From positions 15,614 through 79,613 of the forward strand of contig CAKQKQ010000001.1 of assembly GCA_934249265.1 (NCBI GenBank): DNA of 64,000 nucleotides, in the 5' to 3' direction. Positions 1 to 64,000 of this stretch are shown here, in pieces; within the stretch, counting starts at the first letter, position 1, and the number at the start of each line of letters is the position of its first letter. A model generated the notes under the pieces. The model saw nothing but the letters and a program-made list of their open reading frames with translations. It ran no database searches and had not been told where the DNA came from. The DNA is from an uncultured Clostridia bacterium (lineage in GTDB: Bacteria > Bacillota > Clostridia > Christensenellales > Borkfalkiaceae). The position numbers and the translations under genes were made by a program.

Positions 1-704
1 GATACGAAGGTTGGCAGTCTCAACCGTCGGGCAACACCGTGCAACAAACGGTGGAAAAGGCTGTTTTTGCGTTGACGGGAGAAGAGGTCGATTTAGTCGC
101 AAGCGGCAGAACGGACGCGGGCGTGCATGCCGAAGGGCAAAAGGCGAATTTCGACACAAACACGACGATCCCCGCTGAAAAATTTTATAAGGCGTTAAAC
201 CCGTTGCTCCCCGACGACATAAAAATCATTTCTTCGCAAAAAGTAGCCGACGATTTTCACGCAAGGTACGGGGCAAAACGCAAAACTTACGTTTACTCTG
301 TGTACGTTTCCGACGTGGAAAGACCGCTTAAAGAAGATTTTGCCGTGAGAATAGACAAGTATTTAGACGAGCAAAAAATGCAAGCGGCGATGACCGAATT
401 TGTCGGCTCGCACGATTTCAAATGTTGTCTTTCAAGCGGTTCGCAAGTAAAAAACACTCAAAGGGAAATTTATTACTTTAATTTGATAAAAACCGCCGAC
501 GGCTATAAATTCGAGGTTTGCGGCAACGGTTTTTTGTATAATATGGTGCGCATAATGGTCGGCACGGTTATTAAGGCGGGCGAAGGTAAAATTACCGCCG
601 CGGATATTAAAAACGCTTTATTAAGCGGAGACCGCAACGCGCTCGGTAAAACCATGCCGGCAAAAGGTTTATGTCTTAAAAGCGTTGAATATTTCGATAT
701 ATAA
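1..704 (+). CDS. truA: tRNA pseudouridine synthase A, 5'-truncated at window edge
   Basis: Frame is open from nt 3 (YEGWQSQPSGNTVQQ...). GRTDAGVHA catalytic motif and FLYNMVR motif are present. The track start at 39 is an internal GTG. Confidence 0.9.
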   Translation, partial: YEGWQSQPSGNTVQQTVEKAVFALTGEEVDLVASGRTDAGVHAEGQKANFDTNTTIPAEKFYKALNPLLPDDIKIISSQKVADDFHARYGAKRKTYVYSVYVSDVERPLKEDFAVRIDKYLDEQKMQAAMTEFVGSHDFKCCLSSGSQVKNTQREIYYFNLIKTADGYKFEVCGNGFLYNMVRIMVGTVIKAGEGKITAADIKNALLSGDRNALGKTMPAKGLCLKSVEYFDI

Positions 705-1032
705 CAAGCGAGTTTTAAATGGCGGTTGTTATAAATGCTTGTTATTAAATTGACGCTCGAAATTTACAAACCACGCAAAAAAAACAAATTGCACGCAAAT
801 CAATACTTGTCCGCAACTTGTCAATAAAACAGCAAAACAAACGACATTAATATTTACACAACATATATAATGATAAGCGATTTAAAACAGCGGTTTATAA
901 ACGGAGTTTAATATCGGCGATATAAAAACGGCTATTTTAGACTAAAAAAATCAAAAAATCGCTCAAAAGACTACAATATATGGTGTTTTTCAAATAAAAT
1001 TCGACTAAAATTGAGAAAACACATAAAAACAC

Positions 1033-1061
1033 TTGACAAAAAACGCATATTTTTATAAAAT
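1033..1061 (+). promoter_or_regulatory. sigma-70-type promoter ahead of rplM-rpsI
   Basis: TTGACA (1033-1038), 17-nt spacer, TAAAAT (1056-1061). About 100 nt of leader precede the rplM RBS. Confidence 0.5.
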
Positions 1062-1162
1062 ATTCAAGCGATTATAAGGAAGAGTTTGCAAAAGGATTAG
1101 CCCCCCGTATGTCAAATTTTTTCTTCATATATAACGATGATTTATAAAAGGAGAAAGATAAC

Positions 1163-1597
1163 ATGAAGACTTTCATGGCAAACGCGCAAAACGTTGAAAG
1201 AAAGTGGTACGTTGTCGACGCAACGGGTATGCCTTTAGGTAGACTTGCGTCTCAAGTTGCTTCTATTTTAAGAGGCAAAAACAAACCCACCTTCACACCT
1301 CACGTAGATACGGGAGATTTCGTAATTATAGTAAATTCGGACAAGGCGGTATTAACCGGTAACAAACTCGACAAAAAGATGTACACTTATCACACCGGAT
1401 ATATCGGTCACCTTAAAAGTTATCCTTACAGACAAATGATGGAGCAAAAATCCGACCTTATGGTTTATGAAGCCGTAAAGGGTATGTTGCCGAAGGGTAG
1501 TTTGGGTAGACAAATGCTTAAAAAACTCAGAGTATACAAGGGTGCGGAACACAACCATGCCGCTCAAAAGCCCGAAGAACTCAAACTTGGCAGATAA
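1163..1597 (+). CDS. rplM: 50S ribosomal protein L13
   Basis: RBS AAAGGAGA. N-terminus [17 protein letters not shown] and GDFVIIVN are typical L13. Confidence 0.97.
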
Positions 1598-1613
1598 GGA
1601 GGACTGAATCGAT

Positions 1614-2018
1614 ATGGCAACTAAAAAGAAAGTTCAATATTGGGGAACAGGTAGAAGAAAGAAAGCCGTTGCAAGAGTAAGACTTATTCCCGGCGGAACG
1701 GGTGCAATCGTCATCAACGGCAGAGATATCGACAACTATTGCGATTTAGAGACGGTTAAACTTGTTATTCGTCAACCCCTCGCACTTACGGGTACTGAAA
1801 GCAAGTATGACGTTTACGTAAACGTAGTAGGCGGCGGATTTACAGGTCAAGCCGGCGCAATCAGACACGGAATCGCTCGCGCACTTATCGTTGCAGAGCC
1901 CGAACTTCGCGCTGCTTTAAAGAAAGAAGGATACCTCACGAGAGATCCGAGAATGAAGGAAAGAAAGAAGTACGGTTTGAAAAAAGCAAGAAGAGCACCG
2001 CAATTCTCCAAGAGATAA
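1614..2018 (+). CDS. rpsI: 30S ribosomal protein S9
   Basis: [43 protein letters not shown] and C-terminal PQFSKR. Confidence 0.97.
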
Positions 2019-2086
2019 TTACTTTTGGGAAAACGTGCCTTTACGTTTTCAATTCTTCCAAAAATACTACGGCAATTTGCCACAAA

Positions 2087-2159
2087 AGCGGAATTTTTAC
2101 AATTCCGCTTTTAATTTTATAAAAAAGAGACAGCGAAAATTTTTCGCTGTCCTTTTTTT
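2087..2159 (+). terminator. two tandem rho-independent terminators after rpsI
   Basis: Hairpin AGCGGAATT/AATTCCGCT (2087-2109) plus T-run. Second hairpin ACAGCGAA/TCGCTGT (2130-2150) followed by CCTTTTTTT. Confidence 0.6.
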
Positions 2160-2424
2160 GCTACTTTTACAAATACTATTGCTGTCCTTTTTAGGTTGCT
2201 TTTATGAAAAGTTATTAGTTTTGCTGTTTTTTAAATTTTATTGCTGCCGCTTTTAAGCGTCATTGTAAAGGCGGTGATATTTCTTTTGCTGTCGGCGTTG
2301 TAAAATTTTTTCACCATCACTTTAACGAGGTAAAAATAGTCTTTCTTTTGTTCTTCAATAAATGACTTTTGTTTGTTTTAATAAGTGTTTTTTGTAAAAA
2401 GGCTTTAGTTTTGCGTAAAGTTAA

Positions 2425-2451
2425 ATAAAAAAGCCCGCTTTTTAGCGGGCG
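2425..2451 (-). terminator. terminator of the small HTH gene
   Basis: GCCCGC/GCGGGC stem (2433-2450). On the minus strand it is followed by a T6 run (A6 on plus, 2427-2432). Confidence 0.6.
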
Positions 2452-2480
2452 TAAATGCGTAAGCGCATAAATGTGTAAAA

Positions 2481-2780
2481 TTATTTATCGTCGTTTTCGT
2501 TGCCTTTATAAAGCATCATTTGCAATGTCTTTCTCATTCTTAATGAAAGTTCTTTTCTCATTCTATATGCCGTTGCGCGGCTCACGTGAATAATTTTTGC
2601 AACCGCGGACGCTTTCATTCCTTGAATAAAAAACAAATCGACGTTGTTTTTTTCTTCCGGAGAAAGAGGAGTGTTGTTTTTAAATTCTTCAATTTCGTCC
2701 ACAAGGAAGTCTTTAAAAGTCAACGAATCCAATTCTTCTTTACTCATTTTAGCAAAATATTTTTGTCTTTCCGGTGTCAT
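2481..2780 (-). CDS. small HTH protein resembling sigma-70 region 4 (99 aa)
   Basis: ATG at 2780 is preceded by GAGAGG 6 nt upstream; the longer track ORF starts at a TTG with no RBS. LSPEEKNNVDLFFIQGMKASAVAKIIHVSRATAYRMRKEL reads like a region-4 helix-turn-helix. Confidence 0.6.
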   Translation of the reverse strand: MTPERQKYFAKMSKEELDSLTFKDFLVDEIEEFKNNTPLSPEEKNNVDLFFIQGMKASAVAKIIHVSRATAYRMRKELSLRMRKTLQMMLYKGNENDDK

Positions 2781-2905
2781 GATAAGCCTCTCAATAAAAC
2801 TTAAGATATATTTTAGACGGTTTTGCGACAAAAGTCAAATAAAATAAAAGCAGTTTTTAAATTTCGATATACGTTTAAAAACTGCTTTTTAAAAGACTAA
2901 TTCAA

Positions 2906-3469
2906 TTATTTTTGATAAACTTCGGGTTTTAAAACGCCGATTTCGGGTAAATTTCTGTAAATTTCGGCGTAATCGAGACCGTAGCCTACGACAAATTCGT
3001 TGCCGATATCAAAGCCCTTGTAATCGGGAGTCAACTCGACTTCTCTTCTTTCAAATTTATCCAAAAGGGTGCATATTTTAATGGAGTTGGGTTTGCGCGC
3101 GGAAAGTAAACGCATTAAATAAGAAAGGGTATAGCCGCTGTCCACGATGTCTTCGACGATGATAAGGTCCTTACCTTCGATAATTCTGTCAAGGTCTTTA
3201 ATGAGTTTTACTTCGCCAGAGGTTTTCGTGCCGTTGCCGTAACTCGATATGGACATAAAATCCATTTCCACGGGAATGGTCATCGCCCTTACAAGGTCGG
3301 CATAAAACATAATGCTGCCTTTTAAAATGGCAACCATAAGCGGACGTTTACCTTCGTAATCTTTGCTGAGTTGCGCCGCAAGTTGATGAATTCTCGCGTT
3401 CAATTCGTCTTCGGTAATAAGGATTTTTTCAAGGTCTTTGTACTGGATGTTGTTGCGTGTAAATTCCAT
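2906..3469 (-). CDS. hpt: hypoxanthine phosphoribosyltransferase
   Basis: PRPP-binding loop LIIVEDIVDSGYTL. Start MEFTRNN is preceded by AAGGAGA. Classic tilS-hpt gene order. Confidence 0.93.
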   Translation of the reverse strand: MEFTRNNIQYKDLEKILITEDELNARIHQLAAQLSKDYEGKRPLMVAILKGSIMFYADLVRAMTIPVEMDFMSISSYGNGTKTSGEVKLIKDLDRIIEGKDLIIVEDIVDSGYTLSYLMRLLSARKPNSIKICTLLDKFERREVELTPDYKGFDIGNEFVVGYGLDYAEIYRNLPEIGVLKPEVYQK

Positions 3470-3473
3470 GGTT

Positions 3474-4796
3474 TTATTCTCCTTTGTATGCATAAAATTT
3501 TAACACATTTACTGTGTTTTTGTCTACTTTAATTACCTCAGAAATTGAAAAATTTTCAATTAAAAGCACGCTTTTTTCGTGACAAAGCAGCGGAATGAAA
3601 TCTCTTTCCCTTGTCGGCACTTTTTTGTCGATGAAATAATCTTTAAGTTTTTTACTTTTTCCGTTAAACGGGATAAAAACGTCGCCGTCGCGCCTCGTTC
3701 TTATCACGCTGCCTACGGGGATTTTGTCTTCGTCAAAATAAAATATTCCCTTTTTCGCGTCGGAAATCATCGTTTTTTCGCTCGGCATATTTGTTTTTGA
3801 AATAGTAATCGTTTGTCCGCATAAATTGTGCGTGCCTATGCAAAAATCAATTTCGGTTTTGTCCTTTTCGCGGGGAATATAAATCGTAATAAGGTCGTAA
3901 TCTTTTACTGCTTTTACGTTTCCGATTAAGTCAACCGTCGTGCCGTTTTCTGCGCCTATAAGGCTTTTCGCCGTTTGAATTTGGGCGTAAGTAAAGTCCT
4001 TTTTTATCCCCAAATATTTAATCGCGGCAATGACTCTTCTGTCGAAAATCGCGTCGTTTAAAGTCGTTTCAAAAGACACTTCGCTGTCACGATAACGCAT
4101 ACCGTTTTGCGCAAAACTGTCCAAAAACGCCTCATCGCGCAGTGCAAACGACGCAAATTGAGAAAGGGCTTTCTCGTAAGACGGGAAGATTTTTTTGATA
4201 TCCGGCGATAGAGTATTTCTTATATAATTTCTCGTCAAGTCGAGATTATTGTTGGTGCTGTCGATTACGAAAGGAATATTGTTTTTCTCGACGTAATCAA
4301 TAATTTTTTGTTTGCTCGTATACAAAAGCGGTCGCACGATTTTGCCGTCGTAACAAGACGGACTCATTCCGCCCGCGCCCTTTAAAGAGCACCCCCTAAA
4401 CAAGTTGAAAAGTATGCTTTCGGCGTTGTCCGAAAGGTGATGAGCGGTCGCCACGCAGTCGCAGTTGCCATTATTTAAACAGTCGAAAAAACAGTTATAG
4501 CGCAAAATGCGCGCCGCCTCTTCCTCGGGCATTTTGTTGTCTTTGGCGTAAGTTTTGCTGTCGACGCTGTAAGAAAAAAGTTTTACCCCCAGTTGCTTGC
4601 AATGCTCCTCGACAAATTTGCTGTCGTCGATAGATTCTTTTCCCCTTAAACCGTGTTCTACGTTTATTGCCACGACGTCTTTAAAAAGCCTTCCTTTTTG
4701 GGCTAAAAGCAAATGCAAAAGGCACATCGAGTCGATTCCGCCCGACAACGCGACGGCAACCGTACAATTGTTTTTAAAAAGCGATAAATTCAACAT
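3474..4796 (-). CDS. tilS: tRNA(Ile)-lysidine synthase
   Basis: PP-loop ALSGGIDSMCLLHLL near the N-terminus; AHHLSDNAE motif. Start chosen at MLNLSLF, just upstream of the PP-loop. Confidence 0.9.
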   Translation of the reverse strand: MLNLSLFKNNCTVAVALSGGIDSMCLLHLLLAQKGRLFKDVVAINVEHGLRGKESIDDSKFVEEHCKQLGVKLFSYSVDSKTYAKDNKMPEEEAARILRYNCFFDCLNNGNCDCVATAHHLSDNAESILFNLFRGCSLKGAGGMSPSCYDGKIVRPLLYTSKQKIIDYVEKNNIPFVIDSTNNNLDLTRNYIRNTLSPDIKKIFPSYEKALSQFASFALRDEAFLDSFAQNGMRYRDSEVSFETTLNDAIFDRRVIAAIKYLGIKKDFTYAQIQTAKSLIGAENGTTVDLIGNVKAVKDYDLITIYIPREKDKTEIDFCIGTHNLCGQTITISKTNMPSEKTMISDAKKGIFYFDEDKIPVGSVIRTRRDGDVFIPFNGKSKKLKDYFIDKKVPTRERDFIPLLCHEKSVLLIENFSISEVIKVDKNTVNVLKFYAYKGE

Positions 4797-5016
4797 ACCG
4801 TCATTATAACAAAACCTAATGATAATTGCAAACGTAAACACCCTAAAAGATTTTTAAACGGCAAATTTTAATTTAGGAAAATTTTGGAAAGCGGGGAAAT
4901 AAAAAGAAAACGGAGAAATAAAAGCAGACGTTGTGTATAAAGCAAAACGGGGAAAATTTTTATTTAAAGTGAAAAAGGGGGCTAAAATGAAGGCGTTATT
5001 TTCATTGTAAAAAACT

Positions 5017-5268
5017 TACGTATTTCCAACCATATTAGAACAATTTTTGCGCCGTCAAGTCGATTTGTACTGCGTTAAACGATATAGTACGCGTTCAGTC
5101 GTTTGCCTTGTCCAAACAAGCCGCAGCCATATGAAAAAAAGACCGACTTGTATGTTTTGCGGTCAACTTTACGGCGTAAAAACACTACGTGCCATAAAAA
5201 TATGCAGAAAACGATAAAACTGTGCCGTATTTGCGGTTTGTTTTACTAAGGTTTGAAATACGTAAAAA
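5017..5268 (+). repeat. copy A of a 250-bp intergenic repeat (partner at 12441-12704)
   Basis: Aligned by eye to 12441-12704 at roughly 85-90 percent identity with a few small indels. Confidence 0.85.
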
Positions 5269-5319
5269 CGCAAAAAATAAAAACAAATAAAAAAAAGTTG
5301 AGAAAGTGTATAAAATTGT

Positions 5320-5348
5320 TTGACAAAAGCGGAAAAATCGTGTATATT
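5320..5348 (+). promoter_or_regulatory. promoter of the tRNA operon
   Basis: TTGACA (5320-5325), 17-nt spacer ending in TG, TATATT (5343-5348). Lies 28 nt upstream of the first tRNA. Confidence 0.7.
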
Positions 5349-5375
5349 AAGTAAGCATCATAAGATGTTTTCCAC

Positions 5376-5453
<78 letters not shown>

Positions 5454-5476
5454 TTATCCTTTTAAGGATGCAATAT

Positions 5477-5553
5477 GGCGGCGTAGCTTAGTTGGTTATA
5501 GCGGCCGGTTCATACCCGGCAGGTCGTTGGTTCGAATCTGACCGCCGCTACCA
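5477..5553 (+). tRNA. tRNA-Met(CAT), elongator type
   Basis: GGCGGCGTAGCT...CGGTTCATACCCG...CGCCGCTACCA. The cloverleaf folds by eye and resembles Firmicutes elongator tRNA-Met rather than tRNA-Ile2. Confidence 0.8.
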
Positions 5554-5607
5554 GATGATAACAACTGCTCTTTTTTTTAAAGCGCATTGCGATATACAAC
5601 TGAATAA

Positions 5608-5682
5608 GGCCCCTTGGTCAAGCGGTTAAGACATCGCCCTTTCACGGCGGTATCATGGGTTCGAATCCCGTAGGGGTCACCA
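5608..5682 (+). tRNA. tRNA-Glu(TTC)
   Basis: GGCCCCTTGGTCAAGCGGTTAAGACA, anticodon loop CTTTCAC, GGTTCGAATCC T-arm, CCA end. Confidence 0.9.
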
Positions 5683-5686
5683 AGGA

Positions 5687-5720
5687 AACAGTCGACACAC
5701 GTGTCGACTGTTTTGTTTTT
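5687..5720 (+). terminator. terminator of the tRNA operon
   Basis: ACAGTCGACAC/GTGTCGACTGT stem followed by TTTTGTTTTT. Confidence 0.85.
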
Positions 5721-5844
5721 ATAAATTTAAGGGATTCGAATATGGAGCAACTCGCTTTGCGAATGTTTTGCAAAGCAAAGAAAAAGCATAGTGTGCTTTT
5801 CAGCAGATAGAGAGCACAAACGGAAATCTTGTAAGGGTATCAAA

Positions 5845-5896
5845 CATAATAAAAGCGAAACCGTTTCCATTAGGAGATGGTTTCGCTTTTATTATG
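5845..5896. other. perfect 18-bp stem-loop
   Basis: CATAATAAAAGCGAAACC (5845-5862) pairs with GGTTTCGCTTTTATTATG (5879-5896) around a 16-nt loop. Confidence 0.7.
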
Positions 5897-5919
5897 TACT
5901 TTATAAAGACTTATTAAAC

Positions 5920-5964
5920 AAAAAACGGCGTGTGAGATAAACTCTCGCACGCCGCTTTTGCTTT
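5920..5964 (-). terminator. bidirectional terminator downstream of the 71-aa gene
   Basis: CGGCGTGTGAG/CTCGCACGCCG stem (one G-U pair), flanked by A6 on the left and CTTTTGCTTT on the right. Confidence 0.65.
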
Positions 5965-6059
5965 GTATCTACATTTTTTTATACGGTATTATCTTTGGAC
6001 AAGCGTGGATAAAATTCGAGCCTATTTGTATTAAGATGAGTATTCCAGTAGTATTAAAA

Positions 6060-6275
6060 TTAAATTTTAATATAATCAAAAATATATTTTAAACAAGTCT
6101 TTCCGACGCAACATTGTGTTCCGTTTTTTATATTCATAAACTTATAGCAATAATCAATAGGTTGACCGCAAACGCAAAAGCCATAAAGTGTTTTACCTAT
6201 ATATTTCACGTCTCGAACAGAGTCTGCTTTTAATGCAGTTAAAAATTTTATAATTGTTTCGTCTTCGCTTTTCAT
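6060..6275 (-). CDS. small cysteine-rich protein, unknown function (71 aa)
   Basis: AGGAGG RBS. Eight Cys arranged CVCG...C...CC...C suggest metal binding. No family recognised. Confidence 0.6.
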   Translation of the reverse strand: MKSEDETIIKFLTALKADSVRDVKYIGKTLYGFCVCGQPIDYCYKFMNIKNGTQCCVGKTCLKYIFDYIKI

Positions 6276-6529
6276 AAGAACCTCCTAAAGTCTTTATTTA
6301 TAAAGTATACTCTTTTTTTAAATTTGTTACCTTAATAAAATAACAAATCGGTTTACTTTTTAATATATCTTATCGATCAACTTAAAAATGAAGTGATTTA
6401 ATGTAAGGCAAAATAATTGGGTTTAATTTGTGCAAAATTTTTTATTGTGAGTAAATACTTTAAATTGCGCGTATATAAAATCGTTAAACGGGAAAAATAT
6501 CTCTGTAATAAAATTAAAGGAGATTTTTT

Positions 6530-7783
6530 ATGAACAAAGTTAATCCGTTTTACGAAAAAAACGCCGTTCCCGTCAACGGGTTTGTGTCGGTTGCCGATTA
6601 CAGCCCCGTTCCGTACAACAAAAACACCGCTTCGCCGTATACTAAAACCAGAATTATTCTTTTAAACGGCGCGGAGTTCGAGGCAAATTGGTTTTTGCAT
6701 CAATTCAGCAGAAACTGCAACAACAACGATTTAAGGCGCGATATCGCCTTGATAAGAAGGCACGAGCAGCACCAACAAAAAATTATTTCGGGCTTAAAAC
6801 CCGTTGACGAAACCGACCTCGAAACCACGATCGGTTACGAACAACTCGCCATCGATTTGACGGCGATACTTGCAAAACACGTAAAGGACGATTACGTCAA
6901 AGACGCCCTTAATTTCGCTTTGCTTGAAGATTTCGACCATTTATACAGATTTGCCAACTTGTTGGAGACCGAACAAGGCATAAACGCCAACGATTTGACG
7001 GGCGGTTACACCGAAATAACCCCCGGTCGACCCACCGTGGCAGAACCCAGACACCCGTATGACGAAATAAACAGACACATTGCCGGTGAAATTGCCGACC
7101 CGTTTACAAAATTGGTCGTATCGATAATCACCGCGGGCGAACAGCAAACGATGAATTATTATATGAACATTGCGGGTTTCCACCCCAGCGAGATAGGTCG
7201 AAAGTTATATTCGGAAATAGCGATGATAGAAGAACAGCACGTTACCGAATACGGAAGTTTGATGGACACGACTTGCTCGTGGCTTGAAAATTGGTTGATG
7301 CACGAATACACCGAGTGTTATTTATATTATTCTTGTTTTGAAGACGAAACGGACGAGTATATAAAAGATTTGTTTTATAAGCATTATTTGCAGGAGTGCG
7401 GGCATTTGCAATACGTCGCAAACTTGCTTTTGAAATACGAGGGCAAACCTTGGCAGTCGGTTTATCCTTGCGGCGGCGATTTCCCCGAATTGTTGCATTT
7501 TGAAAGCAATATCGATTATATCAGAGGCGTGCTTGCAAAAACCATAAACTACACGAGAGCCAACGAAGATTACGCATTATTAAAAGACTTAAAAGATAAC
7601 GCAAATTATTTCAAATATCAAAAACAAAACGTGAAAAAGCCCGAAAGTTTGCCGAGTCATAAAGTGATAGAGCAGCATATCAAAAAATTCGGAACGGATT
7701 ATAGATTCGAGACGAAGAAAAACCCCGTGCCCGAATTGCAAAACAGAAAGTGCGACAACACAAATGTCGCGAGAAAGAAATGA
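6530..7783 (+). CDS. hypothetical protein, possibly ferritin-like diiron-carboxylate fold
   Basis: RBS AAAGGAGA. Helical protein with IEEQH, RRHEQH and LEDFDH motifs reminiscent of E-x-x-H metal ligands. Assignment is tentative. Confidence 0.75.
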   Translation: MNKVNPFYEKNAVPVNGFVSVADYSPVPYNKNTASPYTKTRIILLNGAEFEANWFLHQFSRNCNNNDLRRDIALIRRHEQHQQKIISGLKPVDETDLETTIGYEQLAIDLTAILAKHVKDDYVKDALNFALLEDFDHLYRFANLLETEQGINANDLTGGYTEITPGRPTVAEPRHPYDEINRHIAGEIADPFTKLVVSIITAGEQQTMNYYMNIAGFHPSEIGRKLYSEIAMIEEQHVTEYGSLMDTTCSWLENWLMHEYTECYLYYSCFEDETDEYIKDLFYKHYLQECGHLQYVANLLLKYEGKPWQSVYPCGGDFPELLHFESNIDYIRGVLAKTINYTRANEDYALLKDLKDNANYFKYQKQNVKKPESLPSHKVIEQHIKKFGTDYRFETKKNPVPELQNRKCDNTNVARKK

Positions 7784-7944
7784 CGATTAAAAATTTTATT
7801 TTATAACTTAAAACAATTATATAAACCAATCGATAGAAATTTATAATTTAAAAAAGAAGAGGCACAGCGATAAAAAATATCGCTGTGCCTTGATTTGTTT
7901 TTTATGATAATCGCGCAAAATTCGATTAAACGTTTTTTATACGG

Positions 7945-10281
7945 CTAAACCCAAAGTGTAATTTTGCCGTTTACGTAATGCCAATAGTTTTTGCCGTCTG
8001 CGGGCACGTCTGATGCGTTTTCAATATAAAAGTAAACGGTTGTGCCTTCGGAAAGCGTAAAACCGTCTGGGGTATTGTTTTTCCATTCGCTTTCTGTGCC
8101 GGCAAAATAAATCGATTCAAGTTGTAAGTTTTTACAATCAAATATTTTATTTACGCTCGACGCCAAAGAAACGGGCAATACCATTTTTTTCAAGTTTTCG
8201 CAAAGGGAAAAACAACCTGATCCGATTGTCGTCAAAGTCGACGGCAGTTTAATTTCCGTTAAAGAAGTGCACCACATAAACGCATTGTCTTCTATTTCGA
8301 GTAACCCTTCGGGTAAAACGACGTCGGTTAAATTAATGCAATAATAAAACAAATTCTGAGGAAGTTTTGTAATTCCCGCCGCAAACGTGACGGTTTTTAA
8401 AGATTCGCAATAACAGAAGACGGCTTTTCCGAGCGTTACGCCGCCCGGTATGGCAATTTCGGTAATCGATTTACACGAATTAAACGCGTTATCGTTAATT
8501 TTTTCAAGAGACGACGGCAACTGTACCGTTGTCAGATTTATACAGTCTTTAAATGCTCTTTCTTTTATTTCTTTTATCCCTTCGTGCAGTTCGACGGATT
8601 TTAATGAGCCGCAATTTAAGAAGGTGTATTCGGTTACGTTGCCGCCTAAAATTGACGCCGTTTCCAATGCCGCACAATCTTTAAAACATTTTTTTCCCAC
8701 AAGTGCGCCGTCGGGAATAACTATGTTTTTTAAAGAGGAGCATTCGCTGAATGCGGTTTCATATATTTTTACTCCGTCCGACAATTTGACGTTTGTCAGA
8801 TTAGAACAGTTTCCGAATGCGTTTTTATCGATGATTACACCTTCGGGTATTTCTATATCTTTTAAACTGTCGCAACGAGAAAAAGAGGAATTGCCGATTT
8901 TTTTCATGGTGGACGGCAATTTTACTTCTGTTAAGTTTGTGCAGCAATAAAATGCTTGTTCGGCGATTTCGGTATATCCTTCCGGAATAACAATGCTTTT
9001 AAGTCCGCACATATAAAATCCGCTGATTATTTCAAGAGATAAAGGCAGGTCTATGCTTGTCAGTGCAGAGCACCCATTGAAAGCCGTGTTGTGTATTGTT
9101 GTCAAACCCTCGGGCAATGTTACGTTTTTTAATGCCGTGCAATTGTAAAATGATCGAGAAGTAATATTTTTAAGGTCTCCCGGCAAAATTACGGTTTCAA
9201 GCGTGTCGCATTCGGCAAATACGCATGTGCCCAAAGTTACGTGCTCGGGTATTGTAATGTAAACGAGTTTTGTTCCTTTAAACGCTCCGCCGGCAATATG
9301 TTGAATATTATAAGGAACGTTTACCATGCCGCCGTTAGGGCAACCGTTGTATCCGCAAACAAACTTATCGTTTACTACAACAAGTCCGTCGGGTTGAGCC
9401 GCAAGCCAGGCGGTGCCGTATACGACGTTATTGCCGAATGATTCAATTTTTTCGGGCCACTGTATTTCCGAAAGGGAAGTACAGCCATAAAACAAATATC
9501 CCTCGATTTGAGTAATTCCGTCCGGAATGGAGATTTTTTCTAAAGATTCACAATTGTAAAAAACAGAGGCGCCTATTGACCGGAGTTGTTTTGGTAAGTT
9601 TACTTTTTTTAGGGCATTGTTGAATTTAAAAGCACTGTTTCCGATTTTTTTAACTCCATCCGGTATATTAATTTCGGTAAGTTTTTTAAAGGAGACAAAT
9701 GCGCTGGATCCAATTTCTTCAAGAGTTTCCGGGAATTGTATACCGGTCGTTTTATCGTTAATGGCGGGACCGAAAAGGGTAATAATCGAAAATCCTTCTT
9801 CGGCTATTTTTTTTACGGGGAGTCCCCTATAGTAATCGGGGATTATTATTTTGCCCGTAAGGTCAGCCGTTCCTTTAGATACTTCATATCCGCTTTCGTC
9901 TTCAAGCAACGTATATTTAAGGTTTGGCGTGGGGATAGCCGGCGGCTCGGGTTCGTCTATATCTATAGTGTAAGTATATTTTGTCGTTTCAGAATTGCAA
10001 AAACGTTTGCCGTCGCCTGTGGCAGATACGTTTATTTCATAAGAGCCTTCTTCGGTTATAAATGAAACGTTGAATCGATTTTTGTTTATTTTGTATTCCG
10101 CATCGTTAAAATATACTATATATCCCGTGGCGTTTTCAACCGCATCCCAGATAAGTTCGTCATTTTCTATATGTAAGTTGCTTGGCGCAGGCAATTGTTG
10201 CGGTTTCTCTTTCGAGCATGCCGCAAGCACGCACCCCGCCGCTACAACCAATAACAAAACGTATAGTTTTAAATTTTTCAT
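7945..10281 (-). CDS. BspA-type leucine-rich-repeat surface lipoprotein
   Basis: Lipobox VLAAC. More than 20 repeats of about 23 aa of the form IP-x-GV-x-x-IG-x-x-AF-x-x-C-x-x-L. Confidence 0.85.
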   Translation of the reverse strand: MKNLKLYVLLLVVAAGCVLAACSKEKPQQLPAPSNLHIENDELIWDAVENATGYIVYFNDAEYKINKNRFNVSFITEEGSYEINVSATGDGKRFCNSETTKYTYTIDIDEPEPPAIPTPNLKYTLLEDESGYEVSKGTADLTGKIIIPDYYRGLPVKKIAEEGFSIITLFGPAINDKTTGIQFPETLEEIGSSAFVSFKKLTEINIPDGVKKIGNSAFKFNNALKKVNLPKQLRSIGASVFYNCESLEKISIPDGITQIEGYLFYGCTSLSEIQWPEKIESFGNNVVYGTAWLAAQPDGLVVVNDKFVCGYNGCPNGGMVNVPYNIQHIAGGAFKGTKLVYITIPEHVTLGTCVFAECDTLETVILPGDLKNITSRSFYNCTALKNVTLPEGLTTIHNTAFNGCSALTSIDLPLSLEIISGFYMCGLKSIVIPEGYTEIAEQAFYCCTNLTEVKLPSTMKKIGNSSFSRCDSLKDIEIPEGVIIDKNAFGNCSNLTNVKLSDGVKIYETAFSECSSLKNIVIPDGALVGKKCFKDCAALETASILGGNVTEYTFLNCGSLKSVELHEGIKEIKERAFKDCINLTTVQLPSSLEKINDNAFNSCKSITEIAIPGGVTLGKAVFCYCESLKTVTFAAGITKLPQNLFYYCINLTDVVLPEGLLEIEDNAFMWCTSLTEIKLPSTLTTIGSGCFSLCENLKKMVLPVSLASSVNKIFDCKNLQLESIYFAGTESEWKNNTPDGFTLSEGTTVYFYIENASDVPADGKNYWHYVNGKITLWV

Positions 10282-10305
10282 AATTATATTAATCCTTTTA
10301 AATTT

Positions 10306-11676
10306 TTAACCTAAAAGGAAGTCTAAATAGTCTAAAAACATTTCGTTTAATACTTCCTTATCGTATTCGGTACAGTCGGCATCTTCCTGACAGTTTTCGC
10401 TGTTAATTTCTTGCAATTGATCTTCTAATATAATTTCAAGTCCGCCGGGTGCCGTAATGAGTGGGTCGACAACCCAAATATATGGTTTTTCCGATACTGA
10501 CGGATAATCATTTGGAAAATCGTTTACTTCTGTCTGAATGGAAGAAAGAAGAGAGTAAAACTCGCTCTTTAATTGCCAAATTCCCATCGAATAAACAGAA
10601 CGACCATTGGGGTCAAATTCGTCAAAAACGTCCGAACACGTTGAAAAATTATATAAATTTGCGCTTAAATTATTTGTTAAATCGCCGAGTATATCGACGT
10701 AAAGCGTGCCACCTACGTGTGCAAGAATATTGATGTTTCTGCCGTTTAATTCGTTGACGATGTCGTTATAATACAAACCTATTTTATTTTTGCGCCCTGA
10801 GGTAAAGGTTGAATTTGTGTCGAGTTGGAAGTTGTTTATGTATTCGTATCCGTTGGTGTAAAGATCTTTCCAGAAATCGATATAATCCGAAATCTTTGTG
10901 CTGTCGTGAAAATAGTTGTAATCAGAGCGATTATCACTACCTAAAATATCTTGAGATAAATCCCATATCCCTTCATACATATCTTTTTCAAAATCTTTTT
11001 CTGCAGCGGTGTTGCAATTGTAAAACATGTAAAGCAACAATCTGCGCAACGTTGACGACGCTGCGCAAAGTTCTGCAATATTGTATGATTCAGGCACTCC
11101 GTCTATTCCTATAAATCTTCCGTCAATCAATATCGTGGTATTTTCAAGTATACCGTTTGCACTTAGCATTGTTTTTATGGTATTTTTAAGAAATCTGCTG
11201 TATTTATCCATATCGCAAGGCATAGATGCGTCTGCAAAAGATAAATCGCCGAATTCGGGTTGATAAGGAGATATAAACATTACTTTACACCCTTGTAATT
11301 TTAGACATTCAAACAAATTTTCCAAAACCACAGGGTCGGGTTTAATCGTTTTTATCTCTATAATTACTATATTCATATTATATTGATTAAATCCCCAAAA
11401 ATATCCGGAATAAAGCATATATGTAAGTTCTTGAGGGGTCAACAAGTATTGAATATCATACGTGACGTTTAATCCGATATAAGAATCGAAAATTTCGCCG
11501 AAAGCAGGAGCGGAATCGCTGAAATAATAAATATTGGTCATGGGTGTGTTTGTCTTTGTGTAATCCGCAGAAAGTGCGTTTACTTTTTTCGTTGCTCCGC
11601 CGGCAGAACCAAAGCCTGTTAAAACAACCATAACAGTTGCGATAATAACAATTAAAAAGTTTTTTGTTGTTTTCAT
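10306..11676 (-). CDS. secreted or membrane-anchored protein of unknown function
   Basis: AGGAGG RBS and an N-terminal hydrophobic segment. Lies 25 nt upstream of the LRR lipoprotein gene, so probably co-transcribed. Confidence 0.75.
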   Translation of the reverse strand: MKTTKNFLIVIIATVMVVLTGFGSAGGATKKVNALSADYTKTNTPMTNIYYFSDSAPAFGEIFDSYIGLNVTYDIQYLLTPQELTYMLYSGYFWGFNQYNMNIVIIEIKTIKPDPVVLENLFECLKLQGCKVMFISPYQPEFGDLSFADASMPCDMDKYSRFLKNTIKTMLSANGILENTTILIDGRFIGIDGVPESYNIAELCAASSTLRRLLLYMFYNCNTAAEKDFEKDMYEGIWDLSQDILGSDNRSDYNYFHDSTKISDYIDFWKDLYTNGYEYINNFQLDTNSTFTSGRKNKIGLYYNDIVNELNGRNINILAHVGGTLYVDILGDLTNNLSANLYNFSTCSDVFDEFDPNGRSVYSMGIWQLKSEFYSLLSSIQTEVNDFPNDYPSVSEKPYIWVVDPLITAPGGLEIILEDQLQEINSENCQEDADCTEYDKEVLNEMFLDYLDFLLG

Positions 11677-11977
11677 AAAAATCCTCCTGAGTTTATTAAA
11701 TTATTAATTAATTGTATAATTGTACTGTTACAACACTATAATAACATACCTTTCTTGAAAAATGCACCATTTTAACAAAATTTTCACAATTTATTTAAAC
11801 ATATTTGTTTTTTAACTTTGTTTTTGCTTTATATGCATGGCGGTTTTAAATCGGATTAAATCCATAAAAAGAAACGATAAAAAGATTTATGTTTTACGTT
11901 TTTAACTGATATGCTTGAAATATCGAGGAAAATGAGTTAATATTTATTTAGTGATTTTAGTTTGCGGCTTTGCTGTT

Positions 11978-12024
11978 TTTACTCGATACGTATGCGGTAA
12001 AAACGGCAATACTTACAAAAAAAT
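11978..12024 (+). repeat. dyad-motif repeat, copy a
   Basis: TTTACTCGATACGTATGCGGTAAAAACGGCAATACTTACAAAAAAATA. Same family as 15080-15142 and 16062-16124. Confidence 0.8.
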
Positions 12025-12440
12025 AACGCAAGATTTATAAATACGGCTAAAAATAAGGGCGTTTTATTTTTGTGGTTAAAAATTTAAAAGCGTTTTTGCG
12101 CTCGCTATTTTTCGCGCTTTCGTTTTTTTGCGTTCACTCATTAACTCGTGTTTTTGTGTGTTCGCTTTTTTTGTTTTTACATTCACTCATTTATCTGTGT
12201 TTATTATTTTATGTCCGCATACTTACTCGTGTTTTATTTTTCACTATTTTATTTTTACTCGCAATTTTAATAAAAGGCAAATCGCACTTCCAAGGTTTTT
12301 GTTTGTTTTTTATTGTTATAAATCGATTAATCACAATTTAAAAAGGGGGCGGCAAATTTTAATTTGCTATTGCAAAAGTGAGTAAACGGTGTTATAATAA
12401 AAAATAATTAAGGGTTAAACGGAAATTAATTCGTTTAGCG

Positions 12441-12704
12441 TACGTATTACCAATCCCATTAGAACAATTTTTGCGCCGTCAAGTCGATTTGTACCGCGTT
12501 AAACGACTTTCAAGTACGTATAGTACGTGTTCAGTCGTTTGCCTTGTTCAAACAAGCCGCAGCCATATGCAAAACAAGACCGACTTGTATATTTTGCGGT
12601 CGATTTTACGGCGTAAAAACACTACGTGCCGCAAGAATATACTTTAAAACGATAAAACTGTGCCGTATTTGCGGTTTGTTCTACCAAGGTTTGAAATACG
12701 TAAG
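12441..12704 (+). repeat. copy B of the 250-bp intergenic repeat
   Basis: Aligns with 5017-5268 and ends at the RBS of the following LRR gene. Confidence 0.85.
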
Positions 12705-12715
12705 GGAGGGAAAAT

Positions 12716-14653
12716 ATGAAATCGGGTGATTTATTAAACAGTCAATCAAACGAAAACAACCGAGAGCAAAACGATAATCAAGCAACCGAAGAAATGCAAA
12801 CCGCCGAAAAGAGAGAAAAGTCGAGCGAAACAAAAAGCGATTACATAAAAAAAGAAAATTGCTTTGTTTCTAAAGACGCCAAAGAAAAGCAGCCGCCCAC
12901 GCAAACGCAACGCAAAAGAAAAAAATTGACAATAATAATCGCGTGCATTGCGGTCGTTTTAATCGTGGCGATTACGACGATTTCGGTTTATGACGCAAGG
13001 CACATAAGCAAAGCGGAGTATTGCGGGCGTAAAGATTTAATATCGTTCACTATTCCCGACGGGGTGAAATACATAAGCGAAAGTGCGTTTGAAAACTGCA
13101 CAAACCTCACAAACGTAAAAATTCCAGACAGCGTTGAAAAAATCGGCGCGGGTGCGTTTAGGCATTGTACGAATCTCAGAACGATTAAAATTCCTAATAG
13201 TGTGAAAATTATAGATGAGTATGCTTTTGCCGGGTGTTATAATCTCAAAAAATTGACCATACCCGACAGCGTAACCTATATAGGGGATTCTGCATTTGCG
13301 GGTTGTCGCAGTCTTACTACGGTAAAAATAGGTAAAGGACTTAAAGAAATCGGCGAAGACGCGTTTGAATATTGCTCGAATATAAAAAGTATTTATTATG
13401 CAGATATGGAAACGCTGTGTAATATAAAGGGGTTAAATAGTTTAAACGATGCAGATGATAGGCGGATATATATTAGCGGAAATCTTTTTACCGACTTTAT
13501 TTTTGTCGGAAACATAGAAAACGTACCCGATAATGCTTTTTACCATTGCGAAAATATTATATCGTTTACAATGCGCGGTGGCAAAAAAATCGGCGAAAGG
13601 GCTTTTAAGAATTGTAATTCGCTCGAACGGGTAACTATAGAAAACGTTGAATGTATAGGCAAAAGCGCGTTTGAGTTTTGCAGAAATATCACTTCGTTGA
13701 CTATAGGCGAAGGCGTGAAAAGCATTGAAGACTACGCCTTTAGCGAGTGTAACAAACTCGAAGAAGTCGTTATTCCCGAAAGCGTGCAAGAAATAGGGTC
13801 GATGGCGTTTTACGGCTGTGGCAACCTTAAAAAGATAACGATAAAAAACAGTAAAATAAAAATAAATAAAGACGCGTTCGGGAACTGTAAAATAGAAACC
13901 GCCGACGTGCCCGCGGAAGTTATAGAAAGCGTAGAAAACCCGACGTTGCAAATTTTAAATATAATCGGCGGAGAGGTCATTCCCGACAACGCGCTTTACG
14001 GAAGTAAATCAATTACAAAAGTCACCATTTCAAGCAGTGTGAAAAATATAGGGAAATACGTTTTTATGTATTGCGATAATCTCGACACGATTACGGTAGA
14101 TAAAGACAACCCGATTTATTACGCAAAAGGCAATTGCGTTATAGAAAAAGCGACTCAAAAATTGATTTTCGGTTGCCAAGCGAGCGTTATTCCCGCCGAG
14201 GTAAAGTCGATCGGCGATTACGCTTTTTGCGGTTCGGTTGGGCTTACGCAAATAACCCTTCCCGAGGGGCTTGAAAGTATAGGCGAATATGCTTTTTCCG
14301 AGTGTAGAAACTTAAAGAGTTTTACAATTCCGTCAAGTGTGAAAAATATCGGCGATTATGCGTTTAATCGGTGTTTTAAATTGAGTAGTGTTACTCTGCC
14401 CGACGGAATCGAAGAGGTAAGCGAAGGCTTGTTTTACAGTTGTAGCGTGCTTTACGAGGTGTATATTCCGCAGAGCGTAACATCGATAGGCGACAATGCG
14501 TTTAAGTTCTGCGAAACATTGAAGAGCGTCGAATTTAAAGGCACTGCCGAAGAGTGGGACGCAATAACGAAAGGCAACAATTGGAATTTTAAGGTTTCCT
14601 CTAATTTCAAAGTCAATTGTTCGGGTGTTAGTTCGGGCGATGAAAACGCATAA
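12716..14653 (+). CDS. BspA-type leucine-rich-repeat protein with N-terminal TM anchor
   Basis: RBS GGGAGGG. Charged N-terminal region, then TM LTIIIACIAVVLIVAITTISVY, then about 20 LRR units (IPDSV-x-x-IG-x-x-AF-x-x-C). Confidence 0.85.
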   Translation: MKSGDLLNSQSNENNREQNDNQATEEMQTAEKREKSSETKSDYIKKENCFVSKDAKEKQPPTQTQRKRKKLTIIIACIAVVLIVAITTISVYDARHISKAEYCGRKDLISFTIPDGVKYISESAFENCTNLTNVKIPDSVEKIGAGAFRHCTNLRTIKIPNSVKIIDEYAFAGCYNLKKLTIPDSVTYIGDSAFAGCRSLTTVKIGKGLKEIGEDAFEYCSNIKSIYYADMETLCNIKGLNSLNDADDRRIYISGNLFTDFIFVGNIENVPDNAFYHCENIISFTMRGGKKIGERAFKNCNSLERVTIENVECIGKSAFEFCRNITSLTIGEGVKSIEDYAFSECNKLEEVVIPESVQEIGSMAFYGCGNLKKITIKNSKIKINKDAFGNCKIETADVPAEVIESVENPTLQILNIIGGEVIPDNALYGSKSITKVTISSSVKNIGKYVFMYCDNLDTITVDKDNPIYYAKGNCVIEKATQKLIFGCQASVIPAEVKSIGDYAFCGSVGLTQITLPEGLESIGEYAFSECRNLKSFTIPSSVKNIGDYAFNRCFKLSSVTLPDGIEEVSEGLFYSCSVLYEVYIPQSVTSIGDNAFKFCETLKSVEFKGTAEEWDAITKGNNWNFKVSSNFKVNCSGVSSGDENA

Positions 14654-14674
14654 AAGGAAACAATGCTAAAAAAA

Positions 14675-14714
14675 ACAAAACGGCTGCAATTTACCGCGGC
14701 CGTTTTGTTTTTTT
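14675..14714 (+). terminator. bidirectional terminator after the LRR gene
   Basis: ACAAAACGGC/GCCGTTTTGT stem followed by a T-run. Confidence 0.75.
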
Positions 14715-15079
14715 GTATACATAATGTCTGTTTAATGTCTTTTTAATGCGCGTTAATGTCCGAGCCGAAATTGAGTATGTTTTAAAATTTTAAACAAATT
14801 CGCTTGTTATATCGGCTTAAATGTTGTATAGTTTAAAATATAAGAAATTGTAAACTTGCTTGCAAGGGTTTACAATTTCGCATTTTTCAAACAAAGAAGA
14901 GTAAAGTATCAACATTGCGAGCGCGTTAGCGCAAAATTTTGAGATTATTTCAAGATTTACTTCTTATAGTTTATCGTGTCGATTTAAGTTTGCGCGGCGA
15001 TGAAAATTTCGGCTAAAACAAAAAGTTAGCCTTAAATTTTTTATTCTTGATTAAATTACAAAATTAAAGTTTTGCCGTC

Positions 15080-15142
15080 TTTACTCGATACGTATGCGGT
15101 AAAAACGTCAAAAACGGCAAAATTTACAAAAAATATTAAAAT
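15080..15142 (+). repeat. 63-nt direct repeat, left flank of the TIR-like cassette
   Basis: 60/63 identical to 16062-16124. Contains the dyad TTTACTCGATACGTATGCGGTAAA. Confidence 0.9.
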
Positions 15143-15183
15143 TTCAATACAAATAAAACATGCAAACAAAAGAAGAGGGAAAT

Positions 15184-16053
15184 ATGAAAATTTTTATTAT
15201 ACATAAAGGAAAAGATGCCGAAGAGATAAACGAATTGTTGGAAAAGAAGAAAAAAGAGATTTTCGGACTTAATTTTCTTGTTTTGCAAAGCAATTCTAAA
15301 AGTTGGAAGAGGAAAACCAAAAATCTAATTTCTAAATCCGACAAAGTAATATATTTTAGCGGCGATGAGTATAGCGAAAATATCGCATGGGAGATAAACA
15401 CCGTCAAAAAATTAAAAATCCCGCTTTACATAGTGCCGCTTAAAGAGGAGTTCAAAAATAAAGAGTTTTTGTTTAGTGATGACGACGGGTACGGCAAAAA
15501 ACCAAAAGCGACGATATTAAACATAAATGATTTAGATACGGTCTTTATCGAGGATAACGAAAATTTAAAAAAGAAACTTTTTACTTCCGAAATAAAAGAT
15601 AGTAAACTTCTTTTCGAGCAGTATAAATTGCTGCTTGAAACCTCGGAAAGCCTTGTTGAAAGAAGGCAAAAAATCACTTCGACGTATCTTTCGATTTGTA
15701 GTGTTTTAATACCGATAATTACCACCATGCTTACCGTAAGTAATTCGTTGATTAATTTATCTTCGATAGTAATTTCGTGCCTATCGATAATTTTATGTAT
15801 TTGTTGGAAAAACATAATCGTTTCTTACGGTCGCTCAAATCAAGCGAAGTTTGCGATAATGGAACTTATGGAAAACGAGTTGCCCGCAAATATTTTCGGG
15901 TCAGAATGGATAGCGTTGAAGAAAATAGGAAAACAATACGTATCTTTTACAGAGAGAGAAACTTCCACTCCGAAAATTTTTATTATTCTTGACCTTGTTT
16001 TTATTGTTGGGGCAATTATAATATTTGTGTTAAAGCAGTCGGGGTTGTATTAA
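15184..16053 (+). CDS. TIR-like (ThsB/DUF1863-type) domain fused to a C-terminal multi-TM module (289 aa)
   Basis: RBS AGAGGGA before the second ATG. KIFIIHKG strand and SENIAWEINTVKKLKIPLYIVPL signature. C-terminal half has the LFEQYKLLLETSESLVERRQ helix plus three hydrophobic segments. Very AT-rich. Confidence 0.7.
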   Translation: MKIFIIHKGKDAEEINELLEKKKKEIFGLNFLVLQSNSKSWKRKTKNLISKSDKVIYFSGDEYSENIAWEINTVKKLKIPLYIVPLKEEFKNKEFLFSDDDGYGKKPKATILNINDLDTVFIEDNENLKKKLFTSEIKDSKLLFEQYKLLLETSESLVERRQKITSTYLSICSVLIPIITTMLTVSNSLINLSSIVISCLSIILCICWKNIIVSYGRSNQAKFAIMELMENELPANIFGSEWIALKKIGKQYVSFTERETSTPKIFIILDLVFIVGAIIIFVLKQSGLY

Positions 16054-16061
16054 AGGCGTTT

Positions 16062-16124
16062 TTTACTCGACACGTATGCGGTAAAAACGTCAAAAACGGC
16101 AAAATTTATAAAAAATATAAAAAT
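16062..16124 (+). repeat. 63-nt direct repeat, right flank of the TIR-like cassette
   Basis: Partner of 15080-15142. Ends 15 nt before the rbsK start. Confidence 0.9.
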
Positions 16125-16139
16125 CAAAAAGAGAACAAT

Positions 16140-17012
16140 ATGAAAAAAGTAATTGTAGTGGGGAGTATCAATACCGACTTGGTGATAAACACCCCTTATA
16201 TGCCCAAGGCAGGCGAAACGCTCACGGGCGGCGGGTTTTTTACTGCGCACGGCGGTAAAGGAGCAAATCAAGCGGTTGCTTGCGCGCGTCTCGGCGGAAA
16301 AGTTTTAATGTGCGGTTGCGTTGGAAACGACGAGTTTGGCAAATCGGCTATAAAAAGTTTGACAAACGACGGCATTGACGTAAGCCATATAAAAATTGTA
16401 GACGGCGCGCCCACGGGTACAGCCGTGATAATCGTCGAAAACGGAGACAACCGCATAATTTTAGACAAGGGCGCAAACGCGCACTTAATAAAAGAAGATA
16501 TCGATTACGCGCTTGAAAACGCCGAAACGGGGGATATATATCTCACCCAACTTGAAAACCCAATTGAGGTTATAGGTTACGGACTTAAAAAAGCGAAAGA
16601 AAAAGGTTTGTTCGTCATTTTAAATCCCGCACCGGCGAATAAAGAAATAGTGCCTTATTTGCAATATTGCGATTTGATTACTCCCAACGAAACAGAGACC
16701 GAAATTTTAGGCGGAAGAGAGTTTTTGCTTTCAAAAACGCAAAATTTGTTGGTTACGCTCGGCGGCAAAGGTTTTGATATAATAAATAAAAACGGGGAAA
16801 AACATTACGACTGCATTAAGATAAAACCCGTCGATACGACCTCCGCGGGCGATACTTTGTGCGGCGGTTTGGCGGCAATGCTTTCGCTTGGAAACGGCTT
16901 GGAAAGCAGCGCGATATTCGGCAGTAAGGCAGCGAGCATCGCTTGCACTAAAAAGGGTGCGCAACCCTCTATTCCCACGTTTGAGCAAGTAAAAGAATTT
17001 AAAGCGCAATAA
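16140..17012 (+). CDS. rbsK: ribokinase
   Basis: VVGSINTDL, GGKGANQAVA and C-terminal DTTSAGDTLCG motifs of the PfkB/ribokinase family. Confidence 0.88.
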   Translation: MKKVIVVGSINTDLVINTPYMPKAGETLTGGGFFTAHGGKGANQAVACARLGGKVLMCGCVGNDEFGKSAIKSLTNDGIDVSHIKIVDGAPTGTAVIIVENGDNRIILDKGANAHLIKEDIDYALENAETGDIYLTQLENPIEVIGYGLKKAKEKGLFVILNPAPANKEIVPYLQYCDLITPNETETEILGGREFLLSKTQNLLVTLGGKGFDIINKNGEKHYDCIKIKPVDTTSAGDTLCGGLAAMLSLGNGLESSAIFGSKAASIACTKKGAQPSIPTFEQVKEFKAQ

Positions 17013-17072
17013 ATTAAAGACTTGCTTTCGGGCGTTTTTAATTTGCAATGCGGCAATAATAAAAGGTGAAAA

Positions 17073-17801
17073 ATGGATAAACAAAAAGGATTAAATTATT
17101 GTTTTTTAGGCGATTCTATTACCGAAGGAGTAGGGGTAAATATCGGCGAAAGATACTTCGATATTTTATCTAAAACCCTTGGTTTCAATGCTTTCGGTTT
17201 TGGGTTTAATGGCGCAACAGCGCAAGACGTATTGAGTGAAATTGACAGAATGGAGCAAAAACTCGGCAAAAACGTAGACCTTGTTTCGGTGCTTATCGGC
17301 ACAAACGATTTTTATTCAAACGTGCCTTTGGGTGAGTTTTTTACCCAAACAGAAGAAACCGTTTGCGTTGTTAAAGACGATGCCGGAAATCCCGTAAAAA
17401 CCGAGACGAGAAAAAAGCGCGAGTTTAATTTTGACGAAAACACTTTTTGCGGAAGGCTTAACAACATTTTCAATAAATTGAGAAAAGATTATCCTTTTGC
17501 CGACTTTATAATTATGACTCCGTTACATCGGGCGTACGCAACTTTCGGCAACGACAATATTCAATACGACGAATTGTACTCAAGCGGAATAGGTCTGTTT
17601 ATCGAAGACTACGTAAACGCGGTAAGGCGTTGCGCTGATGTTTGGGCGATAAAATTAATCGATTTATATAAAGAGTCGGGTTTGTTCCCCTTAAACGACG
17701 ACTGCGCGAAAGAATATTTTACAAACGTAAACACCGACAGATTACACCCCAACAAAAACGGACATAAAAAACTCGCAAAAGCGATAGAAAAATATTTATA
17801 A
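17073..17801 (+). CDS. SGNH/GDSL-family hydrolase
   Basis: Block I FLGDSITEG, block III GTNDF, block V DRLHPN. Confidence 0.8.
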   Translation: MDKQKGLNYCFLGDSITEGVGVNIGERYFDILSKTLGFNAFGFGFNGATAQDVLSEIDRMEQKLGKNVDLVSVLIGTNDFYSNVPLGEFFTQTEETVCVVKDDAGNPVKTETRKKREFNFDENTFCGRLNNIFNKLRKDYPFADFIIMTPLHRAYATFGNDNIQYDELYSSGIGLFIEDYVNAVRRCADVWAIKLIDLYKESGLFPLNDDCAKEYFTNVNTDRLHPNKNGHKKLAKAIEKYL

Positions 17802-17887
17802 TCGGCAAAACAGAGAAATACTCACAACTAAAACGATAGAGTATTTATAAGCGATAAAAACACGCTAAAATTTATGTTTAATAAAAA

Positions 17888-17919
17888 AGGAGCGACCTTA
17901 AATTTGGTTGCTCCTTTTA
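17888..17919 (+). terminator. terminator after the SGNH hydrolase gene
   Basis: AGGAGC..CC/GG..GCTCCT hairpin followed by TTTT; A-run upstream. Confidence 0.6.
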
Positions 17920-18274
17920 CGTTGCGGGTGAAGTTTGTGTAAAGGCTTTAAAAACTCCCGCCCGCCGCGCCGCTTTTATTATCTTTTATTATAAAGTTAG
18001 AGAGGTATAAAACGTGTCGCGCCTTTTTGTGTTGTTGTATTGCTTTAGCGTGATTTTTAGTGTAGAGTTTTTACCTTTTTGCACCGCTTTTTCGCGTTGC
18101 ATTTTTACCATTTTCGCTCCGCTTTTTGTGCCAAATTTACCTTTTTACTCCGTCGTATTGTTCTAAATTTTTCGCTTTGTTTTTGCGTTTTTCTACTACT
18201 TTACGTTCATATTTTAACGTGATAAACCGTCGGCTTAAAATCCTACAAAATCAAGCCGTCTAAAAACGCAAAAA

Positions 18275-18308
18275 CCTTGTTTACCGCATACGTATGCGGT
18301 AAACAAGG
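18275..18308 (-). terminator. 34-nt perfect palindrome, terminator of the phosphatase gene
   Basis: CCTTGTTTACCGCATACGTATGCGGTAAACAAGG. On the minus strand it is followed by TTTTTGCGTTTTT. The core is the dyad motif seen at six other sites. Confidence 0.7.
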
Positions 18309-18419
18309 CGTTTAAAAAGGTTGAAATGAAATTATTATACCAAAAACGGTATAAAAATTTTTGCGAAATTTAATAAATCGAAAACTCACCGAGAAAACAA
18401 ATTTTGCGATAAAATTTTA

Positions 18420-19640
18420 TTATCCGAGTATTTCGATTACTGCGTCGAGATAGTCTGCGGGTACGTCGTTTGCAACGAGACAGTTGTAAATTTTTTGACT
18501 TAAAGTATCGCCGTCAAACGATTTAATATAATTTACGTAATTGCTTTGAATAGAACTTACGTTTCTGCTTCCGCCGATGTTGCCGAAGTTAGACATTAAA
18601 TAATCTCTGTACAAATCTTCTTCGGATACGCCCAAAAGTCCGTCCACAAGGAAAGATATAATACCCGTACGGTCAGTGCCGATATTGCAATGATAAATCA
18701 CGGGGTAGTTGTTTGCGTCGGAAAGAATACCGAAAATAGTGGCGATTTTTTGCTTGTTGCCCGTCAAAAGGTTAGACGCGGTATAGTCCATGGGGCATTG
18801 CGCGTATTGCACGCCGTCGCCCAAGGGGCTTGTGTTTGTCAAACCGCCGACTTCGTTGTCGGAAACCATACGCAAGTCGATTTCGGTTTTTATTTTAAGC
18901 ATATCGAGCATGGTCTTTTTGCCGTTTTCGGTTATTTCCACTTTAATCTCGGAAGAACTGCTTTTGTTTAATCTTCCGCAGCGGAATAAAAGACCTTGTT
19001 TTACGGTTTTTCCGCTTTCGGTTTGCCAGCCGCCCATATCTCTCACGTTGGTTACGCCTTCGACGAAAATCATTCTCGGGCACGTCGCCGCGGTTTTAAA
19101 CGCACTCACGGTAGAAGTGCTTGTGTTTCCGTTTTCAAGCGTAGCCTCGACTTGCCAATAATAATCATAACCCACCATTAAATTGTACACGCTTACGCTT
19201 GTTTCGGTGCAAGTATAAGTCCAAACGTTTTCGCTGAAATCGGCAACGGGGCTTACCTTAACCGTGTAATAACTTATCGGCGAAGAGTTGTCGTCGGTTG
19301 CTTGCGCCGTCCACGAAAGACTCAACGCCTCGGGTATGCTCCTTTCGTTTTGACCGTTTGCATATTTTGCTATCGAAGTATACGCGTCCGCAAGATAACT
19401 TTTTTGAAGAGCGGTGTGTTGGTCGACTTCGCCGTCGATCGTGCTTAAACTAAACGAATAATCTTGTCTGTGACCCTTGCATTTTTTCTCGCAAACCTTA
19501 TTGGTGCAGTTTTCGTCTTGGCAAAGCGAACAAATTTCGCACACGTGTTTACATTCGTGTTTGCTTTCTTCTCCGCAACCCACAAGCGAAAACAATAGAC
19601 ATAAAGCGAGTAAAATACTCAACAGTTGTGATTTTTTCAT
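18420..19640 (-). CDS. lipoprotein with C-terminal protein-tyrosine-phosphatase-like domain
   Basis: AGGAGG RBS and lipobox LVGC. Cys-rich stretch CKHVCEICSLCQDENCTNKVCEKKCKGH. HCNIGTDRTG matches the C-x5-R phosphatase P-loop. Confidence 0.8.
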   Translation of the reverse strand: MKKSQLLSILLALCLLFSLVGCGEESKHECKHVCEICSLCQDENCTNKVCEKKCKGHRQDYSFSLSTIDGEVDQHTALQKSYLADAYTSIAKYANGQNERSIPEALSLSWTAQATDDNSSPISYYTVKVSPVADFSENVWTYTCTETSVSVYNLMVGYDYYWQVEATLENGNTSTSTVSAFKTAATCPRMIFVEGVTNVRDMGGWQTESGKTVKQGLLFRCGRLNKSSSSEIKVEITENGKKTMLDMLKIKTEIDLRMVSDNEVGGLTNTSPLGDGVQYAQCPMDYTASNLLTGNKQKIATIFGILSDANNYPVIYHCNIGTDRTGIISFLVDGLLGVSEEDLYRDYLMSNFGNIGGSRNVSSIQSNYVNYIKSFDGDTLSQKIYNCLVANDVPADYLDAVIEILG

Positions 19641-19964
19641 CTTCTTTTCCTCCTATATGCGCCATAGCCGCGCGCTTTAATAAAACATACGCGTTTAATT
19701 GTGCGCGTATAATATTATATAATAGAAATCGGTTTCGCCTTAAAAACAACCTTTAAATTTGCCTTGAAAATAGCCCATAAAGGCTTTTTATCTCGTCAAA
19801 CTTTTGCGTTTGCGCTTGCGGTAAAACATATTGCCGACAATAGACGAAAATTGACTATAAAACATAAATATTTGCCGAAAATCGCAAATAATTGCCGTCA
19901 ATTTGAATAAATTGCCGCAAATTGTGCAAATTTACCGCTGTTTGGCTCTTCTGATACCTATTAT

Positions 19965-19980
19965 ATGTTAACGATAACAT
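19965..19980. promoter_or_regulatory. LacI-type operator, copy 1
   Basis: ATGTTAACGATAACAT, a dyad with central CG. Confidence 0.7.
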
Positions 19981-20028
19981 ACTTTGTGGACTTTGTCAAT
20001 ATTTATTCAAAAAATTTTAAAAAGGGTA

Positions 20029-20057
20029 TTGACAAAGGGGGAATGTTGAGTTATACT
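20029..20057 (+). promoter_or_regulatory. promoter of the LacI-family gene
   Basis: TTGACA (20029-20034), 17-nt spacer, TATACT (20052-20057). Confidence 0.7.
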
Positions 20058-20068
20058 ATACGTACAAT

Positions 20069-20084
20069 ATGTTAACGATAACAT
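20069..20084. promoter_or_regulatory. LacI-type operator, copy 2
   Basis: ATGTTAACGATAACAT, 12 nt downstream of the -10 element. This is a classic autorepression position. Confidence 0.75.
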
Positions 20085-20116
20085 ATTTTTAACGCAAATT
20101 TACATTAGAGGACGAA

Positions 20117-21091
20117 ATGGTACACAAAAACAAAGAGATGGTGACGATAAAAGACGTTGCCGATCTCGCCAACGTAACCGCTCAAACCGTATCGCGAGTA
20201 ATGCGCGGCACGGGGTACGTTTCAGAAGAAACGAAAGCAAAAGTTTTGCAAGCGGCGCATCAACTGAATTATATACCGAGTTACGTTGCGAAGGCATTGC
20301 GTAAGGGCATGTCGCAAAGTATTGCGATAGTGTTCGACAGTTTGCGCAACGTGTACTTTTCGGTAATGATAGATTATATAAGGAAATCGATAAAAAACAA
20401 CGGTTATTCGGTGCAGTTGCTGTTTTCAAACGAATCGGTTATCACCGAAGAAACTTACCGCAAGGCAATTTCGCACGGGGCGGTGGGCGTAATCAGTTTC
20501 CTCGAAGGCAAAGAGGGTATAGGCGACGTGGTAAAAAACTTGGGCGTGCCTATGCTTATATTCGGTCGTTCCACTTATGAAGACGGACTGGATTATATCA
20601 CGACCGACGACGTGCAAGGCGGCATGCTTGCGGCAAATAGACTTATAAACGACGGTTGCACTTCGTTTTACTACGTGGTAGAAGGTAGGGGAATGACTTG
20701 CGCTATCGATAGATATAAGGGTTTTAAAGAAGAACTTGAAAAGCACGGATTTAAAGCCGAACTTTTAGACTTAAACGAAGAGGGCGAAAAGTGTTTTGCG
20801 AAAATGTCGCTCAACGACCCCACGCAAGGCATATTCTGTTTCAGCGATAACATCGCTTTCAACGTCGTTAAAAAGATGAAAGGCATACCCGACGCAAACC
20901 GCGCAAAACTCATCGGATACGATAATATTCAGTCGGATATTCCTCTTCCCATCACGCTTACCACAATAGGTGTTGATAAAGAACATCACGCCGATTTTGC
21001 GGTAAAACAAATCATCGAAAAAATCGCCGACCCGCAAATAAAACTTGCAAAACATCAATCGGTAAAACTTTTCGAGGGTGAAACGGCATAA
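20117..21091 (+). CDS. LacI/GalR-family transcriptional regulator
   Basis: N-terminal HTH VTIKDVADLANVTAQTVSRVMRG followed by a periplasmic-binding-protein-like sugar-binding fold. Confidence 0.9.
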   Translation: MVHKNKEMVTIKDVADLANVTAQTVSRVMRGTGYVSEETKAKVLQAAHQLNYIPSYVAKALRKGMSQSIAIVFDSLRNVYFSVMIDYIRKSIKNNGYSVQLLFSNESVITEETYRKAISHGAVGVISFLEGKEGIGDVVKNLGVPMLIFGRSTYEDGLDYITTDDVQGGMLAANRLINDGCTSFYYVVEGRGMTCAIDRYKGFKEELEKHGFKAELLDLNEEGEKCFAKMSLNDPTQGIFCFSDNIAFNVVKKMKGIPDANRAKLIGYDNIQSDIPLPITLTTIGVDKEHHADFAVKQIIEKIADPQIKLAKHQSVKLFEGETA

Positions 21092-21168
21092 AACCCGCCG
21101 TAAATCACAAAATATAAATACAAATAAAAACTTAAATATATTTAAAAGGTCGCTTATTTAAAAAAATT

Positions 21169-21204
21169 CAGCCCTTAAGGGCTGTTTTGCGTATGCAAAA
21201 CAGC
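21169..21204 (+). terminator. terminator region after the regulator gene
   Basis: Two overlapping hairpins: CAGCCCTTAAGGGCTG followed by TTTTG, and CTGTTTTGC-GTAT-GCAAAACAG. Confidence 0.55.
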
Positions 21205-21282
21205 AACTTTTAATTGTAAGATTTTAAAATTTAAGCGGCGAAAATAAGTAAACAAAGCAAAGCGGATAAAAAATGTAAATTG

Positions 21283-21316
21283 TTTACTTTACGCCATACG
21301 TATTGCGTAAAAACGG
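21283..21316 (+). repeat. dyad-motif repeat, copy e
   Basis: TTTACGCCATACGTATTGCGTAAAAACGG. Confidence 0.7.
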
Positions 21317-21384
21317 AAATAAAGCAAAAAATTAATATTAAATTTTATAAAAAAGGAAAATTGTTTCCTTTTTATGTTATTTGT

Positions 21385-21400
21385 GTGTTAACGATAACAT
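21385..21400. promoter_or_regulatory. LacI-type operator, copy 3, upstream of the glycan locus
   Basis: GTGTTAACGATAACAT, 15/16 identical to copies 1 and 2. Lies about 165 nt upstream of the 1472-aa lipoprotein gene. Confidence 0.7.
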
Positions 21401-21566
21401 ATTGCTACGTGTAGATAGCATGCAACATGGTGTATCGAGGGTGTTTAAAGCAGCGTATTAAAAGCGCGGCGGTAAAGCAAAATTTTATTAACAAAGGCCT
21501 AATAAGTTTCTTCGACTTTTCAAAACGAAGGCAATAAAGCAAGGCAAAAATATAGGAGGAATAAAA

Positions 21567-24500
21567 ATGAAGAAGAAAACATTATTGACTCTTTTGTTGG
21601 TTATGGTTCTTTCACTTGCAGGTTTTGTGGCTTGCGGAGGAAATAATTCCGCAAAGTACGAAATCCAAACTGCAAAGACGATGGAAATCGACAAAGGATC
21701 TTCAAAGGTTTTGGAGTACACGGTTACTAAAGACGGCGTTATTCAAGACTCCGTTGAGACGGTAGTTACCGTTATTTCGGGCGATTCGGTTACGTATTCG
21801 GCTGAAACAAACAAAGTTACCGCAGTAAAAACGGGTATTTCAAAATTGCAAATCGCGCTCAAAAGCGACGCGAAGGTAAAGGCTGAGGTGACCGTAAACG
21901 TACCTTTATACGAAATTTCGTTTGCCAAATCGTCTTATGAAATTTACCTTGGTGAAGTGGTAAACGCTTCTTTCACTGTCAAAAAAGACAATGCAAGAGT
22001 ACAAAACGCCAAAGTAAAATTGACGGTTGAGGGTGGCGACGCCATCACGGTAAACACTTTCACTAAAGAAGTTACCGCAAGCAATCTCGGCACGGCTACG
22101 CTTGTTGCTACGTTAGAATCAGATCCCGAAGTAAGGGCTACCGCTACTTACACTGTTAAAGACACGTTCTTCAACAGAACTTTAAATACAAGAGGTAACA
22201 TCGACTTCTCTAAAGAAGACGCAGGTGCAGACAGTGCGATAAGCGTTCTCGCCGGTCAAGCAACCGTAACGGTTAAAAACCCCGGCACTCAATTCGTATT
22301 CAGAACGACTATCGACATTTTAAGTTCGATGAGCACTTATTCGAGTATCGGCGTCGGTTCGTTCATGGACGAAGGTAATCACGCTTTGTGGTTCGGTCTT
22401 ATGGGCACGGGTACAGACGGCGTTTACGACGTATATATCAGAGATTTCTATAAGGCTTGGGACAAACCCGCTTACGAAAATCACAATATCGGCAACTATG
22501 CCGCATACAAGCACGGTACGAAGGTTGAATTCGTCATCGTACGTGACGGCGACGATTATTGGTACAGCATCGGCGGACTTACGGGTACTTACCACGACGC
22601 AAGCGGCAACTACACCGAAGAAGCAACTTACCCCGGCGTATTCTCTCAAGAAAAAATGCTTACGCTTACAAACTACAGCGTTTCTTATGAAGACGCAGAC
22701 GTAGCGGCGGCAAAGGCAGAATGTGAAACGGAAGTTGCAAAACTTTTAATCACAAACGCAAACGTAACGTTGCTTGAAAAAGGCGCGGCTTATAAATATA
22801 ATGCAGTTGCATACTCTTCTACAAGCGGCGACAAGACTATCACTTGGAGCGTAGATACCGCTGAAATGACAAGCGGAGCAGAAGGCGTAACTATCGACGC
22901 AGACGGCACGCTTCACCTTACTAACGATGCGGCGGGTTACGTTACCGTAAAGGCAACTTGCGGCGGCAAAGAAGCAACCGTAAGAATTGAAATTTCTCAA
23001 GAAGAACTCAACAAGGCGACGGATAAAGTTGCCGTATCGGGCGGCGTAGGCTTGGATATGACTACCAACGCTATCACTTTCCCCGTTGAAAGAAACTTCA
23101 ATAATCCCACGCTTGACCTCACTCAATATGTTGAAATTCCTTACATGGCAAAACTTCTTACCACTGTAAGCGGCGATTTCACACTTACTTTCAAAGTTAA
23201 AAATTATGCTTCGACTTCGACGACTCCGATGTTGCTTGTAAGTTTGGGCGGAAAGGGCAACAACTTCGTGCTCGGTAAAGACGGCGTAGTAACGGGTTAC
23301 AACTACGTTCAAGGTATCGGTAATCAAGGTACTCCCGTTGACGGCGCATACGGATACAAGGCTGAAGGCAACGAAAGCGCAACTATCGCGGGCTTCGACG
23401 CTACGGCAGAACACGTATATAAAATAGTTGTTAAAAACGGCGAATATCACGTATATCTCGACGAAACCGAACTTCAATTTGCAGATCAAGCGATCCGCAG
23501 AGGCGAAGATTACATGGCTGATTGCAACGTTATGTTCACGACGAACGCGGGTACTTCTTGCGAAGTTTATGACGTAAACGTTGAAAATCAAGGCAACACG
23601 GTCGGCGATTGGATGATTTACAACAAAACCAACGCAAGCATTGTAGACGGTAATTTGGTCGCTAAATTCCCCGCAAACAGTTGGAACGGTAAAGACCACA
23701 TGATTACTCGTTACGTTTACATGGGCGGACTCGTTCCGGAAGGCACGTTTGCAATTAAGTTAAACCTTAAATTCAGCGCGGCTCAAAACGACACGAAGGC
23801 TGTAATTAAAATCGGCAACTTCGAGTTCCAAGTAAACAACAAGTTCGCAAGCAGCAACTGTCTCGAAGCGGAATACTTCAACGGCAATTGGGGCGGCGGA
23901 AAGTCGGTTATCCCCGGCACGCTTGAAGATACTCACGTTGTAGAACTTCAACTTCTCGACGGCGAAATTTATTTCTACGTAAACGGCACGCTTGTAAATA
24001 AACACAGCGGCGTAAAAGACGCAAAATATATCGAATTCTATACGTACAACAGCAACGAAGCGGATATAGACGCTACCGTAACTGTTTCTGACGTACAAAT
24101 TCACACTACTTTCCTCACATTGGAAGGACCTTCGGCTGCTAAAACGGGTCTCACCGCAATTTACACGGCAACCGCTAAGGGCGAAGGCGAAATTACTTGG
24201 TCGGTAGATACTACGGGTCTTACGGCGGGTAGCGCAACTATCGAAAACGGCGTTCTTTCGATGAGCGCAGACGCAGTAGGTTACGTAACGGTTACCGCAA
24301 CGATCGGCACTTATTCAAAGTCTCTCAAGGTTACCGCTTCCACTCAAGAAGCAGACCAAGACACTGACGTTGCAACTTCCAAGGGCGGCGTTCTTCAAGA
24401 CGAAACCAACGGAAAACTTATTTTCTCCGAAGAAAAAGCGACTGAAAACGGCGTAGCAAACGAAACCGAATATGCAGAAAGCGGTTATTACGCAATTCTC

Positions 24501-25985
24501 AACAGCAGCAAGGGCGTTCCTCATAAGGTAACGGGCAACTTCTCGGTTGAATTTACCGTTGCGGCATATAAGACGACTGCCGAATATCCCAAATTCATGA
24601 TTAGTTTGGGCGGTACAAACGAACAATTCTACGTAACTTATTTCAAGAACGGCGAGGCTCAAATCCAAACGTTTACAAGGTCTTTCGATAACGACGGAAA
24701 CGCATACGGCGGACAATGGGTAAACAGCGCGAAGTTTGAAAACTTCGACGTAACCGAGGCTCACACTTATAAAATCGAAGTTGTTGACGGATTCTACAAA
24801 GTATACGTTGACGGCAACGAAATAACTCAATTCTTTATGGACGGTCAAGCAAGAAAGTTGTTCAGAAATCCTCAAGATACTGTTACTCCTTCTTGCATAA
24901 TGTTCGCTACAAACCAAGGCACTTCTTGCGAAGTATACGGCATTTCGGTTGAATGTACCGGCGCAGACGCTTTCGAGACTGTAAACTCGGCTGTAACTAC
25001 AGGTTTAGACGGCTTTACGTTCGACATGACAAGAACGGGCGATTTAAACAACGGTTGGCAAAATGCAGATAGCAACTCCGTTTACTACAGCAAGTACGTT
25101 CCCGCAAACTTCATCGCAACTTTCGGCGTTGAATTCAGCGGCGCAATGAACGATAACAAGTTGGAAGTAGAACTCGGCGGTCAATTGCTTCACATTGAAA
25201 ACAAACTCGGCGCGGGCGATGCTAAACTTCAAATTTGCCACAAAAATTGGGGTAGACAATGGTATACCGAAACTAACCAAAAGTTCTATGTAAAGGTTAC
25301 TCGTCTTGACGGCGTTGTTAAAGCATACGTTCGTCTTGCAACCGAAACCGAATGGACAGAACTTGCAGACCTCAACGGATTTGCTTCGGATTACAACTAC
25401 TTCAAGTTTGCCGCATATATCGGCGACAACGGCAACGGCTCTGTAAACGTTTCCGAAATGAGCGTTATGGAATACTACGTTGCTAAATCTAACAACGACA
25501 ACTTGGTAACGGTTGACGACAATTCGTTCACTTTGAAATTTAAATATCAAGATTGGCTCAACGGCGACGAAGCGAATATCGCAACGTTCTATAATCGTGA
25601 ATTACCCGAAGGCAATTTCGATATTACTTTCAAAGTAAGTTTCCCCACCGATATGGTAGATGCTAAATTGGGCGTATACATGGGCGACAGAGCAGATAAT
25701 CACGAATTCGATATCTGCGTAGGCGGAACAAATAAGGCTGAAATCAGAAGTATCTGGGGCGGTGCTGCTGCAGACAATTGGGACGTAAGCAATCTTAAAG
25801 TTACTCTTCAAGTAAGAGGCGACAAGGTTACTATGGTAATCAACGACAATTACACTGTTGGCACTGTTGACATCACGGGTACGCGCAGTTTGTATTTCTA
25901 TGCTCGCAACAAGAAAGACGCAGACCTTGAAAAGACGGTTACGCTTTCCGACTTCGTGGTTACCGAAGTTAAAGAAATTGCTTAA
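21567..25985 (+). CDS. giant surface lipoprotein (1472 aa) with Ig-like (Big_2-type) and repeated jelly-roll/LamG-like modules
   Basis: RBS AGGAGG and lipobox GFVAC. Big_2-like segments (e.g. TWSVDT...GYVTVKATCGGKEATV). Internally duplicated about 190-aa modules end in TTNAGTSCEVYDVNVE and ATNQGTSCEVYGISVE. Confidence 0.85.
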   Translation: MKKKTLLTLLLVMVLSLAGFVACGGNNSAKYEIQTAKTMEIDKGSSKVLEYTVTKDGVIQDSVETVVTVISGDSVTYSAETNKVTAVKTGISKLQIALKSDAKVKAEVTVNVPLYEISFAKSSYEIYLGEVVNASFTVKKDNARVQNAKVKLTVEGGDAITVNTFTKEVTASNLGTATLVATLESDPEVRATATYTVKDTFFNRTLNTRGNIDFSKEDAGADSAISVLAGQATVTVKNPGTQFVFRTTIDILSSMSTYSSIGVGSFMDEGNHALWFGLMGTGTDGVYDVYIRDFYKAWDKPAYENHNIGNYAAYKHGTKVEFVIVRDGDDYWYSIGGLTGTYHDASGNYTEEATYPGVFSQEKMLTLTNYSVSYEDADVAAAKAECETEVAKLLITNANVTLLEKGAAYKYNAVAYSSTSGDKTITWSVDTAEMTSGAEGVTIDADGTLHLTNDAAGYVTVKATCGGKEATVRIEISQEELNKATDKVAVSGGVGLDMTTNAITFPVERNFNNPTLDLTQYVEIPYMAKLLTTVSGDFTLTFKVKNYASTSTTPMLLVSLGGKGNNFVLGKDGVVTGYNYVQGIGNQGTPVDGAYGYKAEGNESATIAGFDATAEHVYKIVVKNGEYHVYLDETELQFADQAIRRGEDYMADCNVMFTTNAGTSCEVYDVNVENQGNTVGDWMIYNKTNASIVDGNLVAKFPANSWNGKDHMITRYVYMGGLVPEGTFAIKLNLKFSAAQNDTKAVIKIGNFEFQVNNKFASSNCLEAEYFNGNWGGGKSVIPGTLEDTHVVELQLLDGEIYFYVNGTLVNKHSGVKDAKYIEFYTYNSNEADIDATVTVSDVQIHTTFLTLEGPSAAKTGLTAIYTATAKGEGEITWSVDTTGLTAGSATIENGVLSMSADAVGYVTVTATIGTYSKSLKVTASTQEADQDTDVATSKGGVLQDETNGKLIFSEEKATENGVANETEYAESGYYAILNSSKGVPHKVTGNFSVEFTVAAYKTTAEYPKFMISLGGTNEQFYVTYFKNGEAQIQTFTRSFDNDGNAYGGQWVNSAKFENFDVTEAHTYKIEVVDGFYKVYVDGNEITQFFMDGQARKLFRNPQDTVTPSCIMFATNQGTSCEVYGISVECTGADAFETVNSAVTTGLDGFTFDMTRTGDLNNGWQNADSNSVYYSKYVPANFIATFGVEFSGAMNDNKLEVELGGQLLHIENKLGAGDAKLQICHKNWGRQWYTETNQKFYVKVTRLDGVVKAYVRLATETEWTELADLNGFASDYNYFKFAAYIGDNGNGSVNVSEMSVMEYYVAKSNNDNLVTVDDNSFTLKFKYQDWLNGDEANIATFYNRELPEGNFDITFKVSFPTDMVDAKLGVYMGDRADNHEFDICVGGTNKAEIRSIWGGAAADNWDVSNLKVTLQVRGDKVTMVINDNYTVGTVDITGTRSLYFYARNKKDADLEKTVTLSDFVVTEVKEIA

Positions 25986-26500
25986 TTAAGTCAACTATTG
26001 CAAAATTCGTTGTAGTAATTTTGCAAAACTAAAACTAAATTTACCGTAAAATCGGTATAAAAAACCCGAAACAAAGGGGAGACTCGTTTTTAACGGTCTC
26101 CCCCGTACGGGTTAATATAAAAAGACTTTCGTTTGTTTTATTTAGATAAAAAAGGGGTTTCATTTGTTTTATTCAGCCCTTTTAAAGATATTTCGGCAAG
26201 CATTGCAAAAATTTGCGCCGCAATGTTTGCCAAAGTATCTTTTCAAACGTAGCGCAGTCAAAAATTTTCTCGATAAAAATCGCGAGTTTAAAATTTTATT
26301 TAAAAATTTTTAAAAACGCGCGGTCGGGCAAAAATGCAAACAACAAAAGTTTGACGGAAACGAAAAACTTTCTTCGGTGCATTTCGGCAAAGATTTGCTT
26401 TTAAATCGATTTCAACAAAACGATTTCGCTTTTAAAAGATAAAAAGGCTACGCTTAATTGAAAAATACTAATACATTACACCACAAGGGGACATGAAAAT

Positions 26501-28771
26501 ATGAAAAAATTTATTGTCATTTTTTTGTCGATTCTTTTTGCTTTATCCTTGACGGGACTTGTCGCTTGCGGAAAGGATAATTCAACAACTCCTCCCACGC
26601 AAATGAAACTCACCGTCAATACGGACAAACAACTCGAATTAAACGTAGGCGATATGTATAAAATCGCTTACAGAGTTGCTGGTACTACAAAGGGCGTAAC
26701 GTTCACCTCGTCAGACGAAGACGTGTTGACGGTTGACGCTTTCGGCAACATCACTCCAAAAGCAAAGGGCGAGGCAACCATAACCGTTGCTTTGGTAGAA
26801 AAACCTTCTATTAAAAGCACTATTACGGTTACCGTAACAAAAACTTTCTTCAATAGAAAAACAGGCTATAAAAACGGCGGTATAGACTTGACTTACGAAA
26901 GCGACGGCTTTGTGAGAATTACGGGCGGTCAAACCCAACTTCTCGCAAACGAAAGCGGCGAAAATTGGTATTTCAAGGTAAATCTCGACCACACGGGAAA
27001 ATATACGAGCGACGACGCGCAAGGTCGTTTCGGCGTAGGTTCGTTCTACGTTACGGACTCGGTTGCTATCGGCGAAGTAATGGCATGGTTCGGCTTTAAA
27101 CCCGACTTCATCAGCAAAAGGACGTTTATTCCTTACGTCGGCGGTTGGAGAGTGCAAACCAACGGACAAGACCCCGAAATATCCATGCTTGACGACGGCG
27201 AAATTCTCGACTGCTCCGGAACTCACGGCGCAACGTTCGAACTTATCCGTTACGGCACGATGCACTATATTAAAATAACGGGCAAAAACAAAGTTGCTAA
27301 ATACGCTTACGATTGCCCGTCGTTAGAGGGTAAACCCACATACCCCGGTATATACGCTCAAAACCAAATCATCGACGTTTGGGATTTTGAGATGACTACC
27401 GACAATGCGGAAATCATGGAAAAACTCAACAACTTCCAAGTTGCCGAAGAAATTGAAATCAACGGCATAGGCGACAAGTTGTTTGCGGGCGAAACTTATA
27501 GGCTTTCAAGCACTGTTCTTCCCATGACCACGTTCGACAAGTCGGTTACGTACTCGGTTAGCCCCGCGGTTGACGGCGTAACTCTTAACGACAACGTTCT
27601 CACTATCGGCGAAAACGTAACGGGAACTGTTACCGTTGTAGCGACTGCAAATTCAAATACCGAAGTAACAACGAGCAAAACGTTCACCGTAAGCAAAAAA
27701 GCGCAATCGACTTCTACCGTATTAGATACGGGTGCGGTTGTAGGCGACAACGCAACTCTCGGCGAAGACAGCATTAAAGTAAACGGCACGACTTACGTTC
27801 CGCTTTTGAAATTAGGCAACGTATGGGGCGTTTCGTTCAAACTTTCCGCTACTTCTACAAGCGGTAAAGTCGGTTTACTCGCCGCAACTAAAGGTTATTT
27901 CGACTATACAGACTTCTCGCTTTCACTCGAAGGAAATAAGCGCACAATGTCTTACGGAACGCTCGGTTTTACTTATAAGACGTTCGCTTACTTAAACGAC
28001 GGCGCGTCGCTTTCGAGCGTAGACGTTGAAATTCTTAAATACACCAACGTTTATTACGTTTCTATAAACGGCACGTTGGTAAAGAAATTGACTATTTCGG
28101 AAAATTCCGAAGAGTATATGCCCGTATTGTATTCGGACGGTGCGGAAGCCGAATTTACTTCGATAAAAACGTACGCTACCGACGAAATCAATACAAAGAT
28201 AGATTCTTATTCGTTTGCAACGGGCGCATTCGTCACCAAGACCGAAGACGGCAAATATATTCTCGCATCAAAAGACTTCGGCAGTGCGACTAACATAAAT
28301 TGGCCGCCCGTAAACGATTATGAAAACGGCTTGAAGTCGGCAAAGACTTTCAAGGGCGACTTTGAAGTGGAGTTTACCGTTTCCGACATTAAGCCCATGC
28401 TTAAAAACGGCGAATACGACAGCAAACTTCTCATCTATTTGCGCAGCGAAAGCACTACGGCAAGCATACAGTTCGTAATCAAAGGCACGCCCGCAAATCC
28501 CACGGTTTCGTTCTGTCCCAACCTCAACGACGCTACTTGGGACGAATATCCCATCACAAACGTCAATTTGTTAGATGGCAGCCACACTATTAAAGTGGTT
28601 AAGAGGTCGGGTTACGTAGAATTGCATATCGACGGACAAAGAGTATTCGAGGGCAATTCGGGTCTTTCCAACAACGGTTATTGGTCCGACAGCACGGTAT
28701 TCACCCCGGGTATTTCCACGTTCCTTTGCGGCGCAACGTTAAGCGACGTACACTTTGCGGAGGTAAAATAA
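26501..28771 (+). CDS. surface lipoprotein (756 aa), paralog of the 1472-aa protein
   Basis: Lipobox GLVAC. Shares the Big_2-like N-terminus and the TFFNR...GIDL jelly-roll entry motif with the upstream gene. Confidence 0.85.
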   Translation: MKKFIVIFLSILFALSLTGLVACGKDNSTTPPTQMKLTVNTDKQLELNVGDMYKIAYRVAGTTKGVTFTSSDEDVLTVDAFGNITPKAKGEATITVALVEKPSIKSTITVTVTKTFFNRKTGYKNGGIDLTYESDGFVRITGGQTQLLANESGENWYFKVNLDHTGKYTSDDAQGRFGVGSFYVTDSVAIGEVMAWFGFKPDFISKRTFIPYVGGWRVQTNGQDPEISMLDDGEILDCSGTHGATFELIRYGTMHYIKITGKNKVAKYAYDCPSLEGKPTYPGIYAQNQIIDVWDFEMTTDNAEIMEKLNNFQVAEEIEINGIGDKLFAGETYRLSSTVLPMTTFDKSVTYSVSPAVDGVTLNDNVLTIGENVTGTVTVVATANSNTEVTTSKTFTVSKKAQSTSTVLDTGAVVGDNATLGEDSIKVNGTTYVPLLKLGNVWGVSFKLSATSTSGKVGLLAATKGYFDYTDFSLSLEGNKRTMSYGTLGFTYKTFAYLNDGASLSSVDVEILKYTNVYYVSINGTLVKKLTISENSEEYMPVLYSDGAEAEFTSIKTYATDEINTKIDSYSFATGAFVTKTEDGKYILASKDFGSATNINWPPVNDYENGLKSAKTFKGDFEVEFTVSDIKPMLKNGEYDSKLLIYLRSESTTASIQFVIKGTPANPTVSFCPNLNDATWDEYPITNVNLLDGSHTIKVVKRSGYVELHIDGQRVFEGNSGLSNNGYWSDSTVFTPGISTFLCGATLSDVHFAEVK

Positions 28772-28774
28772 TTA

Positions 28775-30553
28775 ATGAATAAACGCGTAAAATGTCTTTT
28801 ATTAGGTTTGGCTCTCACGGCGGTAAGTTCGTTTACCGCTTGCGGAGACGGCACTGAAAACGGCGGCGGCAACACCGACGATAAAAAAATTCAATACGAA
28901 GAGTATATTACAAACACTATCGCTTACAACGACAACAGCGACGAAACTTTATCCGATTTCAACACTAATCTTTATTATCTCAACCAATGGGAAAAGTTTT
29001 ACGACAGCGACAGCATAGGTTTCCCCGATATGGGCGACCCGTTCATCACTTATTACGACGGAGCATATTACGCTTACGGCACGAGAGGGACGACTTCGTT
29101 CCACTGCTTCCGCTCGTACGATTTGTCGCATTGGGAAAGACTTACCGACTGTTTCACCCCCGCGGCGGGCAGTTGGAGCAGAGATAGCCTTTGGGCTCCC
29201 GATATTCAGTGTATAAACGGTAAATATTACCTTTACTACACGGGTAGATTTGACAACGGCGATGGTTCGTCAAACTGCCAAATAGGCGTTGCGGTTGCTG
29301 ACGCGCCTTACGGTCCGTTTATTCAATACACGGGCACAAACGCTTTGGGGCAAAACATCACGCTTGCCGACACGCCTTTTAAAGGTTTGGAAAGACACAC
29401 CATTTTGGACCAAACGGTATTCCAAGACGACGACGGTTCGTTGTATATGTATTTCTCGTTCGACGCAAAAACTTGCAGCGACGACGTGCATAAAGACGGA
29501 ATAAAAGACCCCAACAGCGCAGAAATTTGGGGCGTTAGAATGATCGACGCAACCACTTGGGATATAAGCACGCTCACTCCGCTTTTGTCCCCCGGATATA
29601 AAAAATTGTCCGACGATAAGTACGATTATCAAATTCCTTGGGAAAGATGGTCTCCCTCTTTCGACGCAGTATTAGACGTAGAGTGTCTCGAAGGTCCTTA
29701 CATGGTAAAACACAACGGAAAATATTTCCTCACGTACTGCGGAAACAGTTTCGTCGACGATTGTTATTCGGTCGGTTATGCAATTTCGGACAGTCCTTTG
29801 GGCGAATACGAAAAACCCAACGACACTTATCTTCAAAACATGTTGCTCGGCGTACCCGGCGCACCCGGTTCTTATATCGACAACAGATATAAAGGCTTTA
29901 TGAAAGGCACGGGACACGCTTCTATATTCAAGACGGGCAGCGGCGAATTGATGTTCGCTTATCACGCTCACTACAACAGAGAAAAGTGGGACGACAAAGT
30001 AGATAAAGGCAATTGGAGAGTTTTGTCGATAGATTATTTATACTTCGACGAAAACGGCATGCCTTACACCAACGGACCGACTTATTCGTTACAACGCACT
30101 CCCGAGGACATTTCGGGTTATGCAAACATAGCAGGCAAAGCAACGGTTAAAGCGGAAGGCGAAAACGCCAAATATTTAAACGATAACTACACAAACCGCG
30201 CTTACAACACCAAAGAAGTCGCAAAAGAAGCCACGTTTACGGCGGGTACTCGCAGTATCGAACTTAAATTCGACAAGCAAGTAAAAGTCCGCGCGATAAA
30301 TATTTACAACAGTTACGACAAGTCGTTATCTATCGACCTTATCAAGCAAATAGACTTCGGTAACGGTAGAGGCATTGTAAACGCAAACTTCAATTATCGT
30401 TATTATTCCGCGTTCAATTCAGACTTTATTTATCCGCACTGCGCGTTTAATATCGAACTCGAAGAAGATTTGATGACCGATCGCATCGTAATCACTATCG
30501 TCTCCGATCGTGATTTCGCTCTCGGAGAAATAGAAGTTTTGGGCAACTATTAA
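28775..30553 (+). CDS. glycoside hydrolase family 43 lipoprotein with C-terminal accessory domain
   Basis: Lipobox SFTAC. GH43 signatures MGDPFITYY, LWAPDIQCINGKYYLYYT, DQTVFQDDDGSLYMYF, LEGPYMVKHNGKYFLTY. Confidence 0.88.
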   Translation: MNKRVKCLLLGLALTAVSSFTACGDGTENGGGNTDDKKIQYEEYITNTIAYNDNSDETLSDFNTNLYYLNQWEKFYDSDSIGFPDMGDPFITYYDGAYYAYGTRGTTSFHCFRSYDLSHWERLTDCFTPAAGSWSRDSLWAPDIQCINGKYYLYYTGRFDNGDGSSNCQIGVAVADAPYGPFIQYTGTNALGQNITLADTPFKGLERHTILDQTVFQDDDGSLYMYFSFDAKTCSDDVHKDGIKDPNSAEIWGVRMIDATTWDISTLTPLLSPGYKKLSDDKYDYQIPWERWSPSFDAVLDVECLEGPYMVKHNGKYFLTYCGNSFVDDCYSVGYAISDSPLGEYEKPNDTYLQNMLLGVPGAPGSYIDNRYKGFMKGTGHASIFKTGSGELMFAYHAHYNREKWDDKVDKGNWRVLSIDYLYFDENGMPYTNGPTYSLQRTPEDISGYANIAGKATVKAEGENAKYLNDNYTNRAYNTKEVAKEATFTAGTRSIELKFDKQVKVRAINIYNSYDKSLSIDLIKQIDFGNGRGIVNANFNYRYYSAFNSDFIYPHCAFNIELEEDLMTDRIVITIVSDRDFALGEIEVLGNY

Positions 30554-30597
30554 AAATTCGTCAATTAAAAAAAATTCATCCATACAGGAGGAAAGAG

Positions 30598-32079
30598 ATG
30601 AAAAGATTTTTTAAATTATTAATTTGTTTTATGTTTATCCTTTCGACCGTAGCGTTATACGCTTGCGGCGGCAACAAAGGTAACGGCGGCGGAAAAACCG
30701 ACGACAGCGATATCGTTTTAGAAGACGTTACTTACGATGAATTCGGTTATCCCGTTTTCCCCAGCAAAATCACGCTTAACGTTTGGTCTGTTATCGGAGA
30801 CCCCGACAACGCTTATTTGGATTTGGTAAACCAACAATTCAACGATACTTTCAAAAACAACAACGTTGAAGCAAACATCACTTCGATCGAAACGAGTTTG
30901 TTCTACACTCAATTCGCAAACACGCTCAACACCGACCCCGACAACGCTCCCGACGTAGTTATTTTCCACAGCGAAAGATTGACAAACCTCGCCGACAACA
31001 AAATGATCGTTCCCATCGAAAGCGCGCTTAAATCAATTAATCAACCTCTCGATAAAAACAATTATTTGTCCAACATTCTTTCCGAATGTTACGCCGGCGG
31101 CAGTTTATATGCTATTCCTTTGGACGTACACAGCGGTTTCTGGTATGTAAGAGACGATATTTTGCAGAAAAACGGACTTTCTCGTCCCACGACTTTTGCC
31201 GAAATCGAAACCGTTTGTCAAGCGTTGATGGATAAAAAAGCGGAGGGTACGCTTTGGGTCCGTTCTATGGACTTAAACGACGCGTCTTTGAGAGAATGGC
31301 GTCAAGTAGGACCCGAATCCGATTTCTATCCCTTGGAAATGAGCGGTGAAAACGACAATATGGAATGTGGTTGGATTCCGCAAACGGCTGTTTTGCAAAA
31401 CGGCGGAACGTTCTGCGATAGCAAGGGTTATCCCGTATGGAACACAAACAAAGGTCTTGAAACCGTTTTAAGCACTATCAATACTTGGAAAGGCAAATAT
31501 ATCGGCGCAAACAGAGATTACAACACTTTGTGGGCTAACCTCGGTAACGGCAACGCCGTATTCGGATTCGAGGGTAGTTGGTGGGCAGAAAGCCGTCTCA
31601 ACCAATACGACAGCGTTTTAGGCGAAGGTAGTTTGGGCGTAATGGGCTTATCTAAACTTTTCGCTCTCGACCCCACTGCCGAATACGCAAACAAGGTTTA
31701 CGGCGTAGGTCACTGCTTCGCGCTTTCGAGATCGGTTACAAACAATAAAGTAAAGGCTGCCGGTGCGCTTTACAGCAAATACATGACCGAAAATTCGATT
31801 AAGTACATGAAGGGCGGTCACCTTCCCGCATGTCTTTCGGTAATCAATAATCCCGAATACACTTCTTCTACCGAGTACAATCGTTATCTTAAATACATGG
31901 GCGACCCCGCAAACTTCCAAACGCTCGGCAACACCAAGTATTTCAAGCCCGTTTACGAGCAATTGAAGATGACTTATATGTACACGCTCAGCAAAAACAA
32001 AACCGGTGAGGTAAAAGATTTTATTGCCGAAGCATATCAAAGAGCAATGGCAACGATTAGAGCGGAAGAAGACTTATAA
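30598..32079 (+). CDS. ABC transporter sugar-binding lipoprotein
   Basis: RBS AGGAGG and lipobox LYAC plus Gly-rich linker. Size and composition fit a family-1 solute-binding protein. Sits next to two permease genes. Confidence 0.85.
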   Translation: MKRFFKLLICFMFILSTVALYACGGNKGNGGGKTDDSDIVLEDVTYDEFGYPVFPSKITLNVWSVIGDPDNAYLDLVNQQFNDTFKNNNVEANITSIETSLFYTQFANTLNTDPDNAPDVVIFHSERLTNLADNKMIVPIESALKSINQPLDKNNYLSNILSECYAGGSLYAIPLDVHSGFWYVRDDILQKNGLSRPTTFAEIETVCQALMDKKAEGTLWVRSMDLNDASLREWRQVGPESDFYPLEMSGENDNMECGWIPQTAVLQNGGTFCDSKGYPVWNTNKGLETVLSTINTWKGKYIGANRDYNTLWANLGNGNAVFGFEGSWWAESRLNQYDSVLGEGSLGVMGLSKLFALDPTAEYANKVYGVGHCFALSRSVTNNKVKAAGALYSKYMTENSIKYMKGGHLPACLSVINNPEYTSSTEYNRYLKYMGDPANFQTLGNTKYFKPVYEQLKMTYMYTLSKNKTGEVKDFIAEAYQRAMATIRAEEDL

Positions 32080-32100
32080 TTTTAGGTAGAGGTTTATAAA

Positions 32101-33123
32101 ATGAATCGTCAAGCGCTTGTTACTGTAGACGAGTACGCGTTAAAACGAAGCAAAAGAATAGACTTTTTCAAGAGATATGGTATGGCGCTTTTATTTATTG
32201 CGCCACACCTTATCTTCTTTTTGGTCTTTTGCATATATCCGTTGTTTTACGGAATATACATGTCTCTTTTCAAGTATTCGATAGCCGACCACACCCAAAA
32301 CGAGTGGAGAGGCTTAAAAAACTTCGCTACGCTGCTTTTCAATAAAGACAATTTATATCATCAAGAATTTTGGTATGCAATAGGCAACACCGCCACTTTT
32401 GCGGCTATTATCGTACCGTTATCGATTATTATCCCGCTGTTTATCGCAATTTGCATCAATTCAAAGCCAAAGGGATATAAAATTTTCCGTGCAATTATAT
32501 ATTTGCCGTCGGTTCTTCCCGTTTCGGCAAGCGGTATTATTTTCACGGCTTTGTTCGGCTTTTTATTCGGTTATATCAACCAATGGTTCGGTGTTTCGGT
32601 AGACTGGTTAAACAGCAACCCCACGCTCGCATGGTTTGTCATACTATTGCTATGCCTATGGGGAGGTTGGGGCGGCAACTTCATAATTCTAAACGCGGGA
32701 CTTAAAAACGTAGACAAAAGCCTATACGAGGCGGCAGCCGTAGACGGTTGTACGGGTATGCGGCGCGCAATGGCGGTCACATTCCCGGCGATCAAACAGC
32801 AACTTATACTTTGTATTTTCAACACGATAATAGGTTATTTCGGGTTGTACGGGCAGATATACGTGCTTACCAACGCCGGACCGATTACCAACACCACTAA
32901 TCACAGCACTATGTCGATAATGTGGTACATGCAAAACCTTATCAACGACAGCGGCAACTTCGCCGTGTACGGCATGGTTAGCGCAATGGGCCTTTTACTC
33001 GGACTTATTATCGGCGCGATTACCGCAATACAACTCATCGTAACGAGAGAGAGGAAAAGCGGCAACAAATACAGCACTCAATTTAAAAATTATCAACAGC
33101 AAAAGGAGGCAGTAAATGAATAA
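32101..33123 (+). CDS. ABC sugar transporter permease (MalF-like)
   Basis: Six hydrophobic segments. EAA-type loop LYEAAAVDGCTGMRRAMAVTFP. Confidence 0.88.
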   Translation: MNRQALVTVDEYALKRSKRIDFFKRYGMALLFIAPHLIFFLVFCIYPLFYGIYMSLFKYSIADHTQNEWRGLKNFATLLFNKDNLYHQEFWYAIGNTATFAAIIVPLSIIIPLFIAICINSKPKGYKIFRAIIYLPSVLPVSASGIIFTALFGFLFGYINQWFGVSVDWLNSNPTLAWFVILLLCLWGGWGGNFIILNAGLKNVDKSLYEAAAVDGCTGMRRAMAVTFPAIKQQLILCIFNTIIGYFGLYGQIYVLTNAGPITNTTNHSTMSIMWYMQNLINDSGNFAVYGMVSAMGLLLGLIIGAITAIQLIVTRERKSGNKYSTQFKNYQQQKEAVNE

Positions 33124-34099
33124 GTTTCTTTTGTTTTGTCTCATTTTGCTTTGCGTGATATTCGTGGGTATGGTTGTGCTCGATATAGTGGTTTTATACC
33201 GCAAAAAGCACAAACTTTTATCGGCGACGAGAATAGGCAGATATTTCCAAAAGAATTTGTTTAAGTTTAATTCTTTCGTGTTTTTAGCGATATTCTGCAT
33301 AATTTGGGTTATTCCTTTAGTCGTGGGCGTTTTGGGTAGTTTTACCTCTCAATACACCTTTGAATATCACCCCGGACAACTTATCCCCGACGACGGTTTT
33401 ACGTTTGACAACTATATAAACTTATTCAACAAAACCGACCTCAACGGAAACAAATATCCCGTTGCTCGCTGGATGCTCAACAGTTTTATCGTTGCGTCCG
33501 TAAGCACGGTGCTTTATCTCGCTATAGTCGGCTTGTCGGCTTACGCTTTCGTATTTATGAAGTTCCGTTTCCGCAACGTATTGTTTTTGTTTATGTTGTT
33601 TACAATGGTTATCCCCGGCGTCGCTACGCTTACTCCGCAATTGCAAAACATTGCAAACCTCAAATTATCCAAGACCTTGTGGGCGTTGATTTTACCCGGT
33701 CTCGGCGGCGTGGGCGGACTGTATTTGATAAGGCAGTTCTTCCTCGGTATACCCAAAGATTTAATCGAGTCGGCGCATATGGACGGCGCAAGCGACTTCA
33801 GAATTTTCTGCAGAGTAGTATTGCCCGTAGGCAAATCGGTATTTTTCGTACAAGGTTTGTTCTGCTTTATGGGCAGTTGGAACGACTTAATGTGGCCGCA
33901 AATCATTTTGGGTACGGCAAACATGAAGTTGTGGACTTTGCAAGTCGGTGTTGCATATTTGTCGGGCAGTAAAACCGCAAACTCTATCGGTTTAAACCTC
34001 GCCAGCGCAATGTTCTCGGCAATTCCTATAATTTTGTTGTATATATTCACTCAAAACCAAATTATAGAGGGCGTCGCTTCGTCCGGCGTAAAGGGATAA
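33116..34099 (+). CDS. ABC sugar transporter permease (MalG-like)
   Basis: 8-nt overlap with the previous gene. EAA loop LIESAHMDGASDFRIFCRVVLP. Confidence 0.88.
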   Translation: MNKFLLFCLILLCVIFVGMVVLDIVVLYRKKHKLLSATRIGRYFQKNLFKFNSFVFLAIFCIIWVIPLVVGVLGSFTSQYTFEYHPGQLIPDDGFTFDNYINLFNKTDLNGNKYPVARWMLNSFIVASVSTVLYLAIVGLSAYAFVFMKFRFRNVLFLFMLFTMVIPGVATLTPQLQNIANLKLSKTLWALILPGLGGVGGLYLIRQFFLGIPKDLIESAHMDGASDFRIFCRVVLPVGKSVFFVQGLFCFMGSWNDLMWPQIILGTANMKLWTLQVGVAYLSGSKTANSIGLNLASAMFSAIPIILLYIFTQNQIIEGVASSGVKG

Positions 34100-34225
34100 T
34101 AAAAGGGGCGTTTCCCGCGCGATTATCCTTAATCAATAAGATATAAGCGTAAATTCCGCAAAAATAAAAGCGAAAAATCGCTCGTTTCTTATTGTCGATT
34201 AAAAAATCGGAGAAATTTAATAAAT

Positions 34226-35857
34226 ATGAATAAAATGACTGTAAAAGAGGCAAAAGAACAGTTTTTTGCCAACAATAGAAAAGTAGTGGACGACAGCGTA
34301 GACGGATTCGTGGTATTAAAGGACGTCAACAAGGTGTACAACAACCGCGTGCAAGCGGTGTTCAATTTCAACTTGTCCGTCCAAAGAAACGAATTTATCG
34401 TGCTTGTAGGACCTTCCGGTTGCGGAAAGTCCACAACGCTCCGTATGATAGCGGGTCTCGAAGAAATTACCGACGGAAATTTGTATATCGACAACGTTCT
34501 TGCAAACTATCTCGAAAGTAAAGACAGAGACATAGCGATGGTTTTCCAAAGTTACGCACTTTATCCCAATATGACGGTGTACGACAATATCGGTTTCGGC
34601 TTGCAAGTTAGGGGACTTCCTAAAGAGACAATCAAGGAAAAGGTATTCAAGGCGGCGGAAATTCTCGACCTCGGACCTTATCTCGATCGTCGTCCTAAAG
34701 AACTTTCGGGCGGACAAATGCAACGTGTCGCTTTGGGTAGAGCAATCGTAAGAGACGCAAAACTCTTTTTAATGGACGAACCGCTTTCAAACCTCGACGC
34801 GAAATTGCGTGTGCAAATGCGCAGCGAAATAGTAAAATTGCACCGCAGCATCAACGCCACAACCATTTACGTTACTCACGACCAAACCGAAGCAATGACA
34901 ATGGCTGACAGAATCGTAGTAATGAACCAAGGCGTCGTTCAACAAATAGGCACGCCTATCGAAATTTACAACAACCCCGCCAACGCTTTCGTTGCGACGT
35001 TTATAGGCAACCCGCCGATGAACGTGTTTAAGACGAGCATAGAGGGCGGCGTGCTTAAAAACGGCGACGAAAAAATTACTTTGCCGCAAGGCGTAATGGA
35101 TAAATATCATAAGTTTATCGAAGAACGCCGCGAGTTTTTCGCTCAATTAAAGCAAAAAGCGCAATTTACCGAAGAAAAGCAACTTAAAGAGCGCGTAACT
35201 GCTTTCCGCAAAAATCTTCGCAAAACCGAGCAAGGCAAAATCAAAGAAGAAATGGCGGTTGTTTGCGCAGAACTTTTGAAATTATCCGAGCAAAAAGGAC
35301 TTGTTTCGTTCACTAAAGAACAAGCCGACACTTACGTAAGCGACGTGGAAAACGGCAGCAGACAAAACGTAATATCCGACTTAATTGCAATGGAAAATCT
35401 CATCGATTCTTCCGCGCTCACTATCGCTGGTATTTTAAAGCAATCCGACTCGTCGGGTGCGTTTACCACCAATAAAAAAGTAACTATAGTAAGTAAAAAG
35501 CAAAAACAACATGCCGAATCTTTAGAAGAAGAGGTAAACCGCAAAATCGACGAATATATCTCGGCTTACGGCAGCGGAGAAACCGAAACTCACGCCCTTG
35601 TCGGTATCAGACCCGAAGACGTGTATTTCTCGGATAAATTCGACGGAAATAAGACCGAAGACCTTAATTTGACGGTAGATTTCGTGGAAATGCTCGGCAG
35701 TGATTACTGTATGCACGTCAACTTGTTCGGCAGCGACGTCATCGTCAAGCGCGGAATAAGAGAAGTCGTTTCCACGGGCGACAAAATCAAATTGTGTATA
35801 GATAAGGACAAAATCAAATTGTTTGACCCCGTAAGCGGAAAAACAATAAATCGTTAA
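34226..35857 (+). CDS. ABC sugar transporter ATPase (MsmX/MalK-like) with a large insertion in the C-terminal domain
   Basis: Walker A GPSGCGKST, signature LSGGQMQR, Walker B LFLMDEPLS, H-loop VTHD. 543 aa, versus about 370 aa usual for this family as I recall it. Confidence 0.9.
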   Translation: MNKMTVKEAKEQFFANNRKVVDDSVDGFVVLKDVNKVYNNRVQAVFNFNLSVQRNEFIVLVGPSGCGKSTTLRMIAGLEEITDGNLYIDNVLANYLESKDRDIAMVFQSYALYPNMTVYDNIGFGLQVRGLPKETIKEKVFKAAEILDLGPYLDRRPKELSGGQMQRVALGRAIVRDAKLFLMDEPLSNLDAKLRVQMRSEIVKLHRSINATTIYVTHDQTEAMTMADRIVVMNQGVVQQIGTPIEIYNNPANAFVATFIGNPPMNVFKTSIEGGVLKNGDEKITLPQGVMDKYHKFIEERREFFAQLKQKAQFTEEKQLKERVTAFRKNLRKTEQGKIKEEMAVVCAELLKLSEQKGLVSFTKEQADTYVSDVENGSRQNVISDLIAMENLIDSSALTIAGILKQSDSSGAFTTNKKVTIVSKKQKQHAESLEEEVNRKIDEYISAYGSGETETHALVGIRPEDVYFSDKFDGNKTEDLNLTVDFVEMLGSDYCMHVNLFGSDVIVKRGIREVVSTGDKIKLCIDKDKIKLFDPVSGKTINR

Positions 35858-35879
35858 ATAAATAGATAAGGAGAAATTT

Positions 35880-37052
35880 ATGAGAAAGACGTTATGCGCG
35901 ATTATGGCGTTGATTATCGCAATGCTTATTTTCCCCGCGTGCGGCGGCAACGAAAGCAAGCAGCAACTCACCATAAACGACCTTGAAATTTACGTTAAAG
36001 ACGAACCCGTCGAAATCACGGCGATTTTTAAAGACGAAACCAAAAAAGAGTATATCACTTACGAATACGACGAAACTTTGGTTGAAATTTCGGGCAATAA
36101 AATTTCCGCTTTAAAAGAGGGCGAAACCACGGTAAAAGCAAAGGCTTATTCTTGTTCGACCACTTTTAAGGTCACTTGTTTGCCCCCTTGTATTCAAATC
36201 GACGATATGTACGCTTGGTTTAACACTTCCGCAACATCGTCTATAGTTTATCCCGCAAGCGAAATTACGGTTAAACTTGCCGATATAATAAAGGACGAAC
36301 CCGTTACTTACACTTACGACAGCGACGCGATTTCCATCAAAGACGGAAAAGTCACGGCGTTGAAACAAGAAACGGTACAAGTAACGGCGTCTGCGGGCGG
36401 AAAATCAAACACGTTCTTGGTGCATGCTCACGGCTATGACCCGACCCAAAAGAACAAAAGCGAATACGACTCTAAAGAGGCGGCGAGAAGAAACCTTTGG
36501 AAAACCAAAGGAACGACAAATTCCACTATTTTCATCGGAGATTCGTTCTTCGACCCCGATTTCTGGACTAATTTCAATTCGTTTTACAGCGGCTACGACG
36601 CTCTTTTAATGGGTATCGGCGGCACTCGTTCGTTCCATTGGGATTTGTTCAGCCAAACGATTTTAAGCGGCGCGCAACCTAAAAACGCCGTAATAAACCT
36701 CGGCAACAACGACGTTTACAACGACGGACTTTTGGACGACTACGACGCCACTATAGAGTCTTTACAACGTTTCCATACTTTACTTCACGGACTTATGCCA
36801 AACACAAAACTTTACACGTTCTCCATTACCGCGCGTAACTACACTGCGGCGTGGGATCCCGAATACGTAGTAAAGAAAATTAACAAAGAGATGCAAAAGT
36901 GGTGCGAAGGCAAAGATTGGATAACTTATATTGATTTGCAAGACGTAATGACTTTTGATAAACTTAAAGACAACATTCACCCGATGCCGCAACATTATTC
37001 TTATTTCGTTGACGCGCTTTATGACGCCGGCATCGAATTAGAAGCAGTATAA
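35880..37052 (+). CDS. lipoprotein with Ig-like domains and a C-terminal SGNH esterase domain
   Basis: Lipobox FPAC. Blocks IFIGDSFF, GIGGTRS, NLGNNDV, DNIHP. Confidence 0.82.
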   Translation: MRKTLCAIMALIIAMLIFPACGGNESKQQLTINDLEIYVKDEPVEITAIFKDETKKEYITYEYDETLVEISGNKISALKEGETTVKAKAYSCSTTFKVTCLPPCIQIDDMYAWFNTSATSSIVYPASEITVKLADIIKDEPVTYTYDSDAISIKDGKVTALKQETVQVTASAGGKSNTFLVHAHGYDPTQKNKSEYDSKEAARRNLWKTKGTTNSTIFIGDSFFDPDFWTNFNSFYSGYDALLMGIGGTRSFHWDLFSQTILSGAQPKNAVINLGNNDVYNDGLLDDYDATIESLQRFHTLLHGLMPNTKLYTFSITARNYTAAWDPEYVVKKINKEMQKWCEGKDWITYIDLQDVMTFDKLKDNIHPMPQHYSYFVDALYDAGIELEAV

Positions 37053-37132
37053 TCGATTAAAAAAAACAAATTAAGTTTCAATTACATGAATTTGTAATAT
37101 TTTAAATCATTAATCACGATAGAATTTGGCAA

Positions 37133-37257
37133 TATTTTCAGCCTTCTTTGTGTGAGTCGAGCGAGAATTGAATAAATTAAGTTTTAATTCAAAAGTTTTC
37201 GTGCTTTTCAGCCCTCCTTGTGCAGCCGAGTGAGAATCGAATAGATTAAGTTTTAAC
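37133..37257 (+). repeat. two tandem units of about 60 nt in the esterase/GH2 intergenic region
   Basis: TTTTCAGCCTTCTTTGTGTGAGTCGAGCGAGAATTGAATAAATTAAGTTTTAA versus TTTTCAGCCCTCCTTGTGCAGCCGAGTGAGAATCGAATAGATTAAGTTTTAA. A partial inverted copy lies at 37487-37520. Confidence 0.8.
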
Positions 37258-37700
37258 GGCACTAAATTTGTAAAATATTTGTTAAACTCGCTTTTAATAC
37301 CATTCGGTATTAATACGCTCGTTTGCCTTGATTTTCCTAAATTTATTGACGTTAAAATGCGAAGCACCTTAAAGCCATATTTTTTAGATGATTTATTACA
37401 AACGCGAGCGGCGGCATACTATACGTATGACAAGTGAGCGTTTGCGATAAAGGGCAAAAAAGATGTCTTTAAGGCTTAAAGGACTCAATTTTCACTCGGC
37501 TCGGAGGGTGGCACGCAGTATGCGTGACGGAAGGATTGTAAAGGTAATTTTAATAAGAAAGCCGATTTTCGATTCAAAAAAAAGTGATTTCTATTTATGA
37601 GTGAGCGTTTGAGATAATATCAAAAATGTTTTAAGGTTTAAAATATCGATAAGTTATGCTTGGTTGACAACTCAATTATTAATAAAAGGATAAAATATAA

Positions 37701-39440
37701 ATGGCATTAAGAAACGAATATCCTCGTCCGCAAATGAGGCGCAACGAGTGGATAACATTAAACGGAAGTTGGCAGTTTTGCTTCGACGACGAGGATAAAG
37801 GATTAAAAAATAAATATTACGACGGCGATTTTGAAAACAAATTAAACATAAACGTGCCGTTCAGTTATCAATACCCCGAAAGCGGAATAGGTCAAACGGA
37901 ATATCACCCTTACATTTGGTACAAGCGCGATTTTTCGCTTACGGCAGACCAACTTAAACAAAACGTTTTGTTGTGTTTCAACGGCGTGGACTACAAGTGC
38001 GACGTTTGGGTAAACGGCATGCATGTAGGTTCGCACACGGGCGGTTTTGCTCCGTTTACGTGCGATATCACGCCCGCCGTGAAAAAGCAAAACACAATTA
38101 CTGTAAGGTGTTTCGACTCGCTCGACACTTCCGTGCCGAGGGGCAAACAAAGTTGGCTTAACCATAAATTCGGTTGCTGGTACGTACCAAACAGCGGAAT
38201 TTGGCAAAGCGTGTGGATAGAGTTTTTCAACAAAGACGCAATAAAAAATCTCACGTTTACGCCCGATATCGACACTTGCAGCGTAAGCGGCGAATTAAGC
38301 ACGCTTTACGGCAAATGCGAAACGGCAAAGTTTGTAATAACTTACAAGGGCAGTCCCGTAAAGACCCAAGAAATCACGTTAGACGGCAAAATCACTCGCT
38401 TTTGCATAAAATTAATGGAGTTAGATTTTGTTGACGAGTCGTTTTTATGGTCGCCCGAACACCCGAATCTCTTTGACGTGACCGTCGAAGTCGGTATAGG
38501 TGAGCAACGCGCGGATTTTGTGACGATGCGCTTCGGCATGCGCAAAATAAGCGTTGACGACAGCGGAAATATCTGTCTCAACAATTTAAAACTTTATCAA
38601 AGATTAATACTCGACCAAGGCTATTTCGAGCAGAGCGGACTCACTCCGCCGAGCGCGGAAAGTTTAAAGCAAGATATACTTCTTGCAAAAGCAATGGGCT
38701 TTAACGGCGCGAGAAAGCACCAAAAACTCGAAGACCCTTACTTTTATTATTACGCGGACGAACTCGGCTTTTTGACTTGGTGCGAAATGCCGTCTGCTTA
38801 TAATTTCAACAGCGAAGAGCAGACTAATTTAATCACCGAATGGCAAGAAATCGTCGGCGTTGCAAAGTATTTTACGAGCGTGATTTGTTATGTGCCTTTA
38901 AACGAAAGTTGGGGTGTGCGCAAAATTCTCGTAGATAAAGACCAACAAAACTTCGCAAGGGCAATGTATTATATCACAAAATCTCAAGACGGCAGCAGAC
39001 TCGTGTCCACAAACGACGGCTGGGAAAACCTCACCGAAACGGATATAATTTCCATACACGATTACGCTTACGACGGCAACGATTTTGAAGAGAGATACAA
39101 AAAAGACGGTCTCGACGCCTTGTACCCGTCAAACAGAAAGTTGATGAGTTACGGCAATAAATATCAAGGTCAGCCCGTGCTTTTCACCGAGTTCGGCGGC
39201 ATTGCCATGCAAACCGAAAACTGTCTCGACGGCGATTGGGGTTACAACACCAAAGCCAAGTCAAACGACGAATTTTACGCCCGCTACGGCAATTTACTTC
39301 ACGCGGTAAATAAAATGTGGTTTCAAGGTTTTTGCTATACCCAACTCACCGACGTTCAGCAAGAGATAAACGGTCTTTTAGATAAAAACCACAAGCCGAA
39401 ATTCGACGTCGAAAAAATAAAAAAATTGACGCTCGGCTAA
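37701..39440 (+). CDS. glycoside hydrolase family 2 enzyme
   Basis: GH2 sugar-binding-domain pattern LLCFNGVDYKCDVWVNGMHVGSHTGGFAPFTCDIT. FNGARKHQK, acid/base region PLNESWG, nucleophile region FTEFGG. Confidence 0.85.
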   Translation: MALRNEYPRPQMRRNEWITLNGSWQFCFDDEDKGLKNKYYDGDFENKLNINVPFSYQYPESGIGQTEYHPYIWYKRDFSLTADQLKQNVLLCFNGVDYKCDVWVNGMHVGSHTGGFAPFTCDITPAVKKQNTITVRCFDSLDTSVPRGKQSWLNHKFGCWYVPNSGIWQSVWIEFFNKDAIKNLTFTPDIDTCSVSGELSTLYGKCETAKFVITYKGSPVKTQEITLDGKITRFCIKLMELDFVDESFLWSPEHPNLFDVTVEVGIGEQRADFVTMRFGMRKISVDDSGNICLNNLKLYQRLILDQGYFEQSGLTPPSAESLKQDILLAKAMGFNGARKHQKLEDPYFYYYADELGFLTWCEMPSAYNFNSEEQTNLITEWQEIVGVAKYFTSVICYVPLNESWGVRKILVDKDQQNFARAMYYITKSQDGSRLVSTNDGWENLTETDIISIHDYAYDGNDFEERYKKDGLDALYPSNRKLMSYGNKYQGQPVLFTEFGGIAMQTENCLDGDWGYNTKAKSNDEFYARYGNLLHAVNKMWFQGFCYTQLTDVQQEINGLLDKNHKPKFDVEKIKKLTLG

Positions 39441-39469
39441 AATAAACGGCATAAATTAAACAAAACAAA

Positions 39470-39512
39470 AAAGCATTTCGACGCAAAATCAAGTTTGCTC
39501 GAAATGCTTTTT
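39470..39512 (+). terminator. bidirectional terminator between GH2 and mgtE
   Basis: AAGCATTTCGA/TCGAAATGCTT stem with a 17-nt loop, followed by TTT; A-run upstream. Confidence 0.7.
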
Positions 39513-39574
39513 AATTGTCTTTTAATTTGTTTTTAGTTAGTCTTGTTTGTTGAGTGGCTTATTAGGTTTGTGCG

Positions 39575-39604
39575 TTTTACCGCTTACGTATTGCGTAAAA
39601 ACGG
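39575..39604 (+). repeat. dyad-motif repeat, copy f
   Basis: TTTACCGCTTACGTATTGCGTAAAAACGG. Confidence 0.7.
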
Positions 39605-39696
39605 CGATTTGGCGGTGAAATTAAAAATTTACGCCACATTACAACTCAAAATTACACGCCGCATAGCGACGGGTTTACGCCGCGCCGCGTTAAAAA

Positions 39697-41112
39697 TTAC
39701 ATCAAGAAAAGCCAAGCAAAACCGTAATAAGTGATTACGCACACAAGGTCGTTTATCGTTGTGATAAGCGGACCCGAAGCCGCCGCGGGGTCGATTTTAA
39801 GTTTCTTTAAAATTAAAGGAATTATCGTGCCCGTAAGCGAAGATATAAGTATGGCGATTGCAAGCGAGCCGCCTATACAAGAGGAAACGTGAAAACTTTT
39901 CGCCACGCCGAAGTGCTTGATTACAGCCATATATCCGCCGATGATAAGCACGCTGAGTACGCCCAAAATCACGCCGTTTAACACGCCTATTAAAAATTCT
40001 TTTCTTACGTATTTAAGTTTTTCTTTAGTTGTTTCGCCGTCTTTGCTTATCATTCTTATCGCCACGGCAAGGCATTGCGTGCCTACGTTTCCGCCCATAT
40101 CGAGTATAAGCGACTGATAAAAAACGATAAAGGGCAGAGCGGTTATTACGTCTTCAAAAATTCCCGTAACCGACGAGACGAGCAAGCCCAAAAACAGCAG
40201 AGCGAGCAGCCACGGCGCGCGCTTTTTAAAACTTTTCCACAGCGGTTCTTTAAGATCTTCCGCTTCGGTAAGACCGGCAAGTTTTGCGTAGTCTTCTTGA
40301 ATTTCGTCGTCAACGGCTTCGGCAACGTCGCTACTCGTGATTACGCCGATTAGTTTTTTATTTTCGTCAAGTACGGGGATAGAATCTTCTTCGTACGTCT
40401 TTAAATCTTCAAGGCATTTATCTATGCTTTCGGTCGCATATAAAAAGGGGTAAGAAGTTGCGATAATGTCCTCGAGCGGTTGGTTCGCCCTCGCGATTAC
40501 AAGGTCGCGCAGTTGTATCGCGCCGTAATACACGTTTTTATCGTCCACCGCGTAAATGGTGCTTATGTTGTCGTTTTCTTTTGCTTGAGCAAGCACCGAA
40601 GTCATCGCGTGCTTTATGCTGTCGGTATACTCGACGTAAACGAAGTTGGTTGTCATTTTGCTGCCCACTTGGTCTTCGCTGTAAGAGGTGATAAGGTTTA
40701 TGTCCTCTTTGGCGTCTTCGTCGAGTAGTTTAATAATCTCTTGTTTTTTGTCTTCCTCGAGTTCGTCAAGCACGTCCACGGCGTCGTCCGCATCCATGTT
40801 TTCGATAATGTCCGCTACTTTTTCGGCGGGCAAAGTGTCTATAACTTCGTCGGGATTATCGAGGTAAGAAAAGATATCCGATACTTTGTTTAAGTCTAAA
40901 ATCTTTAAAAGTCGTTCTCTTTCTTCGTCGGTAAGTTTGGGTAAAACGTCCGCAATATCGCTCTCGTGATAGTCGGCTAAAATGTCCGCAATTTCCTCGT
41001 TTGAGTAAGACGTATTGCGTATAATTGACAAAAGTTCTTCGCCGTAGTTCCTTACGGAAAGAGAATTATCTTCGGTTTTTTCTGTTTTAACGTTGTTGTT
41101 TTTCTCTTCCAT
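39697..41112 (-). CDS. mgtE: magnesium transporter MgtE, paralog 2
   Basis: N-domain, tandem CBS region and TM domain with GNVGTQ pore motif. RBS GAGGT. Lies 7 nt downstream of paralog 1. Confidence 0.9.
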   Translation of the reverse strand: MEEKNNNVKTEKTEDNSLSVRNYGEELLSIIRNTSYSNEEIADILADYHESDIADVLPKLTDEERERLLKILDLNKVSDIFSYLDNPDEVIDTLPAEKVADIIENMDADDAVDVLDELEEDKKQEIIKLLDEDAKEDINLITSYSEDQVGSKMTTNFVYVEYTDSIKHAMTSVLAQAKENDNISTIYAVDDKNVYYGAIQLRDLVIARANQPLEDIIATSYPFLYATESIDKCLEDLKTYEEDSIPVLDENKKLIGVITSSDVAEAVDDEIQEDYAKLAGLTEAEDLKEPLWKSFKKRAPWLLALLFLGLLVSSVTGIFEDVITALPFIVFYQSLILDMGGNVGTQCLAVAIRMISKDGETTKEKLKYVRKEFLIGVLNGVILGVLSVLIIGGYMAVIKHFGVAKSFHVSSCIGGSLAIAILISSLTGTIIPLILKKLKIDPAAASGPLITTINDLVCVITYYGFAWLFLM

Positions 41113-41119
41113 AATTACC

Positions 41120-42526
41120 TCACATCAGCAATAAAATCGCAAGCCCGTAATAAATGCTTACGCTTGCCAAATCGACCAAAGTGGTAATAAGCGGTCCCGA
41201 AGCGACTGCGGGGTCGATATGCAGTTTATTGAAAACTATCGGCGTAATTGCGCCCGTAAATCCCGCAAACACCATCGCAACGAGCAGCGACACGCTTATG
41301 CACAACGCGGTAAGCGCGATTTCGCCCGTGCCCGAGCCTTTCAATACCAAAAGCATGTATAAAAACGAGAATATAAAAGCGGTTATCGCCGCAAAAAAGC
41401 CCGTGGTGAAAGCCACTTTTATTTCTTTGAATATAAATGCGAATTTTTGTTTTGTGGTCAATTCTTCTTCCGAAAGCACTCTTATGGTGACCGCGAGCGA
41501 CTGCGTGCCTACGTTTCCGCTCATGCCCAAAATCAAAGATTGGCAAAAAACGATAAACGGCAGGGCAGTGATTACGTGCTCGAAAAGTCCCGTCACGCTC
41601 GATACCACAAGTCCCAAAACGAGCAAAATTATTAGCCAAGGCAACCTTTTAAAAAGCGATTTAAACACGCTTTCGTCCTTGTCTTCTTCCGACGAGACCG
41701 CCGCGAATTTTGCGTAGTCTTCAGAAAGTTCTTCGTCTACTACTTGCACCACGTCGCCACTCGTGATTACGCCGATAAGCACGTTGTTGTCGTCGAGTAC
41801 GGGAATAGAGTCCTCGTCGTAGGCTTTAAGTCTTTCTATACAGTTTGAAATGTCCTCGCTTGCGTAAACGTAAGGGTAAGACTGACTTATTATGTCGTCG
41901 AGTTGTTCGGTGAGTTTCGCCGTGAAAAGGTCTTTAAGTTGAATCGCTCCGTAATACGCCCCGTTGTCTTCAATGGCGTAAATCGTGGTTATGTTGTCGT
42001 TTTCGGAGGCTTGCTTTACCACCTCTTTCATGGCGTGTTTAAGCGAAAGATTTTTGTTGACCGCCACGTAGTTGGTGGTCATTTTACTACCGATGCAGTC
42101 GTCGTCATAAGAATTGATAAGGTTTATGTCTTCTTTCGCGTCGTCGCCGAGTAGTTCTATAATTTCGTTTTTTCTGTCTTCGTCGAGTTCTTCAAGGACG
42201 TCCACGGCGTCGTCCGCGTCCATGTTTTCGATGATGTCCGCGACTTTTTCGCTCGAAAGTTCGTCGGTGTATTTTAAAACGTCGTCGCCTTCGAGGTACG
42301 AAAATACGTTAGAAACCCCTTCTTCGCCTAAAATAAGGTACAGTTTCTTTCTTTCGTCGTGAGTCAAAAGGGGTAAAACGTCCGCTATGTCGCTGTCGTG
42401 ATAATCGCTGAGTTTTTCTTTAATTTCTTCGTTTTTGTCGCTACTTCGTATAATGGAAAGCAGTTCTTCGCGATAATCTCTTTCGCTATCGACTTCGGGA
42501 GTCGTCGCTATATTTTCTTCGGGCAT
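41120..42526 (-). CDS. mgtE: magnesium transporter MgtE, paralog 1
   Basis: Same architecture (ADIIENMDADDAVDVL, GNVGTQS). RBS AAGGAGG. By eye roughly 55-60 percent identical to paralog 2. Confidence 0.9.
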   Translation of the reverse strand: MPEENIATTPEVDSERDYREELLSIIRSSDKNEEIKEKLSDYHDSDIADVLPLLTHDERKKLYLILGEEGVSNVFSYLEGDDVLKYTDELSSEKVADIIENMDADDAVDVLEELDEDRKNEIIELLGDDAKEDINLINSYDDDCIGSKMTTNYVAVNKNLSLKHAMKEVVKQASENDNITTIYAIEDNGAYYGAIQLKDLFTAKLTEQLDDIISQSYPYVYASEDISNCIERLKAYDEDSIPVLDDNNVLIGVITSGDVVQVVDEELSEDYAKFAAVSSEEDKDESVFKSLFKRLPWLIILLVLGLVVSSVTGLFEHVITALPFIVFCQSLILGMSGNVGTQSLAVTIRVLSEEELTTKQKFAFIFKEIKVAFTTGFFAAITAFIFSFLYMLLVLKGSGTGEIALTALCISVSLLVAMVFAGFTGAITPIVFNKLHIDPAVASGPLITTLVDLASVSIYYGLAILLLM

Positions 42527-42579
42527 AATTTTACCTCCTTTTTTTAAAATTTTATAGTAAACGTCTTTTTAACGTCTTT

Positions 42580-42713
42580 CCGCTTGAATTTTCAAAGCGG
42601 CTTGTTTTTGTAAGTGTGAGATTTTTGTGTGGTATGTCTCCGCTTTATTAAACGGCTTTTTGCTTTTTTAAGCGTTGGAATTTTTGTGTGTTAAGCCGCT
42701 TTTATTAAAGCGG
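42580..42713. repeat. array of three related hairpins (about 60-nt period) in the mgtE upstream region
   Basis: CCGCTTGAATTTTCAAAGCGG (42580-42600), CCGCTTTATTAAACGG (42640-42655), CCGCTTTTATTAAAGCGG (42696-42713). Units 2 and 3 are preceded by ATTTTTGTGTG. Confidence 0.75.
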
Positions 42714-42715
42714 TT

Positions 42716-43702
42716 TTATAAATAACTTACGCTTGACAAGGTGTAAACGAGGTTGCCCATGCGGTAAGGAAGCGACGATTGCATTTTAAAAAGTCTGTGG
42801 TAATAATTGTTTACGTTAGACTCGTTGGCGTACCAAAGGTAAATGGGTGCGCCGGCAAAATCGCTGTTTATCGACAAATCGAAGTGGTCGGTAATTATTT
42901 CCTTGCTTTCTCTCTGTTGTCCGTTTTCGCTGAACGTCATCGTAAGTTTTTCGTGTGGAGCGTCTTCGTTGAGTTTGCACACCATGGGCGTAATAGTTTG
43001 AGATACCGCGTCCAAAGTGTTGAAGTTAAACGAAAACGAATTGGTATTTGCGTCAAACGCGCGCAAATAGAAAAGCATTTCCTCGTTGTCAACGTAAGTC
43101 GATTTAGTGTACGACTTTGTAAATTTTTTATTGTGCGACTTAAAAGCCTTTTCGGTTTCTTTATCGTTATAAGTAAACTCCGTCGTCGCCTTGTTTGATG
43201 TGTAAGTCGTCACGTAAGAGTAGTTAAGGTGCAAAAAGTCGTAAGACGAATCGTTTGCCGTGGGCGAAACGCATATTACGCTGCGTTCCGAGCGCAAAGG
43301 TTGCAAATTGTCGCCGAGTCCTTTAAAAAACACTTTCGTGTCTATTTTATCGTCCACGTCGTAAGTGAGGGCGATCGCCTTGTATTGTCCTTGAACGGTA
43401 AGCGAAGTTTCGAGATAATAAATTTTGCCGTCAATATTTTCAAAACCGTATTCTTGCGCGTTTACGTCCTTGACTTTCACTGTGTAAGTGCCTGTAAGGT
43501 CGGCGGTGAAATCGGTTGAAGTGCCCGCCGTCGTCGTAATATCGTAAACGAGCGTTTCGTCTATGCTGCCCACTTCTTTTAAATCGACTTTATCTTTCGT
43601 GAGCCAATAAGAATGTTTTTCATAATCGGTCGTCGTCGTGCCGCAACCCGCGCACATAGCAAGCGCGGCGGCAAGCAATATACAAGAAATAGTTTTTTTC
43701 AT
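42716..43702 (-). CDS. lipoprotein of unknown function
   Basis: Lipobox MCAGC. Beta-rich, Thr/Tyr-rich sequence. No family recognised. Confidence 0.75.
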   Translation of the reverse strand: MKKTISCILLAAALAMCAGCGTTTTDYEKHSYWLTKDKVDLKEVGSIDETLVYDITTTAGTSTDFTADLTGTYTVKVKDVNAQEYGFENIDGKIYYLETSLTVQGQYKAIALTYDVDDKIDTKVFFKGLGDNLQPLRSERSVICVSPTANDSSYDFLHLNYSYVTTYTSNKATTEFTYNDKETEKAFKSHNKKFTKSYTKSTYVDNEEMLFYLRAFDANTNSFSFNFNTLDAVSQTITPMVCKLNEDAPHEKLTMTFSENGQQRESKEIITDHFDLSINSDFAGAPIYLWYANESNVNNYYHRLFKMQSSLPYRMGNLVYTLSSVSYL

Positions 43703-43942
43703 TATCGTTTTCTCCGTTATAAGGTATCAGCCGTTTTGCGGCAAAATCCCGCATAATATTTTTATTTATACAGTATAACATAGTTTTGTTAAAAAAACCA
43801 AATAAATGACCGAATATTAAAAAAATTTCGTTTTTTTATAAAAATGCAATAAAAACGTGTCAAATGTACTGTTTTTGGACAAATAATGTGTTATAATGTA
43901 TTCATTAAAGCAAAATTGCGACACAAAGCAAAAATTTTATTC

Positions 43943-44046
43943 GTTATTTTGCGGCGCAGCGACGAAAACTCTGCATTAATTTATTTGTTATTTTGAGGCG
44001 TGGCGATGAAATTTTGCGGGTAGCGACGAAAACTCCGCATTAAAAT
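43943..44046 (+). repeat. three degenerate tandem units upstream of addB
   Basis: GTTATTTTGCGGCGCAGCGACGAAAACTCTGCATTAAT / GTTATTTTGAGGCGTGGCGATGAAATTTTGCGGG / TAGCGACGAAAACTCCGCATTAAAAT. Confidence 0.7.
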
Positions 44047-44217
44047 CAAAATTTAAAAATACGGTGGCGGATAATATCGTGTAAAACCGTTTTTAAAAGT
44101 AAAAACTCAAACCGCGGCGCAAGGTAAAAAGCAAGATAAAATATGACGCATAAATGCGCGCCGAGTATAAAAAGACTATCACAAAAAAACGATTACAAAA
44201 AGCAAAAGGAAGTTGAA

Positions 44218-47200
44218 ATGAAAGTTTTTCTTGCCGACAACTACGTACAAGTAAAAGAAAAAATCGCCGACATAGCAGAGCGGCACGGCAACAACCTCGA
44301 CGACGGGTTGTTGGTTTTTTGCGAGGAAAAATTTACCATGGCGATCGAGCAAAAAATTGCCGAAAGGTGCGGCGGCGGATTTAACAACGAAGTAAGTTCG
44401 TTTAATCTTTTTTTGCGCAAAAACAGCGATAGAAAAAACGTGCTTTCAAGGCAAAGTTCCTCTGTTGTCATGAGAAAAATCATGAGCGAAAACGCCGACA
44501 AACTCTCGTGTTTCAACGCCAAAAACAAGCCCACGCTCCCCGTGACGATATACGAACTCATTGCCCAACTTAAAAGCGCGAAGGTAAAGCCGCAAGACGT
44601 AAGTTTCGCCGCAGAAAACGTAAAAGGCACGCTTAAAAGCAAACTTTTAGACGTGGCTTTAATTTTCGGTGAGTACGAAAAATATCTTTTAAACGGCGGC
44701 TATTTAGACACAAACAACAGTTTTGCCGAAATGCCCGAAATAATTTTAAAAAGCGAAAAAATAAAACGCTCCACAGTTGTTTTTGCGGGTTTTCCGTCGG
44801 TTACGGGGCAAATCGCCGACGTAATCAACGCGGTGATGCTTACCGCCAAAGAGACGATTTTCGTGCTCGTCGGCGGTGAAAACGAGGACTTATATTTAAA
44901 CGAAACTTTATCTTTCTTGCGCTCCGAAGGGCAAATTCTCGATATCGAAAAATGTAATTATTACATAAACGACACAGCAAAAGAAATAAGGGATAATTTA
45001 TTTTGCCCCACTTTAACTCCCGCGCAAAAGGGCGTTGACGGAATTAAAGCGTACGTTGCAAAAAGCCTTTCCGACGAGGTGAAACAGGCCGCTTTACGCA
45101 TAACGTATGAAGTAAAACGGTCAAATATGCGCTATCAAGACTTTACGGTGGCGGTTGGAGATTTGCCGACTTATAAACTTTTGATAAGCAAATATTTCAA
45201 AGACTACGACATTCCGTTTTATATCGACGAAAGCATAAAACTTTCTTCTCACCCGATAATTAAATTGATAGTCAATTGTTTCAACGCTTACATTTGGAAT
45301 TTCGATATGAGCAAAGTTTTGTCCGTCGTTACCGACGACTTGTTCTGTTCCGATAAAGACGTTGTGGATAAGTTTGTCGCTTACGTGATGAGATATGCCG
45401 TCACGCGTTATACCGTAAAAAACAAGTTTACCGAAGACGTCGAAGATATAGACAAAATCGAGGAGTTGAGAAGTAGATTTATAAGCATATTCGATACTTT
45501 AAAACGCCGCGACAGCGTGACAAATTACGTAAAATTTGTAAAAAGACTACTCGAAATAAGCGAAGTTGAACAAAATCTATTGGTTATTTCCGAAAAATTA
45601 AACGCCATGGGCGAACTTATAAAGCAGTCTTTCAACGAACAGTCTATAGACAAACTTCAAGCCGTTTTACTCGATTTAGACACGCTTGCGGGCGACGATT
45701 TCGTGGACGTGAAAGAGTTTTGCGAAATGCTTTTATCGGGCGCAGAAGCGTGTAGTATAAGCATTTTGCCGCAGTATGCCGACTGCGTGTACGTGGGTGA
45801 TTTTTCTTCGGCAAAATACAAGGGCGAAAAGTATTTATTCGCTCTCGGTTTAAATGCCGACGTGCCGCACGTAAAAGCCGATACTGCCGTGTTGACAGAT
45901 AACGATTTGTGTAAACTTGACAGTTTAAGCGTTGTAATCGAGCCCAAAATCAGCATTGTAAACAAGCGTGAAAGGGAGTCTGTCGGATTGACAGTCACTT
46001 CTTTTTCAAGCGGAATTTATATAAGTTATTCCATGCTCGACGCAAAAGGCAAAGCCGACGTGGCGGGCGAACTGTTTAAAGATTTGTGCAAGTTGTTTTC
46101 TGTAAAAGAAAAAAATTACACCGAAAAAGCGTTTTTTAATAGAGAGCAACTCGACGAAAACAAAAACGCCTTGCTCGATTATATTTCCCTTCGCACGGGC
46201 ACGATGAATTTCATGGCGGAGTCTTGCGCTTTTGCGAGCAAAGCGGTTGACGACAACAGACAAAGTTCGGCGTTTTACAAGGCGGTTGAAAAACTCGACC
46301 AAAGCGCGACGGTTGACCTCGATTTACGCCTTAAAGGTTTGGATATTTCCATGAGCGAGGCGACTTCGGGCAGAGCGGCGGGTTCTACCGATTTGTATTT
46401 CACGGGCGGTCAAGTCAGCGTGACCACCTTGGAAGATTATTTTTCTTGTCCTTATAAATGCTTTTTAAAACACGGTTTAAAAATTAAAGAGAGCGACGAC
46501 GGGGCTGTAAAAGTCACCGAGTTCGGCACGTTTTTGCACGCCGTGCTCGAGGAGTTTGTAAACCTTTTAAAAAAGGACACGCAGAGTATAACCGACGAAA
46601 ACTTGCGCGATATAGTGTGCGAAATTTTCGATACCGAGGCGGCTAAAGAGGACTACGCGAGATATTTAAACAAAAAACAAATTTCTTACGCTTTCGGGCT
46701 TTTAAAAGAAGAGGCGGTCAACGTTTGCCGCGAAATTTATTGTTCTTACAAAACGAGCAGTTTTATTCCGTTCGGCACTGAAGTTAGATTCGGCGACAAC
46801 GAGAGATTTCCCGCCGTTAAACTTAAAACGGGCAAAAAAGAGTACAAGGTGCGCGGCGTTGTGGACAGAGCGGACGTGTGCGGAGATTATATAAGGATCG
46901 TCGATTACAAGTCGGGCAAAATAAAAGACGTAAGGGCGAATTTCTACGACGAAAGCATGCTTTATTCGGGTAAAAAACTTCAACTTTATTTGTATATGAA
47001 CGCCTTTGTAAGCGGAACGGGCTACAAACCGGCGGGCATGTATTACTGCGCCGTCAACAATAATTATAGGGGCGAGGGCGAAACCGAGTACCGCACAAAA
47101 CTCATGGGAAAAACCTTGTTTAGCGATGACGTAGCGAGTAAAAGTGACAATTCGCTCGCTCAAGGACACGCCGTAAGCGACATTATCAACATAAAATATT

Positions 47201-47478
47201 CCGACACGAAAAGCAAAGGTTTTAATCTCGATGGCAAAGATATGCTCACCGAAGACGAGATGGAAGCGTATTTAAAGTACGCCAAAGTTTTGTCCGAAAA
47301 GGCGATCGATAAAATAAACGAAGGCTACATTTTGACTACGCCGTACGAGGGCAGTTGTACGTATTGTAAGTTCAACGGAATATGCGGCTACGACGATGTT
47401 TTTTGCAGAACACGAAGCGTAAGCGCAAGCGGCGAAACCATTAAAGATGCGGTAAAAAAGGAGGAAGAAAATGGCTGA
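44218..47478 (+). CDS. addB: helicase-nuclease subunit AddB (RexB), Fe-S type
   Basis: Start MKVFLADN follows AAGGAAG. C-terminal RecB-type nuclease (IRIVDYKSGK) with Cys pattern CPYKC ... CTYCKFNGIC. Overlaps addA by 8 nt. Confidence 0.88.
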   Translation: MKVFLADNYVQVKEKIADIAERHGNNLDDGLLVFCEEKFTMAIEQKIAERCGGGFNNEVSSFNLFLRKNSDRKNVLSRQSSSVVMRKIMSENADKLSCFNAKNKPTLPVTIYELIAQLKSAKVKPQDVSFAAENVKGTLKSKLLDVALIFGEYEKYLLNGGYLDTNNSFAEMPEIILKSEKIKRSTVVFAGFPSVTGQIADVINAVMLTAKETIFVLVGGENEDLYLNETLSFLRSEGQILDIEKCNYYINDTAKEIRDNLFCPTLTPAQKGVDGIKAYVAKSLSDEVKQAALRITYEVKRSNMRYQDFTVAVGDLPTYKLLISKYFKDYDIPFYIDESIKLSSHPIIKLIVNCFNAYIWNFDMSKVLSVVTDDLFCSDKDVVDKFVAYVMRYAVTRYTVKNKFTEDVEDIDKIEELRSRFISIFDTLKRRDSVTNYVKFVKRLLEISEVEQNLLVISEKLNAMGELIKQSFNEQSIDKLQAVLLDLDTLAGDDFVDVKEFCEMLLSGAEACSISILPQYADCVYVGDFSSAKYKGEKYLFALGLNADVPHVKADTAVLTDNDLCKLDSLSVVIEPKISIVNKRERESVGLTVTSFSSGIYISYSMLDAKGKADVAGELFKDLCKLFSVKEKNYTEKAFFNREQLDENKNALLDYISLRTGTMNFMAESCAFASKAVDDNRQSSAFYKAVEKLDQSATVDLDLRLKGLDISMSEATSGRAAGSTDLYFTGGQVSVTTLEDYFSCPYKCFLKHGLKIKESDDGAVKVTEFGTFLHAVLEEFVNLLKKDTQSITDENLRDIVCEIFDTEAAKEDYARYLNKKQISYAFGLLKEEAVNVCREIYCSYKTSSFIPFGTEVRFGDNERFPAVKLKTGKKEYKVRGVVDRADVCGDYIRIVDYKSGKIKDVRANFYDESMLYSGKKLQLYLYMNAFVSGTGYKPAGMYYCAVNNNYRGEGETEYRTKLMGKTLFSDDVASKSDNSLAQGHAVSDIINIKYSDTKSKGFNLDGKDMLTEDEMEAYLKYAKVLSEKAIDKINEGYILTTPYEGSCTYCKFNGICGYDDVFCRTRSVSASGETIKDAVKKEEENG

Positions 47479-50400
47479 TTATACTGCGGCTCAAGAAAAA
47501 GCGATAAATCACGAAGGCACTTCCGCACTTGTTTCCGCGTCGGCGGGCAGCGGTAAAACTCGGGTAATGATCGACAGAATAATTAAACTTATTTTGCAAA
47601 AGAAAGCGCAAGTCAACGAAATTCTTGCGGTCACGTTTACTCAACTTGCGGCAAAACAAATAAAAGAAAAACTTTCTTCCGCGCTAATAAAGTCCATTAC
47701 CGAAGAAAATTACGACTACATAAAAGAGCAGTTAAATTTGTTGCGCACGGCAAACATTTCCACGATTCACTCGTTTTGCTCAAACGTGTTGCGCACCTAT
47801 TTTTACGAGGCTGGTTTAGACGCAAACTTTTCTATAATCGACGAAGTTGAGGCGGAAAAACTTAAAAATCAATCGGTAAACGATTTATTCGAGGACAAAT
47901 ACGAGTCCGGCGACGAAGATTTTTTGTCGCTTGTCAAGGTGTTTTCTCAAAAGCGCAGCGACAATTCGCTCAAACAAAACGTAATGAGTATTTACGGTTT
48001 TATCATGGACGAAAGCGAGCCGTTTTCTACTTTTGACAAGACTTTACGCTATTACGACGATAGCGGTTTAAAGGAAATCGAGAACAAAATCTACGACTAT
48101 TCCATTGAAAAAATCGCCCGATATTCAGAGCAACTCGAAGGTTTTGCTGACTACTTTACCGACAACGGTATGCCCAAAACCGACAAAACCGTGCGCGAAA
48201 TCATCGCCGAAACCAAAGTGCTTTTATCTGCAAAAGATTTATCTACGCTTGTGCGTTACGCCCAAACGACGACTTTCGGCACGTTTGCAACCGACGTAAA
48301 AAAGGACGACGACAGATACGTTGTAAAAGCGGCGGCAATGGACGTAAAGACGAAACTTTCAAACCATATAAAATGGATTGTGGGTAAAGTCGGGTTTACG
48401 TTTGCCGACGACAACGTGCGCAAGTATTTAAACATGAAGCCGATGCTTGAAAAATATTTCGACCTTGTGAAAGAGTTTAAAAATTATTTCGACTCGGCAA
48501 AAAGAAGAGAAAACGTCGTTGACTTTTCCGACCTCGAACATTTCACTTACGAACTTCTTAAAAACGACGAAATTTTAACCGCCATTAAGGATTCGTTTAA
48601 ATACATATTCATCGACGAATATCAAGACGTCAACGGTGTGCAAGAGGCGATTTTCAGTTCGCTTTCTTCAAACAATTTGTTTATGGTGGGCGACGTAAAG
48701 CAGAGTATTTACGGTTTTAGGGGGTGTAATCCCGAGTTTTTCGCTCAAAAATACGACAGGTTTTTAAATGGCGACGGTGGCGAAGCGATTTTTCTCGAAG
48801 AAAATTTCAGGAGCGCGCCCGAAATTTTAAACACCGTCAACAAAGTGTTCAATAGGGTAATGCAAAAAGACTTTACGGGTGTAGAGTACAAAGCCAACCC
48901 CATGAAGTACGGCGGACTTTACAAAAATTATCAAGGCGAAACTTTTATTCATTCGGTAAATTTCGATAAAAAGAAAGAAAAGCCCGTTTTCTCGGGTGTT
49001 TACGATATAGAAAAACATTTAAGCATGCTGGGCAAAAGCGAAGAAAATAAAAAGGCGCAATTCCTCGCATGGCTTATTCAAAACGAAATCGGCAAACCCA
49101 TTTACGACTTAAAACAAAACAAAGAAAGGCGTGTCACTTTCGGCGATATCGTCATCTTGACGAGAGACTTCGGCAAAAGCGAAGACGAAACCTTTGCCGC
49201 GCTTTTGTCTTACGGTATACCCGTGTCTACCGAGGCTAAAAAAAGCATAAGCGACTACCCCGAAATCAAGTGGCTCGTAGACCTTTTATCGCTTATAATA
49301 AACCGCACTCAAGACATACCGCTCGTGTCGGTAATGAAAAGCCCCGTGGGTAATTTCGATAATGCCGACCTTATAAAAATAAGAAGCGCGTACCCCAAAG
49401 AAGAGACCTTTTATGGCGCGTTTACGCAATACGTATTGAACGAAAATGACAGTTTAAGCGAAAAATTAAAGAGTTTCAACGCCTATATGGATAGAATAAG
49501 GCTGCTTTCCGAATACGAGTCGGCGAGTGAAATTCTCTCTCGCGTTATCGTCGAGAAAAACGTCGATACTTATTATCTCGGCATGCCTTTCGGGCAAATT
49601 AGAAACGAGAGAATAAATTTATTTATTCAGCATTGCGACGGCGGCAAAAAGTACGGCGTGAGAGAACTTTACGACAGACTCGAGTACGTGCTTAAAAACG
49701 CTACCATATCCATCGTCGGCACTGAAGACGCGGTAAAAGTAATGACGGTGCACGCCTCGAAGGGACTTGAGTTTCCCGTGGTTATTTTAAACGACTGCGG
49801 CAAACGGTTTAGCCTTAAAGATAAAATTTCGGAGATATACAAAGAGAGAAGTTGCGGTATCGCGTTTAAAAATTACGACTATGAAAAAGGCACGGTTTGC
49901 GACGACACGCCGCATAGGCTTATGGCGAATATCGCCTTGACCGAGCGCACGATAAGGGAAGAAATGCGCCTTTTGTACGTTGCGCTTACAAGGGCTGAGT
50001 GCAGATTGCATATCGTCGCATATAACTACGACTTCACCAAGCAAAAGCACGTTTCCGATTTCAACTGTTTTGCCGATTATATTCAAGAAACCGACGCAAA
50101 TATCATGTATTACGAAAACGACGATTACGCTTTGGACGAACGCGAAGCGCAAGAGGGCGCAAGGCAAGTCATCGTTGCCGATTACGATGAAAACACGGTC
50201 AATGAAATTTACAAAAACTTGTCGTTTAAATACGCTTATTCAAGCGATACGTCTCTCCCCGTGAAAAAGAGCGTAACTTCCGCATTAAAGCAAGAGGACG
50301 AGTTTTATGAAAGAACGACTATGTTCGGCGAATCGGACAGCGAAGTCGGCACGGCGTACCACAAAGCACTTGAAATAATCGATTTTTACGGCGATTTCGA

Positions 50401-50809
50401 TAAAGAGTGGCAAAAGTTTTTGTCTTTAACGGATAAAGAGCAATCGTCGCTTGTGGATAAACAGAAATTAAAAAATATACTTTCAATGCCGATTTTCGGT
50501 GCTCTCGACGGATATAAATTATATAAAGAACAGCCGTTCACCGTAAACATAAGCGCGAAAGAACTTTTGGATATCGACACCGACAGGCAAATTTTAGTGC
50601 AAGGAATAATCGACTTGCTCGCGATAAAAGACGGCGACGCCATAATCGTGGACTACAAACACTCGACCATCCTTCACGGCGAAGATTTGATAAAAAAATA
50701 CGAAAAGCAGTTGCGGCTTTACAAAACCGCCGTCGAAAAGGTGCTTAAACTTAAAGTAAGCGAGTGTTATTTGATTAATATTTACACTTTAAAGACGGTT
50801 AAGGTGTAA
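47471..50809 (+). CDS. addA: helicase-nuclease subunit AddA (RexA)
   Basis: UvrD-type helicase motifs SASAGSGKTRVM, FIDEYQDVN, VMTVHASKGLEFP. C-terminal nuclease GIIDLL...IIVDYKHS. Confidence 0.92.
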   Translation: MADYTAAQEKAINHEGTSALVSASAGSGKTRVMIDRIIKLILQKKAQVNEILAVTFTQLAAKQIKEKLSSALIKSITEENYDYIKEQLNLLRTANISTIHSFCSNVLRTYFYEAGLDANFSIIDEVEAEKLKNQSVNDLFEDKYESGDEDFLSLVKVFSQKRSDNSLKQNVMSIYGFIMDESEPFSTFDKTLRYYDDSGLKEIENKIYDYSIEKIARYSEQLEGFADYFTDNGMPKTDKTVREIIAETKVLLSAKDLSTLVRYAQTTTFGTFATDVKKDDDRYVVKAAAMDVKTKLSNHIKWIVGKVGFTFADDNVRKYLNMKPMLEKYFDLVKEFKNYFDSAKRRENVVDFSDLEHFTYELLKNDEILTAIKDSFKYIFIDEYQDVNGVQEAIFSSLSSNNLFMVGDVKQSIYGFRGCNPEFFAQKYDRFLNGDGGEAIFLEENFRSAPEILNTVNKVFNRVMQKDFTGVEYKANPMKYGGLYKNYQGETFIHSVNFDKKKEKPVFSGVYDIEKHLSMLGKSEENKKAQFLAWLIQNEIGKPIYDLKQNKERRVTFGDIVILTRDFGKSEDETFAALLSYGIPVSTEAKKSISDYPEIKWLVDLLSLIINRTQDIPLVSVMKSPVGNFDNADLIKIRSAYPKEETFYGAFTQYVLNENDSLSEKLKSFNAYMDRIRLLSEYESASEILSRVIVEKNVDTYYLGMPFGQIRNERINLFIQHCDGGKKYGVRELYDRLEYVLKNATISIVGTEDAVKVMTVHASKGLEFPVVILNDCGKRFSLKDKISEIYKERSCGIAFKNYDYEKGTVCDDTPHRLMANIALTERTIREEMRLLYVALTRAECRLHIVAYNYDFTKQKHVSDFNCFADYIQETDANIMYYENDDYALDEREAQEGARQVIVADYDENTVNEIYKNLSFKYAYSSDTSLPVKKSVTSALKQEDEFYERTTMFGESDSEVGTAYHKALEIIDFYGDFDKEWQKFLSLTDKEQSSLVDKQKLKNILSMPIFGALDGYKLYKEQPFTVNISAKELLDIDTDRQILVQGIIDLLAIKDGDAIIVDYKHSTILHGEDLIKKYEKQLRLYKTAVEKVLKLKVSECYLINIYTLKTVKV

Positions 50810-50841
50810 ATTAAATATTTACACTTTAAAGACGGTTAAAG
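50777..50841 (+). repeat. tandem duplication spanning the addA stop codon
   Basis: AATATTTACACTTTAAAGACGGTTAAG occurs at 50777-50803 and again at 50814-50841 (with one extra A), a 37-nt period. Confidence 0.85.
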
Positions 50842-51018
50842 TTTAGTTTCGGCAAAAATTTCAAGCAAAAAACAAAATAAAGCCGAATTAAAGAGAAAAC
50901 GACGAGTTAAAAATTATTAAAATCGACTTTGTTCGACAAAATCGCCGCGCATTTTACATAATCAGTCCTTTTATATATGTTATTATGCTGTTAAATAACA
51001 AACTACACGAGGTAAATT

Positions 51019-51783
51019 ATGTTGTGCGGAGCGAATATGACCGAAAGTATAATCAAATTTTTGTCAGGAAAAGATTTATTCGGCATAGTAACGTGCTTAA
51101 ATTTTTTGGGCGTGGCGATAGGTATTACGGCAATAATAATCAGACTTTTTTGCGGCAAAAAGCAAAACGACGTTTTAAAAGTCTCTGCATTTTTTATATT
51201 TTCGCTCATTTTGTCCGTGATGCTGTCGGCAACCGACTACTATTGCGGCAACGGGCAATTCGGCGGGGCGTTTACGGTGTTTTTCTACAACTCGCTATAC
51301 GCTTTGGTGTTGTGCGTGATTTTTATCGGGTATTTGTTTGTGGGTGAAACGGCGGTAAAAAAACAGTCGGCGCACATAAAAACCGACGACGAAATACGCG
51401 GCGAAATTCGCAAATATTTTGAAAATAAAAATCCGTTTACCACGGTTGAAAAAGCCGAGTGCTTTGCAGAAAGCGCAGACGAAATCAATTTTGATTATAT
51501 AGATAAATTAATCGACAAACTGCAAAAATACAATTTATCGGCGGAAGATAAAAAGATGGTTGAAGAGATAAGTTTTTTCGTTGCGTCTTATAAAGGCGGT
51601 GGCAACGAAGAAAAAATTAAATTTTCCGACTACATGACGACGTTGATGATTTTATCGGGGAAATACGATACAAATGTCGCGTTTACGCAAGACGTATTGC
51701 GTGAAAATGGCGAAGAAAACACAGAAGGAGACACAAATGATACTGTTTTTCGATACGGAGACGACGGGGCTTGTCCCGGGTAG
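51019..51783 (+). CDS. membrane protein of unknown function
   Basis: GAGG RBS. Four hydrophobic segments in the N-terminal half and an acidic soluble C-terminal half. The 3' end overlaps the next gene by 47 nt. Confidence 0.65.
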   Translation: MLCGANMTESIIKFLSGKDLFGIVTCLNFLGVAIGITAIIIRLFCGKKQNDVLKVSAFFIFSLILSVMLSATDYYCGNGQFGGAFTVFFYNSLYALVLCVIFIGYLFVGETAVKKQSAHIKTDDEIRGEIRKYFENKNPFTTVEKAECFAESADEINFDYIDKLIDKLQKYNLSAEDKKMVEEISFFVASYKGGGNEEKIKFSDYMTTLMILSGKYDTNVAFTQDVLRENGEENTEGDTNDTVFRYGDDGACPG

Positions 51784-52399
51784 AATAATTCAACTTTCAT
51801 ACATAATGCTCGACGGAAACGGAACTCGGGCGAAAAATTTTTTCTTCGGGGTGGACTATATCGAGCCTTCCGCGGTGGCTGTGCATCACTTCACAGTGGA
51901 AAAATTGAGCAGTCTTTCAAACGGGCATACTTTCAGCACCGACATCGACGAAATTGAAAAAGATTTTTCTCAAGCGGACTTAATCGTGGCGCACAACGCG
52001 CGCTTTGATATAGATTTTTTGATAGCCGAATTTAATTATCAAGATAGGCGTTTTAGATATAAAGAATATTTCGACACCATGAAAAAGTTTACGCCCATCG
52101 TTAAAATGCCGCGCGCAAACGGCAAAGGCTACAAATATCCCAAACTTACCGAACTTGCCGAATTTTTCGATATTTACCCATACGACATCAACCGCAACAA
52201 TGCAAAACTTTTCAATTGTTTGTTGCTTGACAGTCACGACGCCCGTTACGATACCACTGCGCTGTATATGTGCTTTGAGGAGGGTGCGAAAATCGACGAA
52301 GAAACGAAAAAATTAAGGAATAAATACGTCTTAAATTGCGTCGATGATGAAAACGGCGACGTTGACAGCGCATTAAAAACCGCAACCACCGCCGAATAA
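51737..52399 (+). CDS. DEDDh 3'-5' exonuclease (DnaQ/epsilon-like)
   Basis: Start MILFFDTETTGL follows GAAGGAGA. Exo I DTETTG, Exo II AHNARFD, Exo III HDARYD. Confidence 0.85.
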   Translation: MILFFDTETTGLVPGRIIQLSYIMLDGNGTRAKNFFFGVDYIEPSAVAVHHFTVEKLSSLSNGHTFSTDIDEIEKDFSQADLIVAHNARFDIDFLIAEFNYQDRRFRYKEYFDTMKKFTPIVKMPRANGKGYKYPKLTELAEFFDIYPYDINRNNAKLFNCLLLDSHDARYDTTALYMCFEEGAKIDEETKKLRNKYVLNCVDDENGDVDSALKTATTAE

Positions 52400-52750
52400 A
52401 AAAGGGAAATCTCTTTCCTGATAAGGAGAATTATATTTGTGCAAATAAAAGCACTTTCGTGTTGGGCGAAGGTGTTTTTTGTTTGTTTAAATTGTCGCTT
52501 TGTTTTTAAGTTGTGGATAAAACACCAAAGACGGGATATATCAGTAAAATCGCAAATAAAAAACCGAAAATAAATATATTCGCAACACTGCATACAAAAC
52601 GCCGAAAATAAATTTTCACCGCAATATTACCGTGAGTAAAATGCCGAAATTAAAATATAGCCGCAAGTGCGCCGAAAAATAAAGTAGGCGAAGAAGTTTA
52701 ATAAAAAACTGCAAAATTTTGCGCGTATAACATATAAAACGTAAAAAATA

Positions 52751-52779
52751 TTGTCAAAGCGGTCGGCTTGTGATATAAT
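52751..52779 (+). promoter_or_regulatory. strong promoter with no ORF of 60 aa or more for about 450 nt
   Basis: TTGTCA (52751-52756), 17-nt spacer ending TGA, TATAAT (52774-52779), i.e. an extended -10. Confidence 0.6.
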
Positions 52780-53157
52780 TACATATATTAATATAGTTAA
52801 AACATTTAAGTAAAAAAATAAATTTATTTTAAATAAAAACAAACATTTCCACCTTAAAAAACGTTTTTATATAAATAAGGCGCAACAGCGGAAATGGTGA
52901 CGGGCATAGTAAAGTATAACGACGGCGGGAATAGAAAAAATAAAACGGGTTGCGCACATATAACCGCCAAACTAACTTAAAATAACAAAACCGCCAATAA
53001 ACATTTAGATAAAATAGCGGCAAAATCAGCAAGCCGACAAATCGGCGTAAAAGCCCGACAGACGACAGTTAAATCGTTATAAAAGCCCGACAATGCAAGC
53101 CGCAAAATCAAAGTAAAACCGAAATATCGAGACAGTCGAAAATTGGCAAATTTTCAG

Positions 53158-53193
53158 TTTTACACGATACGGTTGCGGTAAAGTTGGTATAAT
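53158..53193 (+). promoter_or_regulatory. dyad-motif copy g overlapping an extended -10 promoter of the M6 protease gene
   Basis: TTTACACGATACGGTTGCGGTAAA followed by TGGTATAAT (53185-53193). Lies 42 nt upstream of the ATG. Confidence 0.55.
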
Positions 53194-53234
53194 TTCAAAC
53201 AAAAACATAAAATAAAACGGTAAAGAGCATAAAA

Positions 53235-55199
53235 ATGAAAAACAAAAAAACGATTAAAAATTTTATATTATTATTTGCGGCGATTATGACTTTCATGTCG
53301 CTCGGCGGTAGCGGCGCAAGTATAGCCGCCCAAGCAAGACCCGCATTTTATTCAAACGGCGGCACTATACATAATATCGTTCTTTTTGTAAATTTCGCCG
53401 ATACGCAGTCGTTTGCCGACGAAAGTTATTTGCAAAAGACGGACAAAATGTACAACACGTCGGACATAAGTTTGAAAAATTATATTTCGGCAGTCAGCAA
53501 AAATAAACTTCAAGTGGAGACGCACTTTTTAAAAGATAAAAACCTCAATTTAGACGTCACCGTTGAAAAAGAGAGGGAATATTATTTGCCGAGATATCGC
53601 TACGACTCGACAAAAAACGTGTACAATGAAATCAATTCTAAAGGTTATGATAACAGATATTATTTAAACGGAAGCATCACTGCGCCGTCCACTCAAGGCG
53701 CAAAAAAATGCGTTGACGGTTTTTATAGAGAACAAACTTTATTGCGAGAGGCAATTTCTCTCGTTGACGACAGTGGAATTAATTATAATCTCGACGTAAA
53801 CGGCGACGGGTATTTGGACGGCATAAGTTTTATACTCAATACCGACGCCGTCTCTTTAGACTACGACGAATTGATTTGGCCGCATATGAGTTCGCTTTAT
53901 TATTACGGCAATTCTGTAAAAAACAGTTTCTACATTCCCAAATCCAACGCATATGACTTTTCGCTTTTAAATAAATGCACGCTTAATAGCATAGAAGTAA
54001 AAGATTACGACTTGTTGTCTTACGGGTACATCGAAAGGACAAAACTCACGGGCAGTTATTCGGGGCTCAACAACGTGGGCGTAATTTGTCACGAGTTTAT
54101 GCACACGCTCGGCATAATGGATTATTACGCTTACGACGGCGATACGGTCGAGTCGGTGGGCGAGTTCGATGTTATGGCGGCGACAACGAGTATACCGCAG
54201 TATCCATTGTCTTATGTAAGGCAAAAGGCTGGGTGGCTTAAAGACGGCGAAGATATTTTGCCGATATATAAAGACGGCGAATATTCTTTAAAACCCGTAA
54301 CGGAAGAAGGCGGTGTGAAAGCATATAAAATAGTGCTTGACGATTATTTTACCACGGGCGAATATTTTATGCTTGAAGTTAGGTCGAGTACAAACACAAA
54401 CGGCAAATTCGACTCGATGTTAAGCGAAACGGGCTTAATCGTTTACAGAGTGAACGAGAAAAACGCCTTTTACAACCAGTCAAACAAATTGGGCGCATAC
54501 GATTACGGTAACATGTACGGCGAAGAAGAAGTGTATATAATGCGTTGCGGAAACAACGAAAAAATCAACAGCCGCAGTTATTCTTACGCTATTTACAACG
54601 GAAATCTTATAGGCGACGGTTTCGAACTTTACGATAAATCCACACTCGGTTTGGGCGATTTGTCGCTCACGGTGGACACTGTAAAAGATTTGGGGCTAAT
54701 GAAGAAAAGCACGTTGATAAGTTATAGCGACGGCAAAAACAGCGGCATTAAAATTTCCGATATAGCGGTAAACGACGACGGCAAAGTAAGTTTTTACGTC
54801 GATTTACCCGACGAAACGGACAAGAGCGAATTTTTACAGCCGCAACTTAAAAAGCATTACGATTATACGAATAAAATAATTTTCAACTCCATAAGCGAGG
54901 GAGATATTTGTCACATAGCCGTAGTAGAGTACAACGAAAAAACTATCGGCAAGGCAAAAGCGGGCACGTTATACACCGCCGAGCAAATTGTAAACGGAGA
55001 AATTGACGGTCTTATTTTAAAGGACGAAACCCCCGCGGCGTTTAAAGAATATAAACTCGACGATATAAAAGAAAGGGCAATTGTTTTGGTTGTTATGGGT
55101 GACGACGAAAACGCAAAAGTGTATTACGCGGGCGAATTAAATACGCCTACCGCGCAAAAAAGTTTTTGGGATTTTTTAAAGAGCGGTTGCAAAAGGTGA
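53235..55199 (+). CDS. secreted M6-family (immune inhibitor A-like) metalloprotease
   Basis: Signal peptide. Zinc site GVICHEFMHTLGIMDYY followed by GEFDVMA, matching the M6 HEFGH..G..D.Y pattern. Confidence 0.8.
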   Translation: MKNKKTIKNFILLFAAIMTFMSLGGSGASIAAQARPAFYSNGGTIHNIVLFVNFADTQSFADESYLQKTDKMYNTSDISLKNYISAVSKNKLQVETHFLKDKNLNLDVTVEKEREYYLPRYRYDSTKNVYNEINSKGYDNRYYLNGSITAPSTQGAKKCVDGFYREQTLLREAISLVDDSGINYNLDVNGDGYLDGISFILNTDAVSLDYDELIWPHMSSLYYYGNSVKNSFYIPKSNAYDFSLLNKCTLNSIEVKDYDLLSYGYIERTKLTGSYSGLNNVGVICHEFMHTLGIMDYYAYDGDTVESVGEFDVMAATTSIPQYPLSYVRQKAGWLKDGEDILPIYKDGEYSLKPVTEEGGVKAYKIVLDDYFTTGEYFMLEVRSSTNTNGKFDSMLSETGLIVYRVNEKNAFYNQSNKLGAYDYGNMYGEEEVYIMRCGNNEKINSRSYSYAIYNGNLIGDGFELYDKSTLGLGDLSLTVDTVKDLGLMKKSTLISYSDGKNSGIKISDIAVNDDGKVSFYVDLPDETDKSEFLQPQLKKHYDYTNKIIFNSISEGDICHIAVVEYNEKTIGKAKAGTLYTAEQIVNGEIDGLILKDETPAAFKEYKLDDIKERAIVLVVMGDDENAKVYYAGELNTPTAQKSFWDFLKSGCKR

Positions 55200-55266
55200 G
55201 GGAAATTTAACGGCGATTTAAAGAAAAGGTTTAAGAATAAAACAAAAATAAAAGGGGAGATATAAA

Positions 55267-55923
55267 ATGAATAATGGTAATCAAAATGACTCGTTTACGC
55301 AAAACGGTGTGAGTAAAGACGGTATAAATTCGTCAATTGGCGAAAATTGCAGACGTTGCGTGTACGCCGACGTAAACGGCAAACCCGCAAACAACGAGTT
55401 TTGCAACAACTGTAATCACAACGAAAAGAATAAGTCGGGCGGCTTTAATTCGACTGCGGCAAATTCGGAGAAAGTCGGCTTTGACAACCCGTATTCGCAA
55501 GGCTTTAAAAACTATCAAAATCAACAGGCGAGCCAAACCAAACAAAAAAGTCAATACGGTTCAAATCCTTATTCGCAAAACGGCAATGCAAATCAAAACA
55601 ACGCAAGTCAAAACGGCAACCCAAACGGCGGTCAAAACGGGAAATCAAACGGTAATGCGTCGAGCATGTCGATAGCCTCGCTCGTGCTGGGTATAGTCAG
55701 TTTAGTGCTTTGTTGTAATCCCGTTAGAGTTTTGGGTGTGGTAACCATTCCCGTGCAGTTTATATGTTCGCTTCTCGCGATAATTTTCGCCGCAATAACG
55801 ATTAAAAAACCGCCGAGAGGGTTTGCTATAGCCGGTCTTGTCACGGGCATCGTGTCAATACTATTGTTTGTTTTCGTCGTGGTGTTTATAATGCTACTCG
55901 GCGTGGCGATGTTGCCGTTTTAA
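55267..55923 (+). CDS. zinc-ribbon / Q,N-rich / DUF4190-like membrane protein
   Basis: CRRC-x16-CNNC ribbon, low-complexity N/Q linker, C-terminal SIASLVLGIVSLVLCC plus a second TM. Confidence 0.8.
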   Translation: MNNGNQNDSFTQNGVSKDGINSSIGENCRRCVYADVNGKPANNEFCNNCNHNEKNKSGGFNSTAANSEKVGFDNPYSQGFKNYQNQQASQTKQKSQYGSNPYSQNGNANQNNASQNGNPNGGQNGKSNGNASSMSIASLVLGIVSLVLCCNPVRVLGVVTIPVQFICSLLAIIFAAITIKKPPRGFAIAGLVTGIVSILLFVFVVVFIMLLGVAMLPF

Positions 55924-56012
55924 TTTTTCGATATAACCGACAAGCCGATGCGGAAGGATTTTTACTTTTTAGCGGTAGTTTTTCGCTTATTTTTGAAATA
56001 TTATAAAAATTA

Positions 56013-56041
56013 TTGCAAAAGATTAGGTTTAATGGTATACT
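56013..56041 (+). promoter_or_regulatory. promoter about 280 nt upstream of the second zinc-ribbon/DUF4190-like gene
   Basis: TTGCAA (56013-56018), 17-nt spacer ending TGG, TATACT (56036-56041). Confidence 0.55.
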
Positions 56042-56319
56042 ATTATTATATAATGGTTTGGCATTGTTTAAATTTTGCGCAAAACGGCAGATAATCTACA
56101 AAATAAAAAGCCGACAGCAAAAACACAACCGCCTTTAAAACAAATCGGCGACCGACCATTGAAAAATCGGTAAAACCGCCATATAAGAAAATCACAAGAC
56201 GAATACATATAGTTGTTTTCAACTAAACGCGGTTTTTGCAAATTATAAACGGCAAACACATAAACAGCAAAACATAAAAAGGCGAATACTTAAAATAAAG
56301 TAAAACGGAGATATAAAAA

Positions 56320-57201
56320 ATGAACGAATTTGAAAACGGAAACGAAAATTTGACTAATGCGGAAGGTCAAACTTCCGAGCAGTCCGCTCCCGTAAAAACG
56401 GAAGAATCTGCCGCGATTACGCAAGACGTATCGAGTAATGACGGCGAAATGTGCAAGCGTTGCTTATATTCGGCGCAAGACGGAACGCCGTCCGATTCCG
56501 ATTATTGCGGGCGTTGCGCCAACAACGTCGAGCCTAAAAAAGACGAAATGACGGCAAACGGCAACGCGGTGGAAAACGGACAAAACAGCCAAGCCGCTCA
56601 AAACCAAAACAACCAATACACGTCGCAATTTAACGGCGGTAATCCTTATTCTAAAACAACCGAATTTAATAATAACGGCAAAGGCACGGCAACTCCTTTC
56701 GAGGGAGTGGGCAACGCTCACGCTTCGGCAACGCCTTTTGCGGACAACGGAAAGGGCAATGCTATTCCTTACGGCAACGGCAATACGGAAGGCAGAGTTA
56801 CCGCTTTCCCCGAAAACGCAAGCGGCGGCGGCAACGGTTTTGCGATAGCCTCGCTCGTGCTTGGCATTTTGAGTATAATATGCTGTTGTTTGCCCTCGAG
56901 TCCCATACTTATGATAGTGTATATCGTACTTCCCGTACTTGCGCTTGTCTTCGGTATTATTTCGGTTAAAAAACGCAAAAACGGACTTGCTGTCGCGGGT
57001 ATAGTCACGGGCAGTGTGGGGCTGTTCTTCGGTTTGTTGTTCTTTATATTGGGAATAGTAGGCAGTTCGGACAAAATTCTCGAATGGCTTGAAAAGTTGG
57101 AAGAATCTATGGAAAGCGACTTAGGTTCTACCGATTCCGATAGCAACTCGGGCGTGATAGACGCGATAAAAATGCTTTTCGGAAAAATTTTCAGAAAATA
57201 A
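56320..57201 (+). CDS. zinc-ribbon / Q,N-rich / DUF4190-like membrane protein, paralog
   Basis: CKRC-x16-CGRC ribbon, N/Q/G-rich linker, AIASLVLGILSIICCC plus further TMs, acidic tail. Confidence 0.8.
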   Translation: MNEFENGNENLTNAEGQTSEQSAPVKTEESAAITQDVSSNDGEMCKRCLYSAQDGTPSDSDYCGRCANNVEPKKDEMTANGNAVENGQNSQAAQNQNNQYTSQFNGGNPYSKTTEFNNNGKGTATPFEGVGNAHASATPFADNGKGNAIPYGNGNTEGRVTAFPENASGGGNGFAIASLVLGILSIICCCLPSSPILMIVYIVLPVLALVFGIISVKKRKNGLAVAGIVTGSVGLFFGLLFFILGIVGSSDKILEWLEKLEESMESDLGSTDSDSNSGVIDAIKMLFGKIFRK

Positions 57202-57208
57202 TTAAATC

Positions 57209-57604
57209 ATGAGCAAACTTACAAAAAGGCGCATTGCAATAATCACGGTTATTCTTGCGCTTTTAATTTTATGTATAATCGTTTATGTGGGCAACCCGAT
57301 AGAAAACGATATGTTTCCGTGCTCGGTTAAAAAGATGACGGGGCTTTCGTGTCCGTCGTGCGGCGGAACTCGGTGGGCGTATTGCATGATGAAATTAGAC
57401 TTTAAAAAAGCCTTTTATTATCACGCTTATCTCACGGTTATGTTTTTGCCGATTATGTATATACTCACTGCGGTTGCCGTAAACGGATTTTTCGATAAAA
57501 AAATCATTCCTTATCCAAAGCACCCGCTTGCAGAGTATATAATTTGCCTTGCGCTGCTTGTCGTGTTTACGGTGGTGAGAAACTTTATCCCGACGATATT
57601 GTAA
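57209..57604 (+). CDS. DUF2752-like membrane protein
   Basis: N-terminal TM, then CPSCGGTRW motif and two more TMs. Lies 7 nt after the previous gene. Confidence 0.75.
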   Translation: MSKLTKRRIAIITVILALLILCIIVYVGNPIENDMFPCSVKKMTGLSCPSCGGTRWAYCMMKLDFKKAFYYHAYLTVMFLPIMYILTAVAVNGFFDKKIIPYPKHPLAEYIICLALLVVFTVVRNFIPTIL

Positions 57605-58005
57605 ATTTTGCATTTTTTAAAGGAATAGAATTTCGGATTAAAGATAACCCCGCGGATAACAATTATAGACAAACCACGCGGATAATATCACGGGCAATAT
57701 AAAATGCGTGCGGATATCGGGCGAATATATCGAAAAACGAATTGCAAACCGCAACAAAAAGAGTAAAAAACAACCAAAACGGCTAAAATATATTGCGCAG
57801 ACAAACAAAAACGCGCACAAAATATTGTTTTTGGCAAAAAAAGTCTTAAAATATTTGCCAAAAAGGTTTTTAATATGTTATTATAATTAGGCTATAAAAA
57901 TTCACACTCGCGTTTTCCGCCGTTCGTGTTTCTCAAATACATTTTCACGGGGAAATAAAGGCGGTATAAGTCAAAGGCGCGGGGAGGAATAACGGAGGAA
58001 ATAAA

Positions 58006-58821
58006 ATGGCAGTTACATCAATGAAACAACTTCTCGAAGCAGGCGTTCATTTCGGTCACCAAACAAGAAGATGGAATCCGAAAATGAAAAAGTACATTTA
58101 CGGTGAAAGAAACGGTATTCACATCATCGATTTACAAATTACCGTTGACCTCATCGAAGAGGCTTACAAGTTCGTCGTTGAGACGGTTAAAGAAGGCAAG
58201 TCGGTACTTTTCGTAGGTACTAAAAAGCAAGCACAAGAGGCTATTCAACAAGAGGCTGAAAGATGCGGTATGTACTACATCAACTCGAGATGGCTCGGCG
58301 GTACTTTGACCAACTTCAAGACTATCAAGACGAGAATCGACAGACTCAACAAACTCGACGCTATGGAAGCAAACGGCGAATTCGCGTTCCTTCCCAAGAA
58401 AGAAGTTGCTCAACTTAAAAACGAAAGAGAAAAACTTCAAACCAACCTCGGCGGTATCAGAGAAATGAAGACTCTTCCCGGTTGTTTGTTCGTAGTTGAC
58501 CCCAACAGCGAAGACATCGCGGTTAAAGAGGCAAGAAAACTCAATATCCCCATCGTTGCAATTACCGATACAAACTGCGATCCCGACCTTGTTGATTACG
58601 TAATCAGCGGTAACGACGACGCTATCCGTGCGGTAAAACTTATCGCTTCCATCATTGCGGACGCCGTAATCGAGGCTAACCAAGGCGCAGACGCCGTAAG
58701 ACACAACGTTGAAGAGACCACCGAAAACGTTTCTATGGAAACAGTTGCAAACGAAGCGGCTAAAGAAGAAGCAACCGAAGAAGTTGCTAAAGAAGAAGCA
58801 ACCGAGGCTGCTGCAGAATAA
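58006..58821 (+). CDS. rpsB: 30S ribosomal protein S2 with acidic C-terminal tail
   Basis: [38 protein letters not shown]. Confidence 0.97.
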
Positions 58822-58913
58822 TTTTGCTTTAAGCGGAATTATAAAGCGAAGTTTTTAAATATAACCACGTTAATACAATAAATAATCGAATATACATTTA
58901 AGGAGATAATATT

Positions 58914-59576
58914 ATGAGTTTTACGGCAAGTGACGTTATGAGCCTTCGTCAAAGAACGGGCGTTGGCATGATGGATTGCAAAAAAGCACTTATGGAAACA
59001 AACGGCGATATGGACAAGGCAATAGACTATCTCAGAGAGAAAGGCATTGCCAAAGCGGCTAAAAAGCAAGGCAGAATCGCTGCGGAAGGCGTTGTTGCTT
59101 CCTATATTCACATGGGCGGCAAAATCGGCGTTTTGGTTGAAGTAAACTGCGAAACAGACTTCGTTGCTATGGGTAAGCCCTTCCAAGAACTTGCTCACGA
59201 CATCGCTCTTCACATTGCGGCTGCAAACCCGACTTATGTAAAGGCAGAAGACGTCCCCGCAGAAGTTTTGGAAAAGGAAAAGAACATACTTCGCGCTCAA
59301 GCGATCGAAGAAGGAAAGCCCGCCGCTATCGTCGATAAGATGGTAGAAGGCAGAATCAAGACTTTCTATGAAGAGAATTGCCTTCTCAACCAAAAGTTCG
59401 TAAAGGATTCTTCCAAGACTATCGAACAACTCGTCATCGAAGCAACCGCTCAAATCGGCGAAAAGATTTCGATAAGAAGATTTACTCGTTACGAAATGGG
59501 TGAAGGTCTCCAAAAGAAGTCCGAAAATCTTGCCGACGAAGTAGCAGCACAAGTTGCAGCGGCTAAACAAGATTAA
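58914..59576 (+). CDS. tsf: elongation factor Ts (short form, 220 aa)
   Basis: [19 protein letters not shown]-like N-terminus and [11 protein letters not shown] core. RBS AAGGAGA. Confidence 0.95.
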
Positions 59577-59641
59577 TTTTAAACAAATCGGAGGAACAGT
59601 CTTAATAGAGAGTGTTCCTCTTTTTTTAAACCGGAGGGAAT

Positions 59642-60349
59642 ATGAGCAATCCAAAATATAAAAGAATAATCATCAAAATCAGCGGAGAGGCTCTCGGCGG
59701 AGAAAAAGGCACGGGTTTTGACCAACAAACGATAGATTACGTAGTTGACCAAATTTTAGCCGCGCACGACATGGGCATACAAGTTGCGATAGTTGTCGGC
59801 GGCGGCAATATTTGGAGGGGCAGACAAGGCAAAGAGATGGAAAGGGTCACGGCAGACCACATGGGTATGCTTGCAACCGTAATCAACGCCCTTGCGCTTC
59901 AAGACGCAATCGAAAGGCGCGGCGTACCCGTACGCGTGCAAACCGCACTCACTATTTCCCGCGTTGCCGAGCCCTATATTTTAAGAAAGGCGTTAAGTCA
60001 TCTCGAAAAGGGCAGAATAGTCATTTTCGCTTGCGGAACGGGCAACCCCTTCTTCTCGACTGACACGGCTGTCGCACTTCGTGCGGCTGAAATCAACGCC
60101 GACCTTATTTTACTCGCTAAAAACGTCGACGGCATTTACGACAGCGACCCCAAACTCAACCCAAACGCAAAAAAATACAGCGAAATCAGTTATATAGACT
60201 TTATTACGCAAGGACTTAAAGCGATGGATACGGCGGCTGTCACCATTTGCATGGAAAACAAAACGCCCATACTCGTATTCGGTTTAAACGAAAAAAATTC
60301 GATAGTAAGGGTATTAAACGGCGAAAATTTGGGTACTTGGATAAAATAA
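59642..60349 (+). CDS. pyrH: UMP kinase
   Basis: [39 protein letters not shown]-type motifs. Confidence 0.95.
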
Positions 60350-60559
60350 GACAAAAACCAACTGTTTTTGTGTGTAAATTTGAGAAAATTGTATAAAATT
60401 TTCGCATAGGTACTTTTCAAAACCCGTTTAATAGTGTAAAATAAAATTATCAAAAAGCCCGACGCGTTTTTATATCGTTCGGGCGGCAAAATCGGCGGTC
60501 GGCGAAAAAGACGCGGTTGACCGCAAAAAGACATACAATAAGTAATAAGGAGAAGAATT

Positions 60560-61135
60560 ATGGCAGTAGATATGGAAAAAGTCGATATGACTCTCATGGA
60601 AAACGAAGAAAGAATGGAAAAGAGCGTACAAGTGCTTAAAGAGTCTTTCCTTCGCATAAGGGCGGGCAGAGCAAATCCGCACGTACTCGATAAAGTTTTG
60701 GTAGATTATTACGGACAAATGTCTCCGCTCAATCAAGTGGGCAACATTTCCGTTCAAGAAGGCAGATGTCTCGTAATCGCTCCGTGGGATAAATCGTTGC
60801 TTAAAGGAATAGAAAAAGCGATCCTCGCTTCCGACGTAGGCATTACTCCCATAAACGACGGCACGGTAATACGTCTTACTTTCCCCGCGCTTACGGACGA
60901 AAGAAGAAGAGAAATTTGCAAGCAAGTCAAAAAAGAGGGCGAAGAGGGTAAAATCGCGGTAAGAAACGTGAGAAGAGACACTCTCGACACCTTAAAGAAA
61001 ATGAAAAACGCAAAGGAAATTACCGACGACGAATACTCCAATTGGGAGCAAGACGTCGATAAGTCCACCGCAAAATACGTTGACTTAATCGATAAAATCG
61101 TTGCCGAAAAGGAAAAGGACGTACTCACCGTATAA
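60560..61135 (+). CDS. frr: ribosome recycling factor
   Basis: RIRAGRANPHVLDKVLVDYYG and IAVRNVRRD. RBS AAGGAGAAG. Confidence 0.95.
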   Translation: MAVDMEKVDMTLMENEERMEKSVQVLKESFLRIRAGRANPHVLDKVLVDYYGQMSPLNQVGNISVQEGRCLVIAPWDKSLLKGIEKAILASDVGITPINDGTVIRLTFPALTDERRREICKQVKKEGEEGKIAVRNVRRDTLDTLKKMKNAKEITDDEYSNWEQDVDKSTAKYVDLIDKIVAEKEKDVLTV

Positions 61136-61830
61136 TGAAAGAGGAATTTTCGGTTTTGCCCGTTCACGTCGGCTTTATAATGGACGGCAACGGCAGATGG
61201 GCAAAAAGTAAAGGCAAAAGCAGAAATTTCGGACACAGAAAAGGCTCTGAAGTAATCGAAGAAGTGTTGAAAACTTGTTTCGACGCGGGCGTAAAAACCG
61301 TAACTTTATACGCCTTTTCCACCGAAAATTGGAATAGACCTAAAGAAGAAGTCGATGAAATCTTGAGAATACTCGACAAATTCATCGATAAATATCGTCA
61401 AAAAGCAAGCAAAGAGGATATTCGTCTTTGCGTGTTCGGCGATTTTTCACGCCTTGACGAAAATATGAAAAACAGAATAGAAGCCGCGGTGGAAAGCACC
61501 AAAGGCGGCAAATCGGGCACGGTAAACATTGCCCTCGGTTACGGCTCGAGACAAGAAATCACAAGGGCGATACAAAATATCATAAAGGACGGCGTCACGC
61601 AAATCACCGACGACACTTTGTCCGACTATCTTTACACGGCGGGGCAACCCGACGTCGATTTGATTGTTCGGACGAGCGGCGAACAAAGATTAAGCAACTT
61701 CCTTTTATACCAAAGCGCATATGCGGAACTTTATTTTACCGACGTGCTTTGGCCTGATTTTAAAAAGGAAGAAGTGATAAAAGCACTCAGGTGGTTTGAG
61801 GGCAGACACAGACGCTTCGGTAAAGTTTAA
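61135..61830 (+). CDS. uppS: undecaprenyl diphosphate synthase
   Basis: HVGFIMDGNGRWA, YAFSTENWNRP, RTSGEQRLSNFLLYQ. Confidence 0.95.
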   Translation: MKEEFSVLPVHVGFIMDGNGRWAKSKGKSRNFGHRKGSEVIEEVLKTCFDAGVKTVTLYAFSTENWNRPKEEVDEILRILDKFIDKYRQKASKEDIRLCVFGDFSRLDENMKNRIEAAVESTKGGKSGTVNIALGYGSRQEITRAIQNIIKDGVTQITDDTLSDYLYTAGQPDVDLIVRTSGEQRLSNFLLYQSAYAELYFTDVLWPDFKKEEVIKALRWFEGRHRRFGKV

Positions 61831-62648
61831 TGCTTAAAAGAACGTTGACGGGCGCGGGGCTCGTCGCGGTAGTGGTGGGGTTTTTCTTACTGCGCAACAT
61901 TTCCCCCGTTTATTTTCAAATACTCGTTTTTATTCTCGCCGCGCTCGGCACGATAGAAATGCTCAATGCGTTTAAAGAAAAAACGACTTTATATCAAAAA
62001 ATAATCGTCGGCACTTTTGCCGTGGTATTTATCGAAACGTTTGCTATTTCCGGCTCGTACGCAATTTGCGTAGGGGAATTTATATTTTTCTCGCTTGCGC
62101 TTTTGTCGAGTCTCGTTTTCGAGTACGAAAAAGCCGGTCTCGAAGGTATTGGTTTCTCGTTTTTAAGCATGATATACCCGACGGTTTTGCTTTTACCTAT
62201 GCTCGCCGTCAACACGATGGAAAACAATTCGACGATTTTTTTAATGCTTATATTTATAATTTCGCCATGCTCGGATACGTTTGCGTATTTGGTGGGCTCG
62301 CTTATAGGCGGCAAAAAAATGTGCCCCAAAATCAGCCCTAAAAAGACGATAAGCGGCGGTATCGGCGGCATTGTCGGCGGAGTAACGGGCAGCATCGTAG
62401 TTTATTTTATAATGAAAGGCTCGCTCAATTATTCGCTTAGCGTTCCCGCAGTGGTTTATTTCGCCGCAATAGGACTTATCGCGTCCCTCCTTACAGAGTT
62501 CGGCGACCTTGTGGAAAGCGTTATTAAAAGAAAATTGGGCATTAAAGACATGGGCAAAATTCTCCCCGGTCACGGCGGTATGCTCGACAGAATAGACAGC
62601 ATTGTATTTGCTTGTCCGTTTATCTGTCTTGCGGGACTTATTTTATAA
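61830..62648 (+). CDS. cdsA: phosphatidate cytidylyltransferase
   Basis: Multi-TM protein with SPKKTISGG and GHGGMLDRIDS motifs. Confidence 0.92.
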   Translation: MLKRTLTGAGLVAVVVGFFLLRNISPVYFQILVFILAALGTIEMLNAFKEKTTLYQKIIVGTFAVVFIETFAISGSYAICVGEFIFFSLALLSSLVFEYEKAGLEGIGFSFLSMIYPTVLLLPMLAVNTMENNSTIFLMLIFIISPCSDTFAYLVGSLIGGKKMCPKISPKKTISGGIGGIVGGVTGSIVVYFIMKGSLNYSLSVPAVVYFAAIGLIASLLTEFGDLVESVIKRKLGIKDMGKILPGHGGMLDRIDSIVFACPFICLAGLIL

Positions 62649-62878
62649 AATAAACTTGCTTTTGCGCTTTATTTCAAAATTTGCGTTTTCGTTTACAAAA
62701 AATCGCAAATCGAAATGAATTTTACCGCCTTTTATCAAGGCGATATAAAGAATAAAAGATATAATTATTGCATATATTTAGCGGGGATAAACAAATCGGC
62801 GACTGCGCGAAAATTTACGTAAATTCGACGTAAAAATTTCAGCGATGCGCCTATTTAATCCGTTTAGTCAAGCAATGG

Positions 62879-62908
62879 ACGGACAGGAAGCAATACTGTC
62901 CGTTTTTC
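62879..62908 (+). terminator. terminator between cdsA and dxr
   Basis: ACGGACAG/CTGTCCGT stem with a 9-nt loop, followed by TTTTT. Confidence 0.7.
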
Positions 62909-62934
62909 AGTTAGTAGAATAATCGGAGGCAAAA

Positions 62935-64000
62935 ATGGTAAAAATAGCCCTCATCGGCAGTACGGGGTCGATAGGCAAACAAGTTTTAAACGTTGTAAGA
63001 AGACACAACGATAAATTTAAAATCGTGTCTTTGTCGGCAAACACGAGTTACGCGCTGATAGAGGAGCAAGCGCACGAATTTAAACCCGAGGTATGCACGC
63101 TTACCGATCCGTCGGCGGCGGCAAAAATTACTTCGCTTCCAAGCGGAACGACCTTTTATTACGGCGAAAATTCGGCACTGCACGCAATTACCGAAGATGC
63201 CGACGTTGTTTTCGTTGCAATAACGGGCTTTGCCGCGCTTAAAATCGTGCTCGAAGCGATTAAACTTAAAAAGACTATCGCGCTCGCTAATAAAGAGACG
63301 CTTGTTGCGGGCGGTCAACTCGTGATGAGCGAGGCGAAAAAAAACGGGGTAAACATTATCCCCGTTGACAGCGAGCACTCGGCTATATTTCAATGTTTAA
63401 ACTTTCAAAAGGATAAACCCTTTAAAAATTTGATTTTAACCGCGTCGGGCGGGGCGTTTAGAGATTTGACGATAGAGCAAACGGCAAAAATGACAGCCGC
63501 CGACGCATTAAAGCACCCCACGTGGTCGATGGGTAAAAAAATCACAATAGACTGCGCAACCATGCTTAATAAAGGTCTCGAAGTAATCGAGGCAATGTGG
63601 CTTTACGACGCGCCGCTCGAAAAAGTAAAAGTGCTTATTCACCCCGAAAGCATAGTGCACTCGATGGTAGAATTTGAGGATAACTCGGTAATCGCGCAAA
63701 TGGGCACTCCGTCAATGGAAATTCCCATTCAACTTGCGCTCACTTATCCCGAAAGGCTTTTCAGCGGAGTAGAGCAGTTGTCGCTTGCGGGCAAAACTTT
63801 GCATTTTTACGACGTGGACAAGGTAAAATATCCTTGCTTTAATCTCGCGATAGAAAGCATAAAAATAGGCGGCAACATGCCGTGCGCGATGAATTCGGCA
63901 AACGAAGAGGCGGTTTCGCTTTTCTTGCAGAATAAAATTTCTTATCCCGAAATTGCCGAGTTTATAGCATACGTAATGAGTAAAATTGACAAATCTGGTT
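62935..64000 (+). CDS. dxr: 1-deoxy-D-xylulose-5-phosphate reductoisomerase, 3'-truncated at window edge
   Basis: Absent from the ORF track because no stop lies in the window. MVKIALIGSTGSIGKQ, LANKETLV, PVDSEHSAIFQC, HPTWSMGKKITIDCATMLNKGLEVIEA. RBS GGAGG. Confidence 0.93.
   Translation, partial: MVKIALIGSTGSIGKQVLNVVRRHNDKFKIVSLSANTSYALIEEQAHEFKPEVCTLTDPSAAAKITSLPSGTTFYYGENSALHAITEDADVVFVAITGFAALKIVLEAIKLKKTIALANKETLVAGGQLVMSEAKKNGVNIIPVDSEHSAIFQCLNFQKDKPFKNLILTASGGAFRDLTIEQTAKMTAADALKHPTWSMGKKITIDCATMLNKGLEVIEAMWLYDAPLEKVKVLIHPESIVHSMVEFEDNSVIAQMGTPSMEIPIQLALTYPERLFSGVEQLSLAGKTLHFYDVDKVKYPCFNLAIESIKIGGNMPCAMNSANEEAVSLFLQNKISYPEIAEFIAYVMSKIDKSG

Follow-up and report, generated by a model that had tools for sequence, protein, structure and literature searches.

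A fused TIR-8xMP protein as a single-chain, Thoeris-like candidate for anti-phage defence at a repeat-bounded locus of an uncultured gut Clostridia bacterium

In the 64-kb stretch of DNA from an uncultured Clostridia bacterium analysed here (the window), a single AT-rich gene lies between two almost identical direct repeats, preceded by a BspA-type LRR gene and followed by the gene of a PfkB-family sugar kinase. Both neighbours, named from the letters alone in an earlier sequence-only reading of this DNA, were confirmed with Pfam; the pfkB-family gene is the one called rbsK in that reading, and we keep the name. What does the gene between the repeats encode, and how did it come to stand there? 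Taking all lines of evidence together, we consider it to encode a single-chain, Thoeris-like candidate anti-phage protein that was laterally acquired into a locus bounded by copies of a dispersed motif, R, and assign this explanation as a whole a probability of roughly 55%. The gene and its ribosome-binding site (RBS) are placed as follows:

15184-16053, + strand: coding sequence of the fused TIR-like/8xMP protein, 289 aa (open reading frame list, homologue alignment for the start, Pfam)
15174-15179, + strand: RBS AGAGGG, 4 nt 5' of the ATG (read from the sequence)

The mechanically called open reading frame opens at 15160. Since all homologues begin with MK[IV]F in the alignment, and the AGAGGG element lies 4 nt upstream, we place the start at 15184 and the protein length at 289 aa, in agreement with the RBS-backed ATG of the sequence-only reading. 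The composition of the gene is unusual: its overall GC content of 0.328 is the lowest of the 39 genes in the window (mean 0.429, sd 0.028, z = -3.6), and its GC3 of 0.376 is the second lowest (z = -2.4). Measurement also bears out two earlier rough estimates, with 27.3% GC for the first 110 nt of the coding sequence (estimated at about 27%) and 48.2% for the first 110 nt of the more GC-rich kinase gene (estimated at about 45%). The gene is solo, as had been stated from the absence of an adjacent partner: there are no defence genes in its neighbourhood in the window, and the 64 kb hold no second TIR-like or 8xMP-like open reading frame. The protein matched no NCBIfam entry and 0 families of PADLOC-DB v2 at E <= 10, such that PADLOC, one of the two defence tools proposed for a scan, does not recognise it.

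We turn first to the N-terminal half, for which the relevant features are:

15184-15477, + strand: ThsB-type TIR-like domain, residues ~1-98, predicted cytoplasmic (family profiles, PDB match, hhalign, AF2)
15388-15390, + strand: codon of Trp69, directly before Glu70 (sequence)
15391-15393, + strand: codon GAG of Glu70, candidate catalytic residue (invariant in 97 sequences; aligned with the Glu of ThsB)

The suggestion of a ThsB/DUF1863-type TIR domain stands at the level of the family, but not for the window protein taken singly, which reaches 17.4 bits against Pfam TIR_2 where the cut-off is 28 (E = 0.0066). Among 97 full-length relatives, 59 match ThsB_TIR (best 8.6e-11) and 58 match TIR_2 (best 9e-12), and the family profile matches the solved TIR structure 8fz9 with E = 1.5e-6. 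By hhalign, the domain aligns with 96% probability to the stand-alone ThsB of a split system (see below), and with 93% probability, W-E motif on W-E motif, to a type VII ThsB that is reported to produce cADPR (Yirmiya et al. preprint, 10.64898/2025.12.03.692087). The S-x-x-x-W-E motif and Glu70, picked out at the start as a possible active site, are well borne out: Glu70 aligns with the catalytic Glu of TIR domains, both in 8fz9 and in the two ThsB proteins, and is invariant across the 97 sequences together with W41, W208, K222, E230 and E241, while W69 and S64 are nearly invariant in a 10-sequence alignment of the closest homologues.

The AF2 model of this half (pLDDT ~80) has a beta-alpha-beta core with parallel strands (strands 2-6, 30-33, 54-59 and 81-85; helices 9-25, 41-50 and 65-76), which is a flavodoxin-like arrangement. 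Foldseek with the whole model returned generic flavodoxin-fold matches, including the SPARTA TIR and TIR-STING, all with E >= 4e-3, along with dehydroquinase folds and with N-glycosidases that rank level with the TIRs. The structural check thus agrees with a flavodoxin-like fold and with TIRs among the matches, but does not decide between TIR and N-glycosidase folds. It is at the family level that the N-terminus is predicted to be a ThsB-type TIR domain in which Glu70 occupies the catalytic site.

The C-terminal half is assigned more directly:

15613-16017, + strand: 8xMP module, residues 144-278, PF24838 (Pfam, 92.8 bits against a cut-off of 30, E = 2e-26)
15673-15738, + strand: predicted TM1, residues ~164-185 (hydropathy; within a long AF2 helix, 137-184)
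15748-15804, + strand: predicted TM2, residues ~189-207 (hydropathy peak 2.48; AF2 helix 188-230)
15976-16032, + strand: predicted TM3, residues ~265-283 (hydropathy peak 3.25; AF2 helix 261-285)

PF24838, the Pfam "Octameric membrane protein family (8xMP)", an entry that names the membrane module only, is matched from end to end (model positions 1-135 of 136), and all 97 of the full-length relatives match it too. Modelled alone, the C-terminal half forms confident helices (pLDDT 91.3), and the three hydrophobic segments described in the sequence-only reading are real. The stretches predicted to be cytoplasmic are K/R-rich and the loop at 184-191 is uncharged; as modelled, a juxtamembrane helix leads into a TM1-TM2 hairpin, after which come ~55 conserved cytoplasmic residues and then TM3. 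No other part of the protein is as well conserved as this cytoplasmic segment. The likeness to SLATT/RipA-like modules first proposed for this half gave way to the 8xMP assignment, as no SLATT profile matched the window protein at E <= 1 or the 97 relatives at E <= 0.01; Macro-TM and DUF2270 were likewise matched by 0 of the 97. No solved relative of 8xMP was found in the PDB, whether by sequence or by fold, and literature searches on the module and on TIR-TM proteins turned up neither a relevant paper nor an experiment on any 8xMP protein.

The relatives of the protein place this combination in context. The fused architecture is common, with ~100 of the best 150 representatives (clustered at 50% identity) being full-length, and it has a split counterpart in which a ThsB-type TIR gene is directly followed by an 8xMP-only gene, found in a defence island and on plasmids from two other phyla. 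In the island (L076), the ThsB_TIR gene overlaps the 8xMP-only gene, beside Eco57I/XhoI restriction-modification, DUF2188 and Schlafen-AlbA genes, and the plasmid-borne operons are from Synechococcus (plasmid pIITB6_1) and Novosphingobium; the split form is the only one that we found on plasmids. No member of the family was found in GenBank phages or IMG/VR. As the ThsB-TIR + 8xMP split form exists, the window gene is read as the fused, solo version of a Thoeris-like module, and where it could at first be placed in no named system, it now appears from sequence comparison to be the one-protein form of a widespread, recurring two-gene candidate module of TIR and membrane effector.

Does the protein belong to immunity at all? 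It could instead act at the membrane in nucleotide or NAD metabolism or in signalling, as part of housekeeping or of a stress response, and its low GC content would then simply be that of a Lys/Ile/Phe-rich membrane protein. The lack of adjoining defence genes in the window, the solo position of four of the six fused homologues in metabolic neighbourhoods, and the N-glycosidase and dehydroquinase folds returned by Foldseek are all compatible with such a role. However, GC3 is low as well, so amino acid composition alone is insufficient to explain the low GC; the distribution of the family is patchy and non-syntenic; and its relatives, both split and fused, are found alongside ThsB genes, caspase-like Thoeris, and restriction-modification, HEPN and Schlafen genes (one, P0008, adjoins a ThsB-caspase-ThsB cluster). 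We therefore regard a non-immune role as very unlikely.

If the protein is indeed a defence protein, then action by abortive infection through membrane disruption is the most likely mode. Upon infection, the TIR domain would convert NAD+ into an ADP-ribose-derived signal, which could be sensed by the conserved, charged residues that would form a cytoplasmic collar on a putative 8xMP oligomer (E145-Q-Y-K, E155, R160-R161-Q162, Y215, N219, K222, E230 and E241-W242); the oligomer would then open or otherwise disrupt the membrane, and the infection would be aborted. In the fused form, the signal would be both made and perceived inside one complex. The roles could also be reversed, with 8xMP serving as anchor, sensor or oligomerisation scaffold and the clustered TIR domains being the effector that kills by NAD+ depletion, as in SpbK, TIR-SAVED, SPARTA and the type IX Thoeris TIR-SLOG. 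No member of the fused family varies at Glu70 or Trp41, and therefore catalysis matters; a separate ThsB gene lies 13 nt upstream of one fused TIR-8xMP gene (P0009), which suggests that a fused TIR need not generate the signal; and type IX Thoeris effectors are listed as "TIR and SLOG" (10.64898/2025.12.03.692087). In the split operons, however, the partner of ThsB is 8xMP alone, which is the usual position of an effector and not of a sensor, and the strong conservation of the 8xMP cytoplasmic segment is what would be expected of a ligand- or gating-responsive module. We thus consider the reversed arrangement unlikely, and retain membrane disruption by 8xMP as the preferred reading.

How the gene came to stand at this locus is best approached through R, the copies of which in the window are:

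15080-15142, + strand: upstream R copy, consisting of a 24-nt core (15080-15103) and an A-rich tail (repeat search)
16062-16124, + strand: downstream R copy, 5' of rbsK, matching the upstream copy at 60/63 positions (repeat search)
11978-12001, + strand: third R core in this orientation, 5' of the LRR645 gene (motif search)
18270-18303, no strand assigned: relative of R that forms a perfect 34-nt palindrome between convergent genes and resembles a terminator on the minus strand (fold z = -5.9)
21288-21311, no strand assigned: R-like site upstream of a 1472-aa gene (motif scan, sister-species comparison)
39576-39599, - strand: R-like site between convergent genes (motif scan)
53159-53182, + strand: R-like site directly next to a TGnTATAAT promoter-like element, 5' of a 654-aa gene (motif scan)

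The pair of 63-nt direct repeats reported from the sequence is confirmed at 60/63 identity, and a 47-nt version of the repeat occurs at exactly these two sites (0 occurrences in 100 shuffles). They are not, however, a simple insertion scar. R is a dispersed, lineage-restricted 24-nt near-palindrome of 12-8-12 layout with at least 7 sites in 64 kb, where 0.7 would be expected, and the identity between the flanking copies extends over a tract of 63 nt in the window, 44 nt in one further genome (L007, CAKQKE01) and 25 nt in another (L001), both of them sister-species MAGs, always around a constant core. The 63-nt repeat is two R copies homogenised within the genome. R is conserved as sequence and not as hairpin, its flanking copies folding no better than shuffles (z = -1.6 and -0.8). 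We found no Rfam match to R, no promoter in the R tails by consensus scan, and no integrase or Xer-like recombinase encoded in the window. A LacI-family regulator is encoded at 20117-21091.

Several familiar identities for R were tried and set aside. As an intrinsic terminator, only the palindrome at 18280 qualifies. Integron attC sites are not a match, with R lacking RYYYAAC/GTTRRRY, the flanking copies being unfolded and the window being without a recombinase. A transposon target-site duplication is at odds with both the variable tract length and the presence of the core elsewhere. Conserved cassette ends that move with the gene are also rejected, as neither R nor the other flanks accompany the gene in other lineages.

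Comparison between genomes adds one further feature:

12002-15079, + strand: R-to-R unit carrying the 645-aa BspA-LRR gene (LRR645, 12716-14653), absent in the sister species

The LRR645 indel spans exactly from one R to the next, and the sequence to the left of the R core at 11978 is the orthologue of that to the left of the R copy which precedes the TIR gene in the sister species. At the 21288 site, the right half and tail of R are kept in the sister species, and an indel starts beside the site; in total, three indel boundaries between the sister species coincide with R. The variable stretch is made up of consecutive one-gene units separated by co-oriented R copies, and the gain and loss of units is best accounted for by recombination at or between these copies. 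Insertion of the TIR gene at R is at most a candidate route: the empty site that had been anticipated (LRR gene, one repeat, rbsK) was found neither in conspecific contigs, which have the same layout, nor among GTDB representatives, nor in a metagenome scan for R (4 stretches, 0 empty sites).

The proposal of a laterally inserted cassette survives in part, with the repeat as insertion scar being the part that falls. As had been anticipated of an acquired gene, it is not universal at this position: among 53 GTDB rbsK loci, it occurs only in the sister species, which is also the only GTDB representative to show synteny. Elsewhere the family occupies unrelated surroundings, with six lineages giving six different gene neighbourhoods. 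The lowest GC content of the window and this patchy distribution fit a gene that was probably acquired laterally. Flanking direct repeats occur in 2 of the 6 independent contexts, which rules them out as a universal property of the family; at the distant homologue L005, the 3' end of rlmD has been duplicated independently, over 60 nt, on either side of the gene.

It is possible, if on the doubtful side, that R is instead the regulatory operator of a transcription factor acting on LRR645, the TIR gene, rbsK and the 1472-aa and 654-aa genes, that it bears no trace of mobility, and that the TIR gene simply acquired or kept the control element of rbsK. A near-palindrome conserved in sequence and not as a hairpin would suit an operator, as would the position of 5 of the 7 sites upstream of genes (one of them at the TGnTATAAT element), the half-site and tail kept at the orthologous position in the sister species, and the LacI-family regulator. 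Against this, two sites (18280 and 39576) lie between convergent genes, three sister-species indel boundaries fall at R, the tails lack a consensus promoter, and the flanking copies are homogenised over tract lengths that differ between genomes, which points to recombination. A much more specific proposal, that R, with its lox/dif-like layout, is the core site of a lineage-specific site-specific recombination system whose recombinase, encoded elsewhere, inserts, excises and shuffles one-gene units (this defence-like gene and surface LRR genes among them) in an integron-like array upstream of rbsK in Christensenellales-like gut bacteria, we judge to be quite unlikely. In that reading, the rlmD duplication at L005 would hint that small, non-autonomous integrative units have captured this gene family more than once. 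We prefer, in summary, recombination at or between R copies.

Recent surveys of TIR-based (Thoeris) immunity, a field that is growing fast, have left out stand-alone TIR proteins, which were excluded from the survey of Yirmiya et al. (10.64898/2025.12.03.692087). The family described here pairs a ThsB-type TIR with a dedicated membrane module, 8xMP, in two forms, an operon of two genes and a common fusion into one protein. The fusion is a small system in which to ask whether a TIR-made signal can act in cis on a covalently attached pore, and what role the uncharacterised 8xMP module has. With it, candidate TIR immunity reaches into uncultured gut Clostridia, and the R-bounded one-gene units give a practical way into the gain and loss of small accessory genes in these genomes.

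Among known systems, the locus resembles cassette arrays (integron attC, dif/pdif modules, lox-like 13-8-13 sites) in its co-oriented one-gene units with imperfect palindromes between them, one unit being present or absent from R to R; unlike in such arrays, R is without integron core sites, occurs also at non-cassette positions and does not travel with the gene. The protein resembles anti-phage TIR systems that consist of one protein (SpbK; E. coli TIR-V/VI/IX and a TIR + TM system of E. coli, PMC11350192) in being one gene with a Glu-bearing TIR domain. In those systems the catalytic Glu is needed for defence, with an abortive-infection phenotype; SpbK, unlike the window protein, is without a membrane module. 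With SLATT effectors of CBASS and type VII Thoeris, which are thought to oligomerise and breach the membrane, it shares a small alpha-helical membrane module joined to, or paired with, a nucleotide-signalling domain, a likeness of function and not of membership.

The closest comparison is with the Thoeris types that have membrane effectors, namely type II (ThsB + Macro-TM), type V (ThsB + DUF2270/ThsF), type VII (ThsB + SLATT/ThsH) and the predicted "3TM" class. Types with multi-TM DUF2270 and SLATT effectors have been validated, and the "3TM" class is listed as predicted and untested (Yirmiya et al. 2025, 10.64898/2025.12.03.692087). Unlike these, the window gene encodes one polypeptide with no partner gene, and its membrane part is PF24838 and not Macro-TM, DUF2270 or SLATT; the Thoeris arrangement of ThsB and a separate effector in one operon is found in its relatives and not in the window. 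Like them, the family combines a ThsB-type TIR with a small multi-TM partner that has a conserved charged cytoplasmic part, and occurs in split operons.

Family profiles show a protein in which a ThsB-type TIR domain with a conserved, putatively catalytic glutamate is fused to a conserved module of three predicted TM segments. The open reading frame runs on the + strand from a mechanical start at 15160 to 16053; as all homologues begin with MK[IV]F in their alignment, and the ATG at 15184 has a ribosome-binding site (AGAGGG) 4 nt upstream, the start is placed there, giving a 289-aa protein, as the sequence-only reading had it, with Glu70 encoded at 15391-15393. The AT-rich composition described in that reading is also accurate: GC is 27.3% in the first 110 nt of the gene vs 48.2% at the beginning of the kinase gene downstream, and that of the whole gene (0.328) is the lowest among 39 window genes (z = -3.6). 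Since GC3 is low too (0.376, z = -2.4), this value cannot be put down to amino-acid bias alone. By Pfam, the downstream kinase belongs to the PfkB family of sugar kinases (rbsK) and is followed by a GDSL lipase. The low-GC, surface-protein-rich stretch from tilS/hpt to rbsK is made up of the 417-aa, 456-aa and two BspA-LRR genes.

Features around the TIR-8xMP gene (strand where assigned)
6530-7783: gene for a 417-aa protein, no Pfam match
10306-11676, - strand: gene for a 456-aa protein, no Pfam match; GC3 0.354, the window minimum
11978: copy of the repeat core R
12716-14653: LRR645, upstream neighbour, 645-aa BspA-type LRR protein (Pfam)
14822-14952, + strand: sub-threshold match to the Rfam Clostridiales-1 sRNA (30.9 bits vs a gathering score of 48, E = 9e-4), overlapping an inverted repeat (14831-14892) downstream of LRR645; a 75-nt counterpart, 79% similar, lies beside an R palindrome in sister-species locus L001 (11037-11111)
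15080-15142 and 16062-16124: direct repeats
15184-16053, + strand: TIR-8xMP gene
18270-18303: perfect 34-nt palindrome related to R
21288, 39576 and 53159: diverged R forms

The TIR assignment is carried by the family rather than by the single protein, for which the TIR_2 match (17.4 bits) is below the 28-bit threshold, and for which neither NCBIfam nor the PADLOC scan proposed earlier gave a match. An exhaustive profile search retrieved 3,294 representatives (E <= 1e-3); the 150 best include about 100 with an end-to-end match, such that the full-length architecture is common and the family, which is catalogued, is widespread. ThsB_TIR is matched by 59 of 97 full-length members (best 8.6e-11) and TIR_2 by 58 (best 9e-12), and the family profile aligns with the solved TIR 8fz9 (E = 1.5e-6), with the stand-alone ThsB of a split system (hhalign probability 96%), and with a type VII ThsB (93%) for which cADPR production has been reported (Yirmiya et al., bioRxiv 10.64898/2025.12.03.692087). 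Glu70 is aligned with the TIR glutamate in 8fz9 and in both ThsB comparisons and, like W41, is invariant among the 97 members, bearing out both the proposed ThsB-type N-terminus and the candidate catalytic residue. The AF2 model has the expected beta-alpha-beta core. Foldseek with the whole model did return flavodoxin-fold matches that include SPARTA and STING TIRs, but these are weak and not TIR-specific, with N-glycosidases and dehydroquinases ranking alongside, and the assignment is therefore drawn from the profiles rather than from the fold search.

Residues 144-278 match Pfam PF24838, the "Octameric membrane protein family (8xMP)", end-to-end with 92.8 bits (cut-off 30). A SLATT/RipA-like module had been suggested for this half; this identity is rejected, as profile searches gave no SLATT match in the protein or in any of 97 relatives. 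The three hydrophobic segments noted earlier are recovered by hydropathy as predicted TM segments at about 164-185, 189-207 and 265-283. The loop at 184-191 is without charge and K/R-rich stretches occupy residues 140-163 and 209-264, which indicates an N-in topology with a predicted cytoplasmic TIR domain. A confident AF2 model of residues 136-289 from 33 diverse sequences (pLDDT 91.3, pTM 0.81) places two long helices reaching ~25 residues below the membrane, followed by two short helices and TM3; it has no significant neighbour among PDB structures (best E = 0.25), and a family-profile search found no PDB relative by sequence. The most conserved residues (Y147, E155, R160, R161, Q162, W208, Y215, N219, K222, E230, E241, E259) are charged or aromatic and lie within the predicted cytoplasmic parts. 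Five other 8xMP proteins (P0063, P0072, P0089, P0092, P0137) carry N-terminal regions of 220-250 residues with no Pfam match, and the membrane module is therefore also fused to other, unknown domains.

The 63-nt direct repeats around the gene are real (60/63 identical; 0 matches in 100 shuffles). Their core, R, is the imperfect palindrome TTTACTCGAYACGTATGCGGTAAA, which recurs identically at 11978 and so is not unique to this gene; at least seven R sites are present vs 0.7 expected. R is lineage-restricted: about 50 further rbsK loci of Clostridia lack it, and it is all but missing from the metagenome collection. Three co-oriented copies delimit the window locus (456-aa gene on the - strand, R, LRR645, R, TIR-8xMP, R, rbsK), and the sister species (L001/L007, about 91% amino-acid identity) reads 455-aa gene on the - strand, R, TIR-8xMP, R, rbsK. 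As the left flank of the 11978 copy is identical to that of the sister species' first R, the 3.1-kb LRR645 unit is an indel running exactly from R to the next R. The copies around the TIR gene are closer within each genome than to their positional orthologues, and their identity tract varies (63 nt in the window, 44 nt in L007, 25 nt in L001); what reads as a "63-nt repeat" is thus a constant core within a tract of homogenisation, and a fixed target duplication is ruled out as its origin.

A significant fold is found only at 18280 (z = -5.9) and 11978 (z = -3.0), and in neither of the copies next to the TIR gene, while at 21288 the right half and tail are perfectly conserved in the sister species and the left half has drifted. 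R thus acts like a putative protein-recognised sequence rather than a hairpin. The palindrome at 18270-18303, CCTTGTTTACCGCATACGTATGCGGTAAACAAGG, lies between convergent GDSL-lipase and Y_phosphatase3 genes and probably terminates transcription of the phosphatase gene, because TTTTTGCGTTTTT comes next on the minus strand. The 12-8-12 layout of R fits either a palindromic operator, for which its position upstream of five genes speaks, or a recombinase core site, for which three coinciding indel boundaries and the homogenisation of the flanking copies speak. No recombinase gene was found near the locus, where the upstream genes are truA, rplM, rpsI, hpt and tilS. Directly after the tail of the 21288 site, the sister species differ by a ~200-nt indel (window 21333 vs L001 about 14030-14240). 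A second variable spot lies a few kb upstream of the locus, at 4841-6434, which is ORF-poor in the window; L001 1-2296 instead holds two large serine-recombinase genes, and homology resumes at 6434.

Homology to other homologue loci ends at ORF boundaries, so R does not travel with the TIR-8xMP gene. Flanking repeats occur in two of six independent contexts and so do not characterise the gene family as such. A Christensenella MAG (L005) offers independent support for lateral acquisition: its homologue, 39% identical, sits in a segment of ~1.29 kb with a clean 60-nt duplicate of the 3' end of rlmD on either side (7859-7918 and 9149-9208), and a relative with a 91% identical RlmD and matching upstream synteny lacks the homologue. 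The region downstream of rlmD is variable among relatives (L077-L080), and a 98-aa ORF called in L005 (8924-9220) is artefactual and extends into the displaced end of rlmD. At the window locus, the anticipated empty site (LRR gene, one repeat, rbsK) was not found. Of the inserted cassette proposed earlier, what stands is a gene that looks laterally acquired and lies in a variable array delimited by R copies; the repeat is a motif that is dispersed and specific to the lineage, and a lead for further work.

In other genomes, the 8xMP module is an operon partner of ThsB. In locus L076, a ThsB_TIR gene of 128 aa extends into the beginning of an 8xMP-only gene of 177 aa, in an island that also holds an Eco57I-type methylase, XhoI, DUF2188 and a Schlafen-AlbA gene, and on the Synechococcus elongatus pIITB6_1 and Novosphingobium p4 plasmids a 137-aa "TIR domain-containing protein" is directly followed by an 8xMP "hypothetical protein". 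Among fused proteins, P0009 has an additional ThsB gene 13 nt upstream, and next to P0008 lie two ThsB genes with a caspase-like gene between them, in the manner of type IV Thoeris. Such a cluster (ThsB_TIR - Peptidase_C14 - ThsB_TIR; L069 7091-9014, also L070, L071), similar to caspase (type IV) Thoeris, directly adjoins a TIR-8xMP homologue on the opposite strand. The fused gene stands alone in unrelated metabolic neighbourhoods in four other lineages, the window included; as stated earlier, no partner is adjacent, and no further TIR or 8xMP ORF lies within the 64-kb window. The protein may also have a non-immune role.

By analogy with Thoeris II, V and VII, the TIR domain would sense infection and make an ADPR-derived signal, which the charged cytoplasmic collar of a predicted 8xMP oligomer would read, breaching the membrane and aborting infection; in the fusion, signal making and reading would occur in cis. 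It is also plausible that 8xMP serves to anchor or cluster the protein, with killing done by the TIR domain through NAD+ depletion, in keeping with the separate ThsB gene kept beside P0009 and with the existence of TIR-SLOG effectors, but the split operons, where 8xMP alone is paired with ThsB, make this less likely. The gene, which the sequence-only reading could not place in a named system, is best described as a Thoeris-like TIR + 8xMP module in fused, single-gene form, and its family adds a clean, testable case to TIR immunity. Thoeris types with other small multi-TM effectors, DUF2270/ThsF and SLATT/ThsH, were validated by Yirmiya et al. (bioRxiv 10.64898/2025.12.03.692087), who listed a predicted "3TM" effector class and discarded stand-alone TIR proteins from their survey.

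Follow-up and report, generated by a model that had tools for sequence, protein, structure and literature searches.

The stretch of DNA analysed here, 64 kb in length and referred to below as the window, carries many dispersed copies of a 24-bp dyad, TTTAC-N3-ATACGTAT-N3-GTAAA, which lies within a looser palindrome of about 44 bp and which we call M. Comparison of strains showed that each M copy is under purifying selection. Our best explanation, put forward tentatively and at somewhat less than an even chance, is that M is a lineage-specific element of the REP type, the core of which is a protein-recognised dyad selectively kept at transcription-unit boundaries, with a subset of copies acting as terminators or hairpins and with occasional recombination from copy to copy. 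The invariant 5+8+5 blocks around neutral spacers across strains point to selection acting copy by copy, and this implies a host-level function together with a sequence-specific partner. REP-like elements are well studied in Proteobacteria. To our knowledge, little is known about such elements in gut Firmicutes and REPs have rarely been described in Clostridia. A literature search for the M sequence and for REPs in Clostridia gave nothing relevant.

The original prediction had listed seven M sites in the window, and all seven were found at the same positions and with the same sequences. A search of the window with the pattern TTTACNNNWTACGKWTNNNGTAAA, allowing up to two mismatches, returned 21 strand matches as compared to 0.10 ± 0.36 in shuffled sequences, so the motif is enriched over chance. 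The blocks of M are coupled in the window: both outer arms are found around four of the seven ATACGTAT octamers, a ATACGTAT-like centre is present in eight of the nine occurrences of TTTAC-N14-GTAAA, and 12 of the 13 half-sites are part of full dyads. The conservation of M is therefore no artefact of the search pattern. The half-site-like GGCGTAAAAAC, which had been pointed out inside a 250-bp repeat, was no commoner than chance (9 matches vs 5.0 ± 2.4), and this part of the prediction is not supported.

The consensus derived from 81 aligned non-coding copies was AAAATTGnCnTT-TTTAC-nCA-ATACGTAT-nnn-GTAAA-AnnGnCAAnTT. The core, made up of 18 positions in the three blocks (5+8+5), is nearly invariant. 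The right outer arm reads AACGRCAA and is mirrored on the left by TTGYCGTT, the frequency matrix being symmetric, and the AAACGG extension described previously is a piece of this conserved arm. Similarity among copies ends about 10 nt outside the core on either side. Among the N3 half-sites, GCA (24%) and CGC (13%) dominate, and the rest are nearly random. The mismatch spectrum has its peak at zero mismatches while the N3 blocks are close to randomised, and it is followed by decayed copies, 12 with three mismatches (0.4 expected) and 17 with four (4 expected). The centres of the three core blocks are spaced about 9.5-10 bp apart and thus fall on one face of B-DNA, an arrangement that would suit a dimeric protein.

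The seven listed copies are all intergenic on the ORF map, in agreement with the original prediction, and further degenerate copies lie inside genes; the coordinates of all these dyads are given without a strand. M1 (11970-12009) has its core at 11978-12001 (TTTACTCGATACGTATGCGGTAAA) between the paired outer arms TTGCTGTT and AACGGCAA, with a predicted fold of -16.8 kcal/mol (z -4.7). It forms the left edge of the LRR645 cassette (12002-15079, plus strand), a segment of 3.1 kb composed of a promoter region, a copy of the 250-bp repeat and a BspA-type LRR gene. M2 (15070-15113), at the right edge of this cassette, has the same core as M1 (15080-15103) between the arms TTTTGCCGTC and AACGTCAAAA, and represents the first unit of a direct repeat, about 58 nt long, with the TIR-8xMP gene between its units. 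M3 (16062-16085; TTTACTCGACACGTATGCGGTAAA) carries one core mismatch and is located between the TIR-8xMP gene, 8 nt past its stop codon, and rbsK, which follows after 54 nt; its right flank, AACGTCAAAAACGGCAAAATTTA, is common to M2. M4, the perfect 34-nt palindrome at 18275-18308 (CCTTG-core-CAAGG), was found as described. It is located between convergent genes and is terminator-like for the minus-strand phosphatase gene (fold -24 kcal/mol, z -6.5), and this copy, with its core at 18280, is 100% identical in five strains, with flanks about 78% identical. M5 (21288-21311; TTTACGCCATACGTATTGCGTAAA) lies 255 nt before the glycan locus and about 85 nt past a separate canonical terminator (21169-21204) of a LacI-family gene; its left half is variable among strains, and the copy is visibly decaying in one of them (L108). 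M6 (39576-39599; TTTACCGCTTACGTATTGCGTAAA) is found between the convergent GH2 and MgtE genes, and its core is identical in strain L106, where the intergenic DNA around it is no longer alignable. M7 (53159-53182) is the degenerate TTTACACGATACGGTTGCGGTAAA, which abuts TGGTATAAT, an extended -10-like sequence, 52 nt before a 654-aa gene.

The strain comparison covered 19 orthologous M sites, each in two to six strains that were retrieved by exact-protein look-ups. Segregating positions made up 9 of 342 in the core (2.6%), 11 of 114 in the N3 blocks (9.6%) and 53 of 380 in the arms (13.9%), and 202 of 760 in the flanks (26.6%, a value partly inflated by indels). Across strains the core blocks are about four times less variable than the N3 blocks, and over the 19 sites the difference was significant both between core and N3 (p=0.003) and between core and arms (p=2e-8). 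The N3 blocks are located inside the core, so gene conversion or a recent burst could not have kept the core intact while letting N3 drift. No gain or loss of single M copies was seen among the strains at the 19 orthologous sites, and one site (A4) is visibly decaying in one strain (L121).

Outside the window, the genome scan, with one genome per species, yielded at least 61 loci, 39 of them from CAKQKE01, a MAG of an uncultured Clostridia bacterium from the Hadza gut. At least 52 exact M copies are present in 39 blocks of CAKQKE01, and M occurs on all 13 contigs of this MAG among the matches listed, which total about 2.04 Mb. One locus (L029) is syntenic with the window from 8.9 to 20.1 kb at 87-98% identity, which indicates that the window comes from another strain of the CAKQKE01 species. 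The other genomes among the matches listed have single M matches, the chance level for 18 fixed bases, with the exception of CBCPNG01, in which one locus (L050) contains arrays of a unit related to M. Five matches were found in viral contigs, all of them at one conserved coding locus, no match was found in the plasmid collection, and the phage collection gave weak chance matches only; a phage or plasmid origin of M is not supported by these results. In the metagenome scan, further copies were found only in samples containing the same species, such as ERZ808262. Among the matches listed in the genome, viral and metagenome scans, the M family is restricted to this species. The lineage itself is isolated, as MgtE homologues show 96% identity within the same species, then 81% (on a 1.5-kb contig only) and then less than 60%. 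Extrapolation from the seven intergenic copies in one 64-kb window suggests about 200-220 copies per genome. No RNA family was found at the M sites when the window was searched against Rfam at the gathering score, the only hits being three tRNAs.

The genomic context was counted with crude heuristic ORF calls in the window and in 39 blocks that had been picked for carrying M, so that only the relative numbers count. The density of M in intergenic regions was 1.42 sites per kb in convergent, 1.19 in tandem and 0.43 in divergent regions, and M occupied 17 of 40 convergent, 41 of 175 tandem and 6 of 34 divergent regions. Thirty-one of the 41 tandem copies are nearer to the upstream stop codon, often only 2-35 nt from it, and between M and the next start codon there are anything from 9 to 590 nt, with no fixed value. 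The emphasis formerly laid on the position upstream of plus-strand genes was therefore misleading, because M is anchored to the 3' ends of genes. The genes directly downstream of M are unrelated to each other and include acetate kinase (ackA), IspDF, V-ATPase subunit D, RNase HII and RlmL, in addition to a chromate transporter, hydrolases and a response regulator. M was also considered as a promoter, as its arms resemble the GACA of a -35 element, but no -10 element partnering these GACA-like arms was found and the candidate was rejected. In 75 gene-end views, M itself scored as a terminator in 9 (12%), a separate canonical terminator was present between the stop codon and M in 24 (32%), and there was no terminator in 32. 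Five or more T residues follow 9 of the 41 tandem copies, as compared to 5 of 41 on the antisense side, so there is little sense bias. Taken as a whole the placement of M is REP-like, and it argues against the operator of a regulon as well as against a purely RNA-level element.

A protein-recognised dyad had been preferred to a simple hairpin in the original prediction, and pair counting over aligned copies upheld this choice. The core pairs of M are 95-96% intact, but the variants that do occur are one-sided in 34 cells and compensated by a double change in just 1. In the N3 blocks 44% of cells are paired, no more than chance would give. For the outer arms the figure is 64%, with real but modest covariation, for example UA/CG/AU at columns 8/41 and UA/GC at columns 11/38; none of 500 shuffles reached their score, and slid controls were much lower. 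The predicted hairpins range from -3.6 to -25.4 kcal/mol, with fold z-scores from -0.01 to -7.95, and five of 12 copies fold no better than shuffles. The uncompensated core, the chance pairing of N3 and the uneven stability together indicate that it is the sequence pattern, not the structure, that is conserved in M. Mispairs in the arms on the sense strand are more often G-T (42) than A-C (23), and this excess, together with the arm covariation, may reflect some selection on a hairpin in RNA or single-stranded form.

One recombination event between M copies has occurred. The LRR645 cassette of the window is bounded exactly by two identical 24-bp M copies; it is present in the window and in L115-L117, whereas L029 and L108-L113 lack it and have one M copy in its place. 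A rough estimate puts at about 0.02, over all variants, the probability of a chance placement of both LRR645 breakpoints inside M, so coincidence is unlikely. L115-L117 lack the adjoining block of LRR778 and a 456-aa gene (7781-11977), which ends on the right at an M copy. Three neighbouring M copies have in common a rare N3 pair, TCG/GCG, and a right flank that is homogenised within each strain, which fits homologous exchange or gene conversion better than a crossover restricted to the core. Further breaks were mapped 4-25 nt from M copies (L102/L012, L085/L056, the region after 21311, and L124). Most of the other variants are unrelated to M, among them the 250-bp repeat, which is mobile, an AraC cassette of 3 kb, a gene of 213 aa and changes within the LRR and TIR genes. 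About 7 of about 22 structural variants lie within 30 nt of M vs about 4 expected, as tallied by eye; an early impression of strong enrichment faded with more strains, and the numbers do not make a convincing recombination hotspot of M. The search for a transposase or recombinase used tblastn with sequences of IS200 TnpA, Hin and XerD and an HUH-Y regular expression, and it found no recombinase and no HUH or other transposase in the 301 ORFs of the 369 kb sampled (about 18% of the genome), a weak negative. Two large serine recombinases are present in L108, L109 and L112, in an island beside a tRNA cluster, with no M at the island edge.

These rearrangements could be read as the work of a site-specific recombination system of the att/lox/dif type, with M as its core, in which the arms would bind a recombinase and the invariant TACGTA would be the overlap region, moving single-gene cassettes such as LRR and TIR-8xMP. 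The LRR645 ends inside identical copies of which other strains keep one, the direct repeats of about 58 nt beginning with M on either side of the TIR gene, the rare N3 pair of neighbouring copies, the LRR778 block ending at M and the other breaks 4-25 nt away all speak for this reading, with which the invariant centre is also compatible. A palindromic centre, however, lacks polarity, and a genome with about 200 active sites would be scrambled; most M copies are located beside housekeeping operons, are stable across strains and show no insertion polymorphism at the 19 sites. The excess of variants within 30 nt of M is small, and M is unconnected with the movements of the AraC cassette, the 213-aa gene and the 250-bp repeat. 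The flank of about 58 nt that copies share, homogenised per strain, points to gene conversion or homologous recombination, and the 369 kb sampled yielded no recombinase. We consider this system quite unlikely. The original prediction had named a recombination site as one possible role, and what survives of it is the LRR cassette between identical copies; a general enrichment of breakpoints and a recombinase within 369 kb were not found. A purely selfish miniature mobile element (REP/MITE), moved in trans by a RAYT-like or other transposase and with no host function, would be consistent with a high-copy, species-restricted and extragenic family, with its tail of decayed copies, and with the presence in the same genome of a second repeat, the 250-bp element, which is demonstrably mobile. 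It is nevertheless improbable, for the core has stayed intact though N3 is almost randomised, a pattern that gene conversion or recent bursts cannot yield, single copies are not polymorphic for their presence among the strains, target-site duplications are lacking, similarity ends at about ±10 nt, and an HUH transposase was not encountered in the 369 kb sampled. M was likewise rejected as a MITE in the strict sense because there are no flanking direct repeats, the left and right N3 blocks are not identical and single-copy polymorphism was not seen at the 19 sites; the N3 blocks, not being direct repeats, do not represent a target-site duplication either.

The two remaining alternatives place the action of M in the RNA or at the downstream promoter. 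As an RNA element, M would form a hairpin in the 3'-UTR or between cistrons for termination or for protection against 3'-exonucleases, and an RNase or RNA-binding protein would recognise its conserved sequences at the apex and the base. Many copies are indeed found 2-60 nt past stop codons and some are located within operons, one of them 2 nt past rplI and 21 nt before the next start codon; the outer arms covary, G-U exceeds A-C on the sense strand, and a subset of copies are good terminators. Against these observations stand the lack of covariation in N3, the uncompensated changes of the core, a stability that is not conserved (five of 12 copies being no better than shuffles), the small sense bias of the T tracts (9 vs 5), the position of about a third of the copies beyond a separate canonical terminator and the absence of any Rfam family match at the M sites, so that an element acting in RNA appears unlikely. 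The operator of a global dimeric transcription factor governing the downstream genes, which the original prediction also entertained, appears the least probable of all. The conserved dyad with its protein-like recognition blocks would fit an operator, M7 overlaps the -35/spacer of a promoter-like sequence at 53185-53193, and several copies are 9-75 nt before start codons. But M is depleted in divergent regions, which contain promoters only, and is anchored to the upstream stop codon, its distance to the start codon is not fixed, no -10 element is associated with it, and the downstream genes, many of them housekeeping genes, are functionally unrelated. The same features led us to reject the transcription-factor regulon as a class for M, its targets being heterogeneous and 9-590 nt away. 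In addition, none of the operator consensus sequences known to us (cre, Rex, LexA, CIRCE, AraR, PurR) matches M, and this counts against an operator. Of the three roles suggested originally, the REP/BIME-like one fits best, given a high-copy and extragenic motif that is more frequent in convergent than in tandem regions, much less frequent in divergent regions, and close to the upstream stop codon.

For the REP-type reading that we prefer, the following mechanism may be proposed. A sequence-specific and probably dimeric host protein would read the 18 core positions, most likely on duplex DNA, and would leave the two N3 blocks uncontacted. Copies of M would settle where a constraint of 24-44 bp is tolerated or useful, that is, at transcription-unit boundaries just past stop codons. 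A subset of copies, with GC-rich outer arms followed by a T tract, may double as an intrinsic terminator or as an mRNA 3' hairpin, and identical copies may occasionally recombine, with gain or loss of gene cassettes as the outcome. The terminator hairpins and the copy-to-copy recombination look like side effects of M. It is by inference that we take M to be read by a protein, to act on duplex DNA and to play any part in topology, insulation or the architecture of the chromosome. A bolder version, which we think unlikely, is that M is the cis-site of a genome-wide system new to Clostridia, in which about 200 identical dyads at transcription-unit boundaries would be bound by a lineage-specific protein dedicated to them; this protein could organise or insulate the chromosome (for example by supercoil relief, roadblock termination or SMC handling), or it could be a domesticated recombinase that exchanges cassettes of surface-protein and defence genes at these sites.

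The REPs of Enterobacteria and Pseudomonas are mobilised by RAYT (TnpA_REP) transposases. No RAYT (Y1 HUH) was found here, as neither an IS200-like tblastn match nor an HUH-Y motif was present in 301 ORFs of 369 kb, about 18% of the genome. Like REP/BIME of Enterobacteria and the REPINs of Pseudomonas, as described in part in PMC3733652, M is a short palindrome in the range of 20-45 bp with hundreds of copies (by extrapolation in the case of M), extragenic and downstream of coding regions in unidirectional or convergent arrangement, species- or lineage-specific, sometimes a terminator or mRNA stabiliser and a substrate of rearrangements. Classical REPs, however, carry at one stem end a tag, GTAG or CGTC, that stays unpaired, and they form inverted doublets (BIME/REPIN), whereas M is symmetric with no one-sided tag and occurs as single units, the only close pair (3099/3498 in L061) being a direct duplication. 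The conservation of REPs resides in the stem, and that of M resides in the 5+8+5 sequence with non-pairing N3 spacers. Since M has been found so far with neither an asymmetric tag, doublets nor a RAYT, it is filed as REP-like in its working, and not as a proven member of the REP family.

Several other known systems resemble M in part. The dRS3 repeats of Neisseria, with NIMEs and minimal mobile elements, are also dyads of the 20-bp class that are present in hundreds of intergenic copies (by extrapolation for M) and bracket variable segments. The dRS3 sequence is ATTCCC-N8-GGGAAT and marks sites of cassette exchange and element integration. It is unrelated to M in sequence, flanks RS units and is the target of a Piv-type recombinase from filamentous prophages, whereas no such partner or mosaic array was seen for M. 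The chromosome-architecture sites NBS of Noc, SBS of SlmA, matS of MatP and XDS of XerD are likewise dispersed palindromes under selection that are unrelated to the regulation of neighbouring genes. They are 12-16 bp in length, occur in tens of copies and are bound by a dimeric protein. As compared to M they are shorter and fewer, often intragenic and limited to certain regions of the chromosome. The XerCD site dif (B. subtilis ACTTCCTAGAATATATATTATGTAAACT) shares with M a GTAAA at a distance of 12 bp from the dyad centre, which is its place in the XerD arm, and some M copies read AATACGTATTATGTAAA. The inner arms of dif, positions 7-12 and 17-22, are its conserved palindromic part (PMC3025954). 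In M these positions are the variable N3 blocks, and M is multi-copy and symmetric whereas dif is single-copy, with inner arms of the form ..CATAA / TTATG.. and asymmetric outer arms, so dif/Xer was rejected. Some M copies (18275-18308, L003, L015, L020 and L027) have the A-tract, GC-rich stem and T-tract of intrinsic terminators, but they are a minority (9 of 75 gene-end views) and sequence is conserved where stability is not, so M does not belong to that class. The attC sites of integrons form cassette arrays next to intI and are defined by structure (R''/L''-L'/R' boxes and extrahelical bases); M is dispersed beside housekeeping operons, is conserved in sequence but not in structure and has no integrase nearby. 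DNA uptake sequences (DUS/USS) are units of 9-12 nt that occur singly, at a rate of about one per kb in both orientations, and only some of which form inverted pairs. M was rejected as such a sequence because 12 of its 13 half-sites are in full dyads and its density is about 1 per 9 kb.

M marks the edges of variable cassettes encoding BspA-type LRR surface proteins and the defence-like TIR-8xMP, and it may contribute to strain diversification in this uncultured human-gut lineage. The 24-bp signature is easily searched for and could be used for tracking the species in metagenomes, and it may serve as a clean bait for the candidate binding protein.

Genuine genes hold only about 5 of 89 M sites. 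Within the window, degenerate copies were found inside addB (45093-45116, conserved in strain L106), inside a gene at 55294, inside or overlapping the ORFs 51019-51783 and 51674-52399 (51682-51705, two mismatches) and inside the ORF starting at 62935 (63961-63984, one to two mismatches), and a half-site copy, TTTACGCAATACGTATTGAACGAA, is located inside addA (49421-49444), where it is read in frame as F-T-Q-Y-V-L. The usual frame of the intragenic copies is TTT-ACN-NNA-TAC-GTA, encoding F-T-x-Y-V, and in one of the three frames the motif includes the stop codon TAA.

Copies of the 24-bp dyad motif (TTTAC-N3-8-nt centre-N3-GTAAA, within a palindrome of about 44 bp with outer arms) were also found inside genes, at window positions 49421, 51682, 55294 and 63961 and at position 1558 of L049, one of the retrieved loci, most of which come from other strains of the species. 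These in-gene copies almost always used the frame TTT-ACN-NNA-TAC-GTA, and the encoded peptides included AFTQYVLNEN in AddA, AFTQDVLREN, and FTRYVLRKN in a class-V aminotransferase. A TAA stop codon occurs in one of the motif's three reading frames. The two motif copies flanking the defence-like TIR-8xMP gene carry a tandem duplication of the right outer arm, AACGTCAAAA-ACGGCAAAA (window 15104-15126 and 16086-16108), and the corresponding right outer arm in other strains (compared at L108 9049-9070) is ATTGACAAAATCGACAAAA, which gives a perfect TTGACA hexamer.

The 250-bp repeat, a second dispersed repeat of the same genome, was present at window positions 5017-5265 and 12442-12700 and at L118 7063-7320, and further copies were found in L006, L018, L020 and L102, mostly directly upstream of LRR genes. 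The strain comparison showed that strains differ in the presence of this repeat: L115 and L116 lack it at the positions matching both window copies, and L119 lacks the copy present in L118 and L006. Its behaviour resembles that of a mobile, MITE-like leader element.

Several other segments also varied among strains. An island with two large serine recombinases (497 and 535 aa, with Resolvase, Recombinase and Zn_ribbon domains) adjoins the tRNA cluster in some strains (L108 1-3180, L109 1-3160, L112 1-3335), and the window strain carries tilS and the tRNAs at the equivalent position (about 5671). A three-gene cassette of 3 kb, encoding an AraC/GyrI-like regulator and proteins of 141 and 203 aa, lies between the desulfoferrodoxin and FAD-oxidoreductase genes in L119 (257-3254) and is absent from L118 (about 2962-2977); no motif copy was found at its edges. 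Between smc and ftsY, 25 nt past a motif copy, L124 has a 567-nt insertion with a 171-aa ORF (1418-1984, versus L122 at about 1986-1993), and each end of the insertion carries a copy of the duplicated ribosome-binding-site sequence AAGGAGAA. The repeat-rich, gene-free sequence preceding the GH2 gene, about 610 nt long (window 37059-37672), is essentially missing in L106, where only about 6 nt are found.

In another uncultured Clostridia MAG, the mostly non-coding 5-kb stretch L050 1-5000 (CBCPNG010000031.1) contains at least eight copies of the motif-related unit TTTACTnnATACGTATTnAGTAA, some of which form direct arrays with a spacing of 33 nt, possibly as iterons or operators for a related DNA-binding protein. 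The sequence ACCCCGCAAAATTTAAATTATGTAAACC, in a convergent intergenic region at L049 1078-1105, resembles an 11-6-11 dif-type site or half a motif copy and could be the dif site of the species.
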